Assembly: GCA_903828055.1 (NCBI GenBank)
Contig: CAIKKP010000060.1
Span: forward strand, 1 to 64,000
Source of the DNA: an uncultured bacterium
GTDB lineage: Bacteria > Patescibacteriota > Andersenbacteria > UBA10190 > CAIZMI01
Direction: 5' to 3'
DNA: 64,000 nucleotides
In this document: in pieces, positions 1 to 64,000 of the stretch
Layout of the letters: each line of letters starts with the position of its first letter
Position numbering within the stretch: position 1 is the stretch's first letter
The notes under the pieces: generated by a model
Told to the model about the DNA's origin: nothing
Seen by the model: only the letters and a program-made list of their open reading frames with translations
Databases searched by the model: none
Position numbers and translations under genes: made by a program

Positions 1-144
1 ATACGGAATTTGTTCTCGAAGCAAATAAGGCGAAAAACGAGCTATTTTCAACCTTTCATTAATAACTTAATAATCACCGCTACGCACGCTGTTTCATACC
101 AATCTTCGGATTGGAAAAGACTGTCAGTGTGACATTACTACGCC

Positions 145-179
145 TTATTCCCAAATACTTGCCTAAATTCGTCAAATCC
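145..179. repeat. 35-nt perfect direct repeat, copy 1 (second copy at 1327..1361)
   Basis: TTATTCCCAAATACTTGCCTAAATTCGTCAAATCC occurs identically at both positions and brackets a 1.18-kb two-gene block. It contains a TTGCCT -35-like hexamer. Confidence 0.8.
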
Positions 180-341
180 ATGAACTGCGCCGCCCACGGT
201 GGCAGTGAAACAAAAGAAGACCACTTCGAAGTGATGCACAAACTCGACGCCAAAATCGCCCAATCGTTTCCGCACCTGAAAATAAAAAAGAGTCTAGTGG
301 ACATGCAAAATAAAGAAATCCACGAAGCGGAGTAAGTCCGC

Positions 342-375
342 ATTAGGGATAATCCTTATAAGGATTATCCCTAAT
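342..375. repeat. 34-nt perfect palindrome ATTAGGGATAATCCTTA/TAAGGATTATCCCTAAT
   Basis: Perfect inverted repeat read directly. It belongs to an ATTAGGG...CCCTAAT palindrome family also seen at 10299 and 30758. Confidence 0.8.
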
Positions 376-382
376 GAAATAT

Positions 383-416
383 AAAAAACCGCCCCCGACA
401 GTATGTCGCGGGGGCG
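383..416 (-). terminator. rho-independent terminator for the 443..868 gene
   Basis: GC hairpin CGCCCCCGAC/GTCGGGGGCG followed on the minus strand by a TTTTTT run, directly 3' of the minus-strand ORF. Confidence 0.7.
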
Positions 417-442
417 TAATCGTTGTCTTGGAGCTGGACTGG

Positions 443-868
443 TCAGCTCATCTGCTTGGCCAGATATTCCATGGCGCGGTCCCAGTCCTTTCCTTCCTCC
501 CAACCGAAGGGATCGGTTCGGGTTGAGGTGTAGTATCCATCGTAGATAAACCCGATAGCCTCACCGTGGTGACCGTTCGCAAAATCCTGGCGGTTAGTAC
601 AAATCACTACAGGCTTGCCTCTGGAAAGCGCGTGTATCACCACACACAATCCCATCGGCTTCTCGCCACGATTGTTGTGGTCCCACATCAAATCGGTGGC
701 GACACAGTCAACATCCTCGACCATGTCAATCCAGTCACAATTGTTGCAGTGACCAGGTCCACGGACGCTGACGTCACAGACGACGGATTCCCATCCTTTC
801 CGCTCTGCCGCCTCTCGTGCCTTCTGGAGTTCGTCTGACTTGTCGTCGATCAACAGAACCTTGACCAT
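443..868 (-). CDS. hypothetical protein, possible CheY-like receiver domain
   Basis: Start trimmed to the internal ATG (MVKVLLIDDK...) preceded by a GGGAG SD. VLLIDD near the N-terminus and a DLMWD acidic pocket motif resemble a receiver fold. No other similarity recognised. Confidence 0.35.
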   Translation of the reverse strand: MVKVLLIDDKSDELQKAREAAERKGWESVVCDVSVRGPGHCNNCDWIDMVEDVDCVATDLMWDHNNRGEKPMGLCVVIHALSRGKPVVICTNRQDFANGHHGEAIGFIYDGYYTSTRTDPFGWEEGKDWDRAMEYLAKQMS

Positions 869-888
869 CACTCGCTCCCTTATTGCCC

Positions 889-1176
889 TTAATCGGGCGT
901 AGTTAGGAGGATCCGCAGTCTCTGTGGAGCATTTTTCAATGTCCGCAAATACCGCGACGTGGCACCGACAATAAAAGGATCGAACGTCCTTTGAGCAATG
1001 GCGTACCATCTGGCAGCCAATGCTTTTTTGCGTTTTCCGGTGTGCTCAAGCACAACAGCATACGCATCCGTAGGACTCGATGCCTCCTCTGCCAGCTTGA
1101 GCAGTTCTGGAACCATCCAGACTGCCTTGGCGCGTGCCATCAGCTCAAGTAGCTTGTCTGCTTCTTCAGCAGTCAT
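889..1176 (-). CDS. hypothetical protein
   Basis: ORF trimmed to the ATG preceded by an AAGGAG SD (MTAEEADKLLEL...). It lies 20 nt upstream of 443..868, so an operon is likely. Confidence 0.4.
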   Translation of the reverse strand: MTAEEADKLLELMARAKAVWMVPELLKLAEEASSPTDAYAVVLEHTGKRKKALAARWYAIAQRTFDPFIVGATSRYLRTLKNAPQRLRILLTTPD

Positions 1177-1326
1177 GGCGTGCTCCTTCGCTTTTAAGGT
1201 GCATTCAGTCTCACACCGTGTGAGGCTTTCCTTAAAGACCGCAGTAACGGGCAATAAGCAAAATCCCAAATAACTGATAATTGTACTCTAAATAATGGAA
1301 AATGTCAATAGTCGCATCCTACATTT

Positions 1327-1361
1327 TTATTCCCAAATACTTGCCTAAATTCGTCAAATCC
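1327..1361. repeat. 35-nt perfect direct repeat, copy 2; overlaps the likely typA promoter
   Basis: Identical to 145..179. TTGCCT, a 17-nt spacer, then TATGCT, about 70 nt upstream of the typA ATG. Confidence 0.8.
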
Positions 1362-1430
1362 TATATGCTTCATCCGTTAAATATGCGGGCTCACGCCTGT
1401 AACTATTGCATTAATCTCCACACTTAAAAG

Positions 1431-3242
1431 ATGAACATCCGCAACGTCGCAATTATCGCCCACGTCGATCATGGTAAGACCACTTTAGTTGATGGTCTTT
1501 TAAAACAGGCTCACACTTTTCGTGAAAACGAAGCGGTAATGTCGCAGACGTTGATTATGGACAGCAACGACCAGGAACGCGAACGCGGGATTACAATTTT
1601 GGCCAAAAACACGGCGGTCATGTTCAATGATACGAAAATCAATATCGTTGACACTCCCGGTCACGCGGATTTTTCCGGTGAAGTAGAGCGCACCCTCAAT
1701 ATGGCCGATGGCGTTGTTTTAGTTATCGACGCCCAAGAAGGTCCTATGCCTCAAACGAAATTCGTCTTGAAAAAAGCTTTTGAACTAGGTCTCAAACCGA
1801 TTGTAGTCATCAACAAAATCGACAAGCGGGACGCTAGAATCGAAGAAGCCCTAGAAGAAACAAACGACTTATTTTTGGAACTGGCCACGCACGATCACCA
1901 CTTGGAATTTCCTGTTCTTTACGCTATTGGGCGCGAAGGAAAAGCTTGGAACGAAATGCCGGCCGATATGACTGCCCCGGCTGACCTGACACCGATTTTT
2001 GAAGCGATTATCAAACACATTCCACCACCTTTTATTGAACCTGAAAAACCATTTCAAATCTTAATTGCCGCTTTAGACTGGGACGATTATCGCGGAAAAT
2101 ATGCCGTCGGTAAAGTGCGCCGTGGTGTTGCGAAACCCGGCATGGCGGTTGCTATTATCGATAAAGACAACAAAATCGAAAACACTAAAATCGATAAGGT
2201 GTTTGTAAACCGCGGGTTAAGCCGAGAAGAAGTGCAAGAAGCCGTTGCCGGTGACATTGTGGCCTTAACCGGCCTTAAAAACGTCAAAATTGGCGATACA
2301 GTGGCTGATGCGGAACATCCGGACGTTCTCCCCACGATTGCGATTCAAGAACCTACCCTCAAAATGTCCATCGGCGCCAACACTTCCCCATTTGCCGGTC
2401 GCGAAGGCCAGTTTGTCACGTCACGCCAAATCCTAGACCGCATCAACAAAGAACTGGAAACAAACGTCTCAATGAAATTTGATCGCAGTGATGCGGGAGA
2501 ATATGTGTTATGTGGTCGCGGTGAATTACACTTGTCCGTGTTTATCGAAACACTCCGTCGCGAAGGTTTTGAATTAGAAGTTGGCAAACCGCACGTCATC
2601 ACCAAAATGGTTGATGGCGTTTTGATGGAACCGATTGAAGAATTAACCGTGGACGTTGAAACACAACATGTTGGTACTGTAACCAGTGAAATCGGTCGTC
2701 GTCGCGGTGTACTCCTTGGCAATACAGTAAATTCCGACAATACCACTCACCTGACTTTTGAAATTACCACCCGTGGATTAATCGGCTTGCGAAGCACTCT
2801 CATGACTGCTTCTCGTGGCACAGCCGTGATGAACTCACAATTTTTGCGCTTCGACAAAATGGGTGCGATTTTGCAACAACTCCGTAATGGTGTGCTAATT
2901 TCATCCGAAACAGGAAAGACTTTTTCGTACGGCCTAAATATCGCTCAAGGTCGCGGATCAGTTTTTGTTGGACCACAAGCCGAAGTTTATGAAGGAATGA
3001 TTATTGGTCTCAATTCCCGCGAAGAGGATATTGAAATTAACGTCACCAAAGAAAAACGTCTATCTAACATGCGCGCGTCCGGTTCTGATGACGCTCTGAT
3101 TCTTACCCCGCCGATTATTTTCAGTCTGGAACAATGCTTAGACTTCTTGGAAGAAGATGAATTGCTGGAAGTCACCCCAAAAAATCTCCGTCTCCGCAAA
3201 AAGATATTGAACGCCACATTGCGATCGAAAGCGAAGAGATAA
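1431..3242 (+). CDS. typA: GTP-binding protein TypA/BipA (translational GTPase)
   Basis: N-terminal AHVDHGKTTL G1 motif, DTPGHADF, NKIDK, and overall EF-G-like length and layout characteristic of BipA. Confidence 0.92.
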   Translation: MNIRNVAIIAHVDHGKTTLVDGLLKQAHTFRENEAVMSQTLIMDSNDQERERGITILAKNTAVMFNDTKINIVDTPGHADFSGEVERTLNMADGVVLVIDAQEGPMPQTKFVLKKAFELGLKPIVVINKIDKRDARIEEALEETNDLFLELATHDHHLEFPVLYAIGREGKAWNEMPADMTAPADLTPIFEAIIKHIPPPFIEPEKPFQILIAALDWDDYRGKYAVGKVRRGVAKPGMAVAIIDKDNKIENTKIDKVFVNRGLSREEVQEAVAGDIVALTGLKNVKIGDTVADAEHPDVLPTIAIQEPTLKMSIGANTSPFAGREGQFVTSRQILDRINKELETNVSMKFDRSDAGEYVLCGRGELHLSVFIETLRREGFELEVGKPHVITKMVDGVLMEPIEELTVDVETQHVGTVTSEIGRRRGVLLGNTVNSDNTTHLTFEITTRGLIGLRSTLMTASRGTAVMNSQFLRFDKMGAILQQLRNGVLISSETGKTFSYGLNIAQGRGSVFVGPQAEVYEGMIIGLNSREEDIEINVTKEKRLSNMRASGSDDALILTPPIIFSLEQCLDFLEEDELLEVTPKNLRLRKKILNATLRSKAKR

Positions 3243-3327
3243 GCGCGTTTTCTCCCCTTATTCAAGGGGAGATTAAGAGGGGTTTGGCCGAGAATTATCA
3301 AAGGTTTCAATACAATTCATCAAAATC

Positions 3328-3368
3328 CCTCCCCGCCTCCCTTTGGATAAAGGGAGGAATTCGCGCGC
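3328..3368. repeat. CCCTCCCCGCCTCCCTTTGGATAAAGGGAGG hairpin element (family copy 1)
   Basis: 9-bp stem CCTCCCTTT/AAAGGGAGG with a conserved 5' CCCTCCCCGC flank. Near-identical copy at 53958 and related copy at 35080. Confidence 0.7.
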
Positions 3369-3395
3369 ATCTTCTTTTGTTATATACTTAACCCA

Positions 3396-4067
3396 GTGAA
3401 AAAGAAACACAAAAACTCGCTTTGGAAATACAACTTAATCGGCATCGCTATTTTAGCGTCAATCGCCTCGATTAGTATTGCGCAACAAATCAGTACTCCC
3501 CGCTACAGAATCACCGTAACCGAAGAAAAAAAAGGTGGCTGGTTTAGTAGCATAGGAGATGCTTTTGGAAAATTACAAATGAGCACTATCGGATACCTTT
3601 CTCCAAAAATCGGCGAAAAATTCAATGTAACTGCCGTGGCATATTCACCGACAGTAGACCAGAACGATGCCTCGCCGTGTATTACAGCCTCCGGCAGTGT
3701 TGTTCACAAAGGTGTCGTCGCCACAAATTTTCTTCCAATCGGAACACGCTTAAAAATCGGTAACGATTTTTATACCGTGGAAGACAGGATGAACAAAAAA
3801 TACAACGGCGTAAAAATAATCGATATTTGGCATCCAACAACAAAAGAGGCTATCGCCTTTGGCGCGCAAAAATTGGAGATAGAAGTACTGCCTAAAGATT
3901 TTCCCGCCACTCCCGCGCCAAATCCAAAACCGGAAAAACAAGTTGGACTATGGGAAAAAACTAAGAGCAGTGTAGTGGGAATTGGTTCTTTTCTATCCGA
4001 ACACCTTCCAACAAGAACATATCAAAAAGAAGCTGACTGTTCGAAACTATTAGAAACAAGCCAATAA
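3396..4067 (+). CDS. secreted 3D-domain protein (MltA/YocH-like cell-wall binding domain)
   Basis: GTG start. N-terminal signal/TM segment. C-terminal region matches the 3D-domain pattern (ITASG...VATN..PIGT...G..Y...DR...G..IDI). Confidence 0.6.
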   Translation: MKKKHKNSLWKYNLIGIAILASIASISIAQQISTPRYRITVTEEKKGGWFSSIGDAFGKLQMSTIGYLSPKIGEKFNVTAVAYSPTVDQNDASPCITASGSVVHKGVVATNFLPIGTRLKIGNDFYTVEDRMNKKYNGVKIIDIWHPTTKEAIAFGAQKLEIEVLPKDFPATPAPNPKPEKQVGLWEKTKSSVVGIGSFLSEHLPTRTYQKEADCSKLLETSQ

Positions 4068-4120
4068 TTACCTTTCTCAAAGCTTGATTATTGATCAGCA
4101 ATTTATTACTCTTTCGCCAT

Positions 4121-4235
4121 GGCCTCATCGTCTAACGGCTAGGACGAAGCGTTCTCAACGCTTAAATCGGAGTTCGCCCACGCACCATAAAGGTGCGGGG
4201 CGCCCAGAACCCAACGTGGTTCTTGGGCGATTCTC
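4121..4235 (+). pseudogene. 5' fragment of tRNA-Glu (positions 1-~63) interrupted by a 53-nt double-hairpin insert in the T-loop
   Basis: Identical to intact tRNA-Glu through GGAGTTCG. A 53-nt insert (4177-4229) follows, then ATTCTC, then unrelated sequence. No 3' acceptor strand is present. Confidence 0.75.
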
Positions 4236-4286
4236 TTAGAGGGAATTAATAGACAATCAAAAGAAAACAGGTAAAACTGTAATCAC

Positions 4287-4358
4287 GGCCTCATCGTCTA
4301 ACGGCTAGGACGAAGCGTTCTCAACGCTTAAATCGGAGTTCGATTCTCCGTGAGGCTA
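4287..4358 (+). tRNA. tRNA-Glu (anticodon CTC)
   Basis: Cloverleaf folded by hand. Acceptor GGCCTCA/TGAGGCT (G1:U72), anticodon loop TTCTCAA, T-arm CGGAG-TTCGATT-CTCCG. No encoded CCA. Confidence 0.8.
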
Positions 4359-4625
4359 CTCATTGATTAAGTTTTGCGAAGCAAAACTAATCCAAATGTA
4401 CATAAAACAGCCATCACGACGCGTGAGGGCTGTTTTACACAAGAATCAATGAACTCAAAGCATTACGCCAAGAGGCGGAATGCGACGAGCTACCTTTGTC
4501 TATTTGCGAAACTATCCTATGTACACAAAATGACCAAACATCCCGTTTGGTCATTTTGCACAAGAATCGAAAAACTCCGAGACTCGAGCACCCGACGGTG
4601 CTGAGTCTCGGAGCTACCATGTGAT
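4359..4625 (+). repeat. tRNA 3'-trailer structured element, two tandem diverged units
   Basis: Unit 2 (4516-4620) carries TGTACACAAAATGACCAAAC-loop-GTTTGGTCATTTTGCACAAGAATCGAAAAACTCCGAG plus a terminal CTCCGAG...CTCGGAG hairpin. Unit 1 is a diverged version. Both end in GAGCTACC. Confidence 0.7.
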
Positions 4626-4647
4626 ATAATGTAAACATTCTTCACCC

Positions 4648-5286
4648 ATGACAGACAAATTAAAAGACACATACAATAAAATCGCCAAAGAGTGGCACGA
4701 AGATCACCAAAACGATACTTGGTGGAAGGAAGGCACTGACGCCTTCATTGCCCACCTGAAGCCGGGAGCAACAGTTTTGGATGTTGGATGTGCGGGAGGC
4801 ACAAAAAGTAGCTACCTTACAAATAAAGGTTTAAACGTAACCGGTATTGATATTTCAAATAAACTAATTGACATTGCCAAACAAGAAGTGCCAGGCGCAA
4901 ATTTTTTGGTTTTGGATGTACATCAGATAGATACTTTAAAGGAAAAATTTGATGCTATTTTTATGCAAGCTGTTCTACTACACTTTCCAAAAAGTGAAAT
5001 CCAAGACATTCTCTCAAAAGCGACCGGGTTACTGAACGACGGAGGATATCTTTATGTGGCTGTGAAAGAAAAAATTGATGGCGGAATAGAAGAGGAAGTA
5101 AAAGTAGATGATGATTATGGGTTCGAATACGAAAGATTCTTCAGCTACTTTACCCTAAACGACTTTAAACAATACTTTAAAAATGTTGGCCTTGAAATTG
5201 TTTTTAAAGACATACTTCCTCCCTCCAGAACTGCGCGCAAAAGTAATTGGATGCAAATTATAGGAAAGAAACTTCCGACTAGCTAA
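4648..5286 (+). CDS. class I SAM-dependent methyltransferase
   Basis: Motif I VLDVGCAGGTKS and a Rossmann-like layout. Substrate unknown. Confidence 0.7.
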   Translation: MTDKLKDTYNKIAKEWHEDHQNDTWWKEGTDAFIAHLKPGATVLDVGCAGGTKSSYLTNKGLNVTGIDISNKLIDIAKQEVPGANFLVLDVHQIDTLKEKFDAIFMQAVLLHFPKSEIQDILSKATGLLNDGGYLYVAVKEKIDGGIEEEVKVDDDYGFEYERFFSYFTLNDFKQYFKNVGLEIVFKDILPPSRTARKSNWMQIIGKKLPTS

Positions 5287-5365
5287 AAAAGATTGCTTCG
5301 GCGTTGAAACGCCTCGCAAAGACGACATATCGTTCCTACTCCCTACACGCTACACCCTTCTCCCT

Positions 5366-7267
5366 TTATCTCGTCGGCGGAATCATATAGTAATTTAAGA
5401 GCTTGCTTGCGAGATCACGAAACATCGGCGCTGCGGTACCGGAAGCGAAACTTAGTCCCTTAGGATTGTCGAGAATAATTAAGACGGCAAATTTTGGTTT
5501 TTCAGATGGCGCAAAACCGAAGAAAGAAATTATTTTTTTATCGGCAGAATAACGGCCTGTTTCCGGATCAACCACCTGCGCCGTACCCGTCTTTCCTCCC
5601 ACGTAATACCCTTTTACCTTCGCCAACCCCGCCACACCATTCTCTACCACCGATGTCATCATCGCCGTAACTTTTGTCGAAGTTTCAGGAGTAACCACTT
5701 GTCTTATCAATCTAACCTGTGTCTTTTCCGTGTTTCCATTTGAATTACGAATTTCTTTAATAATATGCGGTTCTAACAACTGACCACCATTTATCACTGC
5801 CATCGCCGAGACCAACATCTGCATTGGAGTAACAACAACACCTTGTCCAAAACTTATCGTATCCAAATTGACTTCCGACCAAGTATCGGGAAGAGGTAAT
5901 GCGCGCGCGGCCTCACCCGTTAACGGCAATCCGGTTTTGTCACCTATTCCAAAATGACGCAACCCTTCGAATAACTTTTCCGCCCCAATTTTTTGCGCAA
6001 CCCACACCATACCAACGTTATTGGACTGCTCAAGAATTTGTGTCATTGATATTACACCCAAATGTTTTCCATCAAACGTATTAATAATATATTTGCCAAC
6101 CTTTAATGGTCCGGAATCATTCATTGTGGTATTTGGATCAATCAACCCCAAATCCATTGCAATCGACATTACCAAAGGCTTAAAAATTGACCCCGGTTCA
6201 AAAACATCAAGAAGCGCGTTATTCCGCATAACACTTACATCACGAATATCACCAAAATAATTTGGATCAAAAGTCGGATAATTAGCAATTGCTTTTATCT
6301 CCCCCGTATAAGGATCAGCAACAATAATACTGGCCTTTTCCGCGCCAAACTTATCTCTTCCCTGCTTGGCTATCTGTTCGGCGTATGTTTGCACAATCCG
6401 ATCGATCGTTAAAACAATATCCGCACCATCTTCTGCCGGCTTTAAGTCCATACTACTAACTGAAATCAATCTTCCAATCACATCACGCTCCGCCTCCATA
6501 AAACCGGAATTACCCTGCAATATTTCATTCATTGCCCCCTCAATGCCATACTCGCCTTTAATATTTAATCCATCCTGTCTCACATAACCCAATACTTGTG
6601 CCGCTAATGTTTGCTCCGGATAATATCGATCATAAAATTTTTCAAACCGTATTTCAGGAAGATTCAAATTCTTAAGATCGTTAATAAGCTGATCGTCAAA
6701 TCTTTGATAAGAAGCTATCAACGGTTCGTATGGATCTTCTTTATTACTCAATTTATTTTTCAATCTATTTTGAATATCTTGTTTTTCCTGTTCTGCCTGT
6801 TTAAGCACTTCCTCTCCAACTTTTTTTTCAGTATTATTTTTTCTAACCTCAATCTCTTCCACTGTATACTGTCCGGAGTCGTCTAAAAGGCCTTGCCTGC
6901 GAACAACTTCTCGTTGATTATAACGCCATAATATTTCCGATAATACTCCTACCGTATAATCTAAATTTTTTATTGCGCGAGGTTCTACATACGCTGATTC
7001 CGCCTGTCTTGTTGTGGCAACCGAGAATGGTTCCGCATCGTCCTTTTCAGACAACAAAATACTCCCCCGTCGTGGCAACAGGTCGGACGATCTAGTCCGT
7101 TGATTTTCCGCCAAGGTTGTGTATTTCTTAGTTTGCAATATCTGCAAATATCCAAGCCTTAATAATAACGCAATAAAAACTACAAAAACAAAAATAAAAA
7201 GTAATCGAAAACGATCTCCCTTTTTTTTCAACACATTTTTATCGCGTTTTATGGGCGGTTCATGCAT
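5366..7267 (-). CDS. ftsI: penicillin-binding protein 2 / FtsI-type transpeptidase
   Basis: N-terminal TM segment, SIFKP (SxxK) and KTGTA motifs, and its position after ftsL in the dcw cluster. Confidence 0.88.
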   Translation of the reverse strand: MHEPPIKRDKNVLKKKGDRFRLLFIFVFVVFIALLLRLGYLQILQTKKYTTLAENQRTRSSDLLPRRGSILLSEKDDAEPFSVATTRQAESAYVEPRAIKNLDYTVGVLSEILWRYNQREVVRRQGLLDDSGQYTVEEIEVRKNNTEKKVGEEVLKQAEQEKQDIQNRLKNKLSNKEDPYEPLIASYQRFDDQLINDLKNLNLPEIRFEKFYDRYYPEQTLAAQVLGYVRQDGLNIKGEYGIEGAMNEILQGNSGFMEAERDVIGRLISVSSMDLKPAEDGADIVLTIDRIVQTYAEQIAKQGRDKFGAEKASIIVADPYTGEIKAIANYPTFDPNYFGDIRDVSVMRNNALLDVFEPGSIFKPLVMSIAMDLGLIDPNTTMNDSGPLKVGKYIINTFDGKHLGVISMTQILEQSNNVGMVWVAQKIGAEKLFEGLRHFGIGDKTGLPLTGEAARALPLPDTWSEVNLDTISFGQGVVVTPMQMLVSAMAVINGGQLLEPHIIKEIRNSNGNTEKTQVRLIRQVVTPETSTKVTAMMTSVVENGVAGLAKVKGYYVGGKTGTAQVVDPETGRYSADKKIISFFGFAPSEKPKFAVLIILDNPKGLSFASGTAAPMFRDLASKLLNYYMIPPTR

Positions 7268-7342
7268 TGTTTATCATTATTCATCCCTAATCATCAACTA
7301 ATCAATGATCGTAAGTAATCGTCCGACTAACGATTCATTTTT

Positions 7343-7804
7343 CTACGAATCACTACCCTGTTTCGAAAACGCAACAACATTATTATCTGCTATCGGACTA
7401 GTATACATAACCTTATCAGATGCAACCAATTGTAATTTTTTTGCCCCTTGTTCAATCGCTTGCAAAGATTGCAAATCGGCTACTTGCATTTCCAAATCCC
7501 GGCGTTCATCGTGCAATTTTACAATTTGTTTTTCCAAGGATGTTGTATCATAACCGCCAACAGCAGAACTTGTTACTTGAAAAATATACAGAAAACCAGC
7601 CGCAACAACAATAGACAATATGCCCAAACCGGAAAGAAAAATCCCCATGCTTGAACCACGCTGTGACGAGTATCGATCCTTTGATTCCTTAGGATGAGCA
7701 ACCAAGGCGGACACACGACGTGGCATCGCTTTGCCAATACTGATTTTATTGTGATTGTTTATTGAATAGATTGTCATTTGTTTATTTAGATTTATTTTTT
7801 TCAA
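7343..7804 (-). CDS. ftsL: cell division protein FtsL-like (single TM plus coiled coil)
   Basis: Small bitopic protein lying between rsmH and ftsI. Start uncertain (it overlaps the rsmH 3' end). Confidence 0.5.
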   Translation of the reverse strand: MKKINLNKQMTIYSINNHNKISIGKAMPRRVSALVAHPKESKDRYSSQRGSSMGIFLSGLGILSIVVAAGFLYIFQVTSSAVGGYDTTSLEKQIVKLHDERRDLEMQVADLQSLQAIEQGAKKLQLVASDKVMYTSPIADNNVVAFSKQGSDS

Positions 7805-8774
7805 TAATTCTTAGCTTTGCACTCCGACTCCAGGAATTTGATTTTACCTCTTGAAACGTCGGCTTTATCGGATGTTTGGTCAGAAGCGTAAAATTTTCAC
7901 TTTGTGCTGCCTGCCTAAACCGGTGTTTTACAATGCGATCTTCTCCTGAGTGAAAAGAAATGATTGCCAATTTTCCACCACTTGCCAAAATCTCTAACGA
8001 TTTCTTAATCGCGATTTGCAGTGTTTCGTACTCTCGATTCACCGCGATCCTAAGCGCCTGAAATGTTTTGGTTGCGATATGGATGCGACCATGTCGTTTA
8101 CTACCGGGGTAGGCGCGTAGAACAATTTGCGTTAACTGCGGTACGGAATCGATATCGCCATTACGACGCTCTTGCACAATTCCACCGGCAATTCGTTCTG
8201 CAAAGGTTTCCTCGCCATAAGTCAGCAACAAATCCGCCAATTCGTCCTCGTGCAAATTATTCAACAAATCCTTCGCGGTATAAGCTGAAATTTTTCGCGC
8301 GATCCTTTTAAGGTATATTTCTGTCGGTTCCGGCAATAAAATTGTCCCCGTGGGATCGAAACGCATATCCAACACTCCTTGATTCTTAAAAGAGAAACCT
8401 CGTTCGGCTTGGAGATGGTGTGTCGACATGCCTAGATCGAAAAGAATTCCCGTTACAGACTCCCAACCGGCTTGCTTCACAACCTCATCGATATTTGCAA
8501 AAGTGTTATGCGCAATTTGAACACGTTCTCCAAACAACAAAAGCTCTTGTTTGGCACGCGCATGCCCTTCTGTGTCCAAATCGATCCCGATCAATTTGGA
8601 TTGCTCATCACTGGCGGCAAGCAAAGCTTTTGCGTGTCCACCGTCACCCAGTGTGCCATCAACATAGCGAGCGCCTGGCTGAACCAATTGCGCCAAAATC
8701 TCTTGCAAGAATATTGGCTGATGCAGAATACGCTCTTCACGCCGTTGACTGTGCGTGCTTAAATCCAGTGCCAT
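7782..8774 (-). CDS. rsmH: 16S rRNA (cytosine1402-N4)-methyltransferase RsmH/MraW
   Basis: GTLGDGGHA SAM-binding motif and its position after mraZ. Confidence 0.9.
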   Translation of the reverse strand: MALDLSTHSQRREERILHQPIFLQEILAQLVQPGARYVDGTLGDGGHAKALLAASDEQSKLIGIDLDTEGHARAKQELLLFGERVQIAHNTFANIDEVVKQAGWESVTGILFDLGMSTHHLQAERGFSFKNQGVLDMRFDPTGTILLPEPTEIYLKRIARKISAYTAKDLLNNLHEDELADLLLTYGEETFAERIAGGIVQERRNGDIDSVPQLTQIVLRAYPGSKRHGRIHIATKTFQALRIAVNREYETLQIAIKKSLEILASGGKLAIISFHSGEDRIVKHRFRQAAQSENFTLLTKHPIKPTFQEVKSNSWSRSAKLRIIEKNKSK

Positions 8775-8789
8775 TTGTGTTGCTTATTT

Positions 8790-9284
8790 TTACGCTTCGT
8801 TTTGAAAGAGCTCGATCGCTTCAGCAATTTCCTCGCTGTGCTGTTCAGCATCCTTGGTGTATCTGGACCATTCGGCTTCATCCCAAATTTCCAAACGATC
8901 TTGCACACCGGCCACCACTACGTTTTTTGTTAGGCCACCAAATGTCCGTAAGTAGTCCGGCAATACCACCCTACCTTGACCATCAATTTTGCTATCCATC
9001 GCACCGGCCAACATCAAACGGGCAAACGCACGGTTGTTCTTTTGATTCATGGGCAAATTGCCGATTCTACCGGCCATTTTTTCCCACATCGCTTGGGTGT
9101 AAACGAACAAACAATGATCCAATCCGCGGGTTACAACAACTCCCTGCGCCAATTCCTTCCGAAACTTTGTTGGAAGAGCCAAGCGTCCTTTTTCATCAAT
9201 GTTGTGGTGATATTCGCCGATAAACATCTTGGCTTCTTGAAAAGTTATCCACTGTTTTCCCCACTTTTCCCCACTTTTTTCCAC
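8790..9284 (-). CDS. mraZ: transcriptional regulator MraZ
   Basis: MFIGEYHHNIDEKGRLALP-type duplicated MraZ domain. It is the first gene of the dcw cluster. Confidence 0.9.
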   Translation of the reverse strand: MEKSGEKWGKQWITFQEAKMFIGEYHHNIDEKGRLALPTKFRKELAQGVVVTRGLDHCLFVYTQAMWEKMAGRIGNLPMNQKNNRAFARLMLAGAMDSKIDGQGRVVLPDYLRTFGGLTKNVVVAGVQDRLEIWDEAEWSRYTKDAEQHSEEIAEAIELFQNEA

Positions 9285-9475
9285 CTACAACCAATATACA
9301 CCAAAAAACACCCCTTTTCAAGGGATAAAGTACACAAAATGATCAAAAACAATAAATTGTGTAGAAAAATGACAAATTAGCACACAAAACCACACCCTCT
9401 GATAAATTTTCAATTATCAATTTTACAATTTTCAAGTAATGTTCAAACTTCAATTTTCAAACAATAATGCAGTTT

Positions 9476-9503
9476 TGATAATTGATAATTATTTGAAAAT
9501 TGA
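9476..9503. promoter_or_regulatory. AT-rich palindromic motif TTGATAATTGATAATTATTTGAAAATTG upstream of mraZ
   Basis: Shares the 21-nt TTGATAATTATTTGRAAATTG with 15986-16006 and the TTGATAATTATCAA palindrome with 10407. Lies in the mraZ upstream region. Confidence 0.4.
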
Positions 9504-9555
9504 AAGCCAATTTTGATAAGACAAGATTTCACTTGCCTTCAAAAAAAACGTATTT

Positions 9556-10254
9556 CTACTTCTTTCTAATTATACACAGTGGTGTCTGTTCTGTTGTCTG
9601 TCCCAGCGGGTTATCCTTAAACAATTCGTTTATCAATCCCATATCAACACCATTTGACACCCCCAGCACATTCACGCCGATATCATTGGCATCAATAATT
9701 GCTACGCCAACTTTTAGTAATTCAGACAACTTTTGCGCCACCTTGTCCGGATCTTTCGGGGCTAATTTTGCATACTCATTGTACGGTGGCAATGTGTATG
9801 GCGTAGGCCCATCAATGGCATTGATATTCTTTCCTGCCACACGATAAAACACACCACGCACACCAAACGGCTTTGTTAGAGCCGAAACCAATGCAGCAAA
9901 GAGGATTCGTGGTGCTCCAGCCTCCCTCAAAGCCAGTTCCATTGTCCACGGACTCCCTAATCCAATCCCCCATTTTGGTTTAAAGACAAACATCACTAAC
10001 AATTTTGCCAACCATGATGGATGAATATCTTTGATTGGATATGAACGACCTTGAGTTATCGCTACAACTTTTTCTGAAATCGCCACCATATCGCCCGCTT
10101 GAATCAAAGGGGCCAAATACTGTTTTGCAATTTCTTCAATATTATCCGTTGATTTAATAACATGAGTTTTAATCGGGAATCGGAGATAATTTTCCCCGGC
10201 CACTAATCGCTCCAACTTCTTCCCCTCATTCGGCTGTAATGTAATTTCGGTCAT
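9556..10254 (-). CDS. CofE-like protein (coenzyme F420-0:gamma-glutamyl ligase family fold)
   Basis: Motifs GDMVAISEKVVAITQGR, AGKNINAIDG, LAPKDPDKVAQKL and VAIIDANDIG resemble the CofE/F420-ligase family. Function here unknown. Confidence 0.5.
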   Translation of the reverse strand: MTEITLQPNEGKKLERLVAGENYLRFPIKTHVIKSTDNIEEIAKQYLAPLIQAGDMVAISEKVVAITQGRSYPIKDIHPSWLAKLLVMFVFKPKWGIGLGSPWTMELALREAGAPRILFAALVSALTKPFGVRGVFYRVAGKNINAIDGPTPYTLPPYNEYAKLAPKDPDKVAQKLSELLKVGVAIIDANDIGVNVLGVSNGVDMGLINELFKDNPLGQTTEQTPLCIIRKK

Positions 10255-10298
10255 AGAAAAAGGATAAGGGTAAAAGCGGAAACTGGCGAATAATACGC

Positions 10299-10334
10299 AT
10301 TAGGGTCCGACCTTTTTAAAGGTCGGACCCTAAT
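10299..10334. promoter_or_regulatory. 36-nt perfect palindrome ATTAGGGTCCGACCTTT/AAAGGTCGGACCCTAAT, 45-80 nt upstream of the CofE-like gene
   Basis: Perfect inverted repeat. The related palindrome at 30758 occupies the same position upstream of the permease gene. Confidence 0.5.
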
Positions 10335-10406
10335 CAAATTAAATCACTAATTTATCAACCATTAAAAAACGAATCCCTGCTTATGACAGGGATAACGTTT
10401 TATTTT

Positions 10407-10420
10407 TTGATAATTATCAA
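10407..10420. promoter_or_regulatory. perfect 14-nt palindrome TTGATAATTATCAA
   Basis: Same motif family as 9411-9420, 9476-9496 and 15970-16020. Located upstream of the CofE-like gene. Confidence 0.35.
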
Positions 10421-10422
10421 TT

Positions 10423-10908
10423 TTATTGTTGTGGAATGTTTGCATCAAACTGTTGAATCATACCTGGCGCTTCAGTTGCAACCTTAGCCAATAACGCAAT
10501 CACGGCAACCGCCACGAGAATTCCAACTACAATCCCCACAATCAGCAAAATAACGCCCCACTTGGCCCACTTTTTTTGCACTGTTTTGAAATGCTCAACA
10601 CTGTCCCATTTCTTCGCTTTCCAAGCCCATTCATTACCTTTGATGCCCAACATAATAACCATTACCAAGGCAATTATTCCACCGATAACAGGAATAAAGG
10701 AAAGCAAAACCAACAAGCCAATCCAGACATGATTACCGATTGCCCAGATCCAGCTAAGTAAAAACGCACCCCAATTCCAGTGATTTAATTCGGCCGGAAA
10801 CGGTCCATTTGGCCCATCAACACCACTTGTACCTACCGAATTAACCCCAACTGGTGCTTGTGCCGTAACAGGTGGTTGTACCGGAACTTGCTCTTGATTG
10901 TTTTCCAT
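10423..10908 (-). CDS. membrane protein of unknown function
   Basis: Low-complexity P/V/Q-rich N-terminus, then 3 predicted TM helices and a W-rich motif (NHWNWGAFLLSWIWAIGNHVW). Confidence 0.5.
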   Translation of the reverse strand: MENNQEQVPVQPPVTAQAPVGVNSVGTSGVDGPNGPFPAELNHWNWGAFLLSWIWAIGNHVWIGLLVLLSFIPVIGGIIALVMVIMLGIKGNEWAWKAKKWDSVEHFKTVQKKWAKWGVILLIVGIVVGILVAVAVIALLAKVATEAPGMIQQFDANIPQQ

Positions 10909-10928
10909 TGTTTTATTGTTAAAATTAA

Positions 10929-11948
10929 TTAAACCGCTTTTTGTGCTTGAATATAGTATAGCGCACGATATACCAAAGTAGTAAAAATCGACATATATGC
11001 CGTAATAAAACCTCTAACAACCAACAGCACAACAAACAAAATAATTCCAAAAATGATACCGTAAATTACCGTACCAACCACTCCTGTCAATCCATAAACA
11101 CCAAAACCGACAAGCGCCAAAATTGCACCAACAATCAAAAGGGCAAGAACAAGCGCAAGTCCAACCACAAAGCCAATTCCCATCATTATCACCCAACTAA
11201 TCAACACATCACGCCAATTGTTTTTTACCAATATGTGTGCTTTTTTAAGCGCCTCAATCGGACCCAAATTTTCCAAAACGATAATTTGAGTGACAAACAA
11301 ATAAAGTACCACCAAATAAAGACAAGACACCAAAAACGCAATAACCAAAACTACGCCAAGCAGTATAATCACAACGGTTGCAACCGTATTATTTAGCAAT
11401 ATTGCTATACCAATCAACGCCCCGCAGATAACCAGAAAAATCAGAACATAAGCCGAGTACAACAACCCCGCGCCAAAAATACGCCAAAAATACTTTTTCC
11501 CCTCATTAAGCGCCTTTTTAAAGCCCATTTTTTCACTTGTTGTTTCCAACTTATCCACAGCCAAAATTAAACCCGCCTGGGCGGAAGTACCAAAATACAA
11601 AATAACTAAGCCAATAATTATTCCAAATACGACACACAAAACAATTATTGAAATTGTCGTTGCTGAAATAGGACTTTTAACCGCATCCCCGCTCCTATCC
11701 ACAACCTCACCAAGCACACGCCCAACATTTGCCATTGAAAGATTAGCATCACCACTTGCCGGACTGACTGTTGGCCAAGTCTGTATAGTCGCGGGTGTTG
11801 GTTGAGCAGATTGAAAATTGGAAGGAAAATTAAACGAGGGCACCCCACCACCCCCCGAAACCAACCCCGCAAGAATACCTAATCCCCACAGAAACTTGTT
11901 GTTTTTAAGAATCTCCCAACTGCGCTTGATAATTTGACCGTAGTTCAT
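10929..11948 (-). CDS. polytopic membrane protein, paralog-like N-terminus MNYGQIIKRSW
   Basis: Start trimmed to the ATG immediately after a TATAAT box. Multiple hydrophobic segments. Shares its promoter and first 13 codons with 11968..13086. Confidence 0.55.
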   Translation of the reverse strand: MNYGQIIKRSWEILKNNKFLWGLGILAGLVSGGGGVPSFNFPSNFQSAQPTPATIQTWPTVSPASGDANLSMANVGRVLGEVVDRSGDAVKSPISATTISIIVLCVVFGIIIGLVILYFGTSAQAGLILAVDKLETTSEKMGFKKALNEGKKYFWRIFGAGLLYSAYVLIFLVICGALIGIAILLNNTVATVVIILLGVVLVIAFLVSCLYLVVLYLFVTQIIVLENLGPIEALKKAHILVKNNWRDVLISWVIMMGIGFVVGLALVLALLIVGAILALVGFGVYGLTGVVGTVIYGIIFGIILFVVLLVVRGFITAYMSIFTTLVYRALYYIQAQKAV

Positions 11949-11967
11949 GAGGATATTATAGCAGATT

Positions 11968-13086
11968 TTACTGATAATACTCAGCAATTACTCTTATATC
12001 CATATCCGACGTTAAAATAGCTTGATTATTAAATTTTAGTGTCCACATAGAGCTATCGGGATCTTTTTCCTGTGTTGATAAAAAACCACCGCTGTTCCAA
12101 GCCGACAATATCTGCATTGGATCAGCCACCGAAGAAATTGTATTTGTCGAAATGTCTTTTTTAAAATATGATTTTTGAGCATTTTTTCCACAATCACTTG
12201 AATTTTCCCATAATTTTTCACTGTAATACAAAACTTCCCGATCATCAGGAGAAAACGCAACAACATCCACATGATTATCGGCGACACCAATACTACCAAC
12301 AATTTCACCAGAAACAGGATCAATAATATCATATGCGTTTACCGCGTCACCACCATACCCATTACATACATCCCCAATAGTATTTTTCGCGACCGCCATG
12401 CGTTTTCCGCTTGTACTGACATCACCGAATCCTGGATCTCCAACTGTTCGTGAAATTGAATTGTTTGCTAAATCATAAAAATACAAGTGTGCTGCGCTAC
12501 CGAGTGGCCTCATCAGAACCACTTTTCCATCATCGCGCCAAACCCTCCCCGCAAATAGATTCGTGCTTCCCTGATTAATAACTTCATCTTTACGGTTTGA
12601 CAATGTAAACCGATGGACAAAATACTTATCAACTTCAAGAAAGTCAGTCAAATCTTGATCCCAAATAAACAATTGCTTCCCATCCGACGAATATGACGCG
12701 CTCACAACGCGTAATTTGGGAATAAATAAATCGCTTAGTTCTTTTGTTTTTAAGTTTAGAACCTGCAATTTGCTTCCCAGATTGATTAACAGATCTTTTT
12801 TATCAGGACTAAGCCCAACTTCTGGATACCCGCTACCTTCAATCTCAGCCAATTTTTCCGGTTTAGCATCACCCATTTTTCGCATAATATTTACCGTTGG
12901 CCTAAGATATTCATTCTCTGCACTTTCAATTTCTTGCGTATAAATAAGCACCGGAACAGCTACTTTAGTCTTATTCCTTTGCTGATTCATCTTACTTAAT
13001 AAAACACCACCACAAATTATTAACAAAACAACAAATAAAATACTCCATTTTTTCCAACTGCGCTTGATAATTTGACTGTAGTTCAT
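11968..13086 (-). CDS. membrane-anchored beta-propeller-like protein, N-terminus MNYSQIIKRSW
   Basis: Start trimmed to the ATG after a TATAAT box. One N-terminal TM segment, then repeated strand-rich segments (TolB/WD-like). Confidence 0.5.
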   Translation of the reverse strand: MNYSQIIKRSWKKWSILFVVLLIICGGVLLSKMNQQRNKTKVAVPVLIYTQEIESAENEYLRPTVNIMRKMGDAKPEKLAEIEGSGYPEVGLSPDKKDLLINLGSKLQVLNLKTKELSDLFIPKLRVVSASYSSDGKQLFIWDQDLTDFLEVDKYFVHRFTLSNRKDEVINQGSTNLFAGRVWRDDGKVVLMRPLGSAAHLYFYDLANNSISRTVGDPGFGDVSTSGKRMAVAKNTIGDVCNGYGGDAVNAYDIIDPVSGEIVGSIGVADNHVDVVAFSPDDREVLYYSEKLWENSSDCGKNAQKSYFKKDISTNTISSVADPMQILSAWNSGGFLSTQEKDPDSSMWTLKFNNQAILTSDMDIRVIAEYYQ

Positions 13087-13102
13087 GGGCATATTATAGC
13101 AC

Positions 13103-13690
13103 TTAAAATTTCTTAGCGATAACGTAAAAAAGATGCCAATGCTTTGGCGTACCGTTGGCGGTTTTATCGTCTTTCTCTTCTTCGTCAAACAAAATTACCT
13201 CCATGCCTGAAAGTAATTTTTCTACCTGTTCTTTGTTGTGAAAAGTCATCATTTTATCATCACTCCACGCATCGTGAACACCGAAGAATTGCCCACAAAA
13301 TATACCACCCTTTACAAGCGAACTTTTTATTTTTGTAAAAACAAGATCAAAACTTTCCGGCGAATTAAACGGCAAAGCATACATGGCCGAAGCAATATCG
13401 TATTCGTTTTTTGGAAACTCAAAATCAGCAAACGAAGAAACAAAGTAATGAAGATTTTCCGATTTTATCTCCTTCGCTTCTTTTGCCATTAGATCCGATT
13501 TATCAACAGCTATTACATCAAAGCCATTCTCTACTAAAAAACGTGTATCTTTCAATGCCCCGGCACCGACATCAATCGCCTTGCCCTTATTGACAACATA
13601 TTTAAGAGCTTTGACGAGAAGTTTTGAAGGGGGATTGTTTTTGGTAATTTGAAAATATTCCGACCAATCGTTCTTTTTAATTGATGCCAT
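13103..13690 (-). CDS. class I SAM-dependent methyltransferase (TehB/TPMT-like)
   Basis: Motif I IDVGAGALKDTRFLVENGFDVIAVD and a small single-domain methyltransferase layout. Confidence 0.65.
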   Translation of the reverse strand: MASIKKNDWSEYFQITKNNPPSKLLVKALKYVVNKGKAIDVGAGALKDTRFLVENGFDVIAVDKSDLMAKEAKEIKSENLHYFVSSFADFEFPKNEYDIASAMYALPFNSPESFDLVFTKIKSSLVKGGIFCGQFFGVHDAWSDDKMMTFHNKEQVEKLLSGMEVILFDEEEKDDKTANGTPKHWHLFYVIAKKF

Positions 13691-13706
13691 GGTTATTATT
13701 TTTTAG

Positions 13707-13778
13707 TGGGCGCAGAAGGTATCGAACCTTCGACCTTTGCAATGTGAATGCAACGCTCTACCACTGAGCTATGCGCCC
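13707..13778 (-). tRNA. tRNA-Val (anticodon CAC)
   Basis: Minus-strand read GGGCGCATAGCTCAGTGGTAGAGCGTTGCATTCACATTGCAAAGGTCGAAGGTTCGATACCTTCTGCGCCCA, a canonical cloverleaf. Confidence 0.9.
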
Positions 13779-13819
13779 GAAAAATTATAAACTCATTAAT
13801 TTTCTAAAATACATTTTTT

Positions 13820-13933
13820 TGGTATCGCCCAGTACCACGTTGGGTACTGGGCGCCCCGCACCTTTATGGTGCGTGGGCGAACCTTCGACCTTTGCAATGT
13901 GAATGCAACGCTCTACCACTGAGCTATGCGCCC
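13820..13933 (-). pseudogene. 5' fragment of tRNA-Val (positions 1-~62) interrupted by the same 53-nt double-hairpin insert in the T-loop
   Basis: Identical to tRNA-Val up to GGTTCG. The insert (13825-13877, 50/53 identical to the Glu-locus insert) follows, then ATACC and an AT-rich 45-nt spacer before the intact tRNA. Confidence 0.75.
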
Positions 13934-15117
13934 TAATTCTTCCCCAGTTCCGCGTCAATATAGCGTTCGATTGCCGGCACGTCAAACCTTTCCGTGGGAT
14001 GATTACAGAACCTTTCTAATGCTTCCCAACCAACCCTTACTTCATTCAACGGACTCCCGCCAAAGATCGCTCGCAAAATCGGAACCGCCCAGTTTACTTC
14101 ATAGGTAATCGTGCGCCATGATGAAATTTTGCTATTGGCAATCACTTTCCCAAGCAAAGACCAATACCGTGTTCTGTTAGGAATTTTTACCGGCGCATTG
14201 TGATTATCATCTCCCAAGCTCCACTCCGAAAATAGCTCTCCGGTCTTATTTCTTGCTGTTCGCGGGTGATTAACATGAATATGCACAAACCAAGGTAGCA
14301 GTTCCGCCAAATCCTTTTCCAGAGCATCATAATTGCCACTATAAGTCAGCAAGGCATGCGCTGGATCAAGCGTACAACCAAGCACACCACGCTCAATCCA
14401 CTCCACGCCAATCTGCGATAGAACGTCTTTTAAACTTCCAAAAAATGTACCAATTTCTTCTTCACCCGGATGTGAATAGGTATTTTCAAGTGAAATACAC
14501 ACTCCAGCAGTAAGCGCGTCCCCCATTACCGACTTAATAGAAGAAACAGTCGCCTGAATTGACTCTTCCCTTCCAATACCCTTCTCTCTTCGCCCACAAT
14601 GCAAAACGTAAATGATCGGATGCTCAATCTTAAAAACCTTTCTTAACTCCCCCAACAAATTAATTTCCCGTTGCATATTTCGAATATTTTGCTTAAGAAT
14701 TCGAGGATCACCGGGGTTCATGAAAAAACGTGACAGCAAAAAACCCTGACCGGCGTAACCACCATGAAAAGACCTTAAATCAGTCATTCCGTACCCCTCC
14801 AGAGTTTTTTTAAATTCATTTACAACCTCTTGTCGAATCTCCGATTTTATATTGAACCAATTAAAAAACGGCAGAAATATTTCAACATTTTTCTCCATTA
14901 AGCGTGAAAGCCCAACAGCCTTTTTGTGATCAACAAAAAAACCTACCACCCTCAAAAAACGAGCCAAAAAAGACGTGATACAAATTTTATAAGGCTCTTG
15001 CGCGAGGTTGCCGGGAGAGAGAAACTGCGTCTCGTTCAAAAGATTAGGGCTTGGTAATAAATAAACACTCCATATTTTGTTCAATACGCTCTGAATACGA
15101 GTGTTTTGATTGAACAA
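13933..15117 (-). CDS. sugar-phosphate isomerase/epimerase-like TIM-barrel protein (xylose isomerase-like fold)
   Basis: ISLEN and HIHVNH metal-site-like motifs. The annotated N-terminus overlaps the MITE-like element, so the true start is probably downstream (e.g. the MEKNVEIF Met near 14901). Confidence 0.4.
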   Translation of the reverse strand: MFNQNTRIQSVLNKIWSVYLLPSPNLLNETQFLSPGNLAQEPYKICITSFLARFLRVVGFFVDHKKAVGLSRLMEKNVEIFLPFFNWFNIKSEIRQEVVNEFKKTLEGYGMTDLRSFHGGYAGQGFLLSRFFMNPGDPRILKQNIRNMQREINLLGELRKVFKIEHPIIYVLHCGRREKGIGREESIQATVSSIKSVMGDALTAGVCISLENTYSHPGEEEIGTFFGSLKDVLSQIGVEWIERGVLGCTLDPAHALLTYSGNYDALEKDLAELLPWFVHIHVNHPRTARNKTGELFSEWSLGDDNHNAPVKIPNRTRYWSLLGKVIANSKISSWRTITYEVNWAVPILRAIFGGSPLNEVRVGWEALERFCNHPTERFDVPAIERYIDAELGKN

Positions 15118-15223
15118 AATATTGAGACGTACTGTACGTACGTTGAAAGATTTTTGATTGAGAAATGCTTGTAGTCAGAGATGGAGTGGACATAAGATGG
15201 AGCGTTTATTTATTACCAAACCC
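15046..15223. mobile_element. MITE-like non-coding element copy 1 (about 178 bp, about 25-bp terminal inverted repeats)
   Basis: TIRs GGGCTTGGTAATAAATAAACACTCC and GGAGCGTTTATTTATTACCAAACCC. The interior is about 85% identical to 37091..37269 and has a central hairpin ACGTAC/GTACGT. Confidence 0.6.
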
Positions 15224-15228
15224 TATGG

Positions 15229-15831
15229 TTATTTAGTGATCTTTACTCGCAAATTTGGCGCGAGCGCGTTCAGTAGTTCAACATTCTTACTTGCATACAC
15301 TTCCTTCAAAAAATTATCATTCATATTTTTCCGATATTCATACTCAGTTTCGGTCATTAAGGTGTAATTAATTTCCGAGCCTAGTTCTTCCTCAACCCCC
15401 AAAACAAAATTTTTCAATACTTCTTCCTTAACGTCACCGACAATCAATAAGTCAGTCGGCGCTGTCTTACTTTTCGAAAAAAGACCGGTAAGTAAGACTA
15501 ATTTGATGTTACCAACTTTTTTAATACCCTCGAACAACCGATCTTGAAGCGGTTTACCTGTTTTATGCATCAATCTTGCCAAATCCTCCAATAAGGCAAA
15601 TTTGGGGTTTACAGCATAATATTTCTTGCTTTTTCGCACGTGCGTCGTGAGTAAGCCAATACGCCGTAAATTTTCCACCTCGCGCCGAATCGAGTTAACG
15701 CGTTCTTTTGTAAGTCTGGTTAGTTCACGGACATAATATGGACGACGAATCCCATTAGTAAAGAGAAAAAGCAACTTTACGCGTGTTCTGGACCCAAAAA
15801 GACGTTCAAGTGGTATAGGCATAGATATCAA
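15229..15831 (-). CDS. winged-helix transcriptional regulator-like protein
   Basis: N-terminal wHTH-like segment (YYVRELTRLTKERVNSIRREVENLRRIGLL). The C-terminal domain is unassigned. Confidence 0.4.
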   Translation of the reverse strand: MISMPIPLERLFGSRTRVKLLFLFTNGIRRPYYVRELTRLTKERVNSIRREVENLRRIGLLTTHVRKSKKYYAVNPKFALLEDLARLMHKTGKPLQDRLFEGIKKVGNIKLVLLTGLFSKSKTAPTDLLIVGDVKEEVLKNFVLGVEEELGSEINYTLMTETEYEYRKNMNDNFLKEVYASKNVELLNALAPNLRVKITK

Positions 15832-15969
15832 GATATTATGATGCTTTTCACAAGAAGTAAAGTGACAATTTTTACCTGATCATGATTCCAAAATTTGGTA
15901 TATTTTCAATTTTCAATGACCAATTATCAAATAATTACCAATTCTTTATTTTTCAAGTGCGACAAAGTT

Positions 15970-16030
15970 ATTGATAATTTAATCATTGATAATTATTTGG
16001 AAATTGCAAAATTGATAATTGAAAATTTTT
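15970..16030. promoter_or_regulatory. cluster of TTGATAATT(A/T) palindromic motifs in a divergent promoter region
   Basis: TTGATAATTTAATCATTGATAATTATTTGGAAATTGCAAAATTGATAATTG. Shares 21 nt with the mraZ-upstream motif. Confidence 0.4.
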
Positions 16031-16125
16031 TTGGTCAATAAACAAACATTTGGTTGTGATCCAAAAATAAAGACTGATATTTCCAGATATGGCATATCCT
16101 CACTAAGAATTGTATACTTTACCGT

Positions 16126-18549
16126 ATGGAAGAAAGTGAAGAGGATTACGGCCGGGATGAAGCGGACATTGAAAATGTCCCGCAACGACCACCGACCAAA
16201 ATAAAAATGCTATCTGTTGATGCCGCGGAATTAGTAACCTGCGACAAAGAGGCAAGCACTGTTTTGTGCGATACCTACATTTACGACCCCGATGAAACCG
16301 AAGCTAAACTCGGGTCTCTTTATCTTGTTTTAGAAACAATAAATCATTCTGAACGTGCAACCGAAGTCACCGACGCCGTATCGACCGCAATCCGCAAAGA
16401 ATACTTCCGCGATCCAAATCGCAACATGTATGACAGCCTCGAAGAAGCCCTAAAACAAGCCAACCATGTCCTTAGTGACTACGTACAACAAGGAGAAATT
16501 GATTGGGTAGAAAACTTCCATGCCGCCGCCTGCGCCTTTTCCGGACAAAACGTCCATATTAGTCGCGTCGGAGACGCGGAGTTGTTACTTATCAGAAAAG
16601 GTCGTCTTACCGATATTGGCGAAGGTCTTTCAGACCCAAACCTTCGACGACCTCACCATGCTTTCACCAGTGTTGCCAGTGGCACCGTAGCAGAAAACGA
16701 CGTTCTATTATTAGCCACTCCACAACTATCGCAACTAATTCCAAATGAACGCCTAAACCACACTGTTTCCAGCAAAACACCAAAAGAAGTTATTAGTGCT
16801 CTTCGTGCCCTTCTTGATAGTGCTCGAGAAAATACCGCCTTTGCTCTGTTACTACTACAATTTTCAAAACTGCCGGAAAGACTTCCCGCACCGGCTGTTC
16901 CCATAAATATGCCAAAAAAAGTAAACCTTGCGCGACAAGAAGAAAACACTCAGAGCACAATTCGCACTCGTCGCCCTATCCCCCTCAAACGCACATTTTG
17001 GACTACACTTCTCCGGATCATTAAACAAATAACATCAATTACCTGGAAATTTACCCGAGAAAAGTTTTTTCCACTGGTTTCTTTGGCTTCTGTGTGGACA
17101 ATGAAAAAAACTGGCTCTTTGGCCAGCGCCACCGCTCGAGGCACAAAAAATTTAATCAATACCCGAAAAAACCGCGCCCCAGAAGAAAATCAAGAAATTG
17201 AAAATGCGGAAGAAGACCACATTGATGAAATTGCGTTAGAAAACGAAAATGAATCATCCGATACTGAATTTATTTCCGACACCGTAAGCTATTCGGAAGA
17301 AACAATAGTCAAAGAAAGTTTTTTGAAGCGATTCATTTTGCCGATATTTAAAATAACTCGCAACATCATTAAGCCCCTTTTTAGTTTCAAAAACACCCCT
17401 AAAACAACAAAAATCCTGCTTGGGGTGGTAATTATTTTCATCATCATTTTTGTCTTTGGCGTTCGCTCCTTATCCGACAAAAAGAAAGTAGATACCGCAA
17501 TTCGCGGTGTAGCCGAACAGCTTGAACAAGCGCGAGTTAAAAAAGACAATGCGGACTCCGCCCTTATTTACAACAACCAACAAAAGGCCAAAATTGACCT
17601 TCAAGAAGCGCTTAATATGGCAAATCAAGTTAATGCTAGCGGATACTACAAAGACGAATCAGACAAACTGATTGTTTCTATCCAGGAAATTCAAGATCGA
17701 ATAGAAAAAGTAACCCGCATAAGTACGCCTAATTTGGCAGGAGACTTTGCCAGTATCGCAGGATCACTAAAAACACCCGCAATGATTAATATTGAACGCA
17801 ATATCTTCACCTTTGATCCGGTCACTAACGCTATTTACAGCCTTAACTTAGACAACAAGGAAACAAAGGTTGCCTCACAAACATCCCAAGGTATCGGCTA
17901 CTTCCGTGGCGCTACCCCACTTTTCGCGGAAAAATCCATCCTTCTCACCACAGACACTCCCGGGCTTGCTATGTTTGACACTCAACGCTCTGAATTGCTT
18001 AAACAAGAAGTTAAATTGCCTGCCGACATAAAAAACATTGACACAGCAAGTATTTTTGGTAGCCGTCTTTATTTGCTTTCAACCGCCAAAAAAATGATAT
18101 ATGGGTTTAGTAAAACACTCTCCGGATATGACGGCGGAAATACATGGTTAACCGACAGTACAGTATCAATCGAACGCGCCACTGGCATGGGCGTTGATGG
18201 CTACATTTATCTACTTATGGACGACGGTAAAATTGTAAAAATGTTAAAAGGCAAACCAGTCGAGTTTAAACAAGGAATTACGAATACTCCTATTGTAAAA
18301 CCATCGCGCCTCTTAATTTACGACGGAATCAAGCATTTATACATTTTAGACCAAGCCGAAAAACGCGTATTGGTCTACGATACGGTTGGCAATCTAACCA
18401 ACCAATTAGTCTTCCCATCCGCAAAAGAACTACGAGACATCGCGATCAGCAGTAAAGAGGACATGCTATACGTACTGGATGAGACGAGAGTGTACTCGGT
18501 GCAACTGAAATCCACCACAACAACCCCCACTCCAAAAGCGACTAACTAG
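16126..18549 (+). CDS. large hypothetical protein: N-terminal PP2C-like-looking segment (VGDAELLLIRKG), central TM segment, C-terminal beta-propeller-like region
   Basis: Long ORF of 807 aa. Domain calls are weak and pattern-based only. Confidence 0.4.
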   Translation: MEESEEDYGRDEADIENVPQRPPTKIKMLSVDAAELVTCDKEASTVLCDTYIYDPDETEAKLGSLYLVLETINHSERATEVTDAVSTAIRKEYFRDPNRNMYDSLEEALKQANHVLSDYVQQGEIDWVENFHAAACAFSGQNVHISRVGDAELLLIRKGRLTDIGEGLSDPNLRRPHHAFTSVASGTVAENDVLLLATPQLSQLIPNERLNHTVSSKTPKEVISALRALLDSARENTAFALLLLQFSKLPERLPAPAVPINMPKKVNLARQEENTQSTIRTRRPIPLKRTFWTTLLRIIKQITSITWKFTREKFFPLVSLASVWTMKKTGSLASATARGTKNLINTRKNRAPEENQEIENAEEDHIDEIALENENESSDTEFISDTVSYSEETIVKESFLKRFILPIFKITRNIIKPLFSFKNTPKTTKILLGVVIIFIIIFVFGVRSLSDKKKVDTAIRGVAEQLEQARVKKDNADSALIYNNQQKAKIDLQEALNMANQVNASGYYKDESDKLIVSIQEIQDRIEKVTRISTPNLAGDFASIAGSLKTPAMINIERNIFTFDPVTNAIYSLNLDNKETKVASQTSQGIGYFRGATPLFAEKSILLTTDTPGLAMFDTQRSELLKQEVKLPADIKNIDTASIFGSRLYLLSTAKKMIYGFSKTLSGYDGGNTWLTDSTVSIERATGMGVDGYIYLLMDDGKIVKMLKGKPVEFKQGITNTPIVKPSRLLIYDGIKHLYILDQAEKRVLVYDTVGNLTNQLVFPSAKELRDIAISSKEDMLYVLDETRVYSVQLKSTTTTPTPKATN

Positions 18550-18551
18550 AA

Positions 18552-18656
18552 AATAATTTCTAATATCTAATTCCTAATTTCTAATGAAATTATCAGTTTT
18601 TAATTCCGTAAAAATTTGAAATTTGGATATTTCATTAGATATTAGTAATTAGATAT
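18552..18656. repeat. AT-rich 29-bp inverted repeat pair between convergent genes
   Basis: AATATCTAATTCCTAATTTCTAATGAAAT versus the RC arm AATATCTAATTACTAATATCTAATGAAAT (27/29), separated by about 37 nt. Confidence 0.6.
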
Positions 18657-18724
18657 TTGGCATTAAATAACATAAAAAAACGATGAGCTTTTTATTGCCC
18701 ACCGTCTTTTTATTTATCAATTTA

Positions 18725-19138
18725 CTATTTCAATACAACCGTCGCTCCTGCTTCTTCTAACTTTTTCTTAATATCTTCAGCTGTTGCTTTGTCTGCGCCT
18801 TCTTTTACCACTTGTGGAGCTTGGTCAACCATATCTTTGGCTTCCTTCAAACCCTTACCGGTAATTTCACGCACAATCTTAATAACAGCGATTTTGTTTG
18901 TACCACATCCGGTCAATTCAACATTGAATTCAGTTTTTTCCTCAACTGCGGCAGCGCCTGCGCCAGCGACGGCTGGAGCGGCCATTGCCATTGGAGCGGC
19001 AGCGGAAACTCCAAATTTCTTTTCCAAAACTTTGACTAATTCCGCCAAGTCCAAAACGGACATTTTTTCAATGGTGGCGACCATGTCTTTAAACTTCTCT
19101 GGTACTTCAACTGCTTCGTCTTTTACTTCGTCTGACAT
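18725..19138 (-). CDS. rplL: 50S ribosomal protein L7/L12
   Basis: Ala-rich hinge ([16 protein letters not shown]) and C-terminal [11 protein letters not shown]...[14 protein letters not shown]. Confidence 0.95.
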
Positions 19139-19166
19139 ATTTTTTAGTAAAAATTAATGATTTAAA

Positions 19167-19691
19167 TTATTCGCCCTGCTTATCGGCAATTGCCTGCAAA
19201 ACTACAGGTAATCCCCTTAGGGTGCCAGATAGAACTCCTGCGAAAGCCCTGACCGGCGCGATTAAGGTTCCTACCAACATCGCTCTTAGTTGATCTTTGC
19301 CCGGAAGCAAAGCCAAACTCTCTACTTGCTCGCGCGTAATTGCTGTTCCTTCAAGTAAACCTGCCACCAAGCTTGCTCCCTCGTGCGTTTTCACGAAATC
19401 GAAACTGGCTTTGGCCGGCGACACCATATCGGAATCGCTCCAGGTTACCGCTACCGAACCTTGCACTTTGGCAAAGTCCGCGGTGATACCAACGCTTTGT
19501 GCCGCGGCGCGAAAAACTCTTTTCTTGATGACCTGTACACGGCCACCGGTTTTTCGCAGTTCACGACGCAATTTGGCGCTCTCAGACACCGTGAGTTTCT
19601 TGAAAGAAAACACGGCGGCACCTTTGGCATCCTTGATCTTTACAGCAATATCGGACGCAAGAACTTTTTTCTCGCCTTTCGTTAGTGCCAT
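19167..19691 (-). CDS. rplJ: 50S ribosomal protein L10
   Basis: Typical L10 sequence and its position immediately upstream of rplL. Confidence 0.9.
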   Translation of the reverse strand: MALTKGEKKVLASDIAVKIKDAKGAAVFSFKKLTVSESAKLRRELRKTGGRVQVIKKRVFRAAAQSVGITADFAKVQGSVAVTWSDSDMVSPAKASFDFVKTHEGASLVAGLLEGTAITREQVESLALLPGKDQLRAMLVGTLIAPVRAFAGVLSGTLRGLPVVLQAIADKQGE

Positions 19692-19990
19692 ACGACCTAA
19701 ATTAAAAATGAGACGCGACGCGTCATCCTAAGACCATTTTTTGCTCAAATATTCTTGTTTCCACCATTCCCGCGAAGGCGGGAATCCACTATCGGTAAAA
19801 ACAATAGATTCGTGCAATTTACTTCCTCGTCTGGGCTTATGAGGCGATCTCTCGCCGTCCGCGTAAAGTCACTTGAGAGTGACCACGTAGTTCCCACGTA
19901 AAATTGCTTGATAGCAATCACGTGGTTCGCCAGAGGTCTATAGAAGCGTGCAGAAGTATCTTATAATATCCTTCGGTTTTATGCAATGAC
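19692..19990 (-). promoter_or_regulatory. highly structured GC-rich 5' region upstream of rplJ (candidate L10 leader)
   Basis: Several hairpins read directly (TTCCCGC-GAAG-GCGGGAA, GTCACT-TGAG-AGTGAC, ATTGCT-TGAT-AGCAAT). L10-L12 operons commonly carry an autoregulatory leader. Confidence 0.3.
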
Positions 19991-20122
19991 GTTGACACGA
20001 AGGGGTTCAGGGGCACTCAATCGGGGACCGTCCCAGCACGCCTGGGTCGGTCACTGATTGGTCGGCGATAAATCCCCCGTCGCTAAAGCTTTGGAGGTTT
20101 GTTTTTCTTTGAAAAGAAAAAC

Positions 20123-20154
20123 AAAAAAAACGGCGGGGACAGACGTCCTCGCCG
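20123..20154 (-). terminator. rho-independent terminator of the 20173..20997 gene
   Basis: Minus-strand hairpin CGGCGAGGAC-GTCTGTCC-CCGCCG followed by TTTTTTTT. Confidence 0.7.
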
Positions 20155-20172
20155 AAACTACCGCCACTTACT

Positions 20173-20997
20173 CTACCCTTCATAATCAGCGTCTGTTCTT
20201 CCTGCGATGGAACAGGCGTAGTTTTCATTTTTTTCCAAGCGCGCTTTGTCAGAAAGCGCCGCCTGAAAACGATGAAAAGTTGCGGCAACCTTGACCTTTT
20301 TGCCGAGCAAAAAGCGCATCCAACCAAGACTGCGCCACATGAGCGTGGCCATTCCCTTCCAAAAACACCTGTCCAACTCAAGCCGCTCGCCACACAGAAC
20401 GAGTTCTCTGTTCTCTGCCTCAATCCTACGAACATATCTCTCCTGGGCCGCTTCAGACAGCCCACGTTCAGCACACAAAACCCGCAACTGCTCCAGCTCC
20501 GACTGCTGTTGCTCAAACTCTTGAGAACGAGCACGAATCTCGTCACCGGACAGAACCCCGGCCATGTAGGCACAGGCATAGTCAGCCGAAATCCTTCCAA
20601 CCGCGCGACCACCATTCTGGCTCGCGGTCGTGTAGATATCGTCACCTACTTGAACCTCAATGACCCCGTTGGTGTCGATTTGACCGAGCCGAAGTGAGTT
20701 CGGACGAAAATCGACCTCAACATCCACCCACAGTTGCGCAGGATTTCCCAACCAGGTCACACTTAACAAACGATAAACCCACGGCTTTGTCTTTTGCGAA
20801 GTCTCGATTGCAATGGCGATCACGCCCAAACAATATGGTTCCGGCGAACTGACGGTAATCGTGCCGTAAGAAACTCCCCGCTGAGCAAAAAGTGGAAAAC
20901 TTGCGCCAATCAGCCGAACGTTGTACACACCGCCACAAGCGTTGCTCAAATTGACCACCGTCTCTTCCATATTCCTGATGGCTTTCAACATTGTCAT
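20173..20997 (-). CDS. hypothetical protein, possible SPFH/band-7-like core followed by a coiled coil
   Basis: GC-rich ORF (about 55% GC versus about 44% locally) with its own terminator. A strand-rich N-terminal part is followed by an EQ-rich coiled coil (EFEQQQSELEQLRVL...). The fold assignment is speculative. Confidence 0.35.
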   Translation of the reverse strand: MTMLKAIRNMEETVVNLSNACGGVYNVRLIGASFPLFAQRGVSYGTITVSSPEPYCLGVIAIAIETSQKTKPWVYRLLSVTWLGNPAQLWVDVEVDFRPNSLRLGQIDTNGVIEVQVGDDIYTTASQNGGRAVGRISADYACAYMAGVLSGDEIRARSQEFEQQQSELEQLRVLCAERGLSEAAQERYVRRIEAENRELVLCGERLELDRCFWKGMATLMWRSLGWMRFLLGKKVKVAATFHRFQAALSDKARLEKNENYACSIAGRTDADYEG

Positions 20998-21212
20998 CTT
21001 TCACCTCTTTCTCCGGCTCATCACCGGTTTTTAGAGAACATTCGACAACCGTTCATCACGGCTATCTAAACGGGTTTTGAAGTCGCCCCCGCTTTACGGG
21101 CGTGTCCGGTGAATACGCTAAATAACCGGAACAATGTAGCATATAACAAATACTGCATCTTGTCAAATTTACATTTGGTACGCGATCACAAGTTAAGTAA
21201 GAACCATCGCGT

Positions 21213-21254
21213 CCGATCACGGAACGGAGCAAGGTTGCTCCGTTCCGTGATCGG
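21213..21254. repeat. 42-nt perfect palindrome CCGATCACGGAACGGAGCAA-GG-TTGCTCCGTTCCGTGATCGG
   Basis: Perfect inverted repeat. A related copy at 29503..29543 shares the 22-nt TGCTCCGTTCCGTGATCGGTGC. Confidence 0.8.
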
Positions 21255-21347
21255 TGCTGGTTGGTGTCAACACAAACACGGATCGACAACGCCGAAGCGA
21301 TCGCTATGGCTATTTCCTCAACCTGTGCGGGGGTGGTACTAAATTTT

Positions 21348-22358
21348 TTATTTCAAATACTTCTGAACATTAGCGTTATGCTCGTCCAAAGTTTTTGAAA
21401 AAATTGACGTACCGTCCGACGCGGAAAGATAATAGAAATAGTCCGTTTCTTTGGGATCCATAGCCGATTTTAGTGTATCTAGCCCCGGGTTACCGATTGG
21501 ACCAGGTGGAAGCCCTGCGTTCGTGCGTGAGTTATACGGCGAATTAGTTTTAAGATCCGTAACCGTTAGCGGTTTATCCCAGTTATTTAATGCGTAACGA
21601 ATTGTCGCGTCCGCCGCCATCGCAACGCCATGACCGATTCTGCTCCACAAAATTCCCGATACAACACGACGATCATCAGGGGTAATTACTTCCCTCTCGA
21701 TAATACTAGCCATCGTCACAATCTCGTGCAATTTGTGTGTTCCAAGTCCCGACGTCTCTTTCGCCGCAACCTTAAATTGCTCATCGAAACGTTCAAGCAT
21801 GCGACTAATCACTTCATCAACCGGTGTTTTTTTGAAAAATTTGTAGGTATCCGGGAAAAGATATCCTTCCAAACTGCCATTTGGCACGTCTGCCAGAAAT
21901 TCAAATTTGTCGCGAAATTTTTCTACTTTCGCGTCAAAAATAAATTCGTCGGCCGATGCTATCCCTGCTTTTTCCAAACGTTGCGCTATCTCCTTTAGAG
22001 TCAATCCCTCCGGAATCGTCACCTTATTATCTTGAGGTAAAATATCCCCCGCCTCCAAACGCTTAATAATTTTTGCCCCAGATTCAGATTGCGAAAAACG
22101 GTAAACACCGGCCTTCAACTTCCCTTTTGCGCCAAGAAAATATTCTTGCAACAAAAAGCCCCATTTGCTTCTAACCAAGCGTTTCTCACCTAGGATCGCC
22201 ACAATTTGTTTTGAACCAGTACCGGCAGGAATCGTGACTTCAATTTGCTCCGATGATTTTAAGTTTATCGGCGCATTACTTAGATGCTTGTAACCAAAAT
22301 TAGCTAACAATAATAATATCAATACGCCAACAATCCCGAATACATAATTCTTCATCAA
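21348..22358 (-). CDS. mltG: endolytic murein transglycosylase MltG (YceG-like)
   Basis: N-terminal TM segment and a YceG-family C-terminal region (PPGPIGNPG...). Confidence 0.7.
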   Translation of the reverse strand: MMKNYVFGIVGVLILLLLANFGYKHLSNAPINLKSSEQIEVTIPAGTGSKQIVAILGEKRLVRSKWGFLLQEYFLGAKGKLKAGVYRFSQSESGAKIIKRLEAGDILPQDNKVTIPEGLTLKEIAQRLEKAGIASADEFIFDAKVEKFRDKFEFLADVPNGSLEGYLFPDTYKFFKKTPVDEVISRMLERFDEQFKVAAKETSGLGTHKLHEIVTMASIIEREVITPDDRRVVSGILWSRIGHGVAMAADATIRYALNNWDKPLTVTDLKTNSPYNSRTNAGLPPGPIGNPGLDTLKSAMDPKETDYFYYLSASDGTSIFSKTLDEHNANVQKYLK

Positions 22359-23443
22359 ATAAACTTCTTACCCTTTTTATCGGCACCAAGCATTTCCACG
22401 ATCTTTTTGACGTCTTGTACATCGTTTTTATTGCAAACGAGCAACGCATCGGGTGTCGAAATAACAATCAAATCTTTCACCCCAACCAACCCAATCGCCT
22501 TTTCCACAGTGTTGTAGACAAAGTTATTTGATGAATTTATTTGTGCCGCAACCCCTTTTTTCATTTCCAAACCATCTTTTCCGCCCACAAGCTCCTGCAA
22601 AGCGCCCCAGTGACCAATATCACTCCAGCCAAAATCACCACGCGCCACAAAAATATCTGCCGGATTCTGATGTTCGGTCACGGCAAAATCGATAGAAATC
22701 TTTGGCATACTTTCATAAACGCCACCAATCGCGCCAGTTTTTTTCGTCCGATACAATTCTTCAATTTTATCCAACTTTTTCGCAATCTCAGGGGCAAACT
22801 TATGCAACAATTCCAATAATGTTCCAACACGCCAAACATACACACCCATATTCCAAACAAAATTACCTTGTGCAATAAACTGTTGTGCCGTGACCAAATT
22901 TGGTTTTTCACGAAAACTTTTTACCGAAGACAACTCCACGCCTTGAAAAAACTTATTGTCGGTGCCGGTTTCAATATACCCATAACCAGTTTCCGGATAA
23001 GTCGGTACACCACCCAACATAGCCGTCGCGGACGGATTCTTTTCGATAAAATTTCCTGCGGCTTTAACTGTCCTAATAAACAATTTTTCGTTTCTAAAAT
23101 ATGGATCAGACGGCATTAAAATCATCGCCTCGTCGTGCTTTCCTTTCGAGGCAAAAAAAGCGGCGGCCATACCAATCGACGGTGCCGTATCACGTTTCAC
23201 CTGTTCTACCAAGATATTTGAAGCTGGCAAACGTTTCAGTTGTTTTCTAATTTCCGACACAAACGCGGTGCGTGTTGTAATCACGATATTTTCCGGCTTT
23301 CCCGCAATTTTCAATGCTCGATCAAAAGTGTGCTGAAGAAGGGTTTTATTGCCAAATAACTGCGTAAATTGCTTCGGATAACTATCTCGAGAAAGTGGCC
23401 AAAGACGTGTTCCGCCACCACCTGCCATTATGACGATATTCAT
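22355..23443 (-). CDS. mannose-1-phosphate guanylyltransferase-like nucleotidyltransferase
   Basis: Start trimmed to MNIVIMAGGGGTRLWPLS, the NTP-transferase G-loop. C-terminal left-handed beta-helix-like region. Confidence 0.75.
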   Translation of the reverse strand: MNIVIMAGGGGTRLWPLSRDSYPKQFTQLFGNKTLLQHTFDRALKIAGKPENIVITTRTAFVSEIRKQLKRLPASNILVEQVKRDTAPSIGMAAAFFASKGKHDEAMILMPSDPYFRNEKLFIRTVKAAGNFIEKNPSATAMLGGVPTYPETGYGYIETGTDNKFFQGVELSSVKSFREKPNLVTAQQFIAQGNFVWNMGVYVWRVGTLLELLHKFAPEIAKKLDKIEELYRTKKTGAIGGVYESMPKISIDFAVTEHQNPADIFVARGDFGWSDIGHWGALQELVGGKDGLEMKKGVAAQINSSNNFVYNTVEKAIGLVGVKDLIVISTPDALLVCNKNDVQDVKKIVEMLGADKKGKKFI

Positions 23444-23664
23444 AGTCGTGAATGATGAATAATGAATGAAGAATGCTGAATACGAACAACGAACACCAAT
23501 GAACAATATATCAAGAATACCAGAATTGGCCCTTTTGGCACATCTTTTTGGCACCACCGCGTTTCTTGACCATATTCATAATAAATGTTAAGAAATAGAC
23601 GTTCCAACTAATCATGTCGATAGGGTTGGATGTTTTGTTTCCCAATTTTGGAGGAGTTAGAGTT

Positions 23665-32174: not shown

Positions 32175-33770
32175 TTATGGTTGAATATTCGTTATATCTT
32201 TTTTGAGCCATTTTTCCGACTCTGGATCAAATTCATAAAGCTCGGTTGTTTTTGTGTCAGCCAGGTTTCGTCCTTTGGCCAACACCCATTCCCCCGCAGC
32301 GGGCGCGTAAACGCCGATAAGCGTATATTTTGAAGCCTGACCGCCCACTCCATCAACTTGGATCAATCGGCGCCAAAGCGTTGATCCCACCAAGTAATCG
32401 ACGTAAATTGCCCCAGGAACATGCGTAAACCAAACTCGTTGTGCGGTAACCGTTTCTCCCTCTCCCGCCACTGCAATCTCTCGGATATGCCCCATAACAT
32501 AACCGACAATCACTTCTTTTGCAAGCGGGAATTCGGCAGCTTGAGAATAGCCCTCCACAACAACATTAAGACGCAAAAATTGGATGATATCCGTCCGACT
32601 GGAAACCCCCGTAATGGAAACATCATTAAGGGCAGGCAAAATCTCTTGCGATACAACCTTACCGGTTTTTACGACCCTGGAAACCATTCTCTCCCCTGTT
32701 CCACCGGGCAAAATATAAGAAATTTCTGATCCGTCACCGGCCAAGATTACAGAACGCGAGTTTGCCTCGAGGTTGTAACTTTCTTTCGCGTCTTTGGTAA
32801 TGTTCCAAATTTTCACATCACCCTCCCCTTCTCTCACAACCAATGCCCCACCATTGCTCCACCCCAAGATTTCCACCTTGTCGGTTAAAAACGACGCCAC
32901 ATCTTTTTCTTGATTTAATTTTAAATCCCAAACACGCAAAACCGTTTTGACATTTTTTCCGTCTTTTTCACTTATCGCATAAATAACTTGTGTCCCACCG
33001 GGAGATGGAATCATCGAGTTACCCTGTAAGATATTTTTCCAATCAAATTTTATCGGCAAAATATCGGCACCTGTTCTATTGGGCGAACCTCTCAATACTT
33101 TTTCTCCGTCACGCAATAAAAATCCACCATTAGCATCCCAAAAAGGACCTTGCGTATTCTGGTTCAATCTCTCCACAGAAACACGCTTACGCGCTTTTTC
33201 CGCGGAATATGTCCAAAGTTCGGTCATTTTTTTTTGCGTACCATCCAAATAAAAAGCAATCGTCTTACCGTCATTGGCGGAAAAAACAGAACGCGGTTCA
33301 ACAAGCGGTGTTGAATCGGAAATCAAGGTTTGTTTATTATTTTCAATTCCTACACCAACCAAACTTCTTCCTTGTTCCCGAATATTTTTATTTTCAATTA
33401 AATAATAAATGTTTGTTCCATCCGTTACCGGCTTAACCGTCCGATCCACATTATCGGGTGGCGTAATAGTGCGAATAATACCATCGGAAGACAAATACAA
33501 ATCAGTCCACTGTTCAATTCCTTCTTTAGGTCGTTCGGAGACAACATATTTCGCCAATAAAATATCATCATTTGTTTTTTTAACGCCGGTAGTTTTAATC
33601 GTCTTGTTTTGATTAACCGATTGCGTCTCATCCGCCAACGGTGTGGCCGTGGGACTCAACGTCCCATTTTTTCCTCCAAGCGATATTTGACGCAGAATAT
33701 CCCCGCCATAAAAATAGGCAATCGTCACGACAATTATTCCGCCAATAATCCCAAGAAAGAATCTGCGCAT
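32175..33770 (-). CDS. membrane-anchored beta-propeller-like hypothetical protein
   Basis: Start trimmed to MRRFFLGIIGGIIVVTIAYF (TM segment). Strand-rich repeats follow. Confidence 0.45.
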   Translation of the reverse strand: MRRFFLGIIGGIIVVTIAYFYGGDILRQISLGGKNGTLSPTATPLADETQSVNQNKTIKTTGVKKTNDDILLAKYVVSERPKEGIEQWTDLYLSSDGIIRTITPPDNVDRTVKPVTDGTNIYYLIENKNIREQGRSLVGVGIENNKQTLISDSTPLVEPRSVFSANDGKTIAFYLDGTQKKMTELWTYSAEKARKRVSVERLNQNTQGPFWDANGGFLLRDGEKVLRGSPNRTGADILPIKFDWKNILQGNSMIPSPGGTQVIYAISEKDGKNVKTVLRVWDLKLNQEKDVASFLTDKVEILGWSNGGALVVREGEGDVKIWNITKDAKESYNLEANSRSVILAGDGSEISYILPGGTGERMVSRVVKTGKVVSQEILPALNDVSITGVSSRTDIIQFLRLNVVVEGYSQAAEFPLAKEVIVGYVMGHIREIAVAGEGETVTAQRVWFTHVPGAIYVDYLVGSTLWRRLIQVDGVGGQASKYTLIGVYAPAAGEWVLAKGRNLADTKTTELYEFDPESEKWLKKDITNIQP

Positions 33771-33903
33771 GTTTATGATCCAAGTATAACCCAAAAGCTT
33801 GGTTCTAGACGATTCGCAAAAAATCAGGCATGCTAGCGAACATAGATTGACGCAAAGTTCGTCTTTGCGAGGTCGCATGCAAGCGTGCCGAAGCAATCTG
33901 TAA

Positions 33904-33975
33904 GCCGGCGTAGCTCAGTGGTAGAGCACTTCATTGGTAATGAAGAGGTCGTGGGTCCGATTCCCACCTCCGGCT
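33904..33975 (+). tRNA. tRNA-Thr (anticodon GGT)
   Basis: GCCGGCGTAGCTCAGTGGTAGAGCACTTCATTGGTAATGAAGAGGTCGTGGGTCCGATTCCCACCTCCGGCT, with one C-U mismatch in the acceptor stem. Confidence 0.8.
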
Positions 33976-34101
33976 CTCGAGATTTGTTTCGCTCTGCGAA
34001 ACTATAAAATGTACACAAAATGACCAAACAGGACGTTTGGTCATTTTGCACAAGAATCGAAGAACTCCGAAAATACGCGTCAACAGACACGTATCTTCGG
34101 A
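33976..34101 (+). repeat. tRNA 3'-trailer structured element (copy after tRNA-Thr GGT)
   Basis: Starts at CTCGAG immediately after the discriminator base. GTTTCGC/GCGAAAC hairpin, then the 14-bp hairpin CAAAATGACCAAAC/GTTTGGTCATTTTG, then CTCCGAA...TTCGGAG. Confidence 0.75.
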
Positions 34102-34203
34102 GCCCTTCAATAACTTGCCAAACAAAAAATTATTACATTATTTTCTAAGTATTTTAATTTATATATGTTTGTTGTACTGTGAATCACAGAGAGGAGTTCA
34201 TTT

Positions 34204-34548
34204 ATGAAAAAAGTTGTTTACTGCAAACTAGTCAGAGATGGTATTCCTGCCCATCTTTCCAACCTTGGAATAACATCAGAAACAAGCGTAATTCCACCCA
34301 ATGAAATACTTGGCCACCTAAGAACAAAGTTGGTTGAAGAAGCACGCGAAGTCGAAAGATCTAAGGCAAGCAAGCTCACTCAGGAACTTGCTGACGTTTT
34401 GGCAGTAATGGAAGCCATAGCCGAAAAAGCGGGAATACAGTGGTCAACAATCATTACTGAAAAAGAACATATCGAGAAAGAGAAGGGGGCTTTCAATAAC
34501 GGAGTTTTCCTAATCTCCACTACCAAGCCCGACAAACCGACCAAGTAG
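34204..34548 (+). CDS. MazG-like / all-alpha NTP pyrophosphohydrolase family protein
   Basis: KLVRDGIP...EEAREV...ELADVLAVMEAIA pattern of the HisE/MazG-type house-cleaning NTP-PPases. Confidence 0.5.
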   Translation: MKKVVYCKLVRDGIPAHLSNLGITSETSVIPPNEILGHLRTKLVEEAREVERSKASKLTQELADVLAVMEAIAEKAGIQWSTIITEKEHIEKEKGAFNNGVFLISTTKPDKPTK

Positions 34549-34613
34549 TCGGTTTATTTCTTAATTCCAAGCACTTGAACAAAGCAGTTAATTTTGGCAT
34601 TATTGAGCACATT

Positions 34614-34695
34614 GGGCAGGTACCGAAGTGGTCAACCGGGGCAGACTGTAAATCTGCTGGCTCAGCCTTCGAAGGTTCGAATCCTTCCCTGCCCA
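34614..34695 (+). tRNA. tRNA-Tyr (anticodon GTA, long variable arm)
   Basis: GGGCAGGTACCGAAGTGGTCAACCGGGGCAGACTGTAAATCTGCTGGCTCAGCCTTCGAAGGTTCGAATCCTTCCCTGCCCA. Confidence 0.85.
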
Positions 34696-34699
34696 CTTA

Positions 34700-34941
34700 T
34701 TGAATTAGTTTTGCTTCGAACACTAAAGGTAGCTCCGAAATTTTGCGTCTCTTGTCGCAATCTTTCGGAGTTCTTTAACTCTTGTGCAATAACCCTGTTA
34801 TCACCCGAAGGGCTCCGAAACTTTGCGCATCCGAACGCAAATATTTCGGAGTTCTTCGATTATTGTGCAAAACGACTCAACGGGATGTTGAGTCGTTTTG
34901 TGTACATCTTTTTTGTTTCGCGAAGCGAAACTTATCTCGAG
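34700..34941 (-). repeat. tRNA 3'-trailer structured element (copy after tRNA-Thr TGT) plus a partial second unit
   Basis: Minus-strand read CTCGAGATAAGTTTCGCTTCGCGAAAC...TGTACACAAAACGACTCAAC-ATCCC-GTTGAGTCGTTTTGCACAATAATCGAAGAACTCCGAA...TTTCGGAG, then a degenerate repeat ending GAGCTACC. Confidence 0.7.
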
Positions 34942-35013
34942 AGCCGACTCCGAGATTCGAACTCGGGACCTTTGCTTTACAAAAGCATTGCTCTACCGCT
35001 GAGCTAAGTCGGC
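34942..35013 (-). tRNA. tRNA-Thr (anticodon TGT; anticodon-stem pairing atypical)
   Basis: Minus-strand read GCCGACTTAGCTCAGCGGTAGAGCAATGCTTTTGTAAAGCAAAGGTCCCGAGTTCGAATCTCGGAGTCGGCT. Acceptor and T-arm are canonical. The anticodon assignment depends on a 4-bp stem. Confidence 0.6.
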
Positions 35014-35079
35014 ATAGTAATCCAACTACCTTAAAGTTACTGTTTTTAAGATATTAGTCAAAGAGACTAAAAAGACAAA

Positions 35080-35112
35080 ATCCACCCCCGCCCTCCTTTG
35101 ATAAAGGAGGGA
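35080..35112. repeat. CCACCCCCGCCCTCCTTTGATAAAGGAGGG hairpin element (family copy 3)
   Basis: Related to 3328..3368 and 53958..53990, with a compensatory stem change (CCTCCTTT/AAAGGAGG). Confidence 0.6.
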
Positions 35113-35134
35113 AACGAACAATCCACACCAAGAC

Positions 35135-36478
35135 CTACCTCACCGCCACGCGTGCGAGATATTTCTTTGCTTCGACGTGATTTGGGTTTAACGCAAGAAT
35201 TTTCTTGGCCGTCATGTTAACAAGCGGACGACGATCCATGCGCGAAGAAATTATCAACAACTGTTCCAAGTATTCGATATTAGTTTCATCCATATTAAGC
35301 GCCTGTTGATACATAGAAAGCGCTTTGCCATATTCTCCAACCGACATATAACAATAACCTAATGGCCCCTGCAATCCGCCATGTTCCGGATCACGTCTTA
35401 ATGCTTCTTCAAAAACTTCACGAGCTTGTTCAAAATCCTTTCGTTTCAGGTAAACGATACCCAACAACCGATAGGCCTCAGTATTACGGGGATTTTTACT
35501 TAAAATATCAATAAGCGCTGATTCTGCAACATTATATTTACCTTCTAAAATCTGATTACTTATTTCTTGCGTCGCGTCCGTTAAAGCATAGGCCTCACGA
35601 TCGATAAATGAAATTTTCTTTTCTTCAATTGGACTTGAAAGTTCTGGAGCAGTAATCTCCCCCGCCTCATTTACTGAGAAAACCTCTTTTTCTTCAGACT
35701 CTTCCGCCATAATTGTTTTTTCCAATTCCTGCAGTGGAGTCGGCTTCGGCGCCATCTTGCCGACAATTCGACGACGATTACGAGTGCGTGTTTCCTTTGT
35801 TTTTCCCACGGAAAACGCCGGCTTTTCAACAACCGGTCCATCAACTGCTTTTTCAGGCACCATTTTAGTTTGCTCCGCATTAATCTCCTCAATAATCGCT
35901 TCCACCTGAGTTTCTACTATCTTGGGAATTTCTTTCCTAATTTTATCGACTGTTTTCTTTTTTGGCTGTGTCAAAGCAACCAATTCATTCGATAATGGTT
36001 CCGGATAACGTAATGGATTTCGTTGAACGCTTTTCATATCGGCTGTTGTTGCAACCGGCTCCACAAACTCTTCAATATTTCTATAATCAACTTCTTCCGA
36101 AGTCACATCTTTAAATCGACTCAAAACCGACAGATTTGGTTTTATCCGAGGCACCCTATGAAACAACTTCACCAATAAACTCCCAGCCAATTTCAAGGCA
36201 GGCCAAACATGCTTAACAACAAAAACAGCTTTAACTAACAAAAACTTCCAAATAGCATTTACTTTTGAAGCAATTCCCCCCAAATTATTTTTTTGGGGTT
36301 GCACCAACTGATGCACACGAGGATTAACCGGCAACTCATCTATTGGTTCCAAAGATTCTTTTTTATCTTTACGTTCCTTAATACTTCGAACAAAATCCGG
36401 CAAATGTCTTCCGAACACTATCAAAATCGCGCTTAAGGCGCCGATAATGAGAAGGATTGGTAGAAAAATTGCAGACAA
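35135..36478 (-). CDS. membrane-anchored TPR-repeat protein
   Basis: N-terminal TM segment. The C-terminal 150 aa show TPR-like repeats (AYRLLGIVYLKRKDFEQAREVFEEALRRDP...). Confidence 0.55.
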   Translation of the reverse strand: MSAIFLPILLIIGALSAILIVFGRHLPDFVRSIKERKDKKESLEPIDELPVNPRVHQLVQPQKNNLGGIASKVNAIWKFLLVKAVFVVKHVWPALKLAGSLLVKLFHRVPRIKPNLSVLSRFKDVTSEEVDYRNIEEFVEPVATTADMKSVQRNPLRYPEPLSNELVALTQPKKKTVDKIRKEIPKIVETQVEAIIEEINAEQTKMVPEKAVDGPVVEKPAFSVGKTKETRTRNRRRIVGKMAPKPTPLQELEKTIMAEESEEKEVFSVNEAGEITAPELSSPIEEKKISFIDREAYALTDATQEISNQILEGKYNVAESALIDILSKNPRNTEAYRLLGIVYLKRKDFEQAREVFEEALRRDPEHGGLQGPLGYCYMSVGEYGKALSMYQQALNMDETNIEYLEQLLIISSRMDRRPLVNMTAKKILALNPNHVEAKKYLARVAVR

Positions 36479-36489
36479 ATAACCTCCAA

Positions 36490-37083
36490 TTAAAGTTCCA
36501 TTCTTTGAAAACGCTCAACGAAAATATTTTCACCAATTTCTCCAATTTTTTGCGCAATCAAGTCACCGACGGTAATTTCGGGATTTTTTACAAAAGGCTG
36601 TGAAAGCAAAGCCCGTTCCGCCCTAAACTTGTCCATTTTTCCTTTAATGATTCCTTGAGCGATATTTTCCGGTTTGCCTAAACCAGCCACTTCTTTTTCT
36701 ACCGCTTCTTGCTCCTGCTTAACCAGTTCAACAGGAATAGAATCAGCGCTTACCGCCAACGGATCAGACGCGGCAACATGCATCGCGAGGTCTTTTGCCA
36801 GTTCTTGAAAAACAGGATTCATTGCCACAAAATCCGTCTCACAATGCAAAGAAACCAATGCCGCCAATTTATTATTACTATGAACATAACAACCAAGCAT
36901 GCCTTCAACTGCCGAACGATCAGCCTTTTTAGCTTGTTTGATTTTACCCTTTTCACGCAAAAACTTAATCGCCTTTTCTTCATCACCATCGGAAACCAAA
37001 AGGGCCTCTCTTACATCCATAATCCCAACACCCGTGCGGGCACGAAGTTGACGAATATTTTCCGTCGTAATTGTTGTTGTCAT
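36490..37083 (-). CDS. tsf: elongation factor Ts
   Basis: N-terminal UBA-like IRQLRARTGVGIMDVREAL and its position after rpsB. Confidence 0.9.
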   Translation of the reverse strand: MTTTITTENIRQLRARTGVGIMDVREALLVSDGDEEKAIKFLREKGKIKQAKKADRSAVEGMLGCYVHSNNKLAALVSLHCETDFVAMNPVFQELAKDLAMHVAASDPLAVSADSIPVELVKQEQEAVEKEVAGLGKPENIAQGIIKGKMDKFRAERALLSQPFVKNPEITVGDLIAQKIGEIGENIFVERFQRMEL

Positions 37084-37090
37084 TTTTTTA

Positions 37091-37269
37091 GGGCTTGATA
37101 ATTAATAAACGCTTTAAGATTATGTTCAATGCGCTTCAAAGATGACTGTCTTTGATTGAACAAAATCTTGAGACGTATTTGACATACGTTGAAAGATTTT
37201 TGATTGAGAAGCAGTTGTATTTGGAGATGGATTGGACATAAGATAAGGCGATTATTAATTATCAAGCCC
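37091..37269. mobile_element. MITE-like non-coding element copy 2 (179 bp) in the rpsB-tsf spacer
   Basis: TIRs GGGCTTGATAATTAATAAACGCTTT and AAGGCGATTATTAATTATCAAGCCC. Interior matches 15046..15223. The central hairpin ACGTAT/ATACGT covaries with copy 1. Confidence 0.6.
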
Positions 37270-37284
37270 TTATTATTAATAATA

Positions 37285-38007
37285 CTACCCCTTAACGGCT
37301 GTGGTGGCCACATCAACCACCTTGATCCCACCCTTACCTTCAATGATGGCGTCAGCGATAACTTTTACGACCACTTCCAAAGACCGTACTGCGTCGTCAT
37401 TGGCAGGAATCGGATAATCGATAACGGATGGGTCGGCATTAGTATCAACCAAAGCAATTGTCGGAACCTTACGCCGAACAGCTTCTTTCACGGCAATTTT
37501 TTCGTTGTGCGCGCCAACTAAAAACACAGCATTGGGCATTTTGCGCAATTCCTTTAACCCTTGCAAAACATCATCTAAACGTTTGATTTCATTTTTCAAC
37601 ACCGCACGCTCTTTCTTCGTAAGCATTTCCGCTTCAGGAGATTCCAGTGTAATCCGGAAATTTTCCAATTTATTAATGCTTTTCAAAATTGTTTCAAAAT
37701 TGGTGAATGTTCCACCCAACCAACGCGTGGTAATAAACGGCATTCCACAACGTTCAGCCTCGGCCTTAACAATGGCACGAGCCTGTCTTTTGGTTCCGAC
37801 AAACAACACTACCCCACCTTTACCTGCGATATTGCGCGCAAAAGTGGCCGCCTTTTCAAGAGAGCTTAATGTTTGCTGTAAATCCATCACGTGGATGTGA
37901 TTACGTTCCGTAAAAATATATGGCTTCATCTTGGGGTTCCATTTGGACGTTTCGTGTCCAAAGTGGACACCGGCCTCAAGAAGGTCTACTAAACTTGGTA
38001 ACGACAT
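37285..38007 (-). CDS. rpsB: 30S ribosomal protein S2
   Basis: [20 protein letters not shown]-terminus. Confidence 0.95.
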
Positions 38008-38250
38008 AAATTGATCCTTTCTTCCTCTTCGTCGCTCTTCAAATACCAGTTATATCTTCGACAGGCTCAGATTAAACTAGCAAGGAATGAAGTGCCTTCC
38101 CAATGGGAAACAAGACGAATGTGAGATAAATTAGCTAATAAACTTGTGGTGATAATCTAACAAAGAAGTAGTTTTTAGGCAAGGATCGACGATATATACA
38201 AAAAAAACCGACCCTAGTGGCCGGTTGAACCAGGTGGACACAAGAAGGTA

Positions 38251-38613
38251 CTACAGCATAGTTGCCTGTTGTGCTGACAGGTTCTTGCACCCATCAACAA
38301 CCACTTCTTGCTTCACACCACAAATAGCGCACAGCAAGTGTGCAAACTGTTCGATGCTTGTCTTTTGCCCCTCAACAAGCACGAACCAACATTCTACGCC
38401 CGTACAACAAATTTGCAGCTTACAAGCGGTCGTCAGCATACCAACCTGAAGGGTTTTCTCCTTCGTGGGACTCTCGGCAATCGTCGTGAGAAATGAGGGA
38501 ATTTTACCTTCCCACTCAACGACGTTTGGCGCGAGTTCAGCAAAGTACGCCAAAATGGCACGAAGCCTTCTCTCACTTAACGATTCAACAGTAATTCTCG
38601 ACATCTTCGACAT
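38251..38613 (-). CDS. hypothetical protein
   Basis: ORF with a downstream hairpin plus T-run. No similarity recognised. Confidence 0.35.
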   Translation of the reverse strand: MSKMSRITVESLSERRLRAILAYFAELAPNVVEWEGKIPSFLTTIAESPTKEKTLQVGMLTTACKLQICCTGVECWFVLVEGQKTSIEQFAHLLCAICGVKQEVVVDGCKNLSAQQATML

Positions 38614-38777
38614 CTTTGTTTCCTTTTTCTTCTTGTGGCCTTCTTGTAAGTAACAACGAACAAACCCGACTCAAAAATGTATACTTTGATATTAAAAAAG
38701 TCAATGATCAAAAAATACCCAAGGCAAGCCTTGGGATTACTACCGAATTTATTCCACTTATCCTGAAAAGGAGAAAT

Positions 38778-39074
38778 TCAATCGACTGGCGCCAAATGTA
38801 TCTTTGGTTTCTGCTCAACCGACAAAAGCGTTACGGGGGCCTTATTCCCCCACAGAACAAACCTTGCCAATACTCCCACGATGATGCTCGCCACGAGCAA
38901 TGTGTAGAAGCCGAAACGAACGACCGAAGTCCTATTGGCGAAGTTAACGAAGTCGTACTCGTAGCCGATGGTGAGCAGTACCACACCGATCACCATCGCG
39001 ATCGACGCGAAAAATTGGATCCGCGCCACATCATGAACTCGTTGTTGCAATAATTCCCGCCTACGTCCGAACAT
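38778..39074 (-). CDS. small membrane protein, hypothetical
   Basis: Two hydrophobic segments. Confidence 0.35.
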   Translation of the reverse strand: MFGRRRELLQQRVHDVARIQFFASIAMVIGVVLLTIGYEYDFVNFANRTSVVRFGFYTLLVASIIVGVLARFVLWGNKAPVTLLSVEQKPKIHLAPVD

Positions 39075-39221
39075 CTGTCACCTCCATAAGGTTAGTGGAC
39101 TAAAAACAAACAACCGACGAAATAGTTTGTTCCTAGAATCAAAAAATGTCAATGAATATATTAAAAAAAATACCCTTTCACATAACAGCGAAAGGGTTAC
39201 CACAATTTCGGACCCACTACG

Positions 39222-39425
39222 TCACGCATCGCCCACCAAGTGCTCCGGGGGTGGACTTCTTGCCGGCATAGGCCTTCTTTCAATTTCTGCTCTTTCTTGA
39301 CCTCCCATGTTTAACCTTTTGGGTTCGGGCAACCGTCGCCCCTGTGCCGATGCCGCCATTTGCGCAACCTTCGCCACGTTGTCCGGATGTGAGACCCCTG
39401 TATTCTCGGTCCCCTTGCCACTCAT
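39222..39425 (-). CDS. small hypothetical protein (possibly stress-protein-like, Gly-rich)
   Basis: ORF only. The frame choice is uncertain (an overlapping alternative frame exists at 39280..39495). Confidence 0.25.
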   Translation of the reverse strand: MSGKGTENTGVSHPDNVAKVAQMAASAQGRRLPEPKRLNMGGQERAEIERRPMPARSPPPEHLVGDA

Positions 39426-39570
39426 GACCAGACCTCCTGCTGATAGTCAAAAAACAAAAAAAGAACGCCCACTCCGATAAACCCCAGTATACCAACCTTC
39501 AAAATAACGTAAAGGTGGTAGATGTACACGAAATTGACAAAAAATAGCTTTTATCTATAATAATGGAGTT

Positions 39571-39858
39571 ATGAAACCTGAAATCCACCCAGAATACCAA
39601 GAAGCTCAAGTTACCTGTGCTTGTGGCAATTCTTTTAAAGTAGGCTCTACAAAAGCCGAAATATTCACAGAAGCATGTTCTGCCTGCCATCCTTTCTACA
39701 CGGGCACCAAGAAGATCATGGACACCGCCGGTCGCGTCGAGCGCTTTGCGAAATTGGTTGAAAAGACAAAGAAACAGAAGGAAGCCAAAATCATCGCCAA
39801 AGGCGCCCCAAAGAAGCTCCGCGAAAGCAAATCCACAAAGTCCAAAAAGATCGGTTAG
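39571..39858 (+). CDS. rpmE: 50S ribosomal protein L31
   Basis: MKPEIHPEY...CACGNSF...[10 protein letters not shown] zinc-ribbon pattern. Confidence 0.92.
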
Positions 39859-39924
39859 TTATATTTTAATTTTACACATCGTTCCGAGTATTTCCGGAAC
39901 GATGTTTTCGTAAATGTTTTGTTC

Positions 39925-40075
39925 CTTCGTCATCCTTGCGAACCCCGCACCCTTGTGGTGCGTGGGCGAAACAATCTCCCGCGTCTTGTTTTTTTGAGAT
40001 TGCCACGCCTCGCCCATTCTAAAGAATGGTCGATGGCTTGCAAAGACGACGCTTGGCCCTCGCTTTATTTAAGTT
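39925..40075. repeat. multi-hairpin intergenic repeat element, copy A (with nested small hairpin module)
   Basis: GCGAA-[CCCCGCACCCTTGTGGTGCGTGGG]-CGAAACAATCTC..GAGATTGCCACGCCTCGCCCATTCTAAAGAATGGTCGATGGCTTGCAAAGACGACG. The nested hairpin matches the first hairpin of the tRNA T-loop insert. Confidence 0.65.
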
Positions 40076-40094
40076 TTCACGCTAAAAATAGATC

Positions 40095-41153
40095 ATGCCT
40101 TCCTTAATTGATATTGAAAAAGAATACCTACAACTTACTGAAAAATTGAGTTCTCTCAACGGACTTTCGCACGCCGAAATTGCCACGATATCATCGCGTC
40201 ATTCGGAACTCCAAAAAATCATGGATATTAAACATCGAGTGGATGACTTGAGAAACACCGTACAAGAAAACCAAAACATCTTACAGGAAGAAGACAATGA
40301 ACTAAAAATTTTAGCATTGGATGAACTACCAAAAACCCAGGAAGAACTTACTCTGGCCGAAAAAGAACTTAGACATTCCCTTCTCCCTAAAGATGAATAC
40401 GCTGACAAAAACGTAGTAATAGAAATCCGCGCTGGCGCCGGTGGTGATGAAGCATCCTTATTCGCTTCCGATCTTCTAAAAATGTATATGCGTTTTGCGG
40501 AAGCACAAAACTGGAAAACCCACTTAGTTGATGAAAACCACAATGAAGCCGGTGGGTTCAAAGAAATTATTTTTGAAATGGTTGGCAAGGGTGCATATGG
40601 AGCATTACAGTTTGAAAGTGGTGTCCATCGCGTTCAAAGAATTCCGGTAACTGAAAAAATGGGACGTATTCACACCTCTACGGCAACCGTCGTAGTATTG
40701 CCAAAAGCGGAACAAGTAGACGTCGAAATTCGCCCTGAAGATTTACGCGTTGAAACTTATCGCGCCGGCGGTCATGGCGGGCAAAACGTCCAGAAAACCA
40801 GCTCGGCGGTGCGTATTACCCACATTCCAACAGGCACCGTCGCGCAAAGTCAAAACGAGCGTGGACAAGCCCAAAACAAAGAATCGGCAATGGAAGTACT
40901 GCGTTCCCGCATTTTAGCCAAACAAATTGAAGATCAACAAAATAAAGAGGGTGTGGCCCGCCGTACCCAAATCGGCACAGGCGACCGCAGTGAAAAAATT
41001 CGTACGTACAATTTTCCGCAGGACCGCCTTACCGATCACCGTATCAAAGAATCCTGGCACGGTTTAAATCAAATCATGGATGGAAACATCATCGACATCA
41101 TCGATACCATTCGCGACGCCAATGAAAACAAGGCTCTCGGCGAATCTCTTTAA
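40095..41153 (+). CDS. prfA: peptide chain release factor 1
   Basis: GGQ motif (RAGGHGGQNVQKT) and the RF1-type PVT tripeptide. Confidence 0.92.
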   Translation: MPSLIDIEKEYLQLTEKLSSLNGLSHAEIATISSRHSELQKIMDIKHRVDDLRNTVQENQNILQEEDNELKILALDELPKTQEELTLAEKELRHSLLPKDEYADKNVVIEIRAGAGGDEASLFASDLLKMYMRFAEAQNWKTHLVDENHNEAGGFKEIIFEMVGKGAYGALQFESGVHRVQRIPVTEKMGRIHTSTATVVVLPKAEQVDVEIRPEDLRVETYRAGGHGGQNVQKTSSAVRITHIPTGTVAQSQNERGQAQNKESAMEVLRSRILAKQIEDQQNKEGVARRTQIGTGDRSEKIRTYNFPQDRLTDHRIKESWHGLNQIMDGNIIDIIDTIRDANENKALGESL

Positions 41154-41157
41154 GTCA

Positions 41158-41209
41158 CTTTAAGGGTCACCCCTAAAGTAAAACACTACTTTAGGGGTGA
41201 CCCTTAAAG
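41158..41209. repeat. palindrome CTTTAAGGGTCACCCCTAAAGT-aaaacact-ACTTTAGGGGTGACCCTTAAAG between prfA and prmC
   Basis: 22-bp perfect arms. Belongs to the TTTAAGG...CCCTAAAGT family with 51376..51423 and a solo half at 50768. Confidence 0.75.
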
Positions 41210-41222
41210 TCGCACGCAATTT

Positions 41223-42146
41223 ATGAAACAAAGCACTAAACTATTAACCATCAAAGAAGCCCTGCGCGAAGGGGTTGTGTATCTGCGAACCAGCTCGCCT
41301 AGTTTTGGTGTGGATGCGGAAATATTATTGTCTGAAGCGATCAAAAATCCACGCGAGTTTTTAATCGCCCACAACGAGGAAAAACTTACATTTAACCAGA
41401 CGGCAAAATATCGACACTGGCTGATGCAACGAATAAAAGGCGTGCCAATTCCCTATCTAACAGGCAACCAATATTTTTATGGACGAAAATTTATCGTCAA
41501 TAAAAATGTATTAGTCCCCCGCCCCGAAACCGAAGCGATAGTTGAGGAATGTATCAGAATCTGTAAGCAATCTATCGAAGTGTCATTCCTGCCCGAGAGC
41601 AGGAATCCGTCGCGTCATACACCCACGCCAATCATAGCGGATATTGGCACCGGTTCAGGTGTAATAGCTGTCTCACTCGCTCTCGAGATCCCAAAAGCAA
41701 AAATCATCGCCACGGACAAATCCGGAACGGCCCTAAAAGTGGCTGCTCGCAATGCAAGAAAATATCGCGCTGCCAAACGCGTTACGTTTTTTGCCAGCGA
41801 CCTGCTCAACGAAATTCCCACTGAACTTTCGCCGAATATTATTGTTTCCAATCTACCTTATGTGACAACAGATGAATTAAGAAATGCTCACACCAAACCT
41901 GACACAATCGGCTTAACATTTGAACCCCAAGGGGCCCTGGAAGGCGGCCCGGACGGTCTTGCCGTATTTCGTCGTTTCTTCGCTCAAATCGCGCGTTTCG
42001 AACAAACCAGGAAATCTCTTCAACACTTATTGCTCGAACACAACCCAAAACAACGCCGCGCCCTATGGGAACTAGCCCATGAATTTATACCCGAATTTAA
42101 ACCCCAAGAAGTAACGCCTTTCGTGAGCAAGTGGTCGTTGCTCTAA
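41223..42146 (+). CDS. prmC: release factor glutamine N5-methyltransferase PrmC (HemK)
   Basis: SNLPYV (NPPY-type) motif, GTGSG SAM motif, and its position after prfA. Confidence 0.8.
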   Translation: MKQSTKLLTIKEALREGVVYLRTSSPSFGVDAEILLSEAIKNPREFLIAHNEEKLTFNQTAKYRHWLMQRIKGVPIPYLTGNQYFYGRKFIVNKNVLVPRPETEAIVEECIRICKQSIEVSFLPESRNPSRHTPTPIIADIGTGSGVIAVSLALEIPKAKIIATDKSGTALKVAARNARKYRAAKRVTFFASDLLNEIPTELSPNIIVSNLPYVTTDELRNAHTKPDTIGLTFEPQGALEGGPDGLAVFRRFFAQIARFEQTRKSLQHLLLEHNPKQRRALWELAHEFIPEFKPQEVTPFVSKWSLL

Positions 42147-42170
42147 GAAAGACCTTAAGCAATCAAAAAA

Positions 42171-42770
42171 CTACTCAAGTAATCCGGTTGCCAACAAAGA
42201 TTCTCTTAGCTTCTCCGGCGTTTCAAATAAGACTGTTTCCATTCCCATCTCTCTTGCCGTTTCTAAACATGACTCTTTGTCGTCAACAAACAAAGCTTCG
42301 CTCGCCTCGACGCCGGCTTCCTTTAGCGCCAACTCATAAATTTTCGGGTTTGGTTTCCTGACGCCCGCTTCATGGGAAAACACACCACCGCTAAACCAGC
42401 CAACAAATCCATACATTTTATCAAGCGCCTCAACACGTTCCTTAATATTATCGGAAAGATATAATACTCGATATTTTTTCGCCAACTCACTTATAATAAT
42501 TTTAGTGCCGTCAATAAGCTCATAATCATCAATCCATTCTTTCTCCAACAGATCAATATCTTCGGCAATGTTCAGCTTGATCAGGACTTGTTTCCAAAAA
42601 TCATTCCTGGATATTTTCGCTTCGCGATACAAACTTCCCAACTCACCATCCAACACTTCTTTTACAAAATTCATTTCCAGTCCATGACGGGAACACAAAT
42701 CGGTGGCAAATTTTTTTGTCCCATTTGTAAAAAGTACCCCACCTAAATCAAAAATTACTGCTTTAATCAT
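42171..42770 (-). CDS. HAD-superfamily hydrolase
   Basis: MIKAVIFDLGGVLF motif I. Confidence 0.65.
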   Translation of the reverse strand: MIKAVIFDLGGVLFTNGTKKFATDLCSRHGLEMNFVKEVLDGELGSLYREAKISRNDFWKQVLIKLNIAEDIDLLEKEWIDDYELIDGTKIIISELAKKYRVLYLSDNIKERVEALDKMYGFVGWFSGGVFSHEAGVRKPNPKIYELALKEAGVEASEALFVDDKESCLETAREMGMETVLFETPEKLRESLLATGLLE

Positions 42771-42851
42771 ACGAAAATAATACCAAAGATATTCCTAAGT
42801 ATCTACCATAATCCCCGCTTGCGCGGGGATTGGTTCAATATTTCAGTAAGA

Positions 42852-43592
42852 TTACTTCTTCTCTTCTTTTTTAACTTCTTTCTTAGCTTCCTTCTTGTCG
42901 CCTTCCGGTGCACCTTCAGCGGCTGCTTCGGCTTCCTTGGCGGCTTTCTTCTCGTCGCCCTCAGTCTTCACTTCACCGGCATTTTCTTCCACTTCCTTGT
43001 TCAATTCTTCCATTTCAGCTTCAGAACGAGGAGGAGTGACAACAGCAACAATTTCTTCCATATTATCCAAAACCTTCACTTTGTCGGAAATATTTAAATC
43101 AGCGATAGTGACACGAGATTCAAAATCCTTCAATGCCCCAATATCAACGATAATATTTTCCGGCAAATCTTGCGGTAAGGCCGATACTCTAATTTCACTC
43201 AAACTCTTTACCAAAGTTCCCGCCAAATCCTTAACAGCAAATGATTCTCCTTGAAAAATCAACGGCACAGTAGCTTCGATAGATTCCTTCAAGTTAACTT
43301 CATGAAAATCGATGTGTTGTGGAAGTCCGGTCATAGGATTACGTTGCACCTCTGAAACCAAAACCGCGCGACCTTCTTTTTCGCCCTCAATCACCAAATT
43401 TATTAACGTGCTGTGAGATAATTCCGGTAAAATCTTTTCAAACGCTTTTTGATTTATTGCAATCTGAACATTGGCAATACCGTTACCATAAAGAATACAT
43501 GGAATAGCTCCGCCGATGCGGACATTTTTTGCCTTACGCCCCGCTTTTGCGCGAGGTTGAGCTTCAATTTGATGGATTTTATTAATAGACAT
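42852..43592 (-). CDS. rplY: 50S ribosomal protein L25/Ctc with lysine/glutamate-rich C-terminal tail
   Basis: N-terminal AQPRAKAGRKAKNVRIGGAIPCILYG. Confidence 0.8.
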   Translation of the reverse strand: MSINKIHQIEAQPRAKAGRKAKNVRIGGAIPCILYGNGIANVQIAINQKAFEKILPELSHSTLINLVIEGEKEGRAVLVSEVQRNPMTGLPQHIDFHEVNLKESIEATVPLIFQGESFAVKDLAGTLVKSLSEIRVSALPQDLPENIIVDIGALKDFESRVTIADLNISDKVKVLDNMEEIVAVVTPPRSEAEMEELNKEVEENAGEVKTEGDEKKAAKEAEAAAEGAPEGDKKEAKKEVKKEEKK

Positions 43593-43917
43593 CGGTTTCT
43601 TTAGTTAATTCTCGAACAACGGATCTATCTTGACGCTTTAGCAGTTGGATCATTTCCAGCAACTCGTTTCCACTCACACTTGGAGTAAGGCGAAACTTTT
43701 CAATATCTTCCCTGGTCATGTCCGTTACCATTCCAAGAGAAATCATACCCATACCACTCATGGCTACGACGGCCATAATTGAACTTTTACAACGCGGACA
43801 TTCCACATAAACAGTAGAAGATTCATCGGTAGTTTCGATGATTTGCGCGTCCTCTACCCGATAGCCCGCATTACAAAGCGGACAACGGGAGATCAATTGA
43901 TTCACTTCATCAAACAT
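43582..43917 (-). CDS. zinc-ribbon hypothetical protein
   Basis: CPLC...CPRC pattern. Overlaps the rplY start by 11 nt. Confidence 0.4.
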   Translation of the reverse strand: MFDEVNQLISRCPLCNAGYRVEDAQIIETTDESSTVYVECPRCKSSIMAVVAMSGMGMISLGMVTDMTREDIEKFRLTPSVSGNELLEMIQLLKRQDRSVVRELTKETDVY

Positions 43918-44043
43918 ATTCTTTGCTTTATGAGTAAATATTAAACAAGGGAGACCTTTTTGTCAAACAGCACCGCCTTCACACAGGAAGTATGAGTAAT
44001 TTTTCTCTTTCAACCGGCCTCACGACTTTTCTCACTCCCGCAC

Positions 44044-45174
44044 TTACCCTCCCAACGACAATGTTACCACATCACTTGTATCATTAACCTCCCAAGATTC
44101 TCCGTGAATAATGACACTCTCAACCAAACCAACAATAATGAACATTGTCAAAAGACTACTTCCACCATAGGAAATAAACGGTAAAGGAACGCCGGTTACA
44201 GGCAAAAGACCAATATTCATACCGGCATTAACCACTACACCGCTAAGCAAGACCACAAATGCGCCAACCGCAATCGCTCGCCCAAACGAGTCGGTTGTTT
44301 TTGAGGCGGCAACCAACATGCGCCAAAGAATTACTCCATAAAGAGACAACACGCCCAAAACACCCACCAATCCCAATTCTTCGCCAATGCGCGCAAAAAT
44401 AAAATCTGTCCTATTCTCGGGTAAAAAGTTTAACCGACTTTGCGGACCATATCCAAGACCCCTGCCCCAAAATCCACCTGACCCAAATGCCGTAACAGAC
44501 TGCAAAACAGTGTAACCACGCCCAAGTGGATCGGCACCGGGATTTAAAAACACGGATACTCGATCCTTTTGATAAGGTTTAAGAAAGAAAAACCAACCAC
44601 TCGCGAAAATAACAACAGCAAGCACCGCCAAACTAAAAAATTGCTTACGCGTAAGACCGGCCACGGCAATCATGCCAAACCAAATCATTACCAATAACAT
44701 TCCGGTCCCAAAATCAGGTTGCAAAAAAACCATAATAATCGGGATACCAGCAAATAAAATTGTTCGAAACAACACGGCTACTGAAGCTACCCCCCGCTTA
44801 CTTTCCCCTAATATTTTTGCGATTACCACTAGAATTATTGCTTTTGCAATTTCACCGGGTTGCAAGTGAAAACCGCTAAAGACCAACCACGAAGTCGCGC
44901 CACGAATAATCCTTCCTTGTAACACGACCAAAAGCAAAACTATTAACACAATAAACATTGTCGAAGATAATGACCGCGCAAAAGTATAATGCGTACGAGC
45001 AATAATAAACATTGCAATAATTCCAAGGGCGGCAGCTGCGCCCTGGCGCAAAAAATATCCAAGATTTGCTGAATCGCTTCCCGTGCCTAGCAAAACCATA
45101 CTTATCACAGTCAAAAGTAAGGCACTTCCCCAAAGTGCGGGATCACTCCGTCGAAAAACATCTCGAATAATCAC
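44044..45174 (-). CDS. SEDS-family peptidoglycan polymerase (RodA/FtsW)
   Basis: 10 TM helices, with the SEDS segments FGSGGFWGRGLGYG and PFISYGGSSLL. Confidence 0.8.
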   Translation of the reverse strand: MIIRDVFRRSDPALWGSALLLTVISMVLLGTGSDSANLGYFLRQGAAAALGIIAMFIIARTHYTFARSLSSTMFIVLIVLLLVVLQGRIIRGATSWLVFSGFHLQPGEIAKAIILVVIAKILGESKRGVASVAVLFRTILFAGIPIIMVFLQPDFGTGMLLVMIWFGMIAVAGLTRKQFFSLAVLAVVIFASGWFFFLKPYQKDRVSVFLNPGADPLGRGYTVLQSVTAFGSGGFWGRGLGYGPQSRLNFLPENRTDFIFARIGEELGLVGVLGVLSLYGVILWRMLVAASKTTDSFGRAIAVGAFVVLLSGVVVNAGMNIGLLPVTGVPLPFISYGGSSLLTMFIIVGLVESVIIHGESWEVNDTSDVVTLSLGG

Positions 45175-45214
45175 TCTATATTAATAGCGCACAAATTTAG
45201 TTGTGACCATTGAA

Positions 45215-45335
45215 GTAGTCGGGCGAGGCGAAGCAATCTCACCAAAATTACGACGCGGGAAATTGCCACGCCTTGCCCTCCGCCAGTTGGCGGACTCACG
45301 AATGGTCAATGGCTTGCAAAGACAACGGCAACTAG
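45215..45335. repeat. multi-hairpin intergenic repeat element, copy B
   Basis: GGGCGAGGCGAAGCAATCTC...GAAATTGCCACGCCTTGCCC...CACGAATGGTCAATGGCTTGCAAAGACAACG. The second hairpin loop is replaced relative to copies A and C. Confidence 0.65.
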
Positions 45336-46123
45336 TTCCCTGCTGGCATGGCAGGATTCTGTAAATCGCGAATATCCTGAATCCCTTGTCGTTGTTGAAT
45401 CGCATCCGACAAAAAGACATTTACTTCCGGAACAACTTTAAAATCCGACACCGTTGCCCCCTTATTTAACGGCCACTGCGCGGTAAACTCGCGACGCTCC
45501 GCCGACAAGAACGCGCCCATAAAAGTCTTACTCGCGCCAATCATTTCACCCTGCGCGTCCAAACCGACAATAGTCACTTCCACGCGCGTATAATCAACAT
45601 TACTTTGATTAGCAAGCAATCCCTTCAACTGAAAAGTATCAATTGTAGGACCTGAAATAATATTCGTCGGCTTATTAATCAATACAATTTCCGGTGGCGC
45701 GAAAGTACTATCAACAAACACCCACTGCGGATTAATTACTTCTAATGTTGCGGTGGCCCCCGCCGGAATATCATAATTAAATGCCGTCAAATATTTTTGA
45801 TCACTTGGCAAGATAAATGATTCGCCTGTTACAATCTGCGGATTTTGACTGTTAGCGGAAATTGTAAACTTATACTGAAAACGTACCGCCCCCGCGTTTG
45901 GATTTGGATTTCGCAGTGTTCCAACCAAATCACCCTTTCCGGGAGTGGTAGCAATAATTTTTGTCGCAATCACCTGCAACGGTAATGCAGTCTTGGGAGT
46001 TGGCGGCGCAGCCGCCGGCGGTGTGTAAGTCAACCAAAAAATCAGTCCGGCAAGCGAACCCCAAAAACCAAAGAAGATACACGCAATCACTATTTGTTTT
46101 ATTGTTCGGTGTTTGAGAACCAT
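45332..46123 (-). CDS. secreted/membrane-anchored hypothetical protein
   Basis: N-terminal TM segment, Pro/Ala-rich linker, and a strand-rich domain. Confidence 0.45.
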   Translation of the reverse strand: MVLKHRTIKQIVIACIFFGFWGSLAGLIFWLTYTPPAAAPPTPKTALPLQVIATKIIATTPGKGDLVGTLRNPNPNAGAVRFQYKFTISANSQNPQIVTGESFILPSDQKYLTAFNYDIPAGATATLEVINPQWVFVDSTFAPPEIVLINKPTNIISGPTIDTFQLKGLLANQSNVDYTRVEVTIVGLDAQGEMIGASKTFMGAFLSAERREFTAQWPLNKGATVSDFKVVPEVNVFLSDAIQQRQGIQDIRDLQNPAMPAGN

Positions 46124-46404
46124 TGAGAACAGTTTACCAAAGTTTGACGAAAAAATAAATTATTGTGATACCGTCTGATTCGCAAACAACTGAAGCTTGC
46201 AAATGACCAAACCACAATGACCAATATCCACTCAATAACTAATTTTCAAATGACCAAGGTTTCGAATTGGACATTAAAAAATTGGTCATTCATTGGGAAT
46301 TGGGTATTGGTCATTTCACCAATAAAAAAACACCCTCGACGTCCGTCAGGGTGTGACCATTCAGTTTACAGAAAGGCGAACTCTATTTTGTATCACCAGA
46401 TCAT

Positions 46405-46857
46405 TCAGTCGACCCGACCGGCGACACGGGACTCGCGAGCACGAACCTTCTGCTCCCAAGATGGCTCGATACCGGCGAAAAACGTATCAACCCATAGCTC
46501 GGGATCTTGCTCGGAAGATCCAAAGAAATGTACTCGACCGACATCGTCCCGATTCAAAACGGTTCGCAATTCCAAGAGAAAGCGTCCTTCGTCAACAACC
46601 GGACAAACATTCAACACACGATCATTAACATGTTCCGCTCTCCCGAGAATAAATAGGCGACCAGGTGGAAAAATGTCCGCTGATGTGATCTGTTCACAAA
46701 AAAGGATTACTCCCTCATCGATTGTCAGATAGCACAGGTCTTCACCACTCACCTTGACGCTCTTTCTTTGTTTTCCGTCAAGAACAACAAAAACCATTTT
46801 GCGTCGCGATAGAGCCTTCACATCCATCGATAGATCTCCTTCAGAGAGTTGTGACAC
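46405..46857 (-). CDS. hypothetical protein (GC-rich)
   Basis: 150-aa ORF with locally elevated GC. No similarity recognised. Confidence 0.35.
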   Translation of the reverse strand: MSQLSEGDLSMDVKALSRRKMVFVVLDGKQRKSVKVSGEDLCYLTIDEGVILFCEQITSADIFPPGRLFILGRAEHVNDRVLNVCPVVDEGRFLLELRTVLNRDDVGRVHFFGSSEQDPELWVDTFFAGIEPSWEQKVRARESRVAGRVD

Positions 46858-46999
46858 GATTAACAGACACTAATTGTTACTCGTTCAATTGACACATACC
46901 TAACAAAGAACATGTTATTATGCTCCAAACCACCCAAATTGTCAATAGTGCAATTTAGTGGGGCTTGGTAAGATGAAAATTCATGGAAAACACTTCCGT

Positions 47000-47115
47000 C
47001 ATTGCGAACCATCGCTTTCAAGCGAGGCGAAGAAATCTCTTCAACTTTCAACACTGGAGATTGCCACGCCTTGCCCATTCTCACGAATGGTCAATGGCTC
47101 GCAAAGACGACGTTA
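47000..47115. repeat. multi-hairpin intergenic repeat element, copy C (upstream of dnaE)
   Basis: CAAGCGAGGCGAAGAAATCTC...GAGATTGCCACGCCTTGCCCATTCTCACGAATGGTCAATGGCTCGCAAAGACGACG. Confidence 0.65.
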
Positions 47116-47143
47116 AATATTTTTCTTCATGGGGATTCTAAAA

Positions 47144-47233
47144 ATGCCTGAGTTTATTCACCTCCACACCACTTCGCTCGCTTCGGCGAGCTACGAGGGG
47201 CAAGCCTCTCACTATCCTTTTCTACAAGTTAAA
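47144..47233 (+). other. upstream pseudo-start / 29-codon uORF whose first 8 codons duplicate the dnaE start
   Basis: ATGCCTGAGTTTATTCACCTCCACACC versus the dnaE start ATGCCAGAGTTTATCCATTTACACACT. It runs through a GCTCGC-TTCG-GCGAGC hairpin to a TAA 12 nt before the dnaE ATG. Confidence 0.45.
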
Positions 47234-47244
47234 TAAAAAATAAA

Positions 47245-50200
47245 ATGCCAGAGTTTATCCATTTACACACTCATTCCCACTATTCCCTCTTGGATGGTCT
47301 TTCTAAGGTGGACGATATGGTTAAGCGCGCGAAGGAACTTAATATGTCCGCCATTGGTCTTACCGATCACGGCGCGATGTATGGCATCATCGATTTTTAT
47401 TCCACCTGCAAAAAAAACGGCATCAAACCAATTATCGGTGTCGAAACCTACGTTGCCAATCGCAGTCACACGCAAAAAGAAACAGGTATTGATAATCGCC
47501 GTTATCACCTAACTCTCTTAGCCAAAGACATGACCGGTTATAAAAATTTAATTAAGCTGGTTACAACAGCTCACCTCGACGGTTATTACTACAAACCCCG
47601 TGTCGACAAAGAATTACTCCGCGCAAATCACGAAGGCATTATCGCCTTGTCCGGTTGTATCGGAAGCGAAGTAGGACGCGCTATCACCGGCGAAGGAAAA
47701 GAAAAGGCAATCCAAGTTATCCGTGAATATCAAGAAATTTTTGGTGTCGAAAATTACTATCTGGAAATTATGCACCATCCGGATGTGGATAATTTTGAAA
47801 AATGGCGTTTTATGTTAATCGAGCTTTCCCGCGAATTAAATATTCCCTTGGTTGCCACGCAAGATTCGCATTACCTCCGCCCAGATGACGCCGAAGCACA
47901 CAAGACACTCGTCGCCATTTCTACCAATACCGATGTCGGTGATACGGGAATTTTTGCAGGAAAAGGTCATTACCATTTTATTTCCACCGAAGAAGCAATG
48001 GAATGGTTTTCTGATATTCCGGAAGCCGTTACCAACACAAAAGTTATCGCCGATCGTTGCAATATTGAACTAACCCTTGGAAAATTCATTTTCCCAGACT
48101 TTGCACTGGAAGAAGGAAAAACGGCTGACCAAATGCTTGATGAATTAACACAAAAAGGGATGACTTTTCACGGTTTAACCAATGACACCGCAACAGATGA
48201 AAGACGCAAATACGAACTAGATGTCATTAAACAAAAAAACTACGCCCCTTATTTTTTGGTGGTTGCCGACTTACTGCGTTTCGCGCGCAAATCGGATATT
48301 TACACAACGGTTCGTGGCTCGGCTGCCGGATCACTGGTTGCCTATCTTTCTGGAATTACAAATGTTAACCCAATTGAATTTCAACTCCCCTTTGAACGTT
48401 TCTTAAACCCTTTCCGCCCATCCGCGCCCGATATCGATATGGATTTTGCGGATAACCGAAGAGGCGAAGTAATTGAATATGCCAAACAAAAATACGGCGA
48501 CGACAAAGTGGCCCAAATTGGAACATTCGGAACAATGATGGCCCGTGGCGCGGTGCGTGATGTGGCCAGAGCCCTAAATAAACCTTACGAACTGGGTGAC
48601 CGCGTAGCAAAACTTATTCCAATGGGTTCACAGGGTTTCCCAATGACGATCGATCACGCCATGGAAATCGAACCGGAACTAAAGAAACTTTACGACAACG
48701 ATCCGGAAATCAAACACATTTTGGATATTTCCCGCAAACTTGAAGGTACAATGCGCCACGTTTCCGTACATGCCGCCGGCGTCGTCATCGCCCCAAGGCC
48801 CTTGGTCGAATATGTCCCGATCCAACTTGATCCGAAAGACGGTGATCGACGCATTACGCAATATGACATGTACACCGTTGGCGAAGACGGAGTGGGCTTA
48901 ACCAAGCTCGACTTCTTGGGTATTCGCAACTTGGCAATCCTGGAAGACGCCGTGCGGTTAGTAAAACAGCACCACAATATTAAAATAGATATCGAACGCA
49001 TCCCCTTCGACGATAAAAAAACTTTTGAAATGCTAGCAAAAGGCGAAACGGAAGGATTGTTTCAACTTAACGGCGAGGGTATGACAAAACATTTAATGGA
49101 CCTGAAACCATCAACAATCCACGACATCAACGCCATGGTGGCACTCTACCGTCCGGGCCCAATGAATAACATCCCGGAATACATTGCGCGAAAACAAGGC
49201 CGTAGCCCAATCAAATATTTCCACCCGAAAGCGCAAAATTTCTTGGCCAAATCTTATGGCATTTTGGTTTATCAGGACGATTTAATGTTCACCGCCTTGG
49301 AACTGGCCGGCTACAACTGGGAGACGGTCGATAAATTCAGAAAAGCCATCGGAAAAAAGATTCCGGCCGAAATGGCAAAACAACACATAATCTTCGTTGA
49401 AGGTTGTCAAAAAAACAGCAATTTAACGAAAGACCAAGCCGAAGCAATTTGGAATTTATTCGAACCGTTTCAAGGTTACGGTTTTAACAAGGCCCATGCC
49501 GCTTGCTATGGACGCGTCGCGTTCCAAACAGCTTACATGAAAGCCAACTTCCCTGCTGAATACATGTGTGCCGTACTTTCCGCCGAATCCGGTGATATAG
49601 AAAAGATCGCGATTATTATCAATGAGTGTAAGCGGATGGAAATTCCCGTATTACCGCCGGATGTAAATTTTTCACATAAAGGTTTTACGGTTTTAAAAGC
49701 AAATGATCAAATTCCAAAAGATGAAATTCGTTTTGGACTGCACACAGTTAAAAATGTCGGCGAACACATTGTTGAAGCAATTATTGCCGAACGTGAAAAG
49801 GCAGGACCGTTCAAAGATCTAATCGATTTCTTTTCGCGAGTGCATTCGCGTGATCTTAATAAAAAGTCGGTGGAAAGCTTAGCCAAAGCCGGAGCCTTCG
49901 ACACGCTCGCCGAACGCAATCAAATTCTGGAAAATACCGACACCCTTTTGAATTTCAACCGCGATATTGGAAAACAACTTTTAACCAACCAAGCTAACCT
50001 CTTTGGGATGATGCCAGCCGAAGTGGCCAGACCAAAAGTTACTCTTAAATCTGTCGAACCGGCCACGCAAAAACAACGACTTAGTTGGGAAAAAGAATTA
50101 TTGGGATTATTTATTTCCGGTCACCCGTTAATGGATATTGCCCCGGCTCTTGCGGAGGCCACTACACAAATTGCCGACATAACTATTCATAATTCAAACG

Positions 50201-50775
50201 AAAAAGTGAAGATTGGCGGAATTATTACAACCATTAAAAAAATCATCACCCGCACCCAAAAAGCCATGGCTTTTGCCACCGTCGAAGACCGTTCCGGTTC
50301 ACTGGAAGTTTTAGTGTTTGCAAAACTATTAGAAACATCACAAGATCTTTGGTTGGAAGATAAAGTTTTGATTATTGAGGGTCGTGTCAGCGACAAAGAC
50401 GGCGTACCAAAAATTTTGGCTGATTCAGCCGTCGAATACGACCCGGCCAATCCTCCAAAGCCTCTCAAAAACAAAGCTGTGTTTGATGAAAAGCCACCAA
50501 TCAGCATCACTATCAGTGTTCCGGTCAGTGCGACAAAACGCACTTTCATGGACTTAAAAGCCATTCTGGAAAAAGTCGGCAAAGGTCGCACTGCTGTCTT
50601 CTTGGAAATCCAAAAAGAAAACCAAAAAGATTTGTTAAAAACATCCTATCTGATTACTTATACCCCATTTCTCCAAAACCTATTTGGAAATATTTTAGGA
50701 CCGAACTGCATAAAAGTAGAGGAAGCAAAACCGGTAATTCAACACAAGTTTGAACCGGCAGTGGAAGAACTTTAA
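47245..50775 (+). CDS. dnaE: DNA polymerase III alpha subunit
   Basis: N-terminal PHP domain (HLHTHSHYSLLDG) and 1176 aa of typical DnaE architecture. Confidence 0.95.
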   Translation: MPEFIHLHTHSHYSLLDGLSKVDDMVKRAKELNMSAIGLTDHGAMYGIIDFYSTCKKNGIKPIIGVETYVANRSHTQKETGIDNRRYHLTLLAKDMTGYKNLIKLVTTAHLDGYYYKPRVDKELLRANHEGIIALSGCIGSEVGRAITGEGKEKAIQVIREYQEIFGVENYYLEIMHHPDVDNFEKWRFMLIELSRELNIPLVATQDSHYLRPDDAEAHKTLVAISTNTDVGDTGIFAGKGHYHFISTEEAMEWFSDIPEAVTNTKVIADRCNIELTLGKFIFPDFALEEGKTADQMLDELTQKGMTFHGLTNDTATDERRKYELDVIKQKNYAPYFLVVADLLRFARKSDIYTTVRGSAAGSLVAYLSGITNVNPIEFQLPFERFLNPFRPSAPDIDMDFADNRRGEVIEYAKQKYGDDKVAQIGTFGTMMARGAVRDVARALNKPYELGDRVAKLIPMGSQGFPMTIDHAMEIEPELKKLYDNDPEIKHILDISRKLEGTMRHVSVHAAGVVIAPRPLVEYVPIQLDPKDGDRRITQYDMYTVGEDGVGLTKLDFLGIRNLAILEDAVRLVKQHHNIKIDIERIPFDDKKTFEMLAKGETEGLFQLNGEGMTKHLMDLKPSTIHDINAMVALYRPGPMNNIPEYIARKQGRSPIKYFHPKAQNFLAKSYGILVYQDDLMFTALELAGYNWETVDKFRKAIGKKIPAEMAKQHIIFVEGCQKNSNLTKDQAEAIWNLFEPFQGYGFNKAHAACYGRVAFQTAYMKANFPAEYMCAVLSAESGDIEKIAIIINECKRMEIPVLPPDVNFSHKGFTVLKANDQIPKDEIRFGLHTVKNVGEHIVEAIIAEREKAGPFKDLIDFFSRVHSRDLNKKSVESLAKAGAFDTLAERNQILENTDTLLNFNRDIGKQLLTNQANLFGMMPAEVARPKVTLKSVEPATQKQRLSWEKELLGLFISGHPLMDIAPALAEATTQIADITIHNSNEKVKIGGIITTIKKIITRTQKAMAFATVEDRSGSLEVLVFAKLLETSQDLWLEDKVLIIEGRVSDKDGVPKILADSAVEYDPANPPKPLKNKAVFDEKPPISITISVPVSATKRTFMDLKAILEKVGKGRTAVFLEIQKENQKDLLKTSYLITYTPFLQNLFGNILGPNCIKVEEAKPVIQHKFEPAVEEL

Positions 50776-51375
50776 GGGTCACCCCTGAAGTAAAGAGCAA
50801 GGCTCGCCCATGACTGATACACCCTTCGACTCCTCGCCCAGTTGGGCTTGTCGCTCAGGGTTATTTTATTTTGTTTGATAACAAAATAAAATAAAAAAAC
50901 CGCGCGTCAGACGACGAACGGTAACTATTTTTTCGACCCAGAAACCGGCAAGCGACACAACACATACGCTGTCAACAGTTGTACCGGCATAGCACACAAA
51001 ACCACAAAACAGGCGAATGCCTTAGAGACTGTTTCGTAATCACCGACCAAAGTGATAATAGCCCAGGTCAACAAAACGACCGTAATGCAGGCATGAAAAA
51101 CCAATGTCAGCCCGCGCATCTCTACGGCAAATGAACTCCTGGTTGCTCCTGAAACATCACTTCCTTCTTCGCTCGCAACTGCCGGCGGAAGAACCCCTAT
51201 TCCCCGACCACATACAAGATCTCTTCGCCGTCTGCGCCCAAGGCCGTCTAGGCCGTCTAGGCAAAAACCGGACTCTTCTTGTGATTCTGACATATTTCAC
51301 CCCGCAGAAATTAATAACGAACCAACGCCACCTCGTTTTTTACACCTTGTTACTTATTTTGTCCACTTTAAGCCA

Positions 51376-51423
51376 CTTTAAGGAGTATCCCTAAAGTTGC
51401 AACTTTAGGGATACTCCTTAAAG
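51376..51423. promoter_or_regulatory. 48-nt perfect palindrome CTTTAAGGAGTATCCCTAAAGTTGC/GCAACTTTAGGGATACTCCTTAAAG, 40 nt upstream of thrS
   Basis: Perfect inverted repeat with a preceding CCACTTTAAG duplication. Candidate operator or attenuator. Confidence 0.5.
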
Positions 51424-51461
51424 TCCTTTTCTAATCGCCTCCCACTTGCTATAGTCTTTAC

Positions 51462-53219
51462 ATGTCAAACGAAACTCCAATCGAACCAATTCGCCACTCT
51501 TTATCTCATTTAATGAGTATGGCAATAACCGAGCTTTACCCCACAGCCGGATTGGGTGTTGGTCCAGTGATCGAAAACGGTTTTTACCAAGATTACGATC
51601 TACCCGAAACAATCAATCAAGATCTATTCCTAAAGTTAGAAAAAAGAATGCGGGAGATGATTGCCGAAGAAATCGAATTTAAGCAACACAACGTCGAGTT
51701 CGATGAAGCACTAAAAGCCTACAAAAATGATCCGTACAAGACAGAACTAATCGAAGGATTAAGAACGAAAGGTGAAAAAAATGTTAGTTTCTATCTCTCT
51801 GGCTCGTTCGATAATCTTTGTGGTGGCCCGCACGTAAAAAATACTAAAGAAATTAATCCCGACGCTTTCAAACTGATTAAGGTTGCCGGTGCGTACTGGC
51901 GTGGAGATGAAAAGAATAAAATGTTGACCCGTATTTACGGTGTGGCTTTCGCAACAAAAGAAGAATTGGAAGCTTACATAACAATGCTCGTAGAAGCAGA
52001 AAAACGTGACCACAAAAAGCTCGGTCGTGAACTGGACCTGTTTGTTTTTTCCGACTTGGTTGGCAGTGGTCTTCCCCTCTGGACACCAAACGGCATGATG
52101 CTTCGCACATTACTCGACAATTTTGTGTGGGAACTGCGTGACGCACGCGGTTACGAAAAAGTGGAAATTCCCCACATCACCAAGAAGGAACTATACGAAG
52201 TCAGTGGTCATTGGGACAAATTTAAAGATGAACTATTCCGCATCACCACGCGCGAGGGCCATGAATTCGCAATGAAACCAATGAACTGCCCACACCATAC
52301 GCAAATCTACGCCCGTAAAGCGTGGAGCTATCGTGAACTGCCACAACGCTACGCCAATTCCACGATGTGCTACCGCGACGAACAATCCGGCGAACTTTCA
52401 GGACTTTCGCGTGCCCGCAGTTTTACACAAGATGATGCGCACGTTTTCTGTCGCCCAACCCAAGCAAAAGAAGAATTTCTCAAAATTTGGGATATCGTAC
52501 ATGAATTCTATGGAGTTTTCGGATTTAACTTAAAAGTAAGACTCTCTATTCACGACCCAAAACAACCTGAAAAATATCTTGGCGATGCCAAGCGCTGGGA
52601 GTACGCCGAAACTGTTTTGCGTGAGATTGTTACCGAGAAAAACGTTGACTGGTTTGAAGGTTTGGGCGAAGCCGCTTTCTATGGACCCAAATTAGACTTT
52701 ATGGCCCAAGATTCTCTTGGACGTCAGTGGCAAGTGGCAACAATCCAGCTTGATCTCAACATGCCGGAACGCTTTAATCTTTTTTGTCACAATGAAGAAG
52801 GCAAAGAAGAACGCATCGTCATGATTCACGCCGCAATTATGGGTTCCATTGAACGATTTCTCTCAATTTTAATCGAACATATGGCTGGCCACTTCCCGCT
52901 ATGGCTCGCCCCGGTACAAGTTTCCGTTCTCCCAATCGGTGAAGCACAACTGGATTATGCCAAACAAGTTGCCGTTGAATTAAAGAAAGTCGGCATTCGC
53001 GCTCAAGTCGATGAACGCAACGAAAAGATTGGCAAAAAAATTCGCGACAACGAAATAAAGAAAATTCCAGTCATTGCTGTTGTTGGTGATCGCGAAATGC
53101 AAGCCAAAACCATTGCCTTGCGCATGCACGGCAAAAAAGACGGTGGAGTGTTGACGATAGACCAGACTATTGAACTACTCAAAAAAGCTATTGACGAAAA
53201 AAAGATTTCTTTCGAATAA
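51462..53219 (+). CDS. thrS: threonyl-tRNA synthetase (lacking the N-terminal TGS domain)
   Basis: Class II aaRS motifs and the ThrRS zinc-site region (MNCPHH). Confidence 0.9.
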   Translation: MSNETPIEPIRHSLSHLMSMAITELYPTAGLGVGPVIENGFYQDYDLPETINQDLFLKLEKRMREMIAEEIEFKQHNVEFDEALKAYKNDPYKTELIEGLRTKGEKNVSFYLSGSFDNLCGGPHVKNTKEINPDAFKLIKVAGAYWRGDEKNKMLTRIYGVAFATKEELEAYITMLVEAEKRDHKKLGRELDLFVFSDLVGSGLPLWTPNGMMLRTLLDNFVWELRDARGYEKVEIPHITKKELYEVSGHWDKFKDELFRITTREGHEFAMKPMNCPHHTQIYARKAWSYRELPQRYANSTMCYRDEQSGELSGLSRARSFTQDDAHVFCRPTQAKEEFLKIWDIVHEFYGVFGFNLKVRLSIHDPKQPEKYLGDAKRWEYAETVLREIVTEKNVDWFEGLGEAAFYGPKLDFMAQDSLGRQWQVATIQLDLNMPERFNLFCHNEEGKEERIVMIHAAIMGSIERFLSILIEHMAGHFPLWLAPVQVSVLPIGEAQLDYAKQVAVELKKVGIRAQVDERNEKIGKKIRDNEIKKIPVIAVVGDREMQAKTIALRMHGKKDGGVLTIDQTIELLKKAIDEKKISFE

Positions 53220-53289
53220 ATAACCTTTTTGTATGCTGTATGTTGTATCGCGTCACGAATACAGCATACTAAATACCGCATACAACATA

Positions 53290-53850
53290 CTATTTCGGTG
53301 TCGCGCTCGGCAAAACACTCGACAAAGCATCTAGCGCTTTCTTGGTGTTATTCACCGCATTTGTCACATCTTCGGTGCGACGTTGTGTTTTATCAAAAAC
53401 ATTCCGAAGTTGTTCCAAAGCAGTCCGCGCTTGTTGTAAAACGTATTGAGCATTTTCCGGGATATCCTGCAGTTTACTGCCGAATCCTTGTTTGGATAAA
53501 ATTGTTTCGGTGCTTTTAATCCCCTTATCAACATTATCCAAGGCCAAATTAACCTTGTCATTTCCAAGTTTGTCGCGAGCAGAATTTTCTAACACATTCA
53601 ACCCCACATAGGCGTCACTTAATATCTTACCGGCAAAATTATCCGTCGATAACGGAACATTCTTTTTTGTCCAATTGCTGATTCCCTGCACCTTATTTAA
53701 CGCATCCGGTGCACAAATACCGGTTGTCAATTTCCATCGCTCACAAAAAATTGGACTATTCGTCACAATCATAGGCAATCCCCAGATCAACATGACCCAG
53801 ACTAACAAAAACAGGACCACCAATGAAATAATCAGACGAATTAGCTTCAT
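53290..53850 (-). CDS. membrane-anchored hypothetical protein
   Basis: N-terminal TM segment (LIRLIISLVVLFLLVWVMLIWGL). Confidence 0.4.
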   Translation of the reverse strand: MKLIRLIISLVVLFLLVWVMLIWGLPMIVTNSPIFCERWKLTTGICAPDALNKVQGISNWTKKNVPLSTDNFAGKILSDAYVGLNVLENSARDKLGNDKVNLALDNVDKGIKSTETILSKQGFGSKLQDIPENAQYVLQQARTALEQLRNVFDKTQRRTEDVTNAVNNTKKALDALSSVLPSATPK

Positions 53851-53957
53851 ATTGCTTATTCTATCACATCGATTACTTTATATAGATACGAACGAGGTAT
53901 TCCCTCCTTTTTTCAAAGGAGGGCGAGAGTGGATTCTGCATATTGTACTCAACCAAA

Positions 53958-53990
53958 CTAATCCCTCCCCGCCTCCCTTTGAATAAAGGG
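53958..53990. repeat. CCCTCCCCGCCTCCCTTTGAATAAAGGGAGG hairpin element (family copy 2), 24 nt upstream of miaA
   Basis: 30/31 identical to 3328..3358. Confidence 0.7.
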
Positions 53991-54013
53991 AGGATACGAT
54001 ACGAATCATCTGC

Positions 54014-55018
54014 ATGAATACATATCAACCAGCCCCAAAACCACTCCTAACAATCATGGGCCCAACCGCATCAGGCAAGACCCAATTGTCTTTAGTGTTG
54101 GCCGAGCAATTCCAGGGAGAAATTATTTCTGCCGACTCGCGTCAGGTTTATTTTGGCATGAATATTGGCACGGACAAAATTGTTTCACGGGGAAAAATTG
54201 CCAGTTCGCCACTTGAACCGATTGAATACAATTCAATGCCCCACTACCTTATCGATACAATTACACCAAACCAACCATATTCGGCAGCGGATTTTGTAAA
54301 CGATGCAACAAAAGTGATCGCGAAAATTCATGAGAACAACCACCTACCGATTGTAATCGGTGGAACGGGTTTTTATATTCGCGCACTTACCGAGAAGAAG
54401 AACTTTGCATCAGTACCGCCGGATTTTGTTTTTAGAGAATGGGCAAACAAACAACCAGTGGAAAATCTGGCGAATGATTTACTTCAAAAAGATCCGATAT
54501 TGGCCGAGCGTATTGATTTAAAAAATCCAAGACGAGTAATTCGAGCTTTAGAGATAGCAAACTATGCGTCGTCTTTGCGAGGCCGCCCGCAGGCGAGCCG
54601 AAGCAATCTCCCGAGTTCCGCGTCCGCTGGGGCAATTCATGAATTTCCCCTACACGAGACCGCATTACCACCAACGCCTGATTTTAATATTCTCAAAATC
54701 GCCATCCATCGCCAACCCGAAAATTTGCGCGACCTCATCACTCAGCGCGTCGACAAACAACTCGAATTAGGACTCGTAGAAGAAATAAGAACCCTGATAA
54801 AACAATACGGCGAGCAGGCGCCGGGCCTTCAAGCAATCGCCTACCGCGAACTTTTTCCATTTCTGCGTGGCGAAGAATCGTTGGAAGCAGGAAGACAAAA
54901 AGTTATCAATGCCAACTGGCAATACTCAAGACGACAATTAACTTGGCTCAAGAAAGAACCCAACATTGTCTGGATTGAAAATGAAGAAGAAGCGATTGAA
55001 TTGGTAAAATCTTGGTAA
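54014..55018 (+). CDS. miaA: tRNA dimethylallyltransferase
   Basis: P-loop IMGPTASGKTQLSL and DSRQVY motif. Contains an insertion of about 20-35 aa derived from the multi-hairpin repeat family. Confidence 0.88.
   Translation: MNTYQPAPKPLLTIMGPTASGKTQLSLVLAEQFQGEIISADSRQVYFGMNIGTDKIVSRGKIASSPLEPIEYNSMPHYLIDTITPNQPYSAADFVNDATKVIAKIHENNHLPIVIGGTGFYIRALTEKKNFASVPPDFVFREWANKQPVENLANDLLQKDPILAERIDLKNPRRVIRALEIANYASSLRGRPQASRSNLPSSASAGAIHEFPLHETALPPTPDFNILKIAIHRQPENLRDLITQRVDKQLELGLVEEIRTLIKQYGEQAPGLQAIAYRELFPFLRGEESLEAGRQKVINANWQYSRRQLTWLKKEPNIVWIENEEEAIELVKSW
54565..54660. repeat. repeat-family segment (copy D) embedded in frame inside miaA
   Basis: CGTCGTCTTTGCGAG...GCGAGCCGAAGCAATCTCCCG... matches the ends of elements A, B and C. 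It encodes the SSLRGRPQASRSNLPSSASAGAIHEF insert. Confidence 0.55.
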
Positions 55019-55234
55019 TAGACCAGGGTCCGACCATGGTCAGAATAAAAACAACCGCATAAAGGACGTATAAGTTTTTCGCACTCACGTCCCACGCGGT
55101 TATTTCGCGATTACTTAAAGGATCATCTCTAAAATTGCATGCATCCTTCCTTCGCTAAAGCTATGGGGGATTGTTTTCGCGTACTCGCGAAAATAAAAAA
55201 ACCACCAGTGCGTCTGGCGGTTACAACTAATACC

Positions 55235-56053
55235 TCATGCGGGAACCGACGACGTTCTCCTGAGCCTGGCGAAGTTTTCCCAAGCCTCATCACGTTTCAA
55301 TTTGACCAAAACCGCATCCGGCCCGCCCAAAGACAAGACCTTGGTCCATTCTGCAGTTTCTTGAATAGCGCATTCTTCTGCCACACGAATATCGCCCAAT
55401 TTCTCAAAAATCCCCGATTTCGTGCGGTACAGATTGGCTAGGTGATGGCTACCCTTCCCATCACAATCAATTTTGTACCTACTCATCGCCACCTCCAGAA
55501 GTCCCAATGCCATAGCGACATTTTCAAGACCCAGCGGGTCACCGATGTAAACCTGCGCCGCGTCACGGAACAAATTGGCGACCTCCACCCCTTCCTGCCC
55601 AATGATAGCCTGAAGGGTATTCAACATCGGATCATAGTTTCTCCAAAAATGGTAATTTTGATCACCCGCAAAATCGACAAACGCGCGCGCAACTGCCAAC
55701 CGGTCAATGATTCTTCCCGATTCATTACTACATAACACCCTACCGGACAATTCATACCGATAATCCGCCAGTAGGTACAACTTACACAACAATGCCCACT
55801 GGTCTTCACCCGCCGCTACGGCGTTTTTCATCGCTTCGGTAAAACGACCGAGTCGATAATGACACCAGGCTGCCCAACCAAGCGCTTCACTTATTGGATT
55901 TTGACCACCGGCCATCAGCACTTCCAACTGTGACAAAGCGCCGGCATAATCTTTTTCGTTAAAAAGCCGTTCGATTTCGGCAAATTTGTTCTCGTCCGAC
56001 ATGATTATTCTCCCGTGAAAATGAACACGTTTCGACCGTAAACATCCAAACAA
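55235..56053 (-). CDS. TPR-like hypothetical protein, paralog 1
   Basis: About 40% identical to 56260..57021. Both start MSDENK(F/Y)A. Confidence 0.5.
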   Translation of the reverse strand: MFGCLRSKRVHFHGRIIMSDENKFAEIERLFNEKDYAGALSQLEVLMAGGQNPISEALGWAAWCHYRLGRFTEAMKNAVAAGEDQWALLCKLYLLADYRYELSGRVLCSNESGRIIDRLAVARAFVDFAGDQNYHFWRNYDPMLNTLQAIIGQEGVEVANLFRDAAQVYIGDPLGLENVAMALGLLEVAMSRYKIDCDGKGSHHLANLYRTKSGIFEKLGDIRVAEECAIQETAEWTKVLSLGGPDAVLVKLKRDEAWENFARLRRTSSVPA

Positions 56054-56168
56054 CCGTCATATTTAAATATCACGGATACGGATTTTTGGCAAGAGAGAGA
56101 CGTGATTATGATATACGATTTATGATTTATGAAGGACGAATGTTTCGCGCCGTCGATTCATCAATCAT
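56051..56168. promoter_or_regulatory. 118-nt conserved promoter block, copy a (117/118 identical to 57071..57188)
   Basis: On the minus strand it contains TTGCCA, a 17-nt spacer and TATTTAAAT, plus GATTTATGATTTATGA direct repeats. Confidence 0.6.
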
Positions 56169-56195
56169 CATTCATTATTCGTCATTCATATAAAA

Positions 56196-56228
56196 AACCA
56201 CCAGCGTTGGTTGCTGATGGTGACTAAA
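56196..56228 (-). terminator. rho-independent terminator of paralog 2
   Basis: Minus-strand hairpin CACCATCAGC-AACCAAC-GCTGGTGG followed by TTTTTT. Confidence 0.6.
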
Positions 56229-56259
56229 TGTCGATCTTGTGGACAGAGCGATACCGCCC

Positions 56260-57021
56260 TCACTTAGTTGCTTGCTGTACGAGTCGTTCGAGCCGTAAAG
56301 CGTGTCCAATGACACCTACACGACAATCCCTATATCCCTCATTTTGCGGATCATGCTGAATTGCTATCAACCACAACTTAGCTGATTTATTTGCAACTTG
56401 GTAAGCCGAAGGAACGTCACCGACGACTTCCATCACCTTACTCTTCCAAAACAGCGCTTCGGCCCGGTGGTGCGCGTTTTCGTCTGCGATGCCGTACTTC
56501 ATGATTGCGATTTCAAGTAGCCCAAGAGCAATAAAGAAATCGGCACTTGTAGTTGCATTATCCGCACATACCCGCGAGGCATCACGGAACAGGTGGCCAA
56601 CTTCGACCCCCTCATCCGGAGCTAACACAGAAACGTGAGCCAACATCGTGTTGTTATCTCGCCAGAAGACATTGTTCGGATCACGTGCAAAATCAATGAA
56701 AGCTCGTGCAATCACAACAAAATCACTAATCCTTGCCAGAGTCTCATGTACTTCCGTTTTGCTGACACTTTCATACCGGCAATCCGCTAACACATATGCT
56801 TTGCAAAGCAACGCTCTTTGGTTATTATCAGTGACACGATGCAGCACTTCGACTGCCTCTGCCAGATTTCCTAACCGAAAGTTACACCAACCAGCCCAAG
56901 CAAAATCCTCGTTGGCAAAACCGTCAACAGTCGCATAGGTCTCCAACTGACGTAAAGCCAAAATGTAGTTGCCTTTGTCGTAAAGATTCTTTACGATAGC
57001 ATACTTGTTCTCGTCCGACAT
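56260..57021 (-). CDS. TPR-like hypothetical protein, paralog 2
   Basis: See 55235..56053. Confidence 0.5.
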   Translation of the reverse strand: MSDENKYAIVKNLYDKGNYILALRQLETYATVDGFANEDFAWAGWCNFRLGNLAEAVEVLHRVTDNNQRALLCKAYVLADCRYESVSKTEVHETLARISDFVVIARAFIDFARDPNNVFWRDNNTMLAHVSVLAPDEGVEVGHLFRDASRVCADNATTSADFFIALGLLEIAIMKYGIADENAHHRAEALFWKSKVMEVVGDVPSAYQVANKSAKLWLIAIQHDPQNEGYRDCRVGVIGHALRLERLVQQATK

Positions 57022-57070
57022 GACCTATCTCCCATGAAAAAGGACTCGTTTCAAACACAGTGCCCAATAA

Positions 57071-57188
57071 CAACCGTCATATTTAAATATCACGGATACG
57101 GATTTTTGGCAAGAGAGAGACGTGATTATGATATACGATTTATGATTTATGAAGGACGAACGTTTCGCGCCGTCGATTCATCAATCAT
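57071..57188. promoter_or_regulatory. 118-nt conserved promoter block, copy b
   Basis: Near-identical to 56051..56168. Abuts the gatB stop codon. Confidence 0.6.
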
Positions 57189-58665
57189 TAATCGTCAATC
57201 CTAATTCAACGCGAATCATTTCCTGTACTTTTTGGGGATTGGCGCGACCTTTTGTTTCTGCCATCACTTTACCCATCAAAAATTGAACTACTTGCACCTT
57301 ACCGGCACGGGCCTTATCCACTTCCGCAGGATTAGCGTTCAACATGTCTTGAACTATCCGGCGCAATTGATCATCATCGCTCACTTGCCCCAAACCTTTA
57401 TCGGCAACAATATTCGATGGGTCACCGCCTGTTTTTTGCATAATGCGAAAAACTTCCGGCATAGCATTACGATTCACTTCCGCGCGATGCAACATCACAA
57501 TCAATTCCGCAAAATTTTCCGGACTTATTTTTGTATGACTAAAATCAGTTTTTTCTTCAGCAAGAATGTTTCGAAAATCACCCAATAAATAGTTCGCGGC
57601 TAACTTGTACAAACGGACACTGTCTCGTTTTTCTACATCTGAACGCTGTTCATTCCATGCCAAAATTTCTGAAAAAACATTTTCAGTATATGAGGCCAAC
57701 ATTCTGTCTTCCACCATTATTCTAACTTGCTCATCTGGGAGTTGGAACTGACTGATAAAACGCGCTTCTTTTTCATGCGGTAATTCGGGTAATGCTTCAC
57801 GCATTCGTTGAATTAATTCTTCGTCTATTTTTAGTGGCGGTATATCCGGTTCCGGAAAATATCGATAATCAGCTTCGTCTTCTTTCACGCGCTGTTCGAC
57901 TGTTTCTTGCGTCGCATCGTTCCAACCACGTGTGCTTTGTTTTGTTGGCGGATTTCCCTGTTGCCAAAGTTCGGTCTGACGCGCAATTTCATAAGTTAAC
58001 GCACGCTCCACCGCCTTAAAAGAATTAAGATTTTTACACTCCGTTTTGGGATTCAATTTCCCACCTATTTCGCGCATCGAAATATTCGCGTCAACACGAA
58101 GATCGCCATTTTCCATATCCGCATTAGATACACCAATATAACGAATGGTGCGTTGCAGGTCTTCCAAAAAGATTTTTGCTTCTTGCGGTGTTTTAATGTC
58201 CGGTTCAGTCACAATTTCTACCAACGGGGTCCCGGAGCGTGTGTAATCAACCAGTGTTCCACCGTCATGAATATTCTTCGCCGCATCTTCTTCCATGTGC
58301 GCACGTGTAATCCCAATTTCCTTTTCCTCATTGCTCACAAATACTTTTACTTTTCCTTCATAGCAAATTGGCTCGTCATATTGCGAAATCTGATAACCTT
58401 TTGGCAAATCGGGATAGAAGTAGCTTTTGCGGGAAAATGTCGTATGTGAGGCAATTTTGCAGTTTAAGGCCAGCCCCACCTTGATTGCCCACTCCACCGC
58501 TTTTCCATTGAGTACCGGAAGTTGTCCCGGAAAACCCATACAAATTGGGCAAACAAAACGATTCGCCTCCTCCGCTTCAGACACGTTCTTACACCCGCAG
58601 AACATTTTTGACTGGGTGTTGAGATGAACGTGGATTTCAAGGCCTATTACTGGTTCGAGATTCAT
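57181..58665 (-). CDS. gatB: Asp/Glu-tRNA(Asn/Gln) amidotransferase subunit B
   Basis: N-terminal PVIGLEIHVHLNTQSKMFCGC and a C-terminal GatB/YqeY domain. Confidence 0.92.
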   Translation of the reverse strand: MNLEPVIGLEIHVHLNTQSKMFCGCKNVSEAEEANRFVCPICMGFPGQLPVLNGKAVEWAIKVGLALNCKIASHTTFSRKSYFYPDLPKGYQISQYDEPICYEGKVKVFVSNEEKEIGITRAHMEEDAAKNIHDGGTLVDYTRSGTPLVEIVTEPDIKTPQEAKIFLEDLQRTIRYIGVSNADMENGDLRVDANISMREIGGKLNPKTECKNLNSFKAVERALTYEIARQTELWQQGNPPTKQSTRGWNDATQETVEQRVKEDEADYRYFPEPDIPPLKIDEELIQRMREALPELPHEKEARFISQFQLPDEQVRIMVEDRMLASYTENVFSEILAWNEQRSDVEKRDSVRLYKLAANYLLGDFRNILAEEKTDFSHTKISPENFAELIVMLHRAEVNRNAMPEVFRIMQKTGGDPSNIVADKGLGQVSDDDQLRRIVQDMLNANPAEVDKARAGKVQVVQFLMGKVMAETKGRANPQKVQEMIRVELGLTIND

Positions 58666-58721
58666 ATGGTCAGATTAAAAGAAAATGACAGGTTTGTCAC
58701 ATTGCCTCATGCCAGTCTTTT

Positions 58722-59441
58722 TCAAATAACCCAGGATACTTCCTTTTCTCTTTGCCCAACAAATTCCTGCCACTTTGGATGTTCAATCAATGCTTCCCTT
58801 ACCCTCTCATGCACTTCTTCCGGCGTTTGCAATCGCCCATCCATATCCGCGGGAATATGACGCCAAACTTCGGGGTAAAAATCCATCAATTCATAATAAC
58901 TTTGTTCCACACGATCCAAATATGCCGAGTTTCCTTCGTGCGCGTCCGGCTTACCGTTTTCGCGTTTCATCAGAAGCGCCGCCCGCATTTTACTGGGCAT
59001 TGTGTGCAACAAAACCACGTCCGGCCTTGGTAATCCCATCATTTCAAATTCCAAATGATCAATCCAAGCATAGCGTTGCAACCTTTCGGTCAGGTCTTCC
59101 GTAAGCGCCCCCATGTGGCCCTGATTACTAGAAACAAAACGATCACACACAACGACATTTCCTGGAATTTCTAGTGCTTCTCGCATCTCTGGCGCGAAGC
59201 GTAAACGATTCGATGAATACAAAACCGCTTTAGAACGCCAATCGCGCGTATTCCAATCATCCTTGGCCTCGTGCAACATAAAACGAATCAAGTCCGCCAC
59301 CGGATCTTGCTTGTAAGTAGGAAACGAAAATTTTACGAGATTATACCCTTCCCCTTCCAAATACTCGCAAAGTAAGCGTGTCTGCGTTTCTTTTCCCGAA
59401 CCATCGGGGCCTTCGTTGACTAGCAATAAACCTTTGTGCAT
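58722..59441 (-). CDS. tmk: thymidylate kinase with C-terminal extension
   Basis: P-loop NEGPDGSGKETQ and a DRF/DR-type lid motif. Confidence 0.75.
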   Translation of the reverse strand: MHKGLLLVNEGPDGSGKETQTRLLCEYLEGEGYNLVKFSFPTYKQDPVADLIRFMLHEAKDDWNTRDWRSKAVLYSSNRLRFAPEMREALEIPGNVVVCDRFVSSNQGHMGALTEDLTERLQRYAWIDHLEFEMMGLPRPDVVLLHTMPSKMRAALLMKRENGKPDAHEGNSAYLDRVEQSYYELMDFYPEVWRHIPADMDGRLQTPEEVHERVREALIEHPKWQEFVGQREKEVSWVI

Positions 59442-59587
59442 GGATTTATATTACTAAAAAACTTAACACGTGACCACCTCGGAGGTGGAGCGCGCTTGCT
59501 CCTCCTGCGAGGTGGTTTTGGTTCGTTCGTCGCTAACCAACACCACTTCCGAGGAAGCGCTGAAGCGCCACCTCGGAAGTGAAACAG

Positions 59588-59614
59588 GAGCACGGGGACG
59601 TGCTCCCCTACGAT
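59588..59614. repeat. GC hairpin direct repeat GGAGCACGGGGACGTGCTCCCCTACGA (copy 1)
   Basis: Identical 27-mer at 60373..60399. Together they bracket the 59706..60341 ORF. Confidence 0.75.
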
Positions 59615-59705
59615 GACGACCCTAGATAATTTGACTTAATTCACAATAACCATACAATGAGCAGTTCTTTAAGGTTCATTTAAAACCCAACACAAGGAAT
59701 ACCTG

Positions 59706-60341
59706 ATGAGCGAAGCCGCGGAACGAACAAATGTTGTTATCTTTATTGGAGATAGGCCACCCTTCGAAGATCGAATCGGATTTCTGCATAGTTCAGACAA
59801 AGATGGTTCAACTTGGGTCGAGTTTGAAAAAGCATCGGTAAGAGTTTCAACTCACGAAATTTCAAGACTCGATATGTGGGATTGGGACACTCGGGGATTA
59901 AGCCTGCCAGAATTCATGCAAAAGAAGCGCCCTTCTTTGATTGATGCAATGTTGAAACACGTCGTCACAGTCGAAGAACATCTTCGCGTAAATGATTCAT
60001 TTCTAAGTGCCTTCTTTGGAAAAGAAAACGCTCAGAAAATAAAGCCGGACTTAGGAGCGTTTACAATAGTTGTTCCTGGCGAAGTGTGCGCAAACCCGGA
60101 TGTCGGTGTCGTCGACACCGAAGACAATGGTTCAAATCTGTTTCGGGTTCGTTGTCGAACCAAAACGGTCACCGAACATGCTCACAGCCTGATTCCTCTT
60201 TCTGGAATTGAGCCAAGGGACGAAAACAGTGCTTTCCGAATCATCCAAGAGGTCTTGACCCAAAAACTACGCATCATGCGCGCACTGGCACTGACCTACG
60301 CTTCGTTGACTGGCACACAAGTCAACTTCGAGACCCGATAA
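59706..60341 (+). CDS. hypothetical protein (GC-rich)
   Basis: 211-aa ORF flanked by 27-nt direct repeats, with a terminator downstream. Confidence 0.4.
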   Translation: MSEAAERTNVVIFIGDRPPFEDRIGFLHSSDKDGSTWVEFEKASVRVSTHEISRLDMWDWDTRGLSLPEFMQKKRPSLIDAMLKHVVTVEEHLRVNDSFLSAFFGKENAQKIKPDLGAFTIVVPGEVCANPDVGVVDTEDNGSNLFRVRCRTKTVTEHAHSLIPLSGIEPRDENSAFRIIQEVLTQKLRIMRALALTYASLTGTQVNFETR

Positions 60342-60372
60342 CATGTGGGTCTTTTTTATTTCACGGAAACGC

Positions 60373-60399
60373 GGGAGCACGGGGACGTGCTCCCCTACG
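60373..60399. repeat. GC hairpin direct repeat (copy 2)
   Basis: See 59588..59614. Confidence 0.75.
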
Positions 60400-60402
60400 A
60401 AA

Positions 60403-60431
60403 CGAAAAACACCCGCTTGCGCGGGTGTTTT
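60403..60431. terminator. bidirectional rho-independent terminator between the 59706 ORF and rplA
   Basis: AAAAACACCCGC-TTGC-GCGGGTGTTTTT. The hairpin is flanked by an A-run and a T-run. Confidence 0.8.
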
Positions 60432-60448
60432 TAAAATTCAAGAAATTA

Positions 60449-61126
60449 TTATAATTGGACTTTTAATCCAACGCCCATAGTTGTAGTGAGAGTCCCTGAC
60501 AAAATGTATTCACCCTTCGCTGTTTGCGGGCGGGCTTGGCGGACGGCATCTACTACCGCGCGTGCGTTATCGGCAATTTTGTCCGCATCCCATGAAGCTT
60601 TGGCGACACCAACATGAATGTTGGCTGATTCGTCCATTTTGAAACTTACTTTACCAGCCTTCAATGACTTAACAAGTACAGCCGGATCGGGACCAATTGT
60701 GCTTGTTTTTGGGTTTGGCATAAGTCCACGAGGACCGAGTACTTTCGCAATCTTCGCGAGCTCTTTCATCATGTCCGGGGTTGTAACAGCAACGTCAGCG
60801 GCGAAAGATTTCTTAGCCGCGATTTCGTTTACCAATTCCACGCCACCAACAATATCAGCACCGGCTTCTTTGGCTTTTTCTTGCAAAACCGGGTTTTCTG
60901 TAAACACAGCCACTTTGATTGAACGTGGTGAACCGTGAGGCAAAGAAACCGTACCACGAACGGTTTGGTCGGACTGCTTTGCGTCCACACCAAGGTGCAT
61001 GTGAATTTCCACTGTTTCATCAAACTTTGCTTTAGCGTGTTCTTTTACAAACACGGCCGCTTCTTTAATGGAAACAGTTGTCGTCGGTTTTGTTTTTTCG
61101 ATTTCAGTTGTTCTCTTTCCAGTCAT
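60449..61126 (-). CDS. rplA: 50S ribosomal protein L1
   Basis: Typical L1 sequence, downstream of rplK. Confidence 0.93.
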   Translation of the reverse strand: MTGKRTTEIEKTKPTTTVSIKEAAVFVKEHAKAKFDETVEIHMHLGVDAKQSDQTVRGTVSLPHGSPRSIKVAVFTENPVLQEKAKEAGADIVGGVELVNEIAAKKSFAADVAVTTPDMMKELAKIAKVLGPRGLMPNPKTSTIGPDPAVLVKSLKAGKVSFKMDESANIHVGVAKASWDADKIADNARAVVDAVRQARPQTAKGEYILSGTLTTTMGVGLKVQL

Positions 61127-61142
61127 ATTAATAGTTCAAAAA

Positions 61143-61565
61143 TTATTTAACTAAAATTCCCATTGAACGCGCTGTACCTTCCACCATCTTCATTGCCTGA
61201 TCAACATCAAAAGCGTTCAAGTCTTCCATTTTTTGTTCAGCAATCGCACGAACCTGCTCTTTGGTTACCGAACCAACCTTGTTCTTGTTCGGTTCACCGG
61301 AACCTTTTTCAACCTTAGCGGCCTTTTTCAAAAGTTCCGCAGCGGGAGGGGTTTTTAAAACAAACGTAAATGAACGATCTTTGTAGATAGTAACGATTAC
61401 CGGAGTTACTTCCCCATTCTTTTCTTTGGTCTTTTCATTAAACTTAGCGCAAAAATCCTGAATATTAATACCATGAGGCCCGAGCGCGGTACCAACAGGA
61501 GGCGCAGGATTAGCACGACCACCGGCGATCTGAAGCTTAACGTTTGTTACTATTTCTTTAGCCAT
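61143..61565 (-). CDS. rplK: 50S ribosomal protein L11
   Basis: [29 protein letters not shown]. Confidence 0.95.
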
Positions 61566-61612
61566 ATAGATGAGTTAATTTAGAATATCGAGTGAAAATT
61601 GTCCAGTCCTTC

Positions 61613-62158
61613 TCAGACTTTCTTAACTTGAAGAAAATCAAGCTCGATTGGCGTTTCACGACCGAACATGTTAACCAATACCTTGATCTTGCCTTTTTGC
61701 TCATTAACCTCGGAAATTTTTCCATCAAATTCCTTAAACGGCCCGTCGATAATTTTAACCGCTTCGCCAATCTTGATGTCCATCGTATATTTCGGCTCAT
61801 CCTGACCCATGCGTTCCATGAGATGCTTCATTTCATCTTCGGAAACAGGGGTTGGCGTAGTACCAGAGCCGACGAAACCGGTCACGTTTGGAGTATTTCG
61901 CACAACATACCAAGAGTCATCCGTCACAATCATTTCCACCATTACGTAACCAGGAAAAAGACGCTCTTCAACAGTGCGACGCTTTCCGTTCTTGATCTTG
62001 ATTTTCTTCTCGCGTGGTACAAGCACGTTAAAAATCTTATCTTCCATTCCCATGGATTCAATACGCTGTTTTAGGTTGCGCGCAACATTATCCTCATAAC
62101 CGGAATAAGTGTGAAGAACGAACCAAGATTTTTCTCCGCTAGATATCTGTTTAGGCAT
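61613..62158 (-). CDS. nusG: transcription termination/antitermination factor NusG
   Basis: NGN domain (WFVLHTYSGYE) plus a KOW motif. Confidence 0.92.
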   Translation of the reverse strand: MPKQISSGEKSWFVLHTYSGYEDNVARNLKQRIESMGMEDKIFNVLVPREKKIKIKNGKRRTVEERLFPGYVMVEMIVTDDSWYVVRNTPNVTGFVGSGTTPTPVSEDEMKHLMERMGQDEPKYTMDIKIGEAVKIIDGPFKEFDGKISEVNEQKGKIKVLVNMFGRETPIELDFLQVKKV

Positions 62159-62164
62159 CTTTTA

Positions 62165-62380
62165 TTATTTAAGGACGAATTTTTGAATAATATAGGTCAA
62201 ACCGGCATCAACTGCACCGGTAGCAATAGCCACGGCGAGCGATACGGCTAAAATCAAAATCGTATAACGAACCGTCTCCGCCCTGGTGGGCCATTGGACG
62301 TTCTTTAATTCCGTTCGTGAATCACGAATATAGGACACCACTCCTTGGGGGAGTTTAGTGATATTTGATAGATAATTCAT
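62165..62380 (-). CDS. secE: preprotein translocase subunit SecE
   Basis: 71 aa with a single TM segment, immediately upstream of nusG. Confidence 0.8.
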   Translation of the reverse strand: MNYLSNITKLPQGVVSYIRDSRTELKNVQWPTRAETVRYTILILAVSLAVAIATGAVDAGLTYIIQKFVLK

Positions 62381-62527
62381 AGTGTGCTCGGCCCGCCGGG
62401 GTAATAATTAGCATTGCGCGTCGACAGGTCCTCACAAGGATAATAACAGACATGGTATAAAGCGTCAAACAACGAAAGAATAACTGCTCACCCGCCAAAA
62501 ATGACCCTCATGTCCAAAACGTATTAT

Positions 62528-63955
62528 TTATTTCCCAACTACCAATTTTTCAGCATCACTGATCGAAATCGAGTCAACCGGAGCTTCAATCACAACCGGC
62601 TTATTTACGTCAAAAAGATCAAAAGACACCTGCGCTCGATACTGCTTTTCTTTTAATTTTTCAATATTATCCGGTGGAACAAATACTGAATTTGAGATAA
62701 ATTTGTATGGCCAAAAATTCTTCGCATCAATCCAAATTTCCATTTGCGAGTTTTGTTGTGAAAGCTTGTTAACAGTAGCCGCTTTTGGGCCACGCATATA
62801 AGCAATAAAGTCATCGCTGATGATATCGTAATTAATACCAAATTGGTTCTTGATTTCTTCGTTTAACCGCTCATATATTACAGCCGTTTTATCACTATCA
62901 ATACTTACTGAATAACGATAGAAAGTTCCATCTTTATTTTTTTCTTTTGGCAACTCCTTTATAACATTTAACACCTTTTCTTCTTTAAGAATTTGCAAAT
63001 ACTTTTTTGCAATTAACAAATATTTTGTTTGATTTTCTTGTCGCAGTTTCTGCTCCGCATTAACAAACCCAACCTTATTCAAATCAGCCATTTCCAGTTT
63101 TATCCATTTATTCTTAATCCCCGCCAAATCAAAAAAACCAAGGGAAGGTGCTTCCTTCACTTTTCCATATGTCATACCACCCTTCTTTATTACACCAAAT
63201 CCGGCAGAAAAACTCATCCCACTTAATTTTAAACTTCCATCAATATCAACTAACGCATCGCCATTTGAATTCTCCAACTGCGCCAAGCCTGCAAAACGAA
63301 GGCTGGCATCAATTTCTGATGGTAAATTTTGAAGAACAATTGTCGGATCATAAGCCGGTTTTACCCCGTCAACAACAGAAACAATACTTTGTTTTTTTAT
63401 TTTTGGCGTATCGGCATGCACAACCGCCAACTTGTCTTCGTTTGTTTGCAAAGTAGCGGACGGAATTACTAAGACAGCAGTACGATAACTGTTAATTCCC
63501 TGATTGGTTTCCATCTGCACATGCAACGTAAAATCGGTACCACCTTTCTCTTGTCTATAACCATACTGATTTTTTGTAGCTGGATCCAGTAATAATTCCG
63601 GGTTATTTATTCTTATATCATTCAGAAACTGCGGATATTTACCATTCTCTTTTTTATATAAATCTAATGCATTCTCTATACCGCTGATGGCGTTAAAACG
63701 TGCTTCATCTCTTGCCACCGCCCCGGTTGCAACAACATTATTTCCAACACCACCCAACATCGACGATAAATCATATCCTTTTACTCCCGATTGCCTCGTT
63801 TCAGATTTAAAATTAATGTCTATCCCATATCGACCAGAACGAATACTTGGAATCGTATCAAACATTTTTTCTATAACCTGTTGCTGTGTTAAACCCCAAA
63901 AAGGCCACGGCAAAAATCCACCATAAAAGGCCACGGCAAAACCAGCGAATGTCAA
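62528..63955 (-). CDS. large secreted/membrane-anchored hypothetical protein
   Basis: N-terminal TM segment. No similarity recognised. Confidence 0.4.
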   Translation of the reverse strand: MTFAGFAVAFYGGFLPWPFWGLTQQQVIEKMFDTIPSIRSGRYGIDINFKSETRQSGVKGYDLSSMLGGVGNNVVATGAVARDEARFNAISGIENALDLYKKENGKYPQFLNDIRINNPELLLDPATKNQYGYRQEKGGTDFTLHVQMETNQGINSYRTAVLVIPSATLQTNEDKLAVVHADTPKIKKQSIVSVVDGVKPAYDPTIVLQNLPSEIDASLRFAGLAQLENSNGDALVDIDGSLKLSGMSFSAGFGVIKKGGMTYGKVKEAPSLGFFDLAGIKNKWIKLEMADLNKVGFVNAEQKLRQENQTKYLLIAKKYLQILKEEKVLNVIKELPKEKNKDGTFYRYSVSIDSDKTAVIYERLNEEIKNQFGINYDIISDDFIAYMRGPKAATVNKLSQQNSQMEIWIDAKNFWPYKFISNSVFVPPDNIEKLKEKQYRAQVSFDLFDVNKPVVIEAPVDSISISDAEKLVVGK

Positions 63956-64000
63956 TAAAAGAATAGGCGTAAAAATAAAAAACCAATTAAATGGTTTTTT

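Follow-up and report, generated by a model that had tools for sequence, protein, structure and literature searches.

A double-hairpin insert in the T-loop of disabled tRNA copies: a candidate miniature mobile element of Patescibacteria

Why should a tRNA gene be preceded by an exact copy of its own 5' part, and why should that copy be interrupted in its T-loop by a pair of hairpins? The question is raised by two of the six tRNA genes that ARAGORN finds in the 64-kb stretch of DNA analysed here (the window), both of which show the same succession of fragment, insert, spacer and intact gene. At the Glu locus, on the plus strand, a disabled 5' copy of tRNA-Glu(CUC) runs from position 1 to G57 of the tRNA (4121..4176), ends in GAGTTCG and is identical in 56 of 56 nucleotides to the intact gene (4287-4342). 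It is followed by an insert of 53 nt (4177-4229) that consists of two hairpins according to fold prediction: hairpin 1 (hp1, 4177..4200), CCCACGCACC-ATAAA-GGTGCGGGG, with a bulged A and a stem that is identical in the T-loop inserts of other Patescibacteria, and hairpin 2 (hp2, 4201..4229), CGCCCAGAACC-CAACGT-GGTTCTTGGGCG, with a bulged T in this copy. The tRNA sequence then resumes with ATTCTC (4230..4235), which corresponds to positions 58-63 of tRNA-Glu (T-loop and T-stem) and matches 4343-4348 of the intact gene; here the fragment ends and the two sequences diverge. An AT-rich spacer of 51 nt (4236..4286), with a -10-like box ahead of the gene, leads to the intact tRNA-Glu(CUC) (4287..4359; ARAGORN; Rfam tRNA, 58.7 bits). 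This spacer is specific to tRNA-Glu: neither the window nor the fetched loci contain a second copy, apart from the homologous spacer of a related genome (L107, see below).

The Val locus, on the minus strand, is built in the same way. Its fragment, a disabled 5' copy of tRNA-Val(CAC) that again covers positions 1 to G57 (13878..13933), shares its first G with the stop codon of the gene in front of it. The fragment is identical in 56 of 56 nucleotides to 13778-13723 of the intact tRNA-Val(CAC) (13706..13778; ARAGORN; Rfam, 73.7 bits), and is itself scored by Rfam as a partial tRNA (41.3 bits). The insert (13877-13826, 52 nt) comprises an hp1 with the same sequence as at the Glu locus (13854..13877) and an hp2 with a perfect 11-bp stem (13826..13853), from which the bulge is absent. 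ATACC (13821..13825), positions 58-62 of tRNA-Val, closes the fragment, and an AT-rich spacer of 42 nt (13779..13820), unrelated to the Glu spacer, places a TATAAT 6 nt ahead of the intact gene. Neither the Glu nor the Val fragment has a 3' acceptor strand. An earlier note on this DNA had described an exact tRNA 5' copy, an insert, a few tRNA bases, a spacer and an intact tRNA at both loci, and this description was confirmed. The insert length of 53 nt that it gave for both is correct for Glu and 1 nt too long for Val; its spacers of about 45 nt are indeed AT-rich and mutually unrelated, with lengths that had to be corrected to 51 and 42 nt.

The two inserts share an exact stretch of 31 nt, for which the chance expectation is 0, and differ by one bulged T and one compensatory change, an A:T to T:A swap that falls on opposite sides of the second stem. 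Both fold as two adjacent hairpins, as the earlier note had proposed, with energies of -32.9 (Glu) and -36.9 (Val) kcal/mol and z = -5.2 and -6.6, respectively. The hairpins are conserved through compensatory change: hp2 occurs in ten sequence variants across the loci, all of which retain a 10-12-bp stem via double changes, and the hp1 variant of L107 carries a C:G to T:A swap. There is no U-tract downstream of hp2. The 11-6-11 geometry of hp2 is suggestive of an attC or dif-like site, but its loops of 5 to 7 nt across variants and the core motifs do not fit. An integron attC was also rejected on inspection of the whole insert, which has two separate hairpins and a junction, GTTCGCC, that does not fit GTTRRRY. 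A covariance model built from nine T-loop hairpin inserts detected the two full copies and one hp1-only copy in the 64-kb window and no further double-hairpin copy there. The solitary hp1 (39943..39966, minus strand), with the loop ACAAG and TTCG on each side, lies within a palindromic REP-like repeat, in agreement with the earlier observation that the first hairpin recurs inside a repeat; the stretch that contains it (39912-39975) scores 34.9 bits with the model. Rfam holds no family that matches the insert, either at gathering thresholds (window) or at E <= 10 (Glu locus). Phage and plasmid collections and viral contigs gave no match to the insert, and the lone viral match, to the spacer, is a chance match in a coding region; an origin from a phage, plasmid or virus was accordingly rejected.

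With each species represented by one genome, we then searched for the hp1 stem irrespective of its loop. The scan returned chance matches in high-GC genomes and a coherent set in low-GC uncultivated lineages. Every T-loop case in this set reads GGTTCG, hp1, hp2 and A.TC., and at least eight different sequences of tRNA origin, spread over several Patescibacteria genomes, have the double hairpin between G57 and A58. The genome bin-405 (L083, L049, L025) carries hp1-hp2 in fragments of tRNA-Gln(CTG), tRNA-Ser(GGA) and tRNA-Gln(TTG) with the layout seen in the window, that is, a 5' fragment, 6-8 more tRNA bases, a spacer of 40-57 nt and the intact gene; at tRNA-Gln(TTG) the contig stops ahead of any intact copy. 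Other layouts occur as well. A Saccharibacteria MAG (L093) has the hairpin pair in a short T-arm remnant 4 nt upstream of tRNA-Gly(CCC) (L093a) and in an old tRNA-Thr(CGT) that is additionally split at the anticodon (L093b), and the pair also resides in a diverged 3' half downstream of tRNA-Arg(CCG) (L047) and, in Portnoybacteria-like contigs (L012, L097-L104), in short 3' remnants downstream of tRNA-Arg genes. The pattern, which the earlier note had expected to recur, thus extends to Gln (twice), Ser, Gly, Thr and Arg remnants of other Patescibacteria. No intact tRNA among the loci examined contained hp1-hp2, and a search of the low-GC loci turned up no orphan T-arm that was unoccupied.

Fragments of the long 5' type are uniform. 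All six carry a double hairpin and end 5-8 nt past it, and no hairpin-free fragment of this type was found among the fetched loci. In the six corresponding modules, which involve five different tRNAs, only 42-57 nt lie between the repeats, with no ORF. The spacers of five modules align with one another only in their AT-richness, and no other copies of the spacers were found; a common spacer as part of one element was thus rejected. In addition, displaced 3' fragments that begin at position 56-57 were found for tRNA-Lys (L049) and tRNA-Gln (L083), and the 5' fragments of the window lineage terminate at positions 62-65. The two sets of fragments overlap in a common core around positions 57-63, in the manner of attL and attR.

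Which of the two copies is older could be read from related loci. An independently assembled contig (L001) has the Val architecture base-for-base as in the window, another (L002) agrees with the window until it ends inside the Val fragment, as expected at an assembly-graph branch, and in two further assemblies the genes at this locus are likewise 243 nt apart (spacing alone was compared). A contig from a sister sample (L109) is 99.96-100% identical to the window across 4 kb, yet contains only one, undisturbed tRNA-Val, which directly adjoins the stop codon of the gene ahead of it, at exactly the position of the Val fragment; a piece of 155 nt (56 + 52 + 5 + 42) is missing. Because independent assemblies carry the module and a contig of more than 99.9% identity has a single tRNA-Val, the 155-nt Val module is a presence/absence polymorphism in one population. 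The single tRNA-Val of a more distant relative (L005; flanking protein 61% identical, tRNA-Val identical) lies 5 nt past the stop codon, essentially at the position of the fragment. As to the Glu locus, one relative (L105; typA DNA 83% identical) has a single tRNA-Glu, and another (L107, GCA_030647555.1; typA DNA 88% identical) has the module. In L107 the Glu fragment adjoins a flank homologous to the upstream flank of L105, and the 3' end of the intact tRNA-Glu adjoins the ancestral downstream flank. At both loci, the fragment occupies the ancestral gene position. The extra DNA therefore equals the hairpins, positions 58-63, the spacer and tRNA positions 1-56, placed within the T-loop of the ancestral gene. 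A simple tandem duplication was rejected because the spacer does not derive from the DNA that originally preceded the gene: ahead of tRNA-Val in the empty allele lies the end of a coding sequence, and the Glu upstream flank of L105 and L107 differs from the spacer.

The insert always follows (G)TTCG, and tRNA position 58 comes directly behind it; set against the intact gene next to it, GTTCG/ATTCTC is simply interrupted, with no duplication of the target. The claim of a targeted process made in the earlier note is borne out by the recurrence of the same G57/A58 site and by the empty orthologous sites at both loci; that the fragment sits at the ancestral gene position, that the module is polymorphic within a population and that the phenomenon occurs across the candidate phyla radiation goes beyond what the note had claimed. 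The modules are 155-166 nt long and bounded by 56-nt direct repeats, and the Val polymorphism could stem from a simple homologous deletion between these repeats, so that it does not by itself prove transposition. The Glu module of L107 has a fragment identical to that of the window (56/56), the same ATTCTC and a spacer that is 74% identical (40/54), but a different 38-nt double hairpin that has only the outer base pairs in common with the pair of the window. Since the module is conserved and the hairpin pair is different, the hairpins turn over separately from, and faster than, the duplication. Orthologous Val loci (L007, L114, L115) contain other small insertions and no intermediate state, and no allele pair differing by the hairpin pair alone occurs among the loci compared.

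On balance, and with confidence slightly better than even, we read the insert as a small non-autonomous mobile DNA element that targets the tRNA T-loop and survives in disabled copies beside rebuilt genes. The element would consist of the two GC-rich hairpins (52-53 nt) and would integrate between G57 and A58, directly 3' of TTCG, without leaving a target-site duplication. Because insertion would kill a tRNA gene, the element would be seen only in disabled tRNA copies, which would serve as 'safe havens'; if an element's target is part of essential genes, survivorship would be expected to leave it in dead tRNA pieces only. In the window, the disabled copies would represent the original 5' portions of tRNA-Glu and tRNA-Val, displaced as a short piece, an AT-rich spacer followed by tRNA positions 1 to about 63, entered the T-loop region by recombination. 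This piece would rebuild the intact gene downstream, and the resulting module of 155-166 nt would be gained or lost as a single unit in the population. The hairpin pair would move as single-stranded DNA, by a reaction of the IS200/IS605 or REP type (HUH/Y1) or through another hairpin-reading recombinase, and the partial duplication would arise from a separate site-specific exchange that has its core at about positions 57-63 and in which tiny cassettes would bring in part of a tRNA. Judging from the sequences, single-strand hairpin-guided transposition of the IS200/IS605/REP type would most likely be the chemistry of the hairpin pair, because the hairpins are terminal, insertion occurs 3' of a fixed tetranucleotide, there is no duplication, absence is clean and the target is the T-arm loop. 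Among the points against this explanation are the searches for an enzyme, which brought up no transposase or integrase among the matches listed for the window ORFs and only a Xer-type recombinase beside one site in the fetched Patescibacteria loci, and the low copy number, two full copies in 64 kb, unlike classical REPs.

Two lines of evidence bear on whether the hairpins and the duplication belong together. It can be argued that the hairpins move independently of the duplication, because the pair occurs in a 3' half (L047) and in a doubly disrupted tRNA (L093) and because the pair of L107 differs. Coupling of the two is favoured because all six long 5' fragments have hairpins and none is hairpin-free. 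We lean by a narrow amount towards separate events rather than one composite event. Of the element proposed in the earlier note, which would recognise GTTCGA and carry or duplicate the tRNA 5' part, recognition of GTTCGA fits best, and carriage or duplication of the 5' part is possible. The phenomenon is real, recurrent and polymorphic in a population, and most plausibly represents a T-loop-specific form of hairpin-type miniature mobile DNA (REP/PATE-like). Few sequences in biology are as conserved as the GTTCGA T-loop, and an element that reads it would have a target in every genome and would have to spare its host; confinement to disabled tRNA copies beside rebuilt genes would be one solution. 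Such an element would link three topics that are ordinarily discussed separately, namely hairpin miniature elements (REP/PATE), tRNA genes as recombination hot spots and the origin of fragmented tRNA genes. The presence/absence within one population reveals an unexpected small-scale plasticity in candidate-phyla-radiation genomes of roughly 1 Mb, and the layout gives annotators a recognisable signature for pseudo-tRNA calls.

A possible but rather unlikely alternative is that the whole module is one composite, self-restoring homing element made of hp1-hp2, the T-loop remainder, the promoter-like spacer and tRNA positions 1-57. It would insert 3' of TTCG in the cognate T-loop and, because it ends with the tRNA 5' part, restore the gene to an intact state; the insertion would be reversed by excision from one TTCG site to the other, or between the 56-nt repeats, and the element would cycle through the population. 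Tentatively, it could then be regarded as a gene-free analogue, of about 160 nt, of a tRNA-integrating genomic island that works via single-stranded hairpin chemistry. The module boundaries fall exactly at the start of hp1 and at a TTCG, the Val polymorphism is all-or-none among near-clonal strains and the hairpins have a constant geometry in all six 5'-type modules, as such an element would have it. Moreover, the Glu fragment stayed identical (56/56) while the spacer diverged by 26% between the window and L107, which is expected if the copies alternate as the functional gene; under neutrality at the divergence of the spacer, the chance of this identity is 0.74^56 ~ 5e-8. Gene conversion by the adjacent intact gene is, however, a simpler reason for it. 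The composite element also leaves the origin of each tRNA-specific module unexplained, because the 5-8 nt past hp2 are tRNA-specific, and it has to contend with the occurrence of the hairpin pair in 3' halves and other dead tRNAs of different layout and with the different hairpins of the Glu module in L107. A free, circular or ectopic copy of the module was not found in the collections searched, the window or the fetched loci. The modules could instead be decayed att remnants of integrase-driven islands that inserted at the T-loop and carried a tRNA 5' part, with the hairpins as an immobile island end, which we regard as improbable. Partial tRNA duplications that bracket inserted DNA are a hallmark of integrative elements, a 5' tRNA fragment together with a recombinase element has been documented in archaea (PMC3293823), the window lineage has displaced fragments of the 3' type, and a gene for a Xer-type tyrosine recombinase lies next to the L012 site. 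Against this stand the short, ORF-free intervals between the repeats of the six 5'-type modules and the fact that the hairpins interrupt the tRNA sequence, which resumes behind them, instead of trailing after it; unrelated tRNA pieces, and unrelated genomes, also have the same hairpins at this T-loop position.

Explanations at the level of RNA were given still less weight. A promoter-like site (TTGACG-17-TATATT, 13957..13985, minus strand), identified by consensus scan only, lies within the 3' end of the gene upstream of the Val locus; transcription from it would cover the lone tRNA-Val of the empty allele, and a fragment-hairpin leader in the occupied one. With no U-tract after hp2, read-through from this site into the intact tRNA is possible, and covariation maintains the hairpins and the fragment has been kept identical to the tRNA. 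Selection might thus maintain the fragment, hairpins and spacer as a small RNA or 5' leader through which the processing, stability or expression of the tRNA behind it is controlled. We consider this very unlikely: the module is dispensable in near-identical strains and missing from relatives, unrelated hairpins have been swapped in (L107), the same hairpins sit in the decaying pseudo-tRNAs L093b and L047 and Rfam gives no match. Patescibacteria are known for unusual tRNA introns, among them group I introns at position 35/36 (PMC13011429), and the partial tRNA score of the Val fragment would also suit an intron-containing, split or permuted gene whose parts are joined at the RNA level. This is nevertheless highly improbable, and for the Glu and Val loci it is refuted by the missing acceptor 3' strand, as the earlier note had concluded for introns: only 5-6 tRNA bases follow the insert, with neither T-stem completion nor a 3' exon, and 42-51 nt further on stands an intact tRNA gene with the same anticodon. 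A group I intron would also have to be far larger than the insert, and complementary pairing between leader and trailer was not seen. An assembly artefact or chimera, finally, would account for the end of L002 within the repeat and for the absence of the module from one assembly, but hardly deserves credence. L001 reproduces the occupied architecture of the window, the gene spacing agrees in two further assemblies, the 56-nt repeat is shorter than the MEGAHIT k-mer (141) and related modules occur in other genomes.

Our preferred reading, a small mobile element that targets the T-loop, was compared with known systems. The insert resembles PATEs, which derive from IS200/IS605, in that imperfect hairpins are present at both ends, hp1 and hp2 here filling the whole insert, and, as in 'peel and paste' transposition, it lies directly 3' of a fixed tetranucleotide (here TTCG) with no target duplication and with clean loss. 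Unlike PATEs, it would be the smallest example at 52-53 nt, its hairpins abut the ends without guide or linker segments, its target is inside a tRNA gene feature, its copy number is very low and no Y1 transposase was found in the loci scanned. It shares with REPs and REPINs, which are associated with RAYT (TnpA-REP) proteins (PMC2817692, PMC3116915, PMC8266576), the character of short GC-rich imperfect palindromes in AT-richer intergenic DNA. In contrast to these, the two hairpins are unrelated to each other and do not form an inverted doublet, and there are only 2-3 copies per 64 kb instead of tens to hundreds per genome. REPs bear the tag GTAG or CGTC at one end (PMC3733652), whereas hp1 begins with CCCACGC and hp2 with CGCCC. 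Another repeat family in the window carries CGTC.

The comparison with integrative elements that have their attB in the T-loop is similarly mixed. A partial tRNA duplication (the exact 56-nt repeats) brackets the insert, the gene is rebuilt from element-borne sequence and the breakpoints cluster in the T-loop and 3' T-stem; unlike in these elements, however, about 100 nt are inserted with no integrase, cargo or ORF between the repeats, the 5' part rather than the usual 3' part is supplied and a hairpin element interrupts the displaced copy. Williams (2002) reportedly distinguished sublocation classes of tyrosine-integrase integration within tRNA genes. For archaea, a model of tRNA disruption by an integrating element includes a case with a 5' fragment (PMC3293823). 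IS1397, ISKpn1 and other IS elements whose insertion sites are REP hairpin loops (PMC1525189) likewise use a short DNA hairpin loop as target, which in the present case is the T-arm with its 7-nt loop on a 5-bp stem. Unlike the present insert, these IS elements are of full size, have transposases and generate target duplications. Paquin et al. (2000) are said to have dealt with double-hairpin elements of mitochondria. The double-hairpin elements of mitochondria and the mobile GC clusters of fungi cited in PMC4478555 resemble the insert in that they measure tens of nt, are made up of a pair of neighbouring GC-rich hairpins, lie dispersed through a compact, AT-rich genome and are taken to be mobile despite encoding no protein; unlike the insert, they belong to another domain of life, and they have neither sequence similarity to it nor T-loop specificity. 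The literature searches returned no description of hairpin inserts in the T-loop.

An enzyme that mobilises the hairpins, if found, would be a compact single-strand recombinase with a defined target of 4-6 nt. The genes of the window are housekeeping genes (typA, the dcw cluster, ribosomal proteins, dnaE, prfA). Among named relatives, ribosomal protein S2 comes nearest to those of Parcubacteria-group and Andersenbacteria MAGs (55-62% identity), and the lineage probably belongs to Patescibacteria/CPR-like bacteria with a genome of about 1 Mb. Pfam and NCBIfam searches with twenty window ORFs taken singly gave housekeeping families or none, with no transposase or integrase, and a batch of 57 window ORFs yielded no transposase or integrase among the matches listed. 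No Y1 (HUH) transposase was seen in the 64-kb window, among the matches listed, or in the fetched Patescibacteria loci by motif scans; the latter revealed only the Xer-type tyrosine recombinase adjoining the L012 site, and nothing ties this gene to the element. A Firestonebacteria genome (L060) has hp1 in tandem 30-nt arrays and also encodes a RAYT-like protein, a further likeness to REP systems. This gene, the only RAYT-like one found, is flanked by GGGGACAGCGACTTTT, a different inverted repeat, rather than by hp1, and like the Xer-type gene could not be linked to the element. PATEs have an orientation bias, with the top strand of the element on the lagging-strand template. GC skew is uniform across the window, and the Val locus and the ancestral orientation of the Glu locus (L105 and L107) have the sense orientation on the G-rich strand; with n=2 and confounded with tRNA gene orientation, this would be a weak likeness at most.

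Eight tRNAs are accompanied by a remnant bearing hp1-hp2, the two adjacent hairpins of the T-loop insert (the window; L083, L049 and L025 of bin-405; the Saccharibacteria locus L093; and L047, a 3' half downstream of tRNA-Arg(CCG)). C34 isoacceptors account for 6 of the 8, a small sample, namely Glu CTC, Val CAC, Gln CTG, Gly CCC, Thr CGT and Arg CCG. The codons of these isoacceptors could be read by a U34 partner, a hint that the cell tolerates temporary loss of the affected tRNA gene.

One of these remnants is disrupted twice. In L093 (3975-3745, minus strand; Saccharibacteria MAG CAZCTL010000055), an intact tRNA-Thr(CGT) flanked by perfect 17-bp inverted repeats interrupts an old tRNA-Thr(CGT) after the anticodon-loop TTCG (position 35/36), and the T-loop of the old split gene also holds hp1-hp2. 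Position 35/36 has been reported as an unusual group I intron site in Patescibacteria (PMC13011429); the L093 insert occupies the same position as those introns but is only approximately 130 nt long. Hairpins can be interrupted as well: in the Portnoybacteria-like contig L097 (approximately 993-1052), an extra 32-nt insertion is nested within the loop of an hp2 copy, indicating that the hairpins themselves take insertions at their tips.

With regard to recombinases, L012, another Portnoybacteria-like contig, encodes a Xer-type tyrosine recombinase (6141-7211, minus strand; XerA/XerC/XerD models, 236-258 bits). A gap of 152 nt separates this gene from tRNA-Arg(TCT), which lies downstream of it together with its T-arm remnant bearing hp1-hp2. 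No Xer-type recombinase gene was seen close to the other hp1-hp2 sites. A Firestonebacteria MAG, in which hp1 forms head-to-tail arrays of a 30-nt unit consisting of TTTA and hp1 (L075 5246-5361, L096 and L053), encodes a RAYT-like Y1 transposase (L060 6719-7429, minus strand; NF047646, 76.6 bits; PF01797). The inverted repeat around this gene, GGGGACAGCGACTTTT, differs from hp1.

REP-like units carrying a CGTC tag, with the layout CGTCTTTGCGAGcc-[variable hairpin]-ggCGAAGCAATCT, were found in the window (33859-33899, 39943-40061, 45245-45337, 47043-47122 and 54569-54609) and in L003 (4142-4190). They are single (ending 4 nt 5' of tRNA-Thr) or paired as palindromes, and their central hairpin varies from copy to copy, being hp1 in one.

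Intact tRNA-Val, tRNA-Arg and tRNA-Lys each have upstream of them a short 5' tRNA fragment of 12-14 nt that stops in the D-loop (..TAGCTCA) (L003 4123-4136; L012, upstream of tRNA-Arg TCT at 5917-5989; L049 2344-2355). In L003 this fragment supplies the final codons of the gene before it, and in L049 it is paired with an inverted copy. On the 3' side of tRNA genes, a repeat family of 75-150 nt contains a bidirectional terminator-like hairpin (A-tract, stem, T-tract). In the window (4360-4500, 4505-4580, 33977-34110, 31018-31118 and 34728-34907), it begins directly 3' of tRNA-Glu, as two tandem copies, and of tRNA-Thr, and further copies adjoin tRNA-Trp and tRNA-Thr-TGT. In relatives it is again found 3' of tRNA-Val and tRNA-Lys (L003 4300-4440; L049 2536-2660); the L049 copy separates the intact tRNA-Lys from a displaced 3' fragment beginning at G57.

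Relative to typA, the tRNA-Glu locus of the window (4121-4359) is oriented opposite to that of two close relatives (L105 2954-3026 and L107 6722-6950), and each of the three has different DNA separating this locus from the PBP gene. These differences mark the site as a local rearrangement hot spot. An exact 35-nt repeat (145-179 and 1327-1361) flanks the region upstream of typA. Elsewhere in the window, the paralogous genes at 55235-56053 and 56260-57021 are neighbours, and their 5' regions (55980-56188 and 56999-57208) are 81-94% identical.

Follow-up and report, generated by a model that had tools for sequence, protein, structure and literature searches.

The window analyzed here is a stretch of 64,000 nucleotides from an uncultured lake bacterium of the Patescibacteriota (contig CAIKKP010000060.1 of assembly GCA_903828055.1), and it carries two copies, A and B, of a short repeated element. 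A preliminary description, made from the sequence alone, had reported two MITE-like copies, and their positions were borne out within 1 nt, with sharp ends and approximately 83% identity. It had also placed both copies between co-directional minus-strand genes and the second of them in the rpsB-tsf spacer, and the gene coordinates agree. The neighboring genes, the two copies, and their terminal arms are as follows:

13933..15039, minus strand: TIM-barrel (AP_endonuc_2) gene, start corrected; PF01261; initiates at TTG 15039-15037, with a 6-nt gap before the left end of copy A
15046..15224, plus strand: element copy A, a 179-nt member of the A-type subfamily; CM score of 189 bits on the plus strand and 92 on the minus strand
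15046..15071, plus strand: left terminal arm of copy A, alignment columns 1-26; sequence AGGGCTTGGTAATAAATAAACACTCC
15199..15224, plus strand: right terminal arm of copy A, columns 156-181; pairs with the left arm
15229..15822, minus strand: winged-HTH-like gene, 197 aa; a 4-nt gap separates its stop codon from the right end of copy A
36490..37083, minus strand: tsf (EF-Ts); PF00889; a 6-nt gap separates its ATG from the left end of copy B
37090..37270, plus strand: element copy B, a 181-nt member of the B-type subfamily; CM score of 198 bits on the plus strand and 87 on the minus strand
37090..37115, plus strand: left terminal arm of copy B
37245..37270, plus strand: right terminal arm of copy B
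37285..38007, minus strand: rpsB (ribosomal protein S2); PF00318; a 14-nt gap separates its stop codon from the right end of copy B

The two copies have the same orientation, and homology between them breaks off abruptly at each end. The terminal inverted repeats (TIRs) are approximately 26 bp long (26-27 bp), the arms of the window copies are 87-93% complementary over 27-39 nt, and the termini of the element are TAGGGCTTGGTAAT... and ...ATTACCAAGCCCTA. The G+C content of the copies is 33-38%, compared to 43% for the window. Within the window, neither the conserved 22-mer nor the TIR pattern occurred outside copies A and B, and shuffles predicted 0 matches.

A search for further copies, which the preliminary description had proposed, recovered nine in related genomes and metagenomes: three on three contigs of MAG CAIZMI01, one in GCA_030647555.1, and five on metagenome contigs, all from related uncultured Patescibacteria (CPR) in freshwater metagenomes. 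Together with the two window copies, the family comprises 11 copies at 11 different, unrelated sites and in either orientation, with lengths of 178-181 bp in 11 of 11, pairwise identities of 71-94%, and nhmmer E-values of 1e-46 to 1e-57. The copies were collected by exact-word searches, so diverged members will have been missed and conservation overestimated. As far as sampled, the family is restricted to a single clade of uncultured Patescibacteria from fresh water. Relative to the host genes, seven of the 11 copies are antisense and four are sense. Copies A and B were present in all same-species contigs, with no within-species presence/absence difference seen; some short contigs end inside copy B, as is expected of a repeat.

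Comparison of occupied with empty sites supports the view that the element has moved, with four independent insertion events; an empty or uninterrupted counterpart is known for 4 of the 11 sites. The rpsB-tsf spacer is 201 nt long in the window and in every same-species contig and 21, 22, and 25 nt long in relatives whose EF-Ts is 94, 80, and 77% identical, respectively. Upstream of the TIM-barrel gene, the spacer is 10 nt in the relative L056. The copy at L045 interrupts a LysE-family gene, the product of which reads MPYL...ISPGPDF before the element and NMAVRNSL... after it; intact LysE-family orthologues are 208 aa long and have GGATTTT ATT ATGGCC at the insertion site. A fourth copy, at L020, interrupts a KilA-N-like gene, and removal of 180 nt gives a 288-aa open reading frame (ORF) that aligns with the homologue at L014. 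The insertion places are thus A/T-rich sites in very short operon spacers and, at least twice, coding sequences. At these same spacers, relatives carry at least two further hairpin inserts that are unrelated to the element. A connection between the element core and KilA-N genes via L014 was rejected as a coincidence, with 27 of 27 spurious 21-mer hits encoding LIEQN[ILF][ED] in frame.

The DNA flanking the copies consists of T/A runs, and a TA lies 0-2 nt from both ends in 10 of the 11 copies. Three copies (B, L024, and L031) have perfect TTA/TTA flanks; A, L035, and L045 read TA/GGGC..(G/A)CCC/TA; and the remaining copies have one extra base on one side. The left-flank tetranucleotides differ (ATTA, TTTA, TTAA, ATAA, GATG, GTAA, CTTA, and others), and the right flank is likewise TA enriched. 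Under a TA-duplication model, site A would have had a 14-nt spacer, the same as that of L055. At the LysE site, there was a net gain of 182 nt and 3 nt of the target were apparently replaced; here the same model predicts a frameshift as well as a TAA in frame, and the reading frame is not restored. No clean target-site duplication was found at either the LysE or the tsf junction.

The preliminary description had credited the element with TIRs and a small central hairpin. The TIRs were found, but the entire element is one continuous hairpin of 69 pairs, 26 outer and 43 inner. The compensating C:G to U:A change that it had noted in the apical stem is real; the apical hairpin of copy A, given there as ACGTAC-TG-GTACGT, has instead a 5-nt loop as in copy B. 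The inner features of the two hairpins are as follows:

15108..15115, plus strand: internal loop of copy A, 5' side; GATTGAAC
15127..15143, plus strand: apical hairpin of copy A, ACGTAC-TGTAC-GTACGT
15155..15161, plus strand: internal loop of copy A, 3' side; TGATTGA
37154..37161, plus strand: internal loop of copy B, 5' side; GATTGAAC
37173..37189, plus strand: apical hairpin of copy B, ACGTAT-TTGAC-ATACGT
37201..37207, plus strand: internal loop of copy B, 3' side; TGATTGA

The internal loop (GAUUGAAC/UGAUUGA in RNA form) was 100% identical across 11 of 11 copies and is unpaired in the consensus structure. Over the alignment, 97.6% of paired cells could pair, compared to 91.1% in shuffles, none of 500 of which reached the observed value, and to 40-48% when the columns were slid. 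Pairs in which both sides changed numbered 22, compared to 11.4 in shuffles (again 0 of 500), and among them the apical pair 89-95 is CG in seven copies and UA in four. The inner 43 pairs comprised 403 Watson-Crick, 69 G:U, and 0 A:C cells, with pairs passing through UA, UG, and CG states. These results demonstrate that the inner two-thirds of the hairpin, those 43 pairs, are kept by compensatory and G:U-preserving changes on the plus strand only.

The folding energies differ between the strands in the same direction. The consensus energy was -86.7 kcal/mol on the plus strand and -45.3 kcal/mol on the minus strand; for copy A the values were -77 to -79 and -64 to -66 kcal/mol, and for copy B they were -82 and -56 to -57 kcal/mol, respectively. 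Across the copies, the minimum free energy ranged from -63 to -101 kcal/mol, and the fold z-scores of the window copies were -12.6 to -13.5. The minus-strand fold uses an alternative helix between columns 28-41 and 66-79, which was compatible with the alignment (89.6% paired) but is made up of invariant columns and showed no covariation (224 of 500 shuffles equaled it). The restriction of the constraint to the plus strand hints at a single-stranded intermediate.

Mean identity among the 11 copies was 88% in the core and 72-74% in the terminal arms, which fall into two types plus hybrids. In L031, the left arm is of type 2 and the right arm is of type 1, and the arms of L031 and L035 are degenerate or hybrid and pair poorly. 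The arms of L001 differ in sequence from the others and still pair near perfectly. This "perfect covariation" of the L001 outer stem had been considered as proof of selection on pairing and was downgraded to subfamily structure, because L031 and L035 reveal two arm types that recombine or decay. Neither the strand-specific constraint on the inner hairpin nor the higher conservation of the core than of the arms appears in the preliminary description.

Several copies lie immediately beside genes, with a start codon 1-12 nt from an element end at A, B, L003, L005, L031, and L035, and this closeness is explained by the tiny A/T-rich spacers. The start of the TIM-barrel gene had been expected to lie downstream of the annotated one, and the TTG identified here confirms it: L055 and L056 share the conserved N-terminus LNE..GNLAQEPYKICITSFLARFL, and in L056 the same TTG is called as the start. 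Two special functions at starts were rejected, namely that the element replaces the Shine-Dalgarno (SD) sequence of tsf or that its hairpin joins a split SD and AUG. Relatives have AAGGAG at tsf, start-adjacent copies have no SD on the other flank, and the genome scarcely uses SDs (2 of 32 genes versus a 5% background).

No ORF was conserved across the subfamilies of the 11 copies. A small protein gene was therefore not accepted: a 37-49-aa minus-strand ORF and a 39-aa plus-strand ORF are open in some copies only, and a 1-nt indel together with stops makes the frames differ from one subfamily to another. When the window was compared to Rfam, only tRNAs passed the gathering score, and the sole matches over copies A and B were to hairpin models of plant miRNA precursors, all below threshold (at most 43 bits versus cutoffs of 100-200). 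A consensus scan lent no support to arm promoters that face outward like those of Correia elements: it predicted 0 sites at copy A, and the 4 predicted at copy B compare with 1.8 +/- 1.4 expected. An intrinsic terminator was also rejected, with no T-run following the hairpin on either strand.

We then considered the enzyme that might move the element. Among the 60 ORFs of the window that are 80 aa or longer, none had a transposase, recombinase, or reverse-transcriptase domain, in agreement with the earlier statement that no transposase is present, and a Y1_Tnp domain was likewise absent from the window ORFs. The proposal that mobilization would occur in trans, which follows from this lack of a transposase domain in the window, is a reasonable one. 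The cognate transposase that the preliminary description had suggested looking for did not turn up: the window and approximately 400 kb of related loci contained no autonomous IS with matching termini, and viral, phage, and plasmid collections yielded no autonomous partner either. A TIR hit on a viral contig (L053) was a chance coding match, and the single HTH_38-bearing protein in the vicinity of a copy (positions 14894-15526 of L045) lacks a catalytic domain.

Taken together, the above-described results support the MITE interpretation made earlier, and the element is very probably non-autonomous mobile DNA, a bacterial MITE of the Correia/ERIC/RUP type that is ~180 bp long, A+T-rich, and non-coding. 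Bacterial MITEs are defined by a length below 200 bp, TIRs, 5'-TA-3' termini, A+T richness, and long stem-loop transcripts (PMC2229807; PMC10969869). More broadly, the class takes in sizes of up to 200-500 bp and TIRs of ~4-30 bp; its members enter A+T-rich, mostly intergenic DNA, young copies are bordered by direct repeats of the target, and a related autonomous IS supplies a transposase for the shared termini. The present element is shorter than 200 bp, non-coding, and A+T-rich, has TIRs and a stem-loop, and occurs as dispersed copies with presence/absence differences. Many accepted bacterial MITEs, such as Correia, have no known autonomous partner. Since the element encodes nothing, an enzyme from elsewhere must move it, presumably one encoded elsewhere in the genome. 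The TA flanks suggest that this may be a DDE transposase of the IS630/Tc1-mariner type with TA as its target, and the terminus (TA)AGGGCTTGGTAAT resembles mariner-type ITR starts (TTAGGTTGG...). Propagation of the family may proceed via, or depend on, the folded single-stranded plus strand, as either ssDNA or transcript. The window copies would be passengers in the rpsB-tsf and winged-HTH-TIM-barrel operons, and the operon mRNA would bear the hairpin in its minus-strand form, which is the less stable of the two. Some observations count against the MITE reading. The arms are less conserved than the core, the opposite of usual transposase-bound TIRs; ordinary double-strand cut-and-paste does not predict a strand-specific constraint on the interior; and there are the missing autonomous partner and the LysE junction without a clean duplication.

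In an alternative that we regard as unlikely, the element is a single-strand-type mobile hairpin: the folded plus-strand ssDNA would be recognized via the invariant internal loop and would be cut and inserted by an HUH/Y1-type enzyme, like REPINs by RAYTs or like elements derived from IS200/IS605, or by another structure-specific recombinase, and the terminal arms would need only to pair. The plus strand-only constraint on the inner hairpin (69 G:U and 0 A:C cells), the invariance of GAUUGAAC/UGAUUGA, and the greater conservation of the core than of the arms all fit this proposal, as do the almost perfectly pairing L001 arms and the lack of a clean duplication at the two best-resolved junctions, and REPINs are reported to be hairpin-forming mobile doublets kept by compensatory change (PMC3116915). 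Conversely, the window showed no Y1/HUH transposase, and the arms of L031 and L035 pair poorly. TA/TTA is enriched on both flanks, as a duplication would leave it, and not just on the 5' flank, as a target word on one side would, and the variable left-flank tetranucleotide does not provide the fixed 4-5-nt 5' word of the IS200/IS605 type. Unlike domesticated REPINs, 2 of the 11 copies are intragenic, and orientation relative to gene direction, used as a proxy for replication, had no clear bias (7:4). It is doubtful that the element is specified by its structure, with the ~70-pair plus-strand hairpin (ssDNA or RNA) and its loop serving as the substrate of some CPR enzyme that is not a TIR-binding transposase.

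Less plausible still is a functional structured RNA, either a cis-acting operon element (an RNase III/E processing site or stabilizer) or a plus-strand sRNA gene, that was duplicated and is under selection site by site. Strong covariation and G:U asymmetry are hallmarks of constraint at the RNA level, both window copies are fixed among same-species contigs, and Correia and ERIC elements affect flanking mRNAs via RNase III/E (PMC10969869; PMC2229807). Set against this, 7 of the 11 host mRNAs would carry the minus strand, whose fold is ~20 kcal/mol poorer, a simple sigma-70 scan gave no convincing promoter, and a terminator-like tail is absent; moreover, two copies disrupt genes, the contexts are mutually unrelated, and there was no Rfam match. 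Chance or low-complexity similarity of two AT-rich spacers, which the preliminary description had named as the outcome contrary to its own reading if no more copies existed, can be dismissed, since the region is indeed A+T-rich (33-35% G+C) but nine further copies were found, shuffles gave 0 expected matches for both the 22-mer and the TIR, and the nhmmer E-values and fold z-scores are as given above.

The MITE reading places the element among several known systems. The Correia elements of Neisseria (NEMIS or CREE) are described as 100-155 bp long with TA termini, TIR-paired long-hairpin transcripts, and no linked transposase (PMC2229807; PMC2649163). The present element shares with them ~24-26-bp TIRs, TA termini, A+T richness, a lack of coding capacity, and copies between co-transcribed genes, here at 180 bp. 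It differs in having no sequence similarity to them and a CPR host phylum, in that no evidence for an IHF site or promoter was found here, and in its interior, where pairing likewise extends throughout and the constraint falls on one strand. The enterobacterial ERIC (IRU, RU-1) and YPAL (RU-2) elements are imperfect palindromes of 127-168 bp that form an end-to-end stem-loop and whose orientation matters for their effect on RNA (PMC2229807; PMC10969869). They resemble the present family in inserting into transcribed intergenic spacers and occasionally genes, but ERIC TIRs are ~7 contiguous bp versus 26 bp here, and there is no sequence similarity. Like RUP of Streptococcus pneumoniae and other IS630/Tc1-mariner-derived MITEs, the element has TA termini and a presumed TA target and is small, non-coding, and moved in trans (PMC2229807); unlike them, it had no IS630-family transposase with matching ends among the sequences searched here, and a simple TA duplication fails to account for its LysE junction. 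With REPINs, it has in common a hairpin-forming mobile unit of ~100-200 nt, compensatory change, and no obvious target-site duplication (PMC3116915). REPINs, however, have conserved terminal REP sequences and a variable middle, whereas here the middle is most conserved; they are almost strictly extragenic, compared to 2 of 11 copies intragenic here, and no RAYT gene was seen.

The element is of an ordinary kind, but it is a new MITE family and is new for CPR/Patescibacteria, for which no description of MITEs was found in the searchable literature. CPR/Patescibacteria have streamlined genomes of ~1 Mb and are usually considered poor in mobile DNA, and the results presented here show an active MITE family in one CPR clade. 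The element has practical consequences as well. Gene callers were misled by it, placing the TIM-barrel start inside the element, annotating a truncated LysE, and extending ORFs into the element, and it breaks assemblies, with short contigs stopping within it. Together with the unrelated inserts, it shows that mobile hairpins colonize even operon spacers of 10-25 nt, including the universally conserved rpsB-tsf junction. If the structure-specified reading were true, the family would represent a new hairpin-dependent transposition system, distinct from REPIN/RAYT and IS200/IS605. The constraint on one strand of the inner hairpin provides a testable clue to how such elements propagate.

Alignment of the two copies originally reported at 15046 and 37091 confirmed that they are similar from end to end (approximately 83% identity over the full length), with similarity ending sharply on either side. 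Both lie among co-directional minus-strand genes, as follows.

15046-15224, copy A, 179 nt, between the winged-HTH-like gene and the TIM-barrel gene
15229-15822, minus strand, winged-HTH-like gene flanking copy A
15039-15037, minus strand, TTG at which the conserved N-terminus of the TIM-barrel (AP_endonuc_2) gene begins, 6 nt outside copy A
37090-37270, copy B, 181 nt, filling the rpsB-tsf spacer
37285-38007, minus strand, rpsB, on one side of copy B
36490-37083, minus strand, tsf, on the other side of copy B

The 22-mer TTGAAAGATTTTTGATTGAGAA was common to both copies, and within the window this word and the terminal pattern AGGGCTTGRTAATWAATAAACRCT were each confined to copies A and B, with 0 expected in shuffled sequences. 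The inverted repeats and central hairpin of the preliminary description were present, but the copy A hairpin reads ACGTAC-TGTAC-GTACGT rather than ACGTAC-TG-GTACGT, and the architecture is one end-to-end hairpin instead of TIRs plus a small central one. The suggestion that the TIM-barrel start lies outside the element was borne out by alignment with the related locus L056, and the long ORF overlapping copy A is an artefact. Rfam held no family for the element; just sub-threshold plant miRNA-precursor models matched, which merely reflects the presence of a long hairpin.

The search for more copies that had been proposed yielded nine beyond A and B. A 22-mer scan of species-representative genomes recovered three, on three contigs of the CAIZMI01 MAG, and a metagenome scan with the second conserved block TTTGATTGAACAAAATNTTGA matched 32 loci, five of which (L005, L020, L024, L031, and L035) were full-length copies by profile search; the other 27 were rejected as coincidental matches that encode LIEQN[ILF][ED] in frame. 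The eleventh copy was found in L045 (GCA_030647555.1), a relative that had been retrieved for a different purpose. The 11 copies were 178 to 181 nt long and comprised A-type, B-type, and intermediate forms with 71 to 94% pairwise identity, a conservation that is overestimated, as copies were found by exact words and diverged members were missed. Each conserved block was also invariant among the copies not selected on that block. When the 11 copies were combined in a covariance model, neither the window (scanned with filters off) nor approximately 140 kb of related loci yielded an additional or diverged copy. The REP-like short palindromes (ACTTTAAGGGTCACCCCTAAAGT and variants) found at gene ends in the window (41157-41213, 50769-50794, and 51375-51424) were 24-bit matches of this model. 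EF-Ts similarity identifies the host clade as Patescibacteria, with Ca. Andersenbacteria the nearest named relatives (approximately 55% identity).

The rpsB-tsf spacer was 201 nt in the window and all same-species contigs and 21, 22, and 25 nt in relatives with 94, 80, and 77% identical EF-Ts, and the spacer upstream of the TIM-barrel gene was 10 nt in L056. The L045 copy interrupts a LysE-family gene (MPYLALIATATLVHLLALISPGPDF in the upstream part, NMAVRNSLVYSKKTG... in the downstream part) for which more than 100 homologues are 208 aa; at the site, the closest homologues (94% and 92%) read GGATTTT-ATT-ATGGCC and GGATTTC-ATC-ATGGCC, and L045 reads GGATTTT-T[AGGGC...GCCCT]AAAC-ATGGCC. A KilA-N-like gene is interrupted in L020, where excising exactly 180 nt restored a 288-aa ORF that aligned with the homologue in locus L014 through the junction. 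Orientation relative to host genes was mixed (7 antisense, 4 sense). Three short same-species contigs (L039, L043, and L044) terminate inside copy B, as expected of a repeat; the element breaks metagenome assemblies. Together, these results show a small dispersed element, non-coding and with TIRs and TA-rich junctions, that within a narrow clade has entered both genes and spacers. Gene callers started ORFs spuriously or extended C termini within the element (locus L054 at 2166; locus L037 at 2771-3004), and further miscalls were the truncated LysE P0126 and ORF tails in L002 and L020.

Two other, unrelated hairpin inserts were found in relatives at the same spacers, which are therefore recurrent landing sites. 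In L045 (JAUSJG010000027.1, ~9861-10000), an insert of approximately 140 bp with TIR CCCAGTAATACAACTTCCAA separates the AAGGAG Shine-Dalgarno (SD) from the tsf ATG, in the spacer held by copy B in the window, and is an event independent of copy B. In locus L055 (Ga0129283_10002460, ~3614-3717), a third hairpin (104 nt, TIR TACYGCACTRATTCAGT, GAG/GAG flanks) was inserted directly behind codon 3 of the TIM-barrel gene and is likewise strand-asymmetric (-35.4 kcal/mol for the gene-sense strand, -20.1 for the other). L045 also carries a variable island of approximately 3 kb (12702-15935), missing from the syntenic window region, with the element-interrupted LysE gene, a PBECR3 nuclease-like gene, and an HTH_38-only protein (210 aa).

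With element limits set at GGGC...GCCC, TA lay 0 to 2 nt from both ends in 10 of the 11 copies; TTA/TTA was perfect in B, L024, and L031, and TA|...|TA was exact in A, L035, and L045. Under TA duplication, the ancestral spacer at site A would have been 14 nt, equal in length to that of L055. The LysE junction showed a net gain of 182 nt and an apparently replaced Ile codon, and under the TA model an in-frame TAA remains, so that the duplication is not clean; at the tsf junction, the AGGAG of relatives is missing. Over all copies, the target duplication is probably TA, or possibly TWA, but unproven.

In all 11 copies the + strand folded approximately 20 kcal/mol better than the minus strand, with 6 to 13 G:U pairs per copy versus 0 to 2. 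The alignment consensus formed 69 pairs (-86.7 kcal/mol) on the + strand and 55 (-45.3 kcal/mol) on the minus strand. Paired cells reached 97.6%, versus 91.1 +/- 0.5% in shuffled alignments (0/500) and 40 to 48% with partners slid, and both-sided changes occurred in 22 pairs versus 11.4 in shuffles (0/500). The inner 43 pairs contained 403 Watson-Crick, 69 G:U, 0 A:C, and 1 other combination, and the outer 26 pairs, the arms, contained 253, 14, 6, and 11. This excess of G:U over A:C, with UA, UG, and CG states all present at several pairs, shows that interior pairing is maintained specifically on the + strand; the arms look nearer to neutral decay. Mean identity was 72 to 74% in the arms, which comprise two types plus hybrids (L001, L031, and L035), and 88% in the core, where the internal loop GAUUGAAC/UGAUUGA was invariant. 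This is the inverse of the usual MITE pattern.

Bacterial MITEs are A+T-rich elements of <200 bp with TIRs, a terminal 5'-TA-3', and long stem-loop transcripts (PMC2229807; PMC10969869), a definition that the element matches; it most resembles Correia/NEMIS, ERIC/YPAL, and RUP. As reported earlier, no transposase is present: the 60 window ORFs of at least 80 aa contained no transposase, recombinase, or reverse-transcriptase domain, and no autonomous partner was found among viral contigs, phages, plasmids, and the fetched loci. An enzyme encoded elsewhere would mobilise the element in trans, and the TA flanks suggest a DDE transposase of the IS630/Tc1-mariner type. The main rival is a REPIN/IS200-like single-strand mechanism recognising the invariant loop. 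It is favoured by the asymmetry in G:U pairs, by a core better conserved than the arms, and by junctions that are not clean, but we consider it improbable given a variable left-flank word, TA enrichment on both flanks, two genic insertions, and no Y1/HUH gene within the window. From the one-strand constraint and the random orientation to host transcription, we infer that selection would act on source copies as they propagate through a folded + strand intermediate, either ssDNA or RNA, and not on each inserted copy.

No ORF was conserved among the copies, and neither a convincing promoter nor a terminator was found at the element. The idea that it replaces or bridges the tsf SD was rejected because this genome scarcely uses SDs: GGAG, GAGG, or AGGA occurred 4 to 12 nt before the start in 2 of 32 Pfam-supported window genes versus a 5% background. 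Window gene leaders are A/U-rich, and close relatives do carry AAGGAG ahead of tsf. Start codons lay 1 to 12 nt from element ends in six loci because operon spacers are tiny and A/T-rich.

The window holds other repeats. Modules of 65 to 76 nt (91 to 97% identical; 4505-4580, 33995-34070, 31054-31118, and 34843-34907) adjoin tRNA genes, each containing a hairpin of type CAAAATGACCAAAC...GTTTGGTCATTTTG, and a 2.8-kb segment (31048-34079) lies between inverted repeats of 127 nt in which tRNAs are included. Tandem, near-identical (98%) tRNA/tRNA-like pairs occur at 13707-13778 / 13874-13933, the second member of which scored just 41 bits and may be truncated, and at 4118-4176 / 4284-4358, with 95% complementarity between the two spacers (4172-4226 versus 13828-13882). 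Adjacent paralogous genes (55238-56053 and 56263-57021; 272 and 253 aa, no Pfam match) have 94%-identical 140-nt upstream/5' regions (56049-56188 / 57069-57208), 1020 nt apart. A 958-aa ORF (23614-26487, + strand) had Pfam matches to MVP_shoulder (E 3.4e-14) and Vault_3, and a protein resembling the Major Vault Protein is unusual for a CPR bacterium.

The literature searched contained no description of MITEs in Patescibacteria/CPR. This kind of element is well known, but the family is new and the lineage is one in which MITEs are undescribed; the unusual strand-specific constraint merits a direct test.

Follow-up and report, generated by a model that had tools for sequence, protein, structure and literature searches.

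The window, as we call the whole 64-kb stretch of DNA analyzed here, encodes ordinary housekeeping functions (TypA, DnaE, PBP, MraW, L7/L12, L10, RF, ThrRS, and GatB) and contains six tRNA genes, based on ARAGORN and Rfam. A Patescibacteria/CPR affiliation of the organism would be a guess, prompted by the large number of unannotated genes, by LAGLIDADG genes, and by a tRNA-Ala at a contig start that is not followed by a 23S rRNA. Behind tRNA genes of the window lies an element of about 130 nt, which consists of three hairpins (H1, H2, and H3) and conserved linkers and whose first base adjoins the tRNA discriminator. The relevant features are listed below, with scores in bits from our covariance model.

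4359..4494, + strand: diverged "variant 1" unit after tRNA-Glu(CTC) (4287-4358), 112.2 bits
4506..4618, + strand: 5'-truncated canonical unit (repeat family D5), a dimer with the 4359..4494 unit
30881..31003, - strand: remnant of a second tRNA-linked element ("type B")
31018..31151, - strand: canonical copy after tRNA-Trp (31152-31222, - strand), 143.9 bits
33904..33975, + strand: tRNA-Thr(GGT), found by ARAGORN and Rfam, discriminator abutting the element
33976..34107, + strand: canonical copy after tRNA-Thr(GGT), covariance-model match of 135.1 bits
33986-34002, + strand: H1 of this copy, GTTTCGC-N3-GCGAAAC
34010-34020, + strand: TGTACACAAAA of this copy
34016-34048, + strand: H2 of this copy, a perfect 14-bp stem
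after H2 and up to 34065, + strand: linker TTTTGCACAAGAATCGAAGAAC of this copy
about 34065-34101, + strand: H3 of this copy, closed by CTCCGA/TCGGAG
34696..34722, + strand: remnant of about 27 nt, a variant-1 start (CTTATTGAATTAGTTTTGCTTCGAACAC), after tRNA-Tyr (34614-34695)
34728..34807, - strand: additional 3' module on its own, made up of TTGCACAAGAGTTAAAGAAC, H3, and CTACC in that order (repeat family D12), partial match of 33.5 bits
34808..34941, - strand: canonical copy after tRNA-Thr(TGT) (34942-35013, - strand), 129.6 bits

A preliminary description of this DNA had reported a multi-hairpin element behind tRNA-Glu(CTC), tRNA-Trp, tRNA-Thr(GGT), and tRNA-Thr(TGT), and we recovered each of its parts where it had been placed. 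The CTCGAG start does follow the discriminator directly, as tRNA-Thr(GGT) ends at 33975 and CTCGAG begins at 33976. The span had been given as 33976-34101; its start stands, and its end does not, since the covariance-model match reaches 6 nt further, to 34107. Behind tRNA-Glu(CTC), the diverged unit comes first and the canonical unit next, as reported. The canonical unit there lacks CTCGAG and the left arm of H1, and dimers of this type recur behind other tRNAs at other loci. The H3-module copy at 34728-34807 (- strand) and the remnant of about 27 nt behind tRNA-Tyr had not been described before. The open reading frames over the repeat are spurious, as had been suggested.

The element is built from two modules. 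Module 1 (about 95 nt) has a 5' end that pairs with the linker past H2, enclosing H1 and H2, and module 2 (about 45 nt) consists of H3 followed by CTACC. The extra copy at 34728..34807 indicates that the H3 module is separable, and this module is found alone or is absent; modules are combined, duplicated, and truncated. In the variant-1 unit at 4359..4494, the 5' end TCATTGATT pairs with AATCAATGA past H2, forming a 9-bp long-range helix or terminal inverted repeat. The canonical copy at 33976..34107 is strongly folded, with z-scores of -9.1 as RNA and -8.2 as DNA. A 27-nt linker motif occurs four times in the window with at most one mismatch, against zero occurrences expected from 100 shuffles.

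To place the element, we searched for it in genomes, metagenomes, and family databases. Among 185,579 species genomes scanned by pattern, only one had real matches, the MAG Loc090907-8-6m_bin-405 (CAIZMI01), at 11 loci; in a scan of metagenomes, seven JGI metagenomes contributed a further 24 loci. The window was not among the genome matches, but the end of L105 is 100% identical to window positions 5-122 and ENA scaffolds from the same study contain the window sequence, so that we assign the window to the organism of this MAG. In these collections, the element is confined to a narrow clade of uncultured bacteria. Around 95 single pattern matches in unrelated genomes and seven in viral sequences were attributed to chance, as those sampled had no covariance-model match, and viral contigs gave no real match. 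Rfam 15, run on the window and 21 loci in both gathering and E-value modes, returned only tRNA and rRNA and otherwise nothing better than E = 0.12; a known RNA family was therefore ruled out, with nothing near gathering scores. A phage or plasmid origin was likewise rejected, as blastn found no match in phage or plasmid records. We found no description of this repeat family in the literature. The element family is real and matches no described family. Three of the outside loci (L128, L129, and L121) are syntenic with the window, and the coding regions of L128 and L129 have 75 to 77% nucleotide identity to it by BLAST, thus providing two related genomes for comparison.

We then built a covariance model from 34 units and searched 288 kb, comprising the window, the 11 MAG loci, and the 24 metagenome loci. 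The model found 48 copies, all of them intergenic. A tRNA 3' end or a duplicated tRNA tail precedes 46 of the 48, or the locus edge cuts them, a count to be read with the sampling in mind, since the outside loci were fetched because the element was present and only the window is an unbiased sample of tRNA linkage. Within the window, every unit sits behind a tRNA and none lies elsewhere in the 64 kb. Thirty copies begin 0 to 3 nt past a co-oriented tRNA, and 12 lie no more than 400 nt behind a tRNA, after another unit or after an insertion of 140 to 210 nt that ends in a direct repeat of the last 16 to 18 nt of that tRNA. Another four come after a tail repeat or run into a locus edge, and two (in L135 and L136) stand behind degenerate tail-like sequence. 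More than 20 tRNA species carry the element, and its orientation is always that of its tRNA. The link to tRNA genes seen in the preliminary description is thus strict beyond the window as well: the element colonizes one site, directly past the tRNA gene 3' end, in the tRNA orientation.

Comparison of the 8-nt left flanks between tRNAs revealed no conserved target sequence other than a C at tRNA position 74, which is present at 58 of 59 tRNAs, with or without an element behind. No direct repeat or target-site duplication flanks the copies (on the left each copy meets a tRNA end, and the sequences on the right are unrelated), and no direct repeat of the tRNA tail lies at the far side of the element. 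No off-target copies were seen, which would be unusual for a selfish element and which we count against a mobile repeat. Some tRNAs (Val-CAC, Met, and Ser-GCT, and also Trp in L128) have no element, so the element is no general processing requirement. Several element-free tRNAs have a canonical terminator directly after the gene; none lies between a tRNA and the element.

Candidate mobility genes were sought in the same sequences. No transposase, integrase, or reverse transcriptase is encoded in the 64-kb window or linked to the element, and no related autonomous, transposase-encoding element was found in the window or the element-bearing loci. A multicopy protein gene near the copies was considered as a partner and dropped, as the search returned only the spurious reading frames over the repeat and a LAGLIDADG paralog family. 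LAGLIDADG genes adjoin three tRNA loci.

Other insertions occupy these tRNA ends too. In the type-B remnant at 30881..31003, the tRNA-Trp T-arm is repeated in inverted orientation (GAGGGAATCGAACG) and the T-loop, in degenerate form, in direct orientation (CGATTCC); the two-hairpin core of the remnant includes GGCGGTGGCTAAC. The canonical copy at 31018..31151 sits between this remnant and tRNA-Trp. Type-B elements carry a direct repeat of the tRNA tail. The junctions fall after position 73/74 for the element studied here, at T-loop position 55/56 for type B, and at 57/58 for a type C; types B and C include duplicated stretches of tRNA with a start at +1 or an end at 73. At locus L033, a gene-bearing insert of 730 nt separates tRNA-Ala from a tail repeat, and the element follows that repeat. 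New copies land beside the tRNA and displace older insertions outward. These repeats also break assemblies, seed spurious reading frames, and adjoin pseudo-tRNAs, which affects the annotation of such MAGs.

Comparison with the related genomes revealed extensive turnover. The orthologous tRNA-Trp of L128 has a canonical terminator and a second element behind it and lacks the element described here; the window has the element plus 14 nt in place of about 55 nt of L128, and the part downstream still aligns. Behind tRNA-Thr(GGT) and tRNA-Glu(CTC), the window carries subfamilies different from those in L128 and L129. At the convergent Thr(TGT)/Tyr pair, the units follow the orientation of Thr(TGT) in the window and that of Tyr in L128, and in each genome the other tRNA retains only a stump: intact units stand behind tRNA-Tyr in L128 where the window has the 34696..34722 remnant. 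Stumps of 9 to 15 nt (CTCGAGAT...) also remain behind tRNA-Leu(GAG) and tRNA-Gly(CCC) in the MAG and behind Thr(TGT) in L128, and copies at L041 and L081 are truncated after H2. Copies do not cluster by genome; those of the window and L128 behind different tRNAs are up to 94 to 95% identical, against about 76% (75 to 77%) for the genes. Concerted evolution by gene conversion within a genome was ruled out on this ground. We found no empty-site polymorphism within the population, as three other assemblies are 99.7 to 100% identical to the window. Gain, replacement, dimerization, truncation, and deletion of copies thus occur on the time scale of species divergence, a pattern that requires movement or exchange and argues against both purely vertical inheritance and homogenization within genomes.

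The compensatory changes reported for the element are abundant. RNAalifold on a MAFFT alignment predicted 35 pairs, 22 of them with compensatory changes. An alignment of 40 copies, which was fitted to the structure of the model and gave the same picture as the MAFFT alignment, has 96.8% of cells paired versus 81.6% when shuffled, and 216 cells changed on both sides versus 62. When the 3' partners were slid by 1 to 3 columns, only 32 to 47% of cells paired. H1 hardly varies, its exceptions being coordinated C:G to U:A changes. In H2, the stem is hypervariable (the 47 H2 units collected contain many different sequences) and is set between invariant A3-4 and T3-4 feet and conserved flanks; both 14-bp stem variants of the window are present with their compensating 3' arms, as first described. 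The foot of H3 covaries as well (CTCCGAG, CTCCGAA, CTCTGAG, CTCCGGA, and others). The terminal hairpin had been said to pair in every copy, which is true of its inner part, though with bulges and mismatches.

A fourth, long-range helix forms between the first bases of the element and the linker past H2, and it covaries between subfamilies. It is a perfect 9 bp in two diverged subfamilies (TCATTGATT/AATCAATGA and TCTTTGACT/AGTCAAAGA) and is interrupted in the canonical subfamily, with only 4 contiguous bp. Single compensated changes occur in L125, in L126, and in the L115/L116/L122 group. This helix bounds module 1 only, not the whole element, and it may represent either the closing stem of a three-way junction or the terminal inverted repeats of module 1. 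The unpaired linkers (TGTACAYAAA and TTTRCACAAGAATCGAAGAAC) are 90 to 100% conserved across genomes with about 25% gene divergence, and the A3-4/T3-4 base of H2 never changes; we count both, like the covariation of the long-range helix, against a mobile repeat. A structure selected as RNA or for protein binding would be equally expected to show linker conservation, the fixed base of H2, and long-range covariation. Read as its reverse complement, the linker motif GAATCGAA matches the T-loop (TTCGATT); speculatively, it could mark a shared protein- or guide-binding site.

The preliminary description took this covariation as an argument for a selected RNA structure rather than inert repeats. We found no support for that step, as the stems act as DNA palindromes, the loops flip, and the copies turn over. 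Among 280 pairs of H1 there are no G.T and one A.C, and among 680 pairs of H2 there are seven G.T and five A.C. G.T thus amounts to about 1% in H1 and H2 together, about equal to A.C, compared with 89 G.U in 1,292 pairs (6.9%) of the tRNA stems at the same loci. These counts are too low and too similar to assign a strand by wobble pairs, and neither strand is favored. One-sided changes in H2 number seven cells, versus more than 130 two-sided. Measured against what is generally expected of functional RNA, the element has the covariation and lacks the G.U intermediates and the strand asymmetry. Both strands fold equally well as single-stranded DNA; whole-unit energies favor the antisense strand only because its G/T-rich linkers pair spuriously.

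The loops point the same way. On identical stems the loop can face either way (ATCCC/GGGAT and GTCCT/AGGAC), the loops of the Trp copies are opposed between the window and L121, and the H1 loops form flip-like pairs (TTA/TAA and TTC/GAA). Loop inversion had been noted before, and the flip-flop is real, but AGGAC had been set against the wrong partner: it is the flip of GTCCT, a loop variant of other copies, and not the reverse complement of ATCCC, whose true flip, GGGAT, is present in L035. A flipped loop needs DNA recombination, inversion, or template switching between arms. One hairpin, in L041, has the 5' arm of one stem type and the 3' arm of another. Quasi-palindrome correction is a known mechanism that copies a mutation from one arm of a palindrome to the other, and we infer that such copying could yield "compensatory" changes with no selection on RNA. 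Near-pure Watson-Crick stems, flipped loops, a mixed-arm hairpin, and turnover together mean that the covariation is not proof of RNA function.

We therefore lean, by a modest degree, toward reading the element as a modular, nonautonomous mobile repeat, comparable to the BIME, BOX, or MITE families, with tRNA 3' ends as its target and cotranscription as a trailer. Mobilization would be in trans, by an enzyme encoded outside the sequence examined. Such an enzyme may recognize the T-arm or acceptor end of the tRNA gene, and perhaps also the T-loop-like GAATCGAA of the element. Stem complementarity may be kept mainly by arm exchange at the DNA level, through template switching or quasi-palindrome correction, and the same exchange would flip the loops. 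The element is probably transcribed as a tRNA 3' trailer, since no terminator lies between tRNA and element, and would be removed at 3' maturation. H2, with its A-tract, variable stem, and T-tract, might serve as a weak bidirectional terminator that makes the insertion harmless; in the sense direction only four T follow the stem, and the antisense strand passes a simple terminator scan in two of three copies. Because of this resemblance to a bidirectional terminator, the element may be tolerated or even mildly useful. The roles proposed in the preliminary description (terminator, protein site, or cotranscribed RNA) are possible as secondary properties of a dispersed, probably mobile, DNA repeat.

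The main alternative has the element under selection as an RNA module within the tRNA 3' trailer, in which a three-way junction and H3 act within the precursor or as a small RNA. Possible roles would be termination or insulation, a block to 3' exonucleases, a guide for 3' maturation, or protein binding, with spread being secondary. Covariation in all helices, including the long-range helix closing the three-way junction, is consistent with this, as are the conserved, A-rich unpaired linkers, the lack of off-target copies, and a position and orientation that ensure cotranscription with the tRNA, with no canonical terminator between. So are the invariant A- and T-tracts around a freely varying H2 stem, with their terminator-like score on the antisense strand. 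However, tRNAs such as Val-CAC, Met, Ser-GCT, and the Trp of L128 do without the element, decayed copies persist only as stumps, and subtypes differ between orthologous sites. Moreover, G.U pairs are nearly absent and no commoner than A.C, so neither strand is favored; the flipped loops show that loop sequence is unconstrained; the T-tract past H2 is just 4 nt in the sense direction; and no Rfam family matches. On this evidence we regard selection on the RNA as a minority possibility.

A broader and, in our estimate, improbable reading takes tRNA genes as dedicated landing pads for a few nonautonomous elements that move through RNA, given that the junctions fall at landmarks of tRNA processing and structure. 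Reverse transcription of the trailer, once freed by tRNA 3' processing, would switch template to a tRNA 3' end, and the product would then recombine into the gene; if true, the element would be a bacterial counterpart of tRNA-linked SINEs. A T-loop-cutting homing nuclease, for example a LAGLIDADG protein such as those near three tRNA loci, is an alternative, in which breaks would be repaired by capturing elements.

For the element alone, a retro-mobile, SINE-like origin has the trailer RNA, its 5' end made by tRNA 3' processing, reverse transcribed with a template switch to the 3' end of another tRNA, the cDNA recombining with that gene. It would account for an RNA-processing site being the junction in over 30 different tRNAs that have no common DNA target, for the constant orientation, for the missing target-site duplication, and for junctions of the other insertions at the T-loop and +1, which are natural ends or stops for tRNA templates. 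But the idea is entirely inferential: neither the window nor the element-bearing loci encode a reverse transcriptase, poly-A and other hallmarks of retrotransposition are absent, and C74 also follows element-free tRNAs, so that the junction need not reflect an RNA end. We consider it improbable.

That the element is the leftover attachment or arm region of a phage or island integrating at tRNA 3' ends, repeated through many tRNA sites, seems very unlikely. tRNA 3' ends are classic integration sites, neighboring type-B elements carry tRNA-tail direct repeats, and the 730-nt insert of L033 brings a gene between tRNA-Ala and a tail repeat with the element next to it. The element itself, however, is never bounded by a tail repeat at its distal end, begins behind the tRNA and not within it, and has no integrase nearby, and no single attachment site would allow the same sequence behind more than 20 tRNA species. 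A fault of assembly or binning, for instance chimeric joins at repeats, is excluded for all practical purposes. MAG contigs do end in repeats (the end of L105 overlaps window positions 5-122 at 100%), but these junctions between tRNA and element are also present in independent assemblies (with 100% identity over 6,345 nt in ERZ27313531) and, with sequence variation, in seven unrelated JGI metagenomes.

If the element is mobile, it would be a clean case of a bacterial noncoding element with near-absolute specificity for the 3' ends of many different tRNAs, and it would imply a novel mode of recognition, via structure or the T-loop, in small-genome uncultured bacteria. If instead selection acts on the RNA, the element would represent a new trailer or terminator module, specific to this lineage, for CCA-less tRNA genes. 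The element is also a cautionary case, as textbook compensatory changes are possible in DNA palindromes with no selection on RNA, and covariation alone is insufficient.

Among known systems, two were set aside. Integron attC sites have R''-L''/L'-R' boxes with a GTTRRRY core. By inspection, GTTTCGC/GCGAAAC does not fit GTTRRRY/RYYYAAC, and there is no cassette array or integrase here. A resemblance to CRISPR repeats (GTTTC...GAAAC) was dropped for want of arrays and of R/L boxes.

REP and BIME elements of enterobacteria and pseudomonads are imperfect palindromes of 20 to 40 bp with a GTAG or CGTC head and a RAYT transposase. The element resembles them as an extragenic, noncoding, multicopy set of palindromes and conserved linkers in mosaics, often transcribed at gene 3' ends, with stems that stay complementary despite differences between copies. 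The mosaic organization is clear, as modules are combined, duplicated, and truncated among the 48 intergenic copies in 288 kb. It differs in that the GTAG/CGTC head is absent, the hairpin feet being GTTTCGC, CAAAA, and CTCCGAG; no RAYT transposase was seen; and the units are longer, with three hairpins and a long-range helix. Furthermore, REP and BIME occupy general intergenic space, whereas the element occupies one site, past tRNA position 73/74, and is co-oriented.

BOX (boxA-boxB-boxC of Streptococcus pneumoniae), ERIC, and Correia/NEMIS elements are similarly modular, with modules that can be repeated or missing, and are noncoding, with strong predicted secondary structure and a mobilizing enzyme that is unknown or acts in trans. 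These families scatter over many intergenic regions with no specificity for tRNA ends, and Correia and ERIC elements have clear terminal inverted repeats and target duplications. Compared with MITEs, the element has a perfect 9-bp inverted repeat in its variant subfamilies only, around module 1, with 4 contiguous bp in the canonical subfamily, and no direct repeat flanks any copy as a target-site duplication would. The PATEs derived from IS200/IS605 share hairpins near both ends, the lack of a target-site duplication, a left end that abuts the target, and a strict orientation. PATEs insert 3' of a conserved 4- to 5-nt sequence, and here there is no conserved tetra- or pentanucleotide target, as the left flanks share only C74. 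No TnpA or TnpB was seen, and orientation follows the tRNA rather than a single strand, with copies on both strands within 4 kb.

Like tRNA-targeting integrative elements, the element uses the 3' part of a tRNA as its landing site and leaves the tRNA intact. Unlike them, it is only about 130 nt, has no tail repeat or integrase, and is found at more than 20 tRNA species; the classic tRNA-tail direct repeat of integrative elements is shown by its type-B neighbor. In Methanopyrus kandleri, a palindrome, CGTTA(N)9TAACG, lies about 10 bp downstream of half of the tRNA genes and has been proposed as a 3'-maturation signal (PMC5217627). That signal is a single short archaeal motif with no sequence similarity to the element; it lacks a multi-hairpin mosaic, and neither turnover nor modular copies are in evidence for it (PMC5217627). 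The two are alike in being lineage-specific palindromes at a fixed short distance from the tRNA, with H1 of the element starting 10 nt past the discriminator.

Across the 59 tRNA genes of the window and of loci L027-L137 (L-numbers denote element-bearing loci outside the window), the first nucleotide after the discriminator, position 74, is C in 58, irrespective of the bases that follow. From position 74 onward the bases vary (CTC, CAA, CTA, CCA, CTT, and others), and a complete CCA is encoded in only 5 of the 59 genes. This partial-CCA pattern is unusual and may be relevant to 3'-end maturation.

The rRNA operon is apparently split. In L027 (368-2603, minus strand), tRNA-Ile comes after the 16S rRNA gene, with two units of the element, the ~130-nt three-hairpin repeat, behind it. 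tRNA-Ala(TGC) lies at the start of another contig (L033, 87-158, plus strand), followed by an ORF (207 aa, unknown family), 7 nt that repeat the tRNA tail, and the element; no 23S rRNA gene was found behind tRNA-Ala(TGC) in L033. At L136 3300-3440, an element copy has no recognisable tRNA ahead of it and is instead preceded by tail-like sequence (…CCTGGGTACTTAACCCGAGTGGCCCG), which could be an unusual or intron-containing tRNA that escaped detection.

A separate small repeat family, with the motif …CTTTGCGAG-hairpin-CGAGGCGAAGCAATCT…, is found directly 5' of tRNA-Thr(GGT) as well as in several intergenic regions without a tRNA gene. Immediately 3' of TGTACACAAAAC, it breaks element copies in L118 and L131. 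The window holds two more short families, a palindrome (ACTTTAAGGGTCACCCCTAAAGT) and a terminator-like repeat at gene ends (AATCCCTCCCCGCCTCCCTTTGRATAAAGGGAGGA), and a pair of tandem paralogous ORFs whose upstream 140-nt segments (56049-56188 and 57069-57208) are 94% identical to each other.

Window 33859-33899, 54569-54609, 39996-40061, 45245-45337, 47043-47122: CTTTGCGAG-hairpin-CGAGGCGAAGCAATCT repeat
L118 3250-3320, and also L131: CTTTGCGAG-hairpin-CGAGGCGAAGCAATCT repeat
Window 41157-41213, 50769-50794, 51375-51400; 3324-3358, 35078-35112, 53960-53994: short repeats ACTTTAAGGGTCACCCCTAAAGT / AATCCCTCCCCGCCTCCCTTTGRATAAAGGGAGGA
Window 55235-56053 and 56260-57021, minus strand: tandem paralogous ORFs, within 55235-57208

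Two intact tRNA genes in the window are preceded by pseudo-copies, each derived from the downstream gene's own tRNA and spanning position 1 to G57.

Window 4120-4235, plus strand: pseudo-tRNA with T-loop insert, 5' of intact tRNA-Glu(CTC)
Window 13933-13821, minus strand: pseudo-tRNA with T-loop insert, 5' of intact tRNA-Val(CAC)

Both carry a near-identical two-hairpin insert of 52-53 nt (CCCACGCACCATAAAGGTGCGGGGCGCCCAGNACCCAACGTGGTNCTGGGCG), placed precisely at the G57/A58 boundary of the T-loop, and in both an AT-rich spacer with promoter-like hexamers separates the pseudo-tRNA from the intact gene. Related inserts are present in pseudo-tRNA-Gly (L049) and in pseudo-tRNA-Lys (L035). In L035, a pseudo-tRNA-Lys ~190 nt 5' of tRNA-Lys(TTT) is interrupted by small hairpins at three separate places: its anticodon stem/loop, its variable region, and its T-loop.

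Type B, a second tRNA-linked element, was found at the following sites.

Window 30881-31003, minus strand: type-B element
L041 1810-2011: type-B element
L081 2109-2266, minus strand: type-B element
L079 4171-4350: type-B element
L126, L131, L134, L114, and L123: type-B element

Four parts succeed one another 3' of the tRNA. A canonical bidirectional terminator comes first. The second part is an inverted copy of the 3' strand of the same tRNA's acceptor and T-arm, in which a small hairpin is often inserted. The third is a conserved core of two hairpins (…CCGGAG-hairpin-CGAGGCGGTGGCCAG-hairpin-GAGGC), and the last repeats the tRNA in direct orientation, from T-loop C56 through the discriminator. 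Both the inverted copy and the direct repeat agree with the cognate tRNA every time, unusual T-loops included, and the predicted fold is a long stem with two arms.

L081 2341-2570, minus strand: pseudo-tRNA-Arg with type-B core, 5' of tRNA-Arg(GCG)

The T-loop of this pseudo-tRNA holds the core and a terminator-like hairpin between positions 53 and 56, and the 13 nt 5' of the tRNA-Arg(GCG) gene are likewise duplicated. Together, these features suggest that the type-B core inserts into T-loops and that duplication preserves an intact gene copy.

Three tRNA loci adjoin free-standing genes that combine an HTH domain with a LAGLIDADG homing-endonuclease-like domain.

L105 618-1535, plus strand: adjoins tRNA-Met
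L041 950-1588, plus strand: adjoins tRNA-Leu(GAG); weak match, E = 0.006
L081 958-1899, minus strand: adjoins tRNA-Arg(GCG)

The same promoter-like motif precedes two of the three, and the L081 gene truncates an element copy. These genes are candidates for the origin of breaks at tRNA genes.

Follow-up and report, generated by a model that had tools for sequence, protein, structure and literature searches.

Modular palindromic elements, probably of the CGTC-tagged REP kind, in a 64-kb Patescibacteria-like sequence

Introduction

What is the family of multi-hairpin segments of about 120 nt that recurs near prfA, rodA and dnaE in the 64-kb stretch of DNA analysed here (the window), and does it spread as DNA or act as RNA? 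A first-pass annotation left two readings side by side, a miniature non-autonomous repeat family and a structured-RNA family tied to the 5′ regions of these genes, and proposed a link to small hairpins found in tRNA-like sequences of the same window.

Patescibacteria-like organisms typically have small genomes. Several kinds of short palindromic repeat from other bacteria lend themselves to comparison. REPINs, which Bertels and Rainey reportedly described in 2011, are said to be REP doublets that form hairpins and are mobilised by RAYT transposases. RPEs are known from Rickettsia, and the BIMEs of E. coli are built from GTAG-type REPs with IHF, gyrase and Pol I as binding partners.

A further kind, the CGTC-tagged REP superfamily, was described by Di Nocera, De Gregorio and Rocco (2013, BMC Genomics 14:522; PMC3733652) and includes Neisseria dRS3 and Rickettsia RPE-4 and RPE-6, the latter two equated with CGTC-4 and CGTC-1 units. 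Its units carry an unpaired CGTC or TGTC tag (CCTC is tolerated), a stem starting with A-T and T-A, and a 3-nt tail with the consensus CCA; CGTC-1 to CGTC-4 have an uninterrupted stem of 8–9 bp and a loop of 4–5 nt. Most of them are joined, tags outward, in inverted dimers (“HH dimers”) with a gap of about 20 nt and commonly of two different units, and they occur in several phyla with no associated transposase. Some copies are intragenic and in frame, CGTC-1 copies encoding the peptides AFAGMT and RLRGND, and REPs in general lie mostly downstream of ORFs, where they may act as RNA hairpins (PMC3733652).

Results

Three inverted dimers of one hairpin unit

The full elements lie on the plus strand at 39928–40051 (element A, between the terminator-like hairpin of rpmE and prfA), 45211–45327 (element B, between a 263-aa ORF and rodA, both on the minus strand) and 46997–47112 (element C, upstream of dnaE). 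A profile built from these three copies recovers A, B and C with E-values of 6e-33, 1e-31 and 2e-34. Two motifs quoted in the first-pass annotation recur: GCGAGGCGAAGCAATCTC, allowing up to three mismatches, has 6 matches in the 64-kb window against 0.07 expected, and TCAATGGCTTGCAAAGACGACG has 3 against 0.00. The alignments keep an identical module order in A, B and C, and the three elements of about 110–125 nt with common ordered modules are real, far beyond chance. They stand out as GC-rich islands in a window of 43.5% G+C.

Each element is a near-palindrome whose halves are inverted copies of a single hairpin unit, a property that the first-pass annotation does not state. From head to tail, the unit reads as an unpaired YGTC tag, (A/T)TTGC, GAG, a variable inner hairpin, GAA or GTG, GCAAT and a CTC tail, over a length of 33–64 nt among aligned and regex-defined units (typically 35–55 nt). 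The 5-bp outer stem, (A/T)TTGC/GCAAT, is followed by a purine-rich internal loop with GA(G) opposite GAA/GTG and then by an inner stem that is variable (4–10 bp), GC-rich and sometimes nested, with loops of 3–7 nt. Two inverted units with their tags outside and a spacer of about 17 nt between them make up the full element of about 120 nt, the ends of which form perfect-looking terminal inverted repeats, CGTCGTCTTTGCGAG...CTCGCAAAGACGACG. Such an element can fold either as a pair of hairpins or as a single long hairpin; in the minimum free energy folds of A, B and C, the left arm pairs with the right arm in long imperfect hairpins (z −3.2 to −7.7). Of 119 regex-defined units, 42 belong to inverted pairs spaced by less than 160 nt, and the tags were outside in every dimer inspected directly (A and C of the window and those of loci L068, L090, L099 and L046).

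The left unit of element A (39929–39978, plus strand) has a degenerate head, GTCATCCTTGCGAA, an inner hairpin of the type that we call gamma, CCCCGCACC/GGTGCGTGGG, and the tail CGAAACAATCTC. Beyond the spacer (39979–39995) follows a right unit of the beta type (39996–40048, minus strand) with the inner hairpin CCATTC..GAATGG, which scores 36.8 bits (E 2e-6) against a covariance model of 40 distinct units. Element C combines two types in a heterodimer, with an alpha unit on the left (46997–47039, plus strand, 28.2 bits), a spacer (47040–47056) and a beta unit on the right (47057–47109, minus strand, 41.7 bits). Element B has a degenerate left unit in which only GCGAGGCGAAGCAATCTC is recognisable (45223–45240), a spacer (45241–45258) and a right unit of the beta type (45259–45327, minus strand) that reaches only 12 bits. 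The left units of A and B are too degenerate to be scored with the covariance model. A replacement of the second hairpin of B had been noted; the delta hairpin TCCGCC-AGTT-GGCGGA is indeed there, in place of only part of the CCATTC..GAATGG hairpin. The modules quoted in the annotation were located as described, except that the left arm of B is degenerate and that GTTGTGACCA is a flank conserved in a relative and lies outside the element. GTTGTGACCATTGA was considered as the left end of B and, in view of this conserved flank, dropped.

Single units extend the list of copies. The copy that had been reported in miaA exists as one unit (54570–54610, plus strand, 49.9 bits, E 2e-9), that is, half an element followed by a different palindrome; it lies in frame and encodes SSLRGRPQASRSNL. 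Two others had been missed. One, at 33860–33900 (plus strand, 38.7 bits, E 9e-7), ends 3 nt before the 5′ end of tRNA-Thr(GGT), and the other, at 5289–5324 (minus strand, 46.7 bits, E 1e-8), lies between convergent genes (4648..5286 on the plus strand and 5366..7267 on the minus strand) and is identical at 34 of 36 positions to the left unit of the miaA dimer in locus L099. The three-copy profile matched the miaA and tRNA-Thr half copies weakly. The covariance model identifies 30 units across 97 kb of related loci and six in the window, the latter with E-values from 2e-9 to 2e-4; a regex census of the window and the fetched loci counts about 95 credible units.

The hairpin is constrained

Pairing was measured on aligned units, and an end-anchored count, blurred by bulges, was set aside. 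Among 40 distinct units, 83.7% of the cells are paired, compared with at most 51% when the partners are slid. Six of seven inner-stem pairs have changed on both sides, whereas the outer stem is nearly invariant, and the covariation score of 0.242 (0.085 in shuffles) was reached by 0 of 500 shuffled sets. The inner regions also fold better than shuffles, with a median z of −2.7. The pairing excess, the covariation and the folding together indicate that the hairpin is constrained.

The unpaired tag, the internal loop and the tail are conserved in sequence. GTC is invariant in the 40 aligned units; the base before it is mostly C or T and in a few cases A or G among 56 distinct units, and the window units have CGTC. 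The first stem position is A-U in 26 of 40 units and the second U-A in 39 of 40. In the subfamily of the window, with the ends GTCTTTGCGAG...GCAAAGAC, T stands opposite T at position 1 (TTTGC/GCAAT), so that only position 2 is paired. The 3-nt tail is CTC, sometimes CTT or CCA.

Units, spacers and inner hairpins recombine

Four inner stems were distinguished: alpha, CCATCGC-TTTCAA-GCGAGGC; beta, CCATYGA-CCATTC-nnnn-GAATGG-GCRAGGC; gamma, CCCCGCACC-n5-GGTGCGTGGG; and delta, TCCGCC-n4-GGCGGA. Two metagenome loci, L068 and L090, show the alpha/beta pairing of element C again, with nearly identical units. A and B have related spacers, yet in reversed order relative to the unit types. The modular character proposed for the family therefore holds: units, spacers and inner hairpins have been recombined between copies.

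The window contains exactly three copies of the gamma hairpin, one in element A (39943–39966) and the others in truncated copies of tRNA-Glu (4177–4200, minus strand, as CCCCGCACC-TTTAT-GGTGCGTGGG) and tRNA-Val (13854–13877, plus strand). Over 28 nt, copy A and the tRNA-Glu site agree at 26 positions (93%). Because gamma is confined in the window to A and these two copies, the link drawn earlier between the two repeat systems stands. The accompanying idea that the small hairpin was inserted into copy A does not, as gamma sits there in the regular place of the variable inner stem. It is also the inner stem of ordinary units from other organisms (L068 8100–8145 and L097 631–671).

The truncated copies of tRNA-Glu (4121–4235, plus strand) and tRNA-Val (13933–13828, minus strand) share a common design, in which the tRNA runs for ~56 nt from its start, as far as GGTTCG/GAGTTCG, and is followed by two GC-rich hairpins and the rest of the T loop. 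The two hairpins are gamma and CCCAG(A/T)ACC-CAACGT-GGT(A/T)CT(G/T)GG. The 3′ acceptor strand is missing, and the intact tRNA lies ~50–60 nt downstream. That two different tRNAs have this design in common speaks for a mechanism or a function and against random decay.

An allelic series in MiaA

The closest named relatives of the MiaA protein of the window are from Patescibacteria (36–40% identity), and homologues that are 73–79% identical to it differ exactly at the insert. No insert is present in P0005 (L097), and P0006 has only the module GAIHELPLHE, which corresponds to a GTAG palindrome. The window protein and P0002 contain a unit plus the GTAG palindrome, and P0003 (L099) and P0004 (L098) contain full dimers of different subtypes. 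At the DNA level, the miaA dimers have the ends GTC(A/T)TTGCGAG...CCTCGCAAAGAC, with no target duplication. The second module of the window gene (54629–54655, minus strand), which encodes GAIHEFPLH, is a REP-like palindrome composed of GTAG and GGGAAATTCATGAATTGCCCC (minus strand GTAGGGGAAATTCATGAATTGCCCC); given this tag, the insert joins both REP super-types in the same MiaA loop.

The miaA unit of the window matches at 41 of 41 positions the right unit of the L099 dimer at the same place, a unit on the opposite strand, while the flanking miaA DNA of the two is about 80% identical. This difference points to recent copying, arm-to-arm conversion or strong constraint and does not fit plain vertical descent.

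The insert is not present in solved MiaA structures (PDB 2qgn). In an AlphaFold model (pTM 0.75), residues 190–216, which comprise the insert, form a loop with pLDDT below 50 between a helix (172–188) and a strand (224–231), and the rest of the model is confident; the loop is thus predicted to be disordered. The “empty” miaA allele of L097 (1879–1977) keeps GCGTC...AATGACGAAC at the insertion point, resembling the outermost bases of the two ends of the element, which could be an excision or deletion scar.

Gain and loss between close relatives

Locus L098 is syntenic with the window, and its MiaA is 77–78% identical. It carries a clean dimer insertion of ~100 bp between rplK and nusG, where the window has none, and at the rodA and dnaE sites, occupied in the window by B and C, the element is absent and unrelated modules are found instead. 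Locus L097 has a dimer after thrS, again with none at that place in the window. The comparison of orthologous sites suggested by the first-pass annotation thus separates close relatives, between which units are gained, lost and reshuffled. Its parallel suggestion, target-site duplications, found no counterpart at A, B, C, the miaA inserts or the rplK–nusG insertion. Insertion is tolerated between genes and, in frame, in the MiaA loop predicted to be disordered. Some of the presence/absence pattern could be due to deletion or gene conversion at recombination-prone palindromes.

Distribution across phyla

An exact 19-mer of the right inner arm matched 46 genome loci, about 30 of which have complete units with the same head and tail. 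Carriers include Neisseriaceae, Cardiobacteriaceae, Dehalococcoidia, Anaerolineaceae, Levyibacteriota, Atribacterota, Omnitrophota, Alistipes and Acutalibacteraceae, and the 11-nt head, the 10-nt tail and the purine-rich internal loop are identical in at least seven phyla. One Anaerolineaceae MAG has about 15 copies; the subfamily of the window itself was found in a few metagenomes. Pattern matches on viral contigs were mostly due to chance; 12 of the 119 have the full GTCW head (about 1 expected), indicating real units on contigs classed as viral. A BLAST search of plasmid and phage collections with element C gave no match.

In the Anaerolineaceae MAG (CAZDAW01; loci L003, L020, L021, L025, L029, L030, L032, L035, L042 and L044), the dimer is the core of a ~150-bp repeat with outer inverted ends of its own, CAAGTTGCTACCTTGAC ... 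ATCCAGGTGGCAACTTGG. This longer repeat, of which there are about 15 nearly identical copies, has the appearance of a composite element formed around a CGTC-type dimer. Tandem head-to-tail arrays of units or half units (GAGATTTTTCG...CTCAAAATGACGG) were seen in L028 (2049–2250), L015 (Cardiobacteriaceae) and L026 (4480–4559, Neisseriaceae), as against dimers elsewhere.

Discussion

An undescribed unit design, probably within the CGTC-tagged kind

The elements agree with the CGTC-tagged superfamily in the unpaired tag, the A-T stem start, the HH dimers and heterodimers, the intragenic copies and the occurrence in several phyla. They differ in having a 5-bp stem (ATTGC/GCAAT), a 2x3 purine internal loop and a variable inner stem of 4–10 bp. 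A conserved 3-nt tail is present, which mostly reads CTC where the published consensus is CCA, and motif scans of the fetched loci found no transposase. The encoded peptides, SLRG... and ...LAMT, are not in the published list of intragenic REPs, and Patescibacteria, Chloroflexota, Atribacterota and Omnitrophota lie outside the phyla reported (PMC3733652). As the units lack the uninterrupted 8–9-bp stem with its 4–5-nt loop and their peptides are not on that list, we file the family as a variant within the CGTC kind, with a unit design of its own that is undescribed. Literature searches for the family, with sequence strings and encoded peptides, returned only unrelated primer and peptide matches, and searches for palindromic elements in Patescibacteria returned nothing relevant.

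Other systems were compared as well. Like REPINs, the elements consist of two inverted palindromic units and a spacer, form one long hairpin, occur also as singlets and are mainly intergenic. REPINs, however, have a tag of the GTAG/GTGG type, which here is confined to the palindrome at 54629–54655, the remainder being YGTC; they co-occur with a single-copy cognate RAYT flanked by repeats, of which a motif scan of the 64-kb window and the loci found none; and their families are lineage-specific and vertically inherited, in contrast to the head and tail shared by at least seven phyla here. Rickettsial RPEs, compared by description, are likewise palindromes of ~100 bp inserted in frame in conserved genes, where they add a surface peptide, the protein is kept and presence varies among relatives; here the host is Patescibacteria-like and most copies are intergenic. 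E. coli BIMEs are likewise modular mosaics, in which a few types of hairpin unit and of spacer follow one another with alternating orientation, but they are GTAG-type with known partners, unlike the present YGTC-tagged family. Integron attC sites, imperfect palindromes in cassette arrays with R''/R' core sites (RYYYAAC ... GTTRRRY) at their ends, differ in that the ends found here, CGTCGTCTTTGCGAG and CTCGCAAAGACGACG, have no GTTRRRY core and there is no cassette array.

We consider the elements to be, more likely than not, non-autonomous palindromic DNA repeats of the REP-like, CGTC-tagged kind. The ordered modules, the construction of both halves from one unit and the presence/absence differences between relatives all fit the first of the two original readings, that of a miniature non-autonomous repeat family. 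By analogy with RAYT/HUH enzymes and REP doublets, the elements would spread in the form of single-stranded DNA hairpins, and an enzyme acting in trans would recognise them by the conserved unpaired tag, the tail and the internal loop. Arms and inner hairpins would probably be made uniform or swapped, inside one palindrome or from one to another, by template switching or gene conversion, and effects on transcripts, such as 3′-end hairpins, would be secondary.

Candidates for the enzyme were sought next to the units. Scans of ~0.7 Mb of fetched loci found neither a motif of a RAYT/IS200-type HUH transposase nor one of a small GIY-YIG nuclease, a weak negative at the scale of loci. An all-against-all BLASTP comparison of 1593 ORFs found no protein family recurring beside the units across organisms, only synteny among close relatives.

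Other readings

REP families are normally lineage-specific; a head and a tail that stay identical from phylum to phylum are unusual among them and could reflect function rather than selfish spread. The unit might serve as a pan-bacterial replicator, or else as a functional single-strand motif, with a universal partner. The identical head, tail and loop in at least seven phyla, Patescibacteria-like organisms with their typically small genomes among them, together with the failure to find a linked transposase, lead to this reading, which we regard as unlikely. If it were true, either a conserved housekeeping enzyme or an unrecognised nuclease would mobilise the unit, or hairpins would nest in hairpins with no need of a dedicated transposase.

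The elements might instead be REP-like sequences domesticated by the host for mRNA 3′-end protection, for termination or as sites for nucleoid or topology proteins, as has been proposed for E. coli REP/BIME. The unit at 5289–5324, which lies ~40 nt past the stop codon of a minus-strand PBP gene and is followed on that strand by TCTTTTTT, a T-run, would suit such a role, as would the reported preference of REPs for positions downstream of ORFs, where they may form RNA hairpins (PMC3733652). A scan for consensus terminators, however, flags no unit and yields a weak site in the spacer of B only; most units lack the T-run, positions differ between relatives, and the copies within ORFs could not serve these purposes. 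Individual copies such as 5289–5324 may serve as terminators or stabilisers, but this is no general role, and domestication of the family as a whole is doubtful.

A structured RNA, either a cis-regulatory leader or a small RNA, in the 5′ regions of prfA, rodA and dnaE would explain the covarying stems and conserved unpaired nucleotides, which are a classic signature of functional RNA, and the fold of the minus strand of element A (z −7.7). In 59 of 61 units, RNA folding favours the head-to-tail strand over the complement, and in the Patescibacteria-like loci (L064, L068, L090, L098 and the window) each of the seven single units that lie between co-directional ORFs has the sense orientation by crude ORF calls, which could reflect RNA-level selection or a replication-strand bias. 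Hairpins of single-stranded DNA, however, would give the same covariation, and the strand asymmetry arises from one conserved purine-rich internal loop, so that it is equally expected if single-stranded DNA is recognised and is not independent evidence for RNA. The element is absent upstream of rodA and dnaE in the syntenic L098. Units also occupy 3′ regions, spaces between convergent or divergent genes, a site beside a tRNA gene and an in-frame position in an ORF, and across phyla their orientation shows no bias (16 sense, 11 antisense). Rfam covariance models matched only tRNAs at the gathering score and nothing on the elements even at E up to 5. For these reasons a 5′-UTR regulator is improbable, and the tie to the 5′ regions of the three genes, as first proposed, is not borne out.

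A classical MITE, derived from an insertion sequence with a DDE transposase and moved by cut-and-paste with terminal inverted repeats and target-site duplications, is very improbable, since the size of 110–125 bp, the inverted ends and the extra inverted ends around the Anaerolineaceae dimer would fit it but there are no duplications at the sites listed above, intact single half units, which an element dependent on both ends would not predict, are common, and no related insertion sequence or transposase was found in the loci.

Implications

Read as CGTC-tagged REP-like repeats, the elements add Patescibacteria-like organisms and several other phyla outside the 2013 survey to the hosts of tagged palindromic repeats (REP, REPIN, RPE). 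CGTC-type repeats have no known mobilising enzyme, and identical unpaired motifs across phyla imply a conserved partner. The natural allelic series of MiaA (empty, single unit and dimer) could be used to study how such elements insert and decay. Repeats of this kind also give rise to spurious small ORFs, extra peptides in real proteins and broken metagenome assemblies, and recognising them improves annotation.

Other repeats in the window

Downstream of element C, the start of dnaE is duplicated (47145–47262). A 34-nt GC-rich module, TTCGCTCGCTTCGGCGAGCTACGAGGGGCAAGCC, breaks up the upstream copy, ATGCCTGAGTTTATTCACCTCCACACCAC, which runs into a stop; the start presumed to be real, ATGCCAGAGTTTATCC, is at 47245, and different gene callers selected 1152-aa and 1176-aa versions on sister contigs.

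A dispersed hairpin repeat, AATCCCTCCCCGCCTCCCTTTGNATAAAGGGAGGA, is found in the window at 3324–3358, 53960–53994 and 35078–35112 and in L098 at 13626–13660 and 1115–1150; in L098 it adjoins a CGTC-type unit and also occurs at the site that element B occupies in the window. Downstream of several tRNA genes lies a conserved module of ~75 nt (4505–4580, 33995–34070, 31054–31118 and 34843–34907) with the hairpin AAAATGACCAAAC...GTTTGGTCATTTT or AAAACGACTCAAC...GTTGAGTCGTTTT, which looks like a common tRNA 3′ flank or terminator cassette. Finally, a direct repeat at 55980–56188 and 56999–57208, with a period of ~1020 nt, 94% identity over 140 nt and similarity in the flanks, probably marks two tandem paralogous genes.
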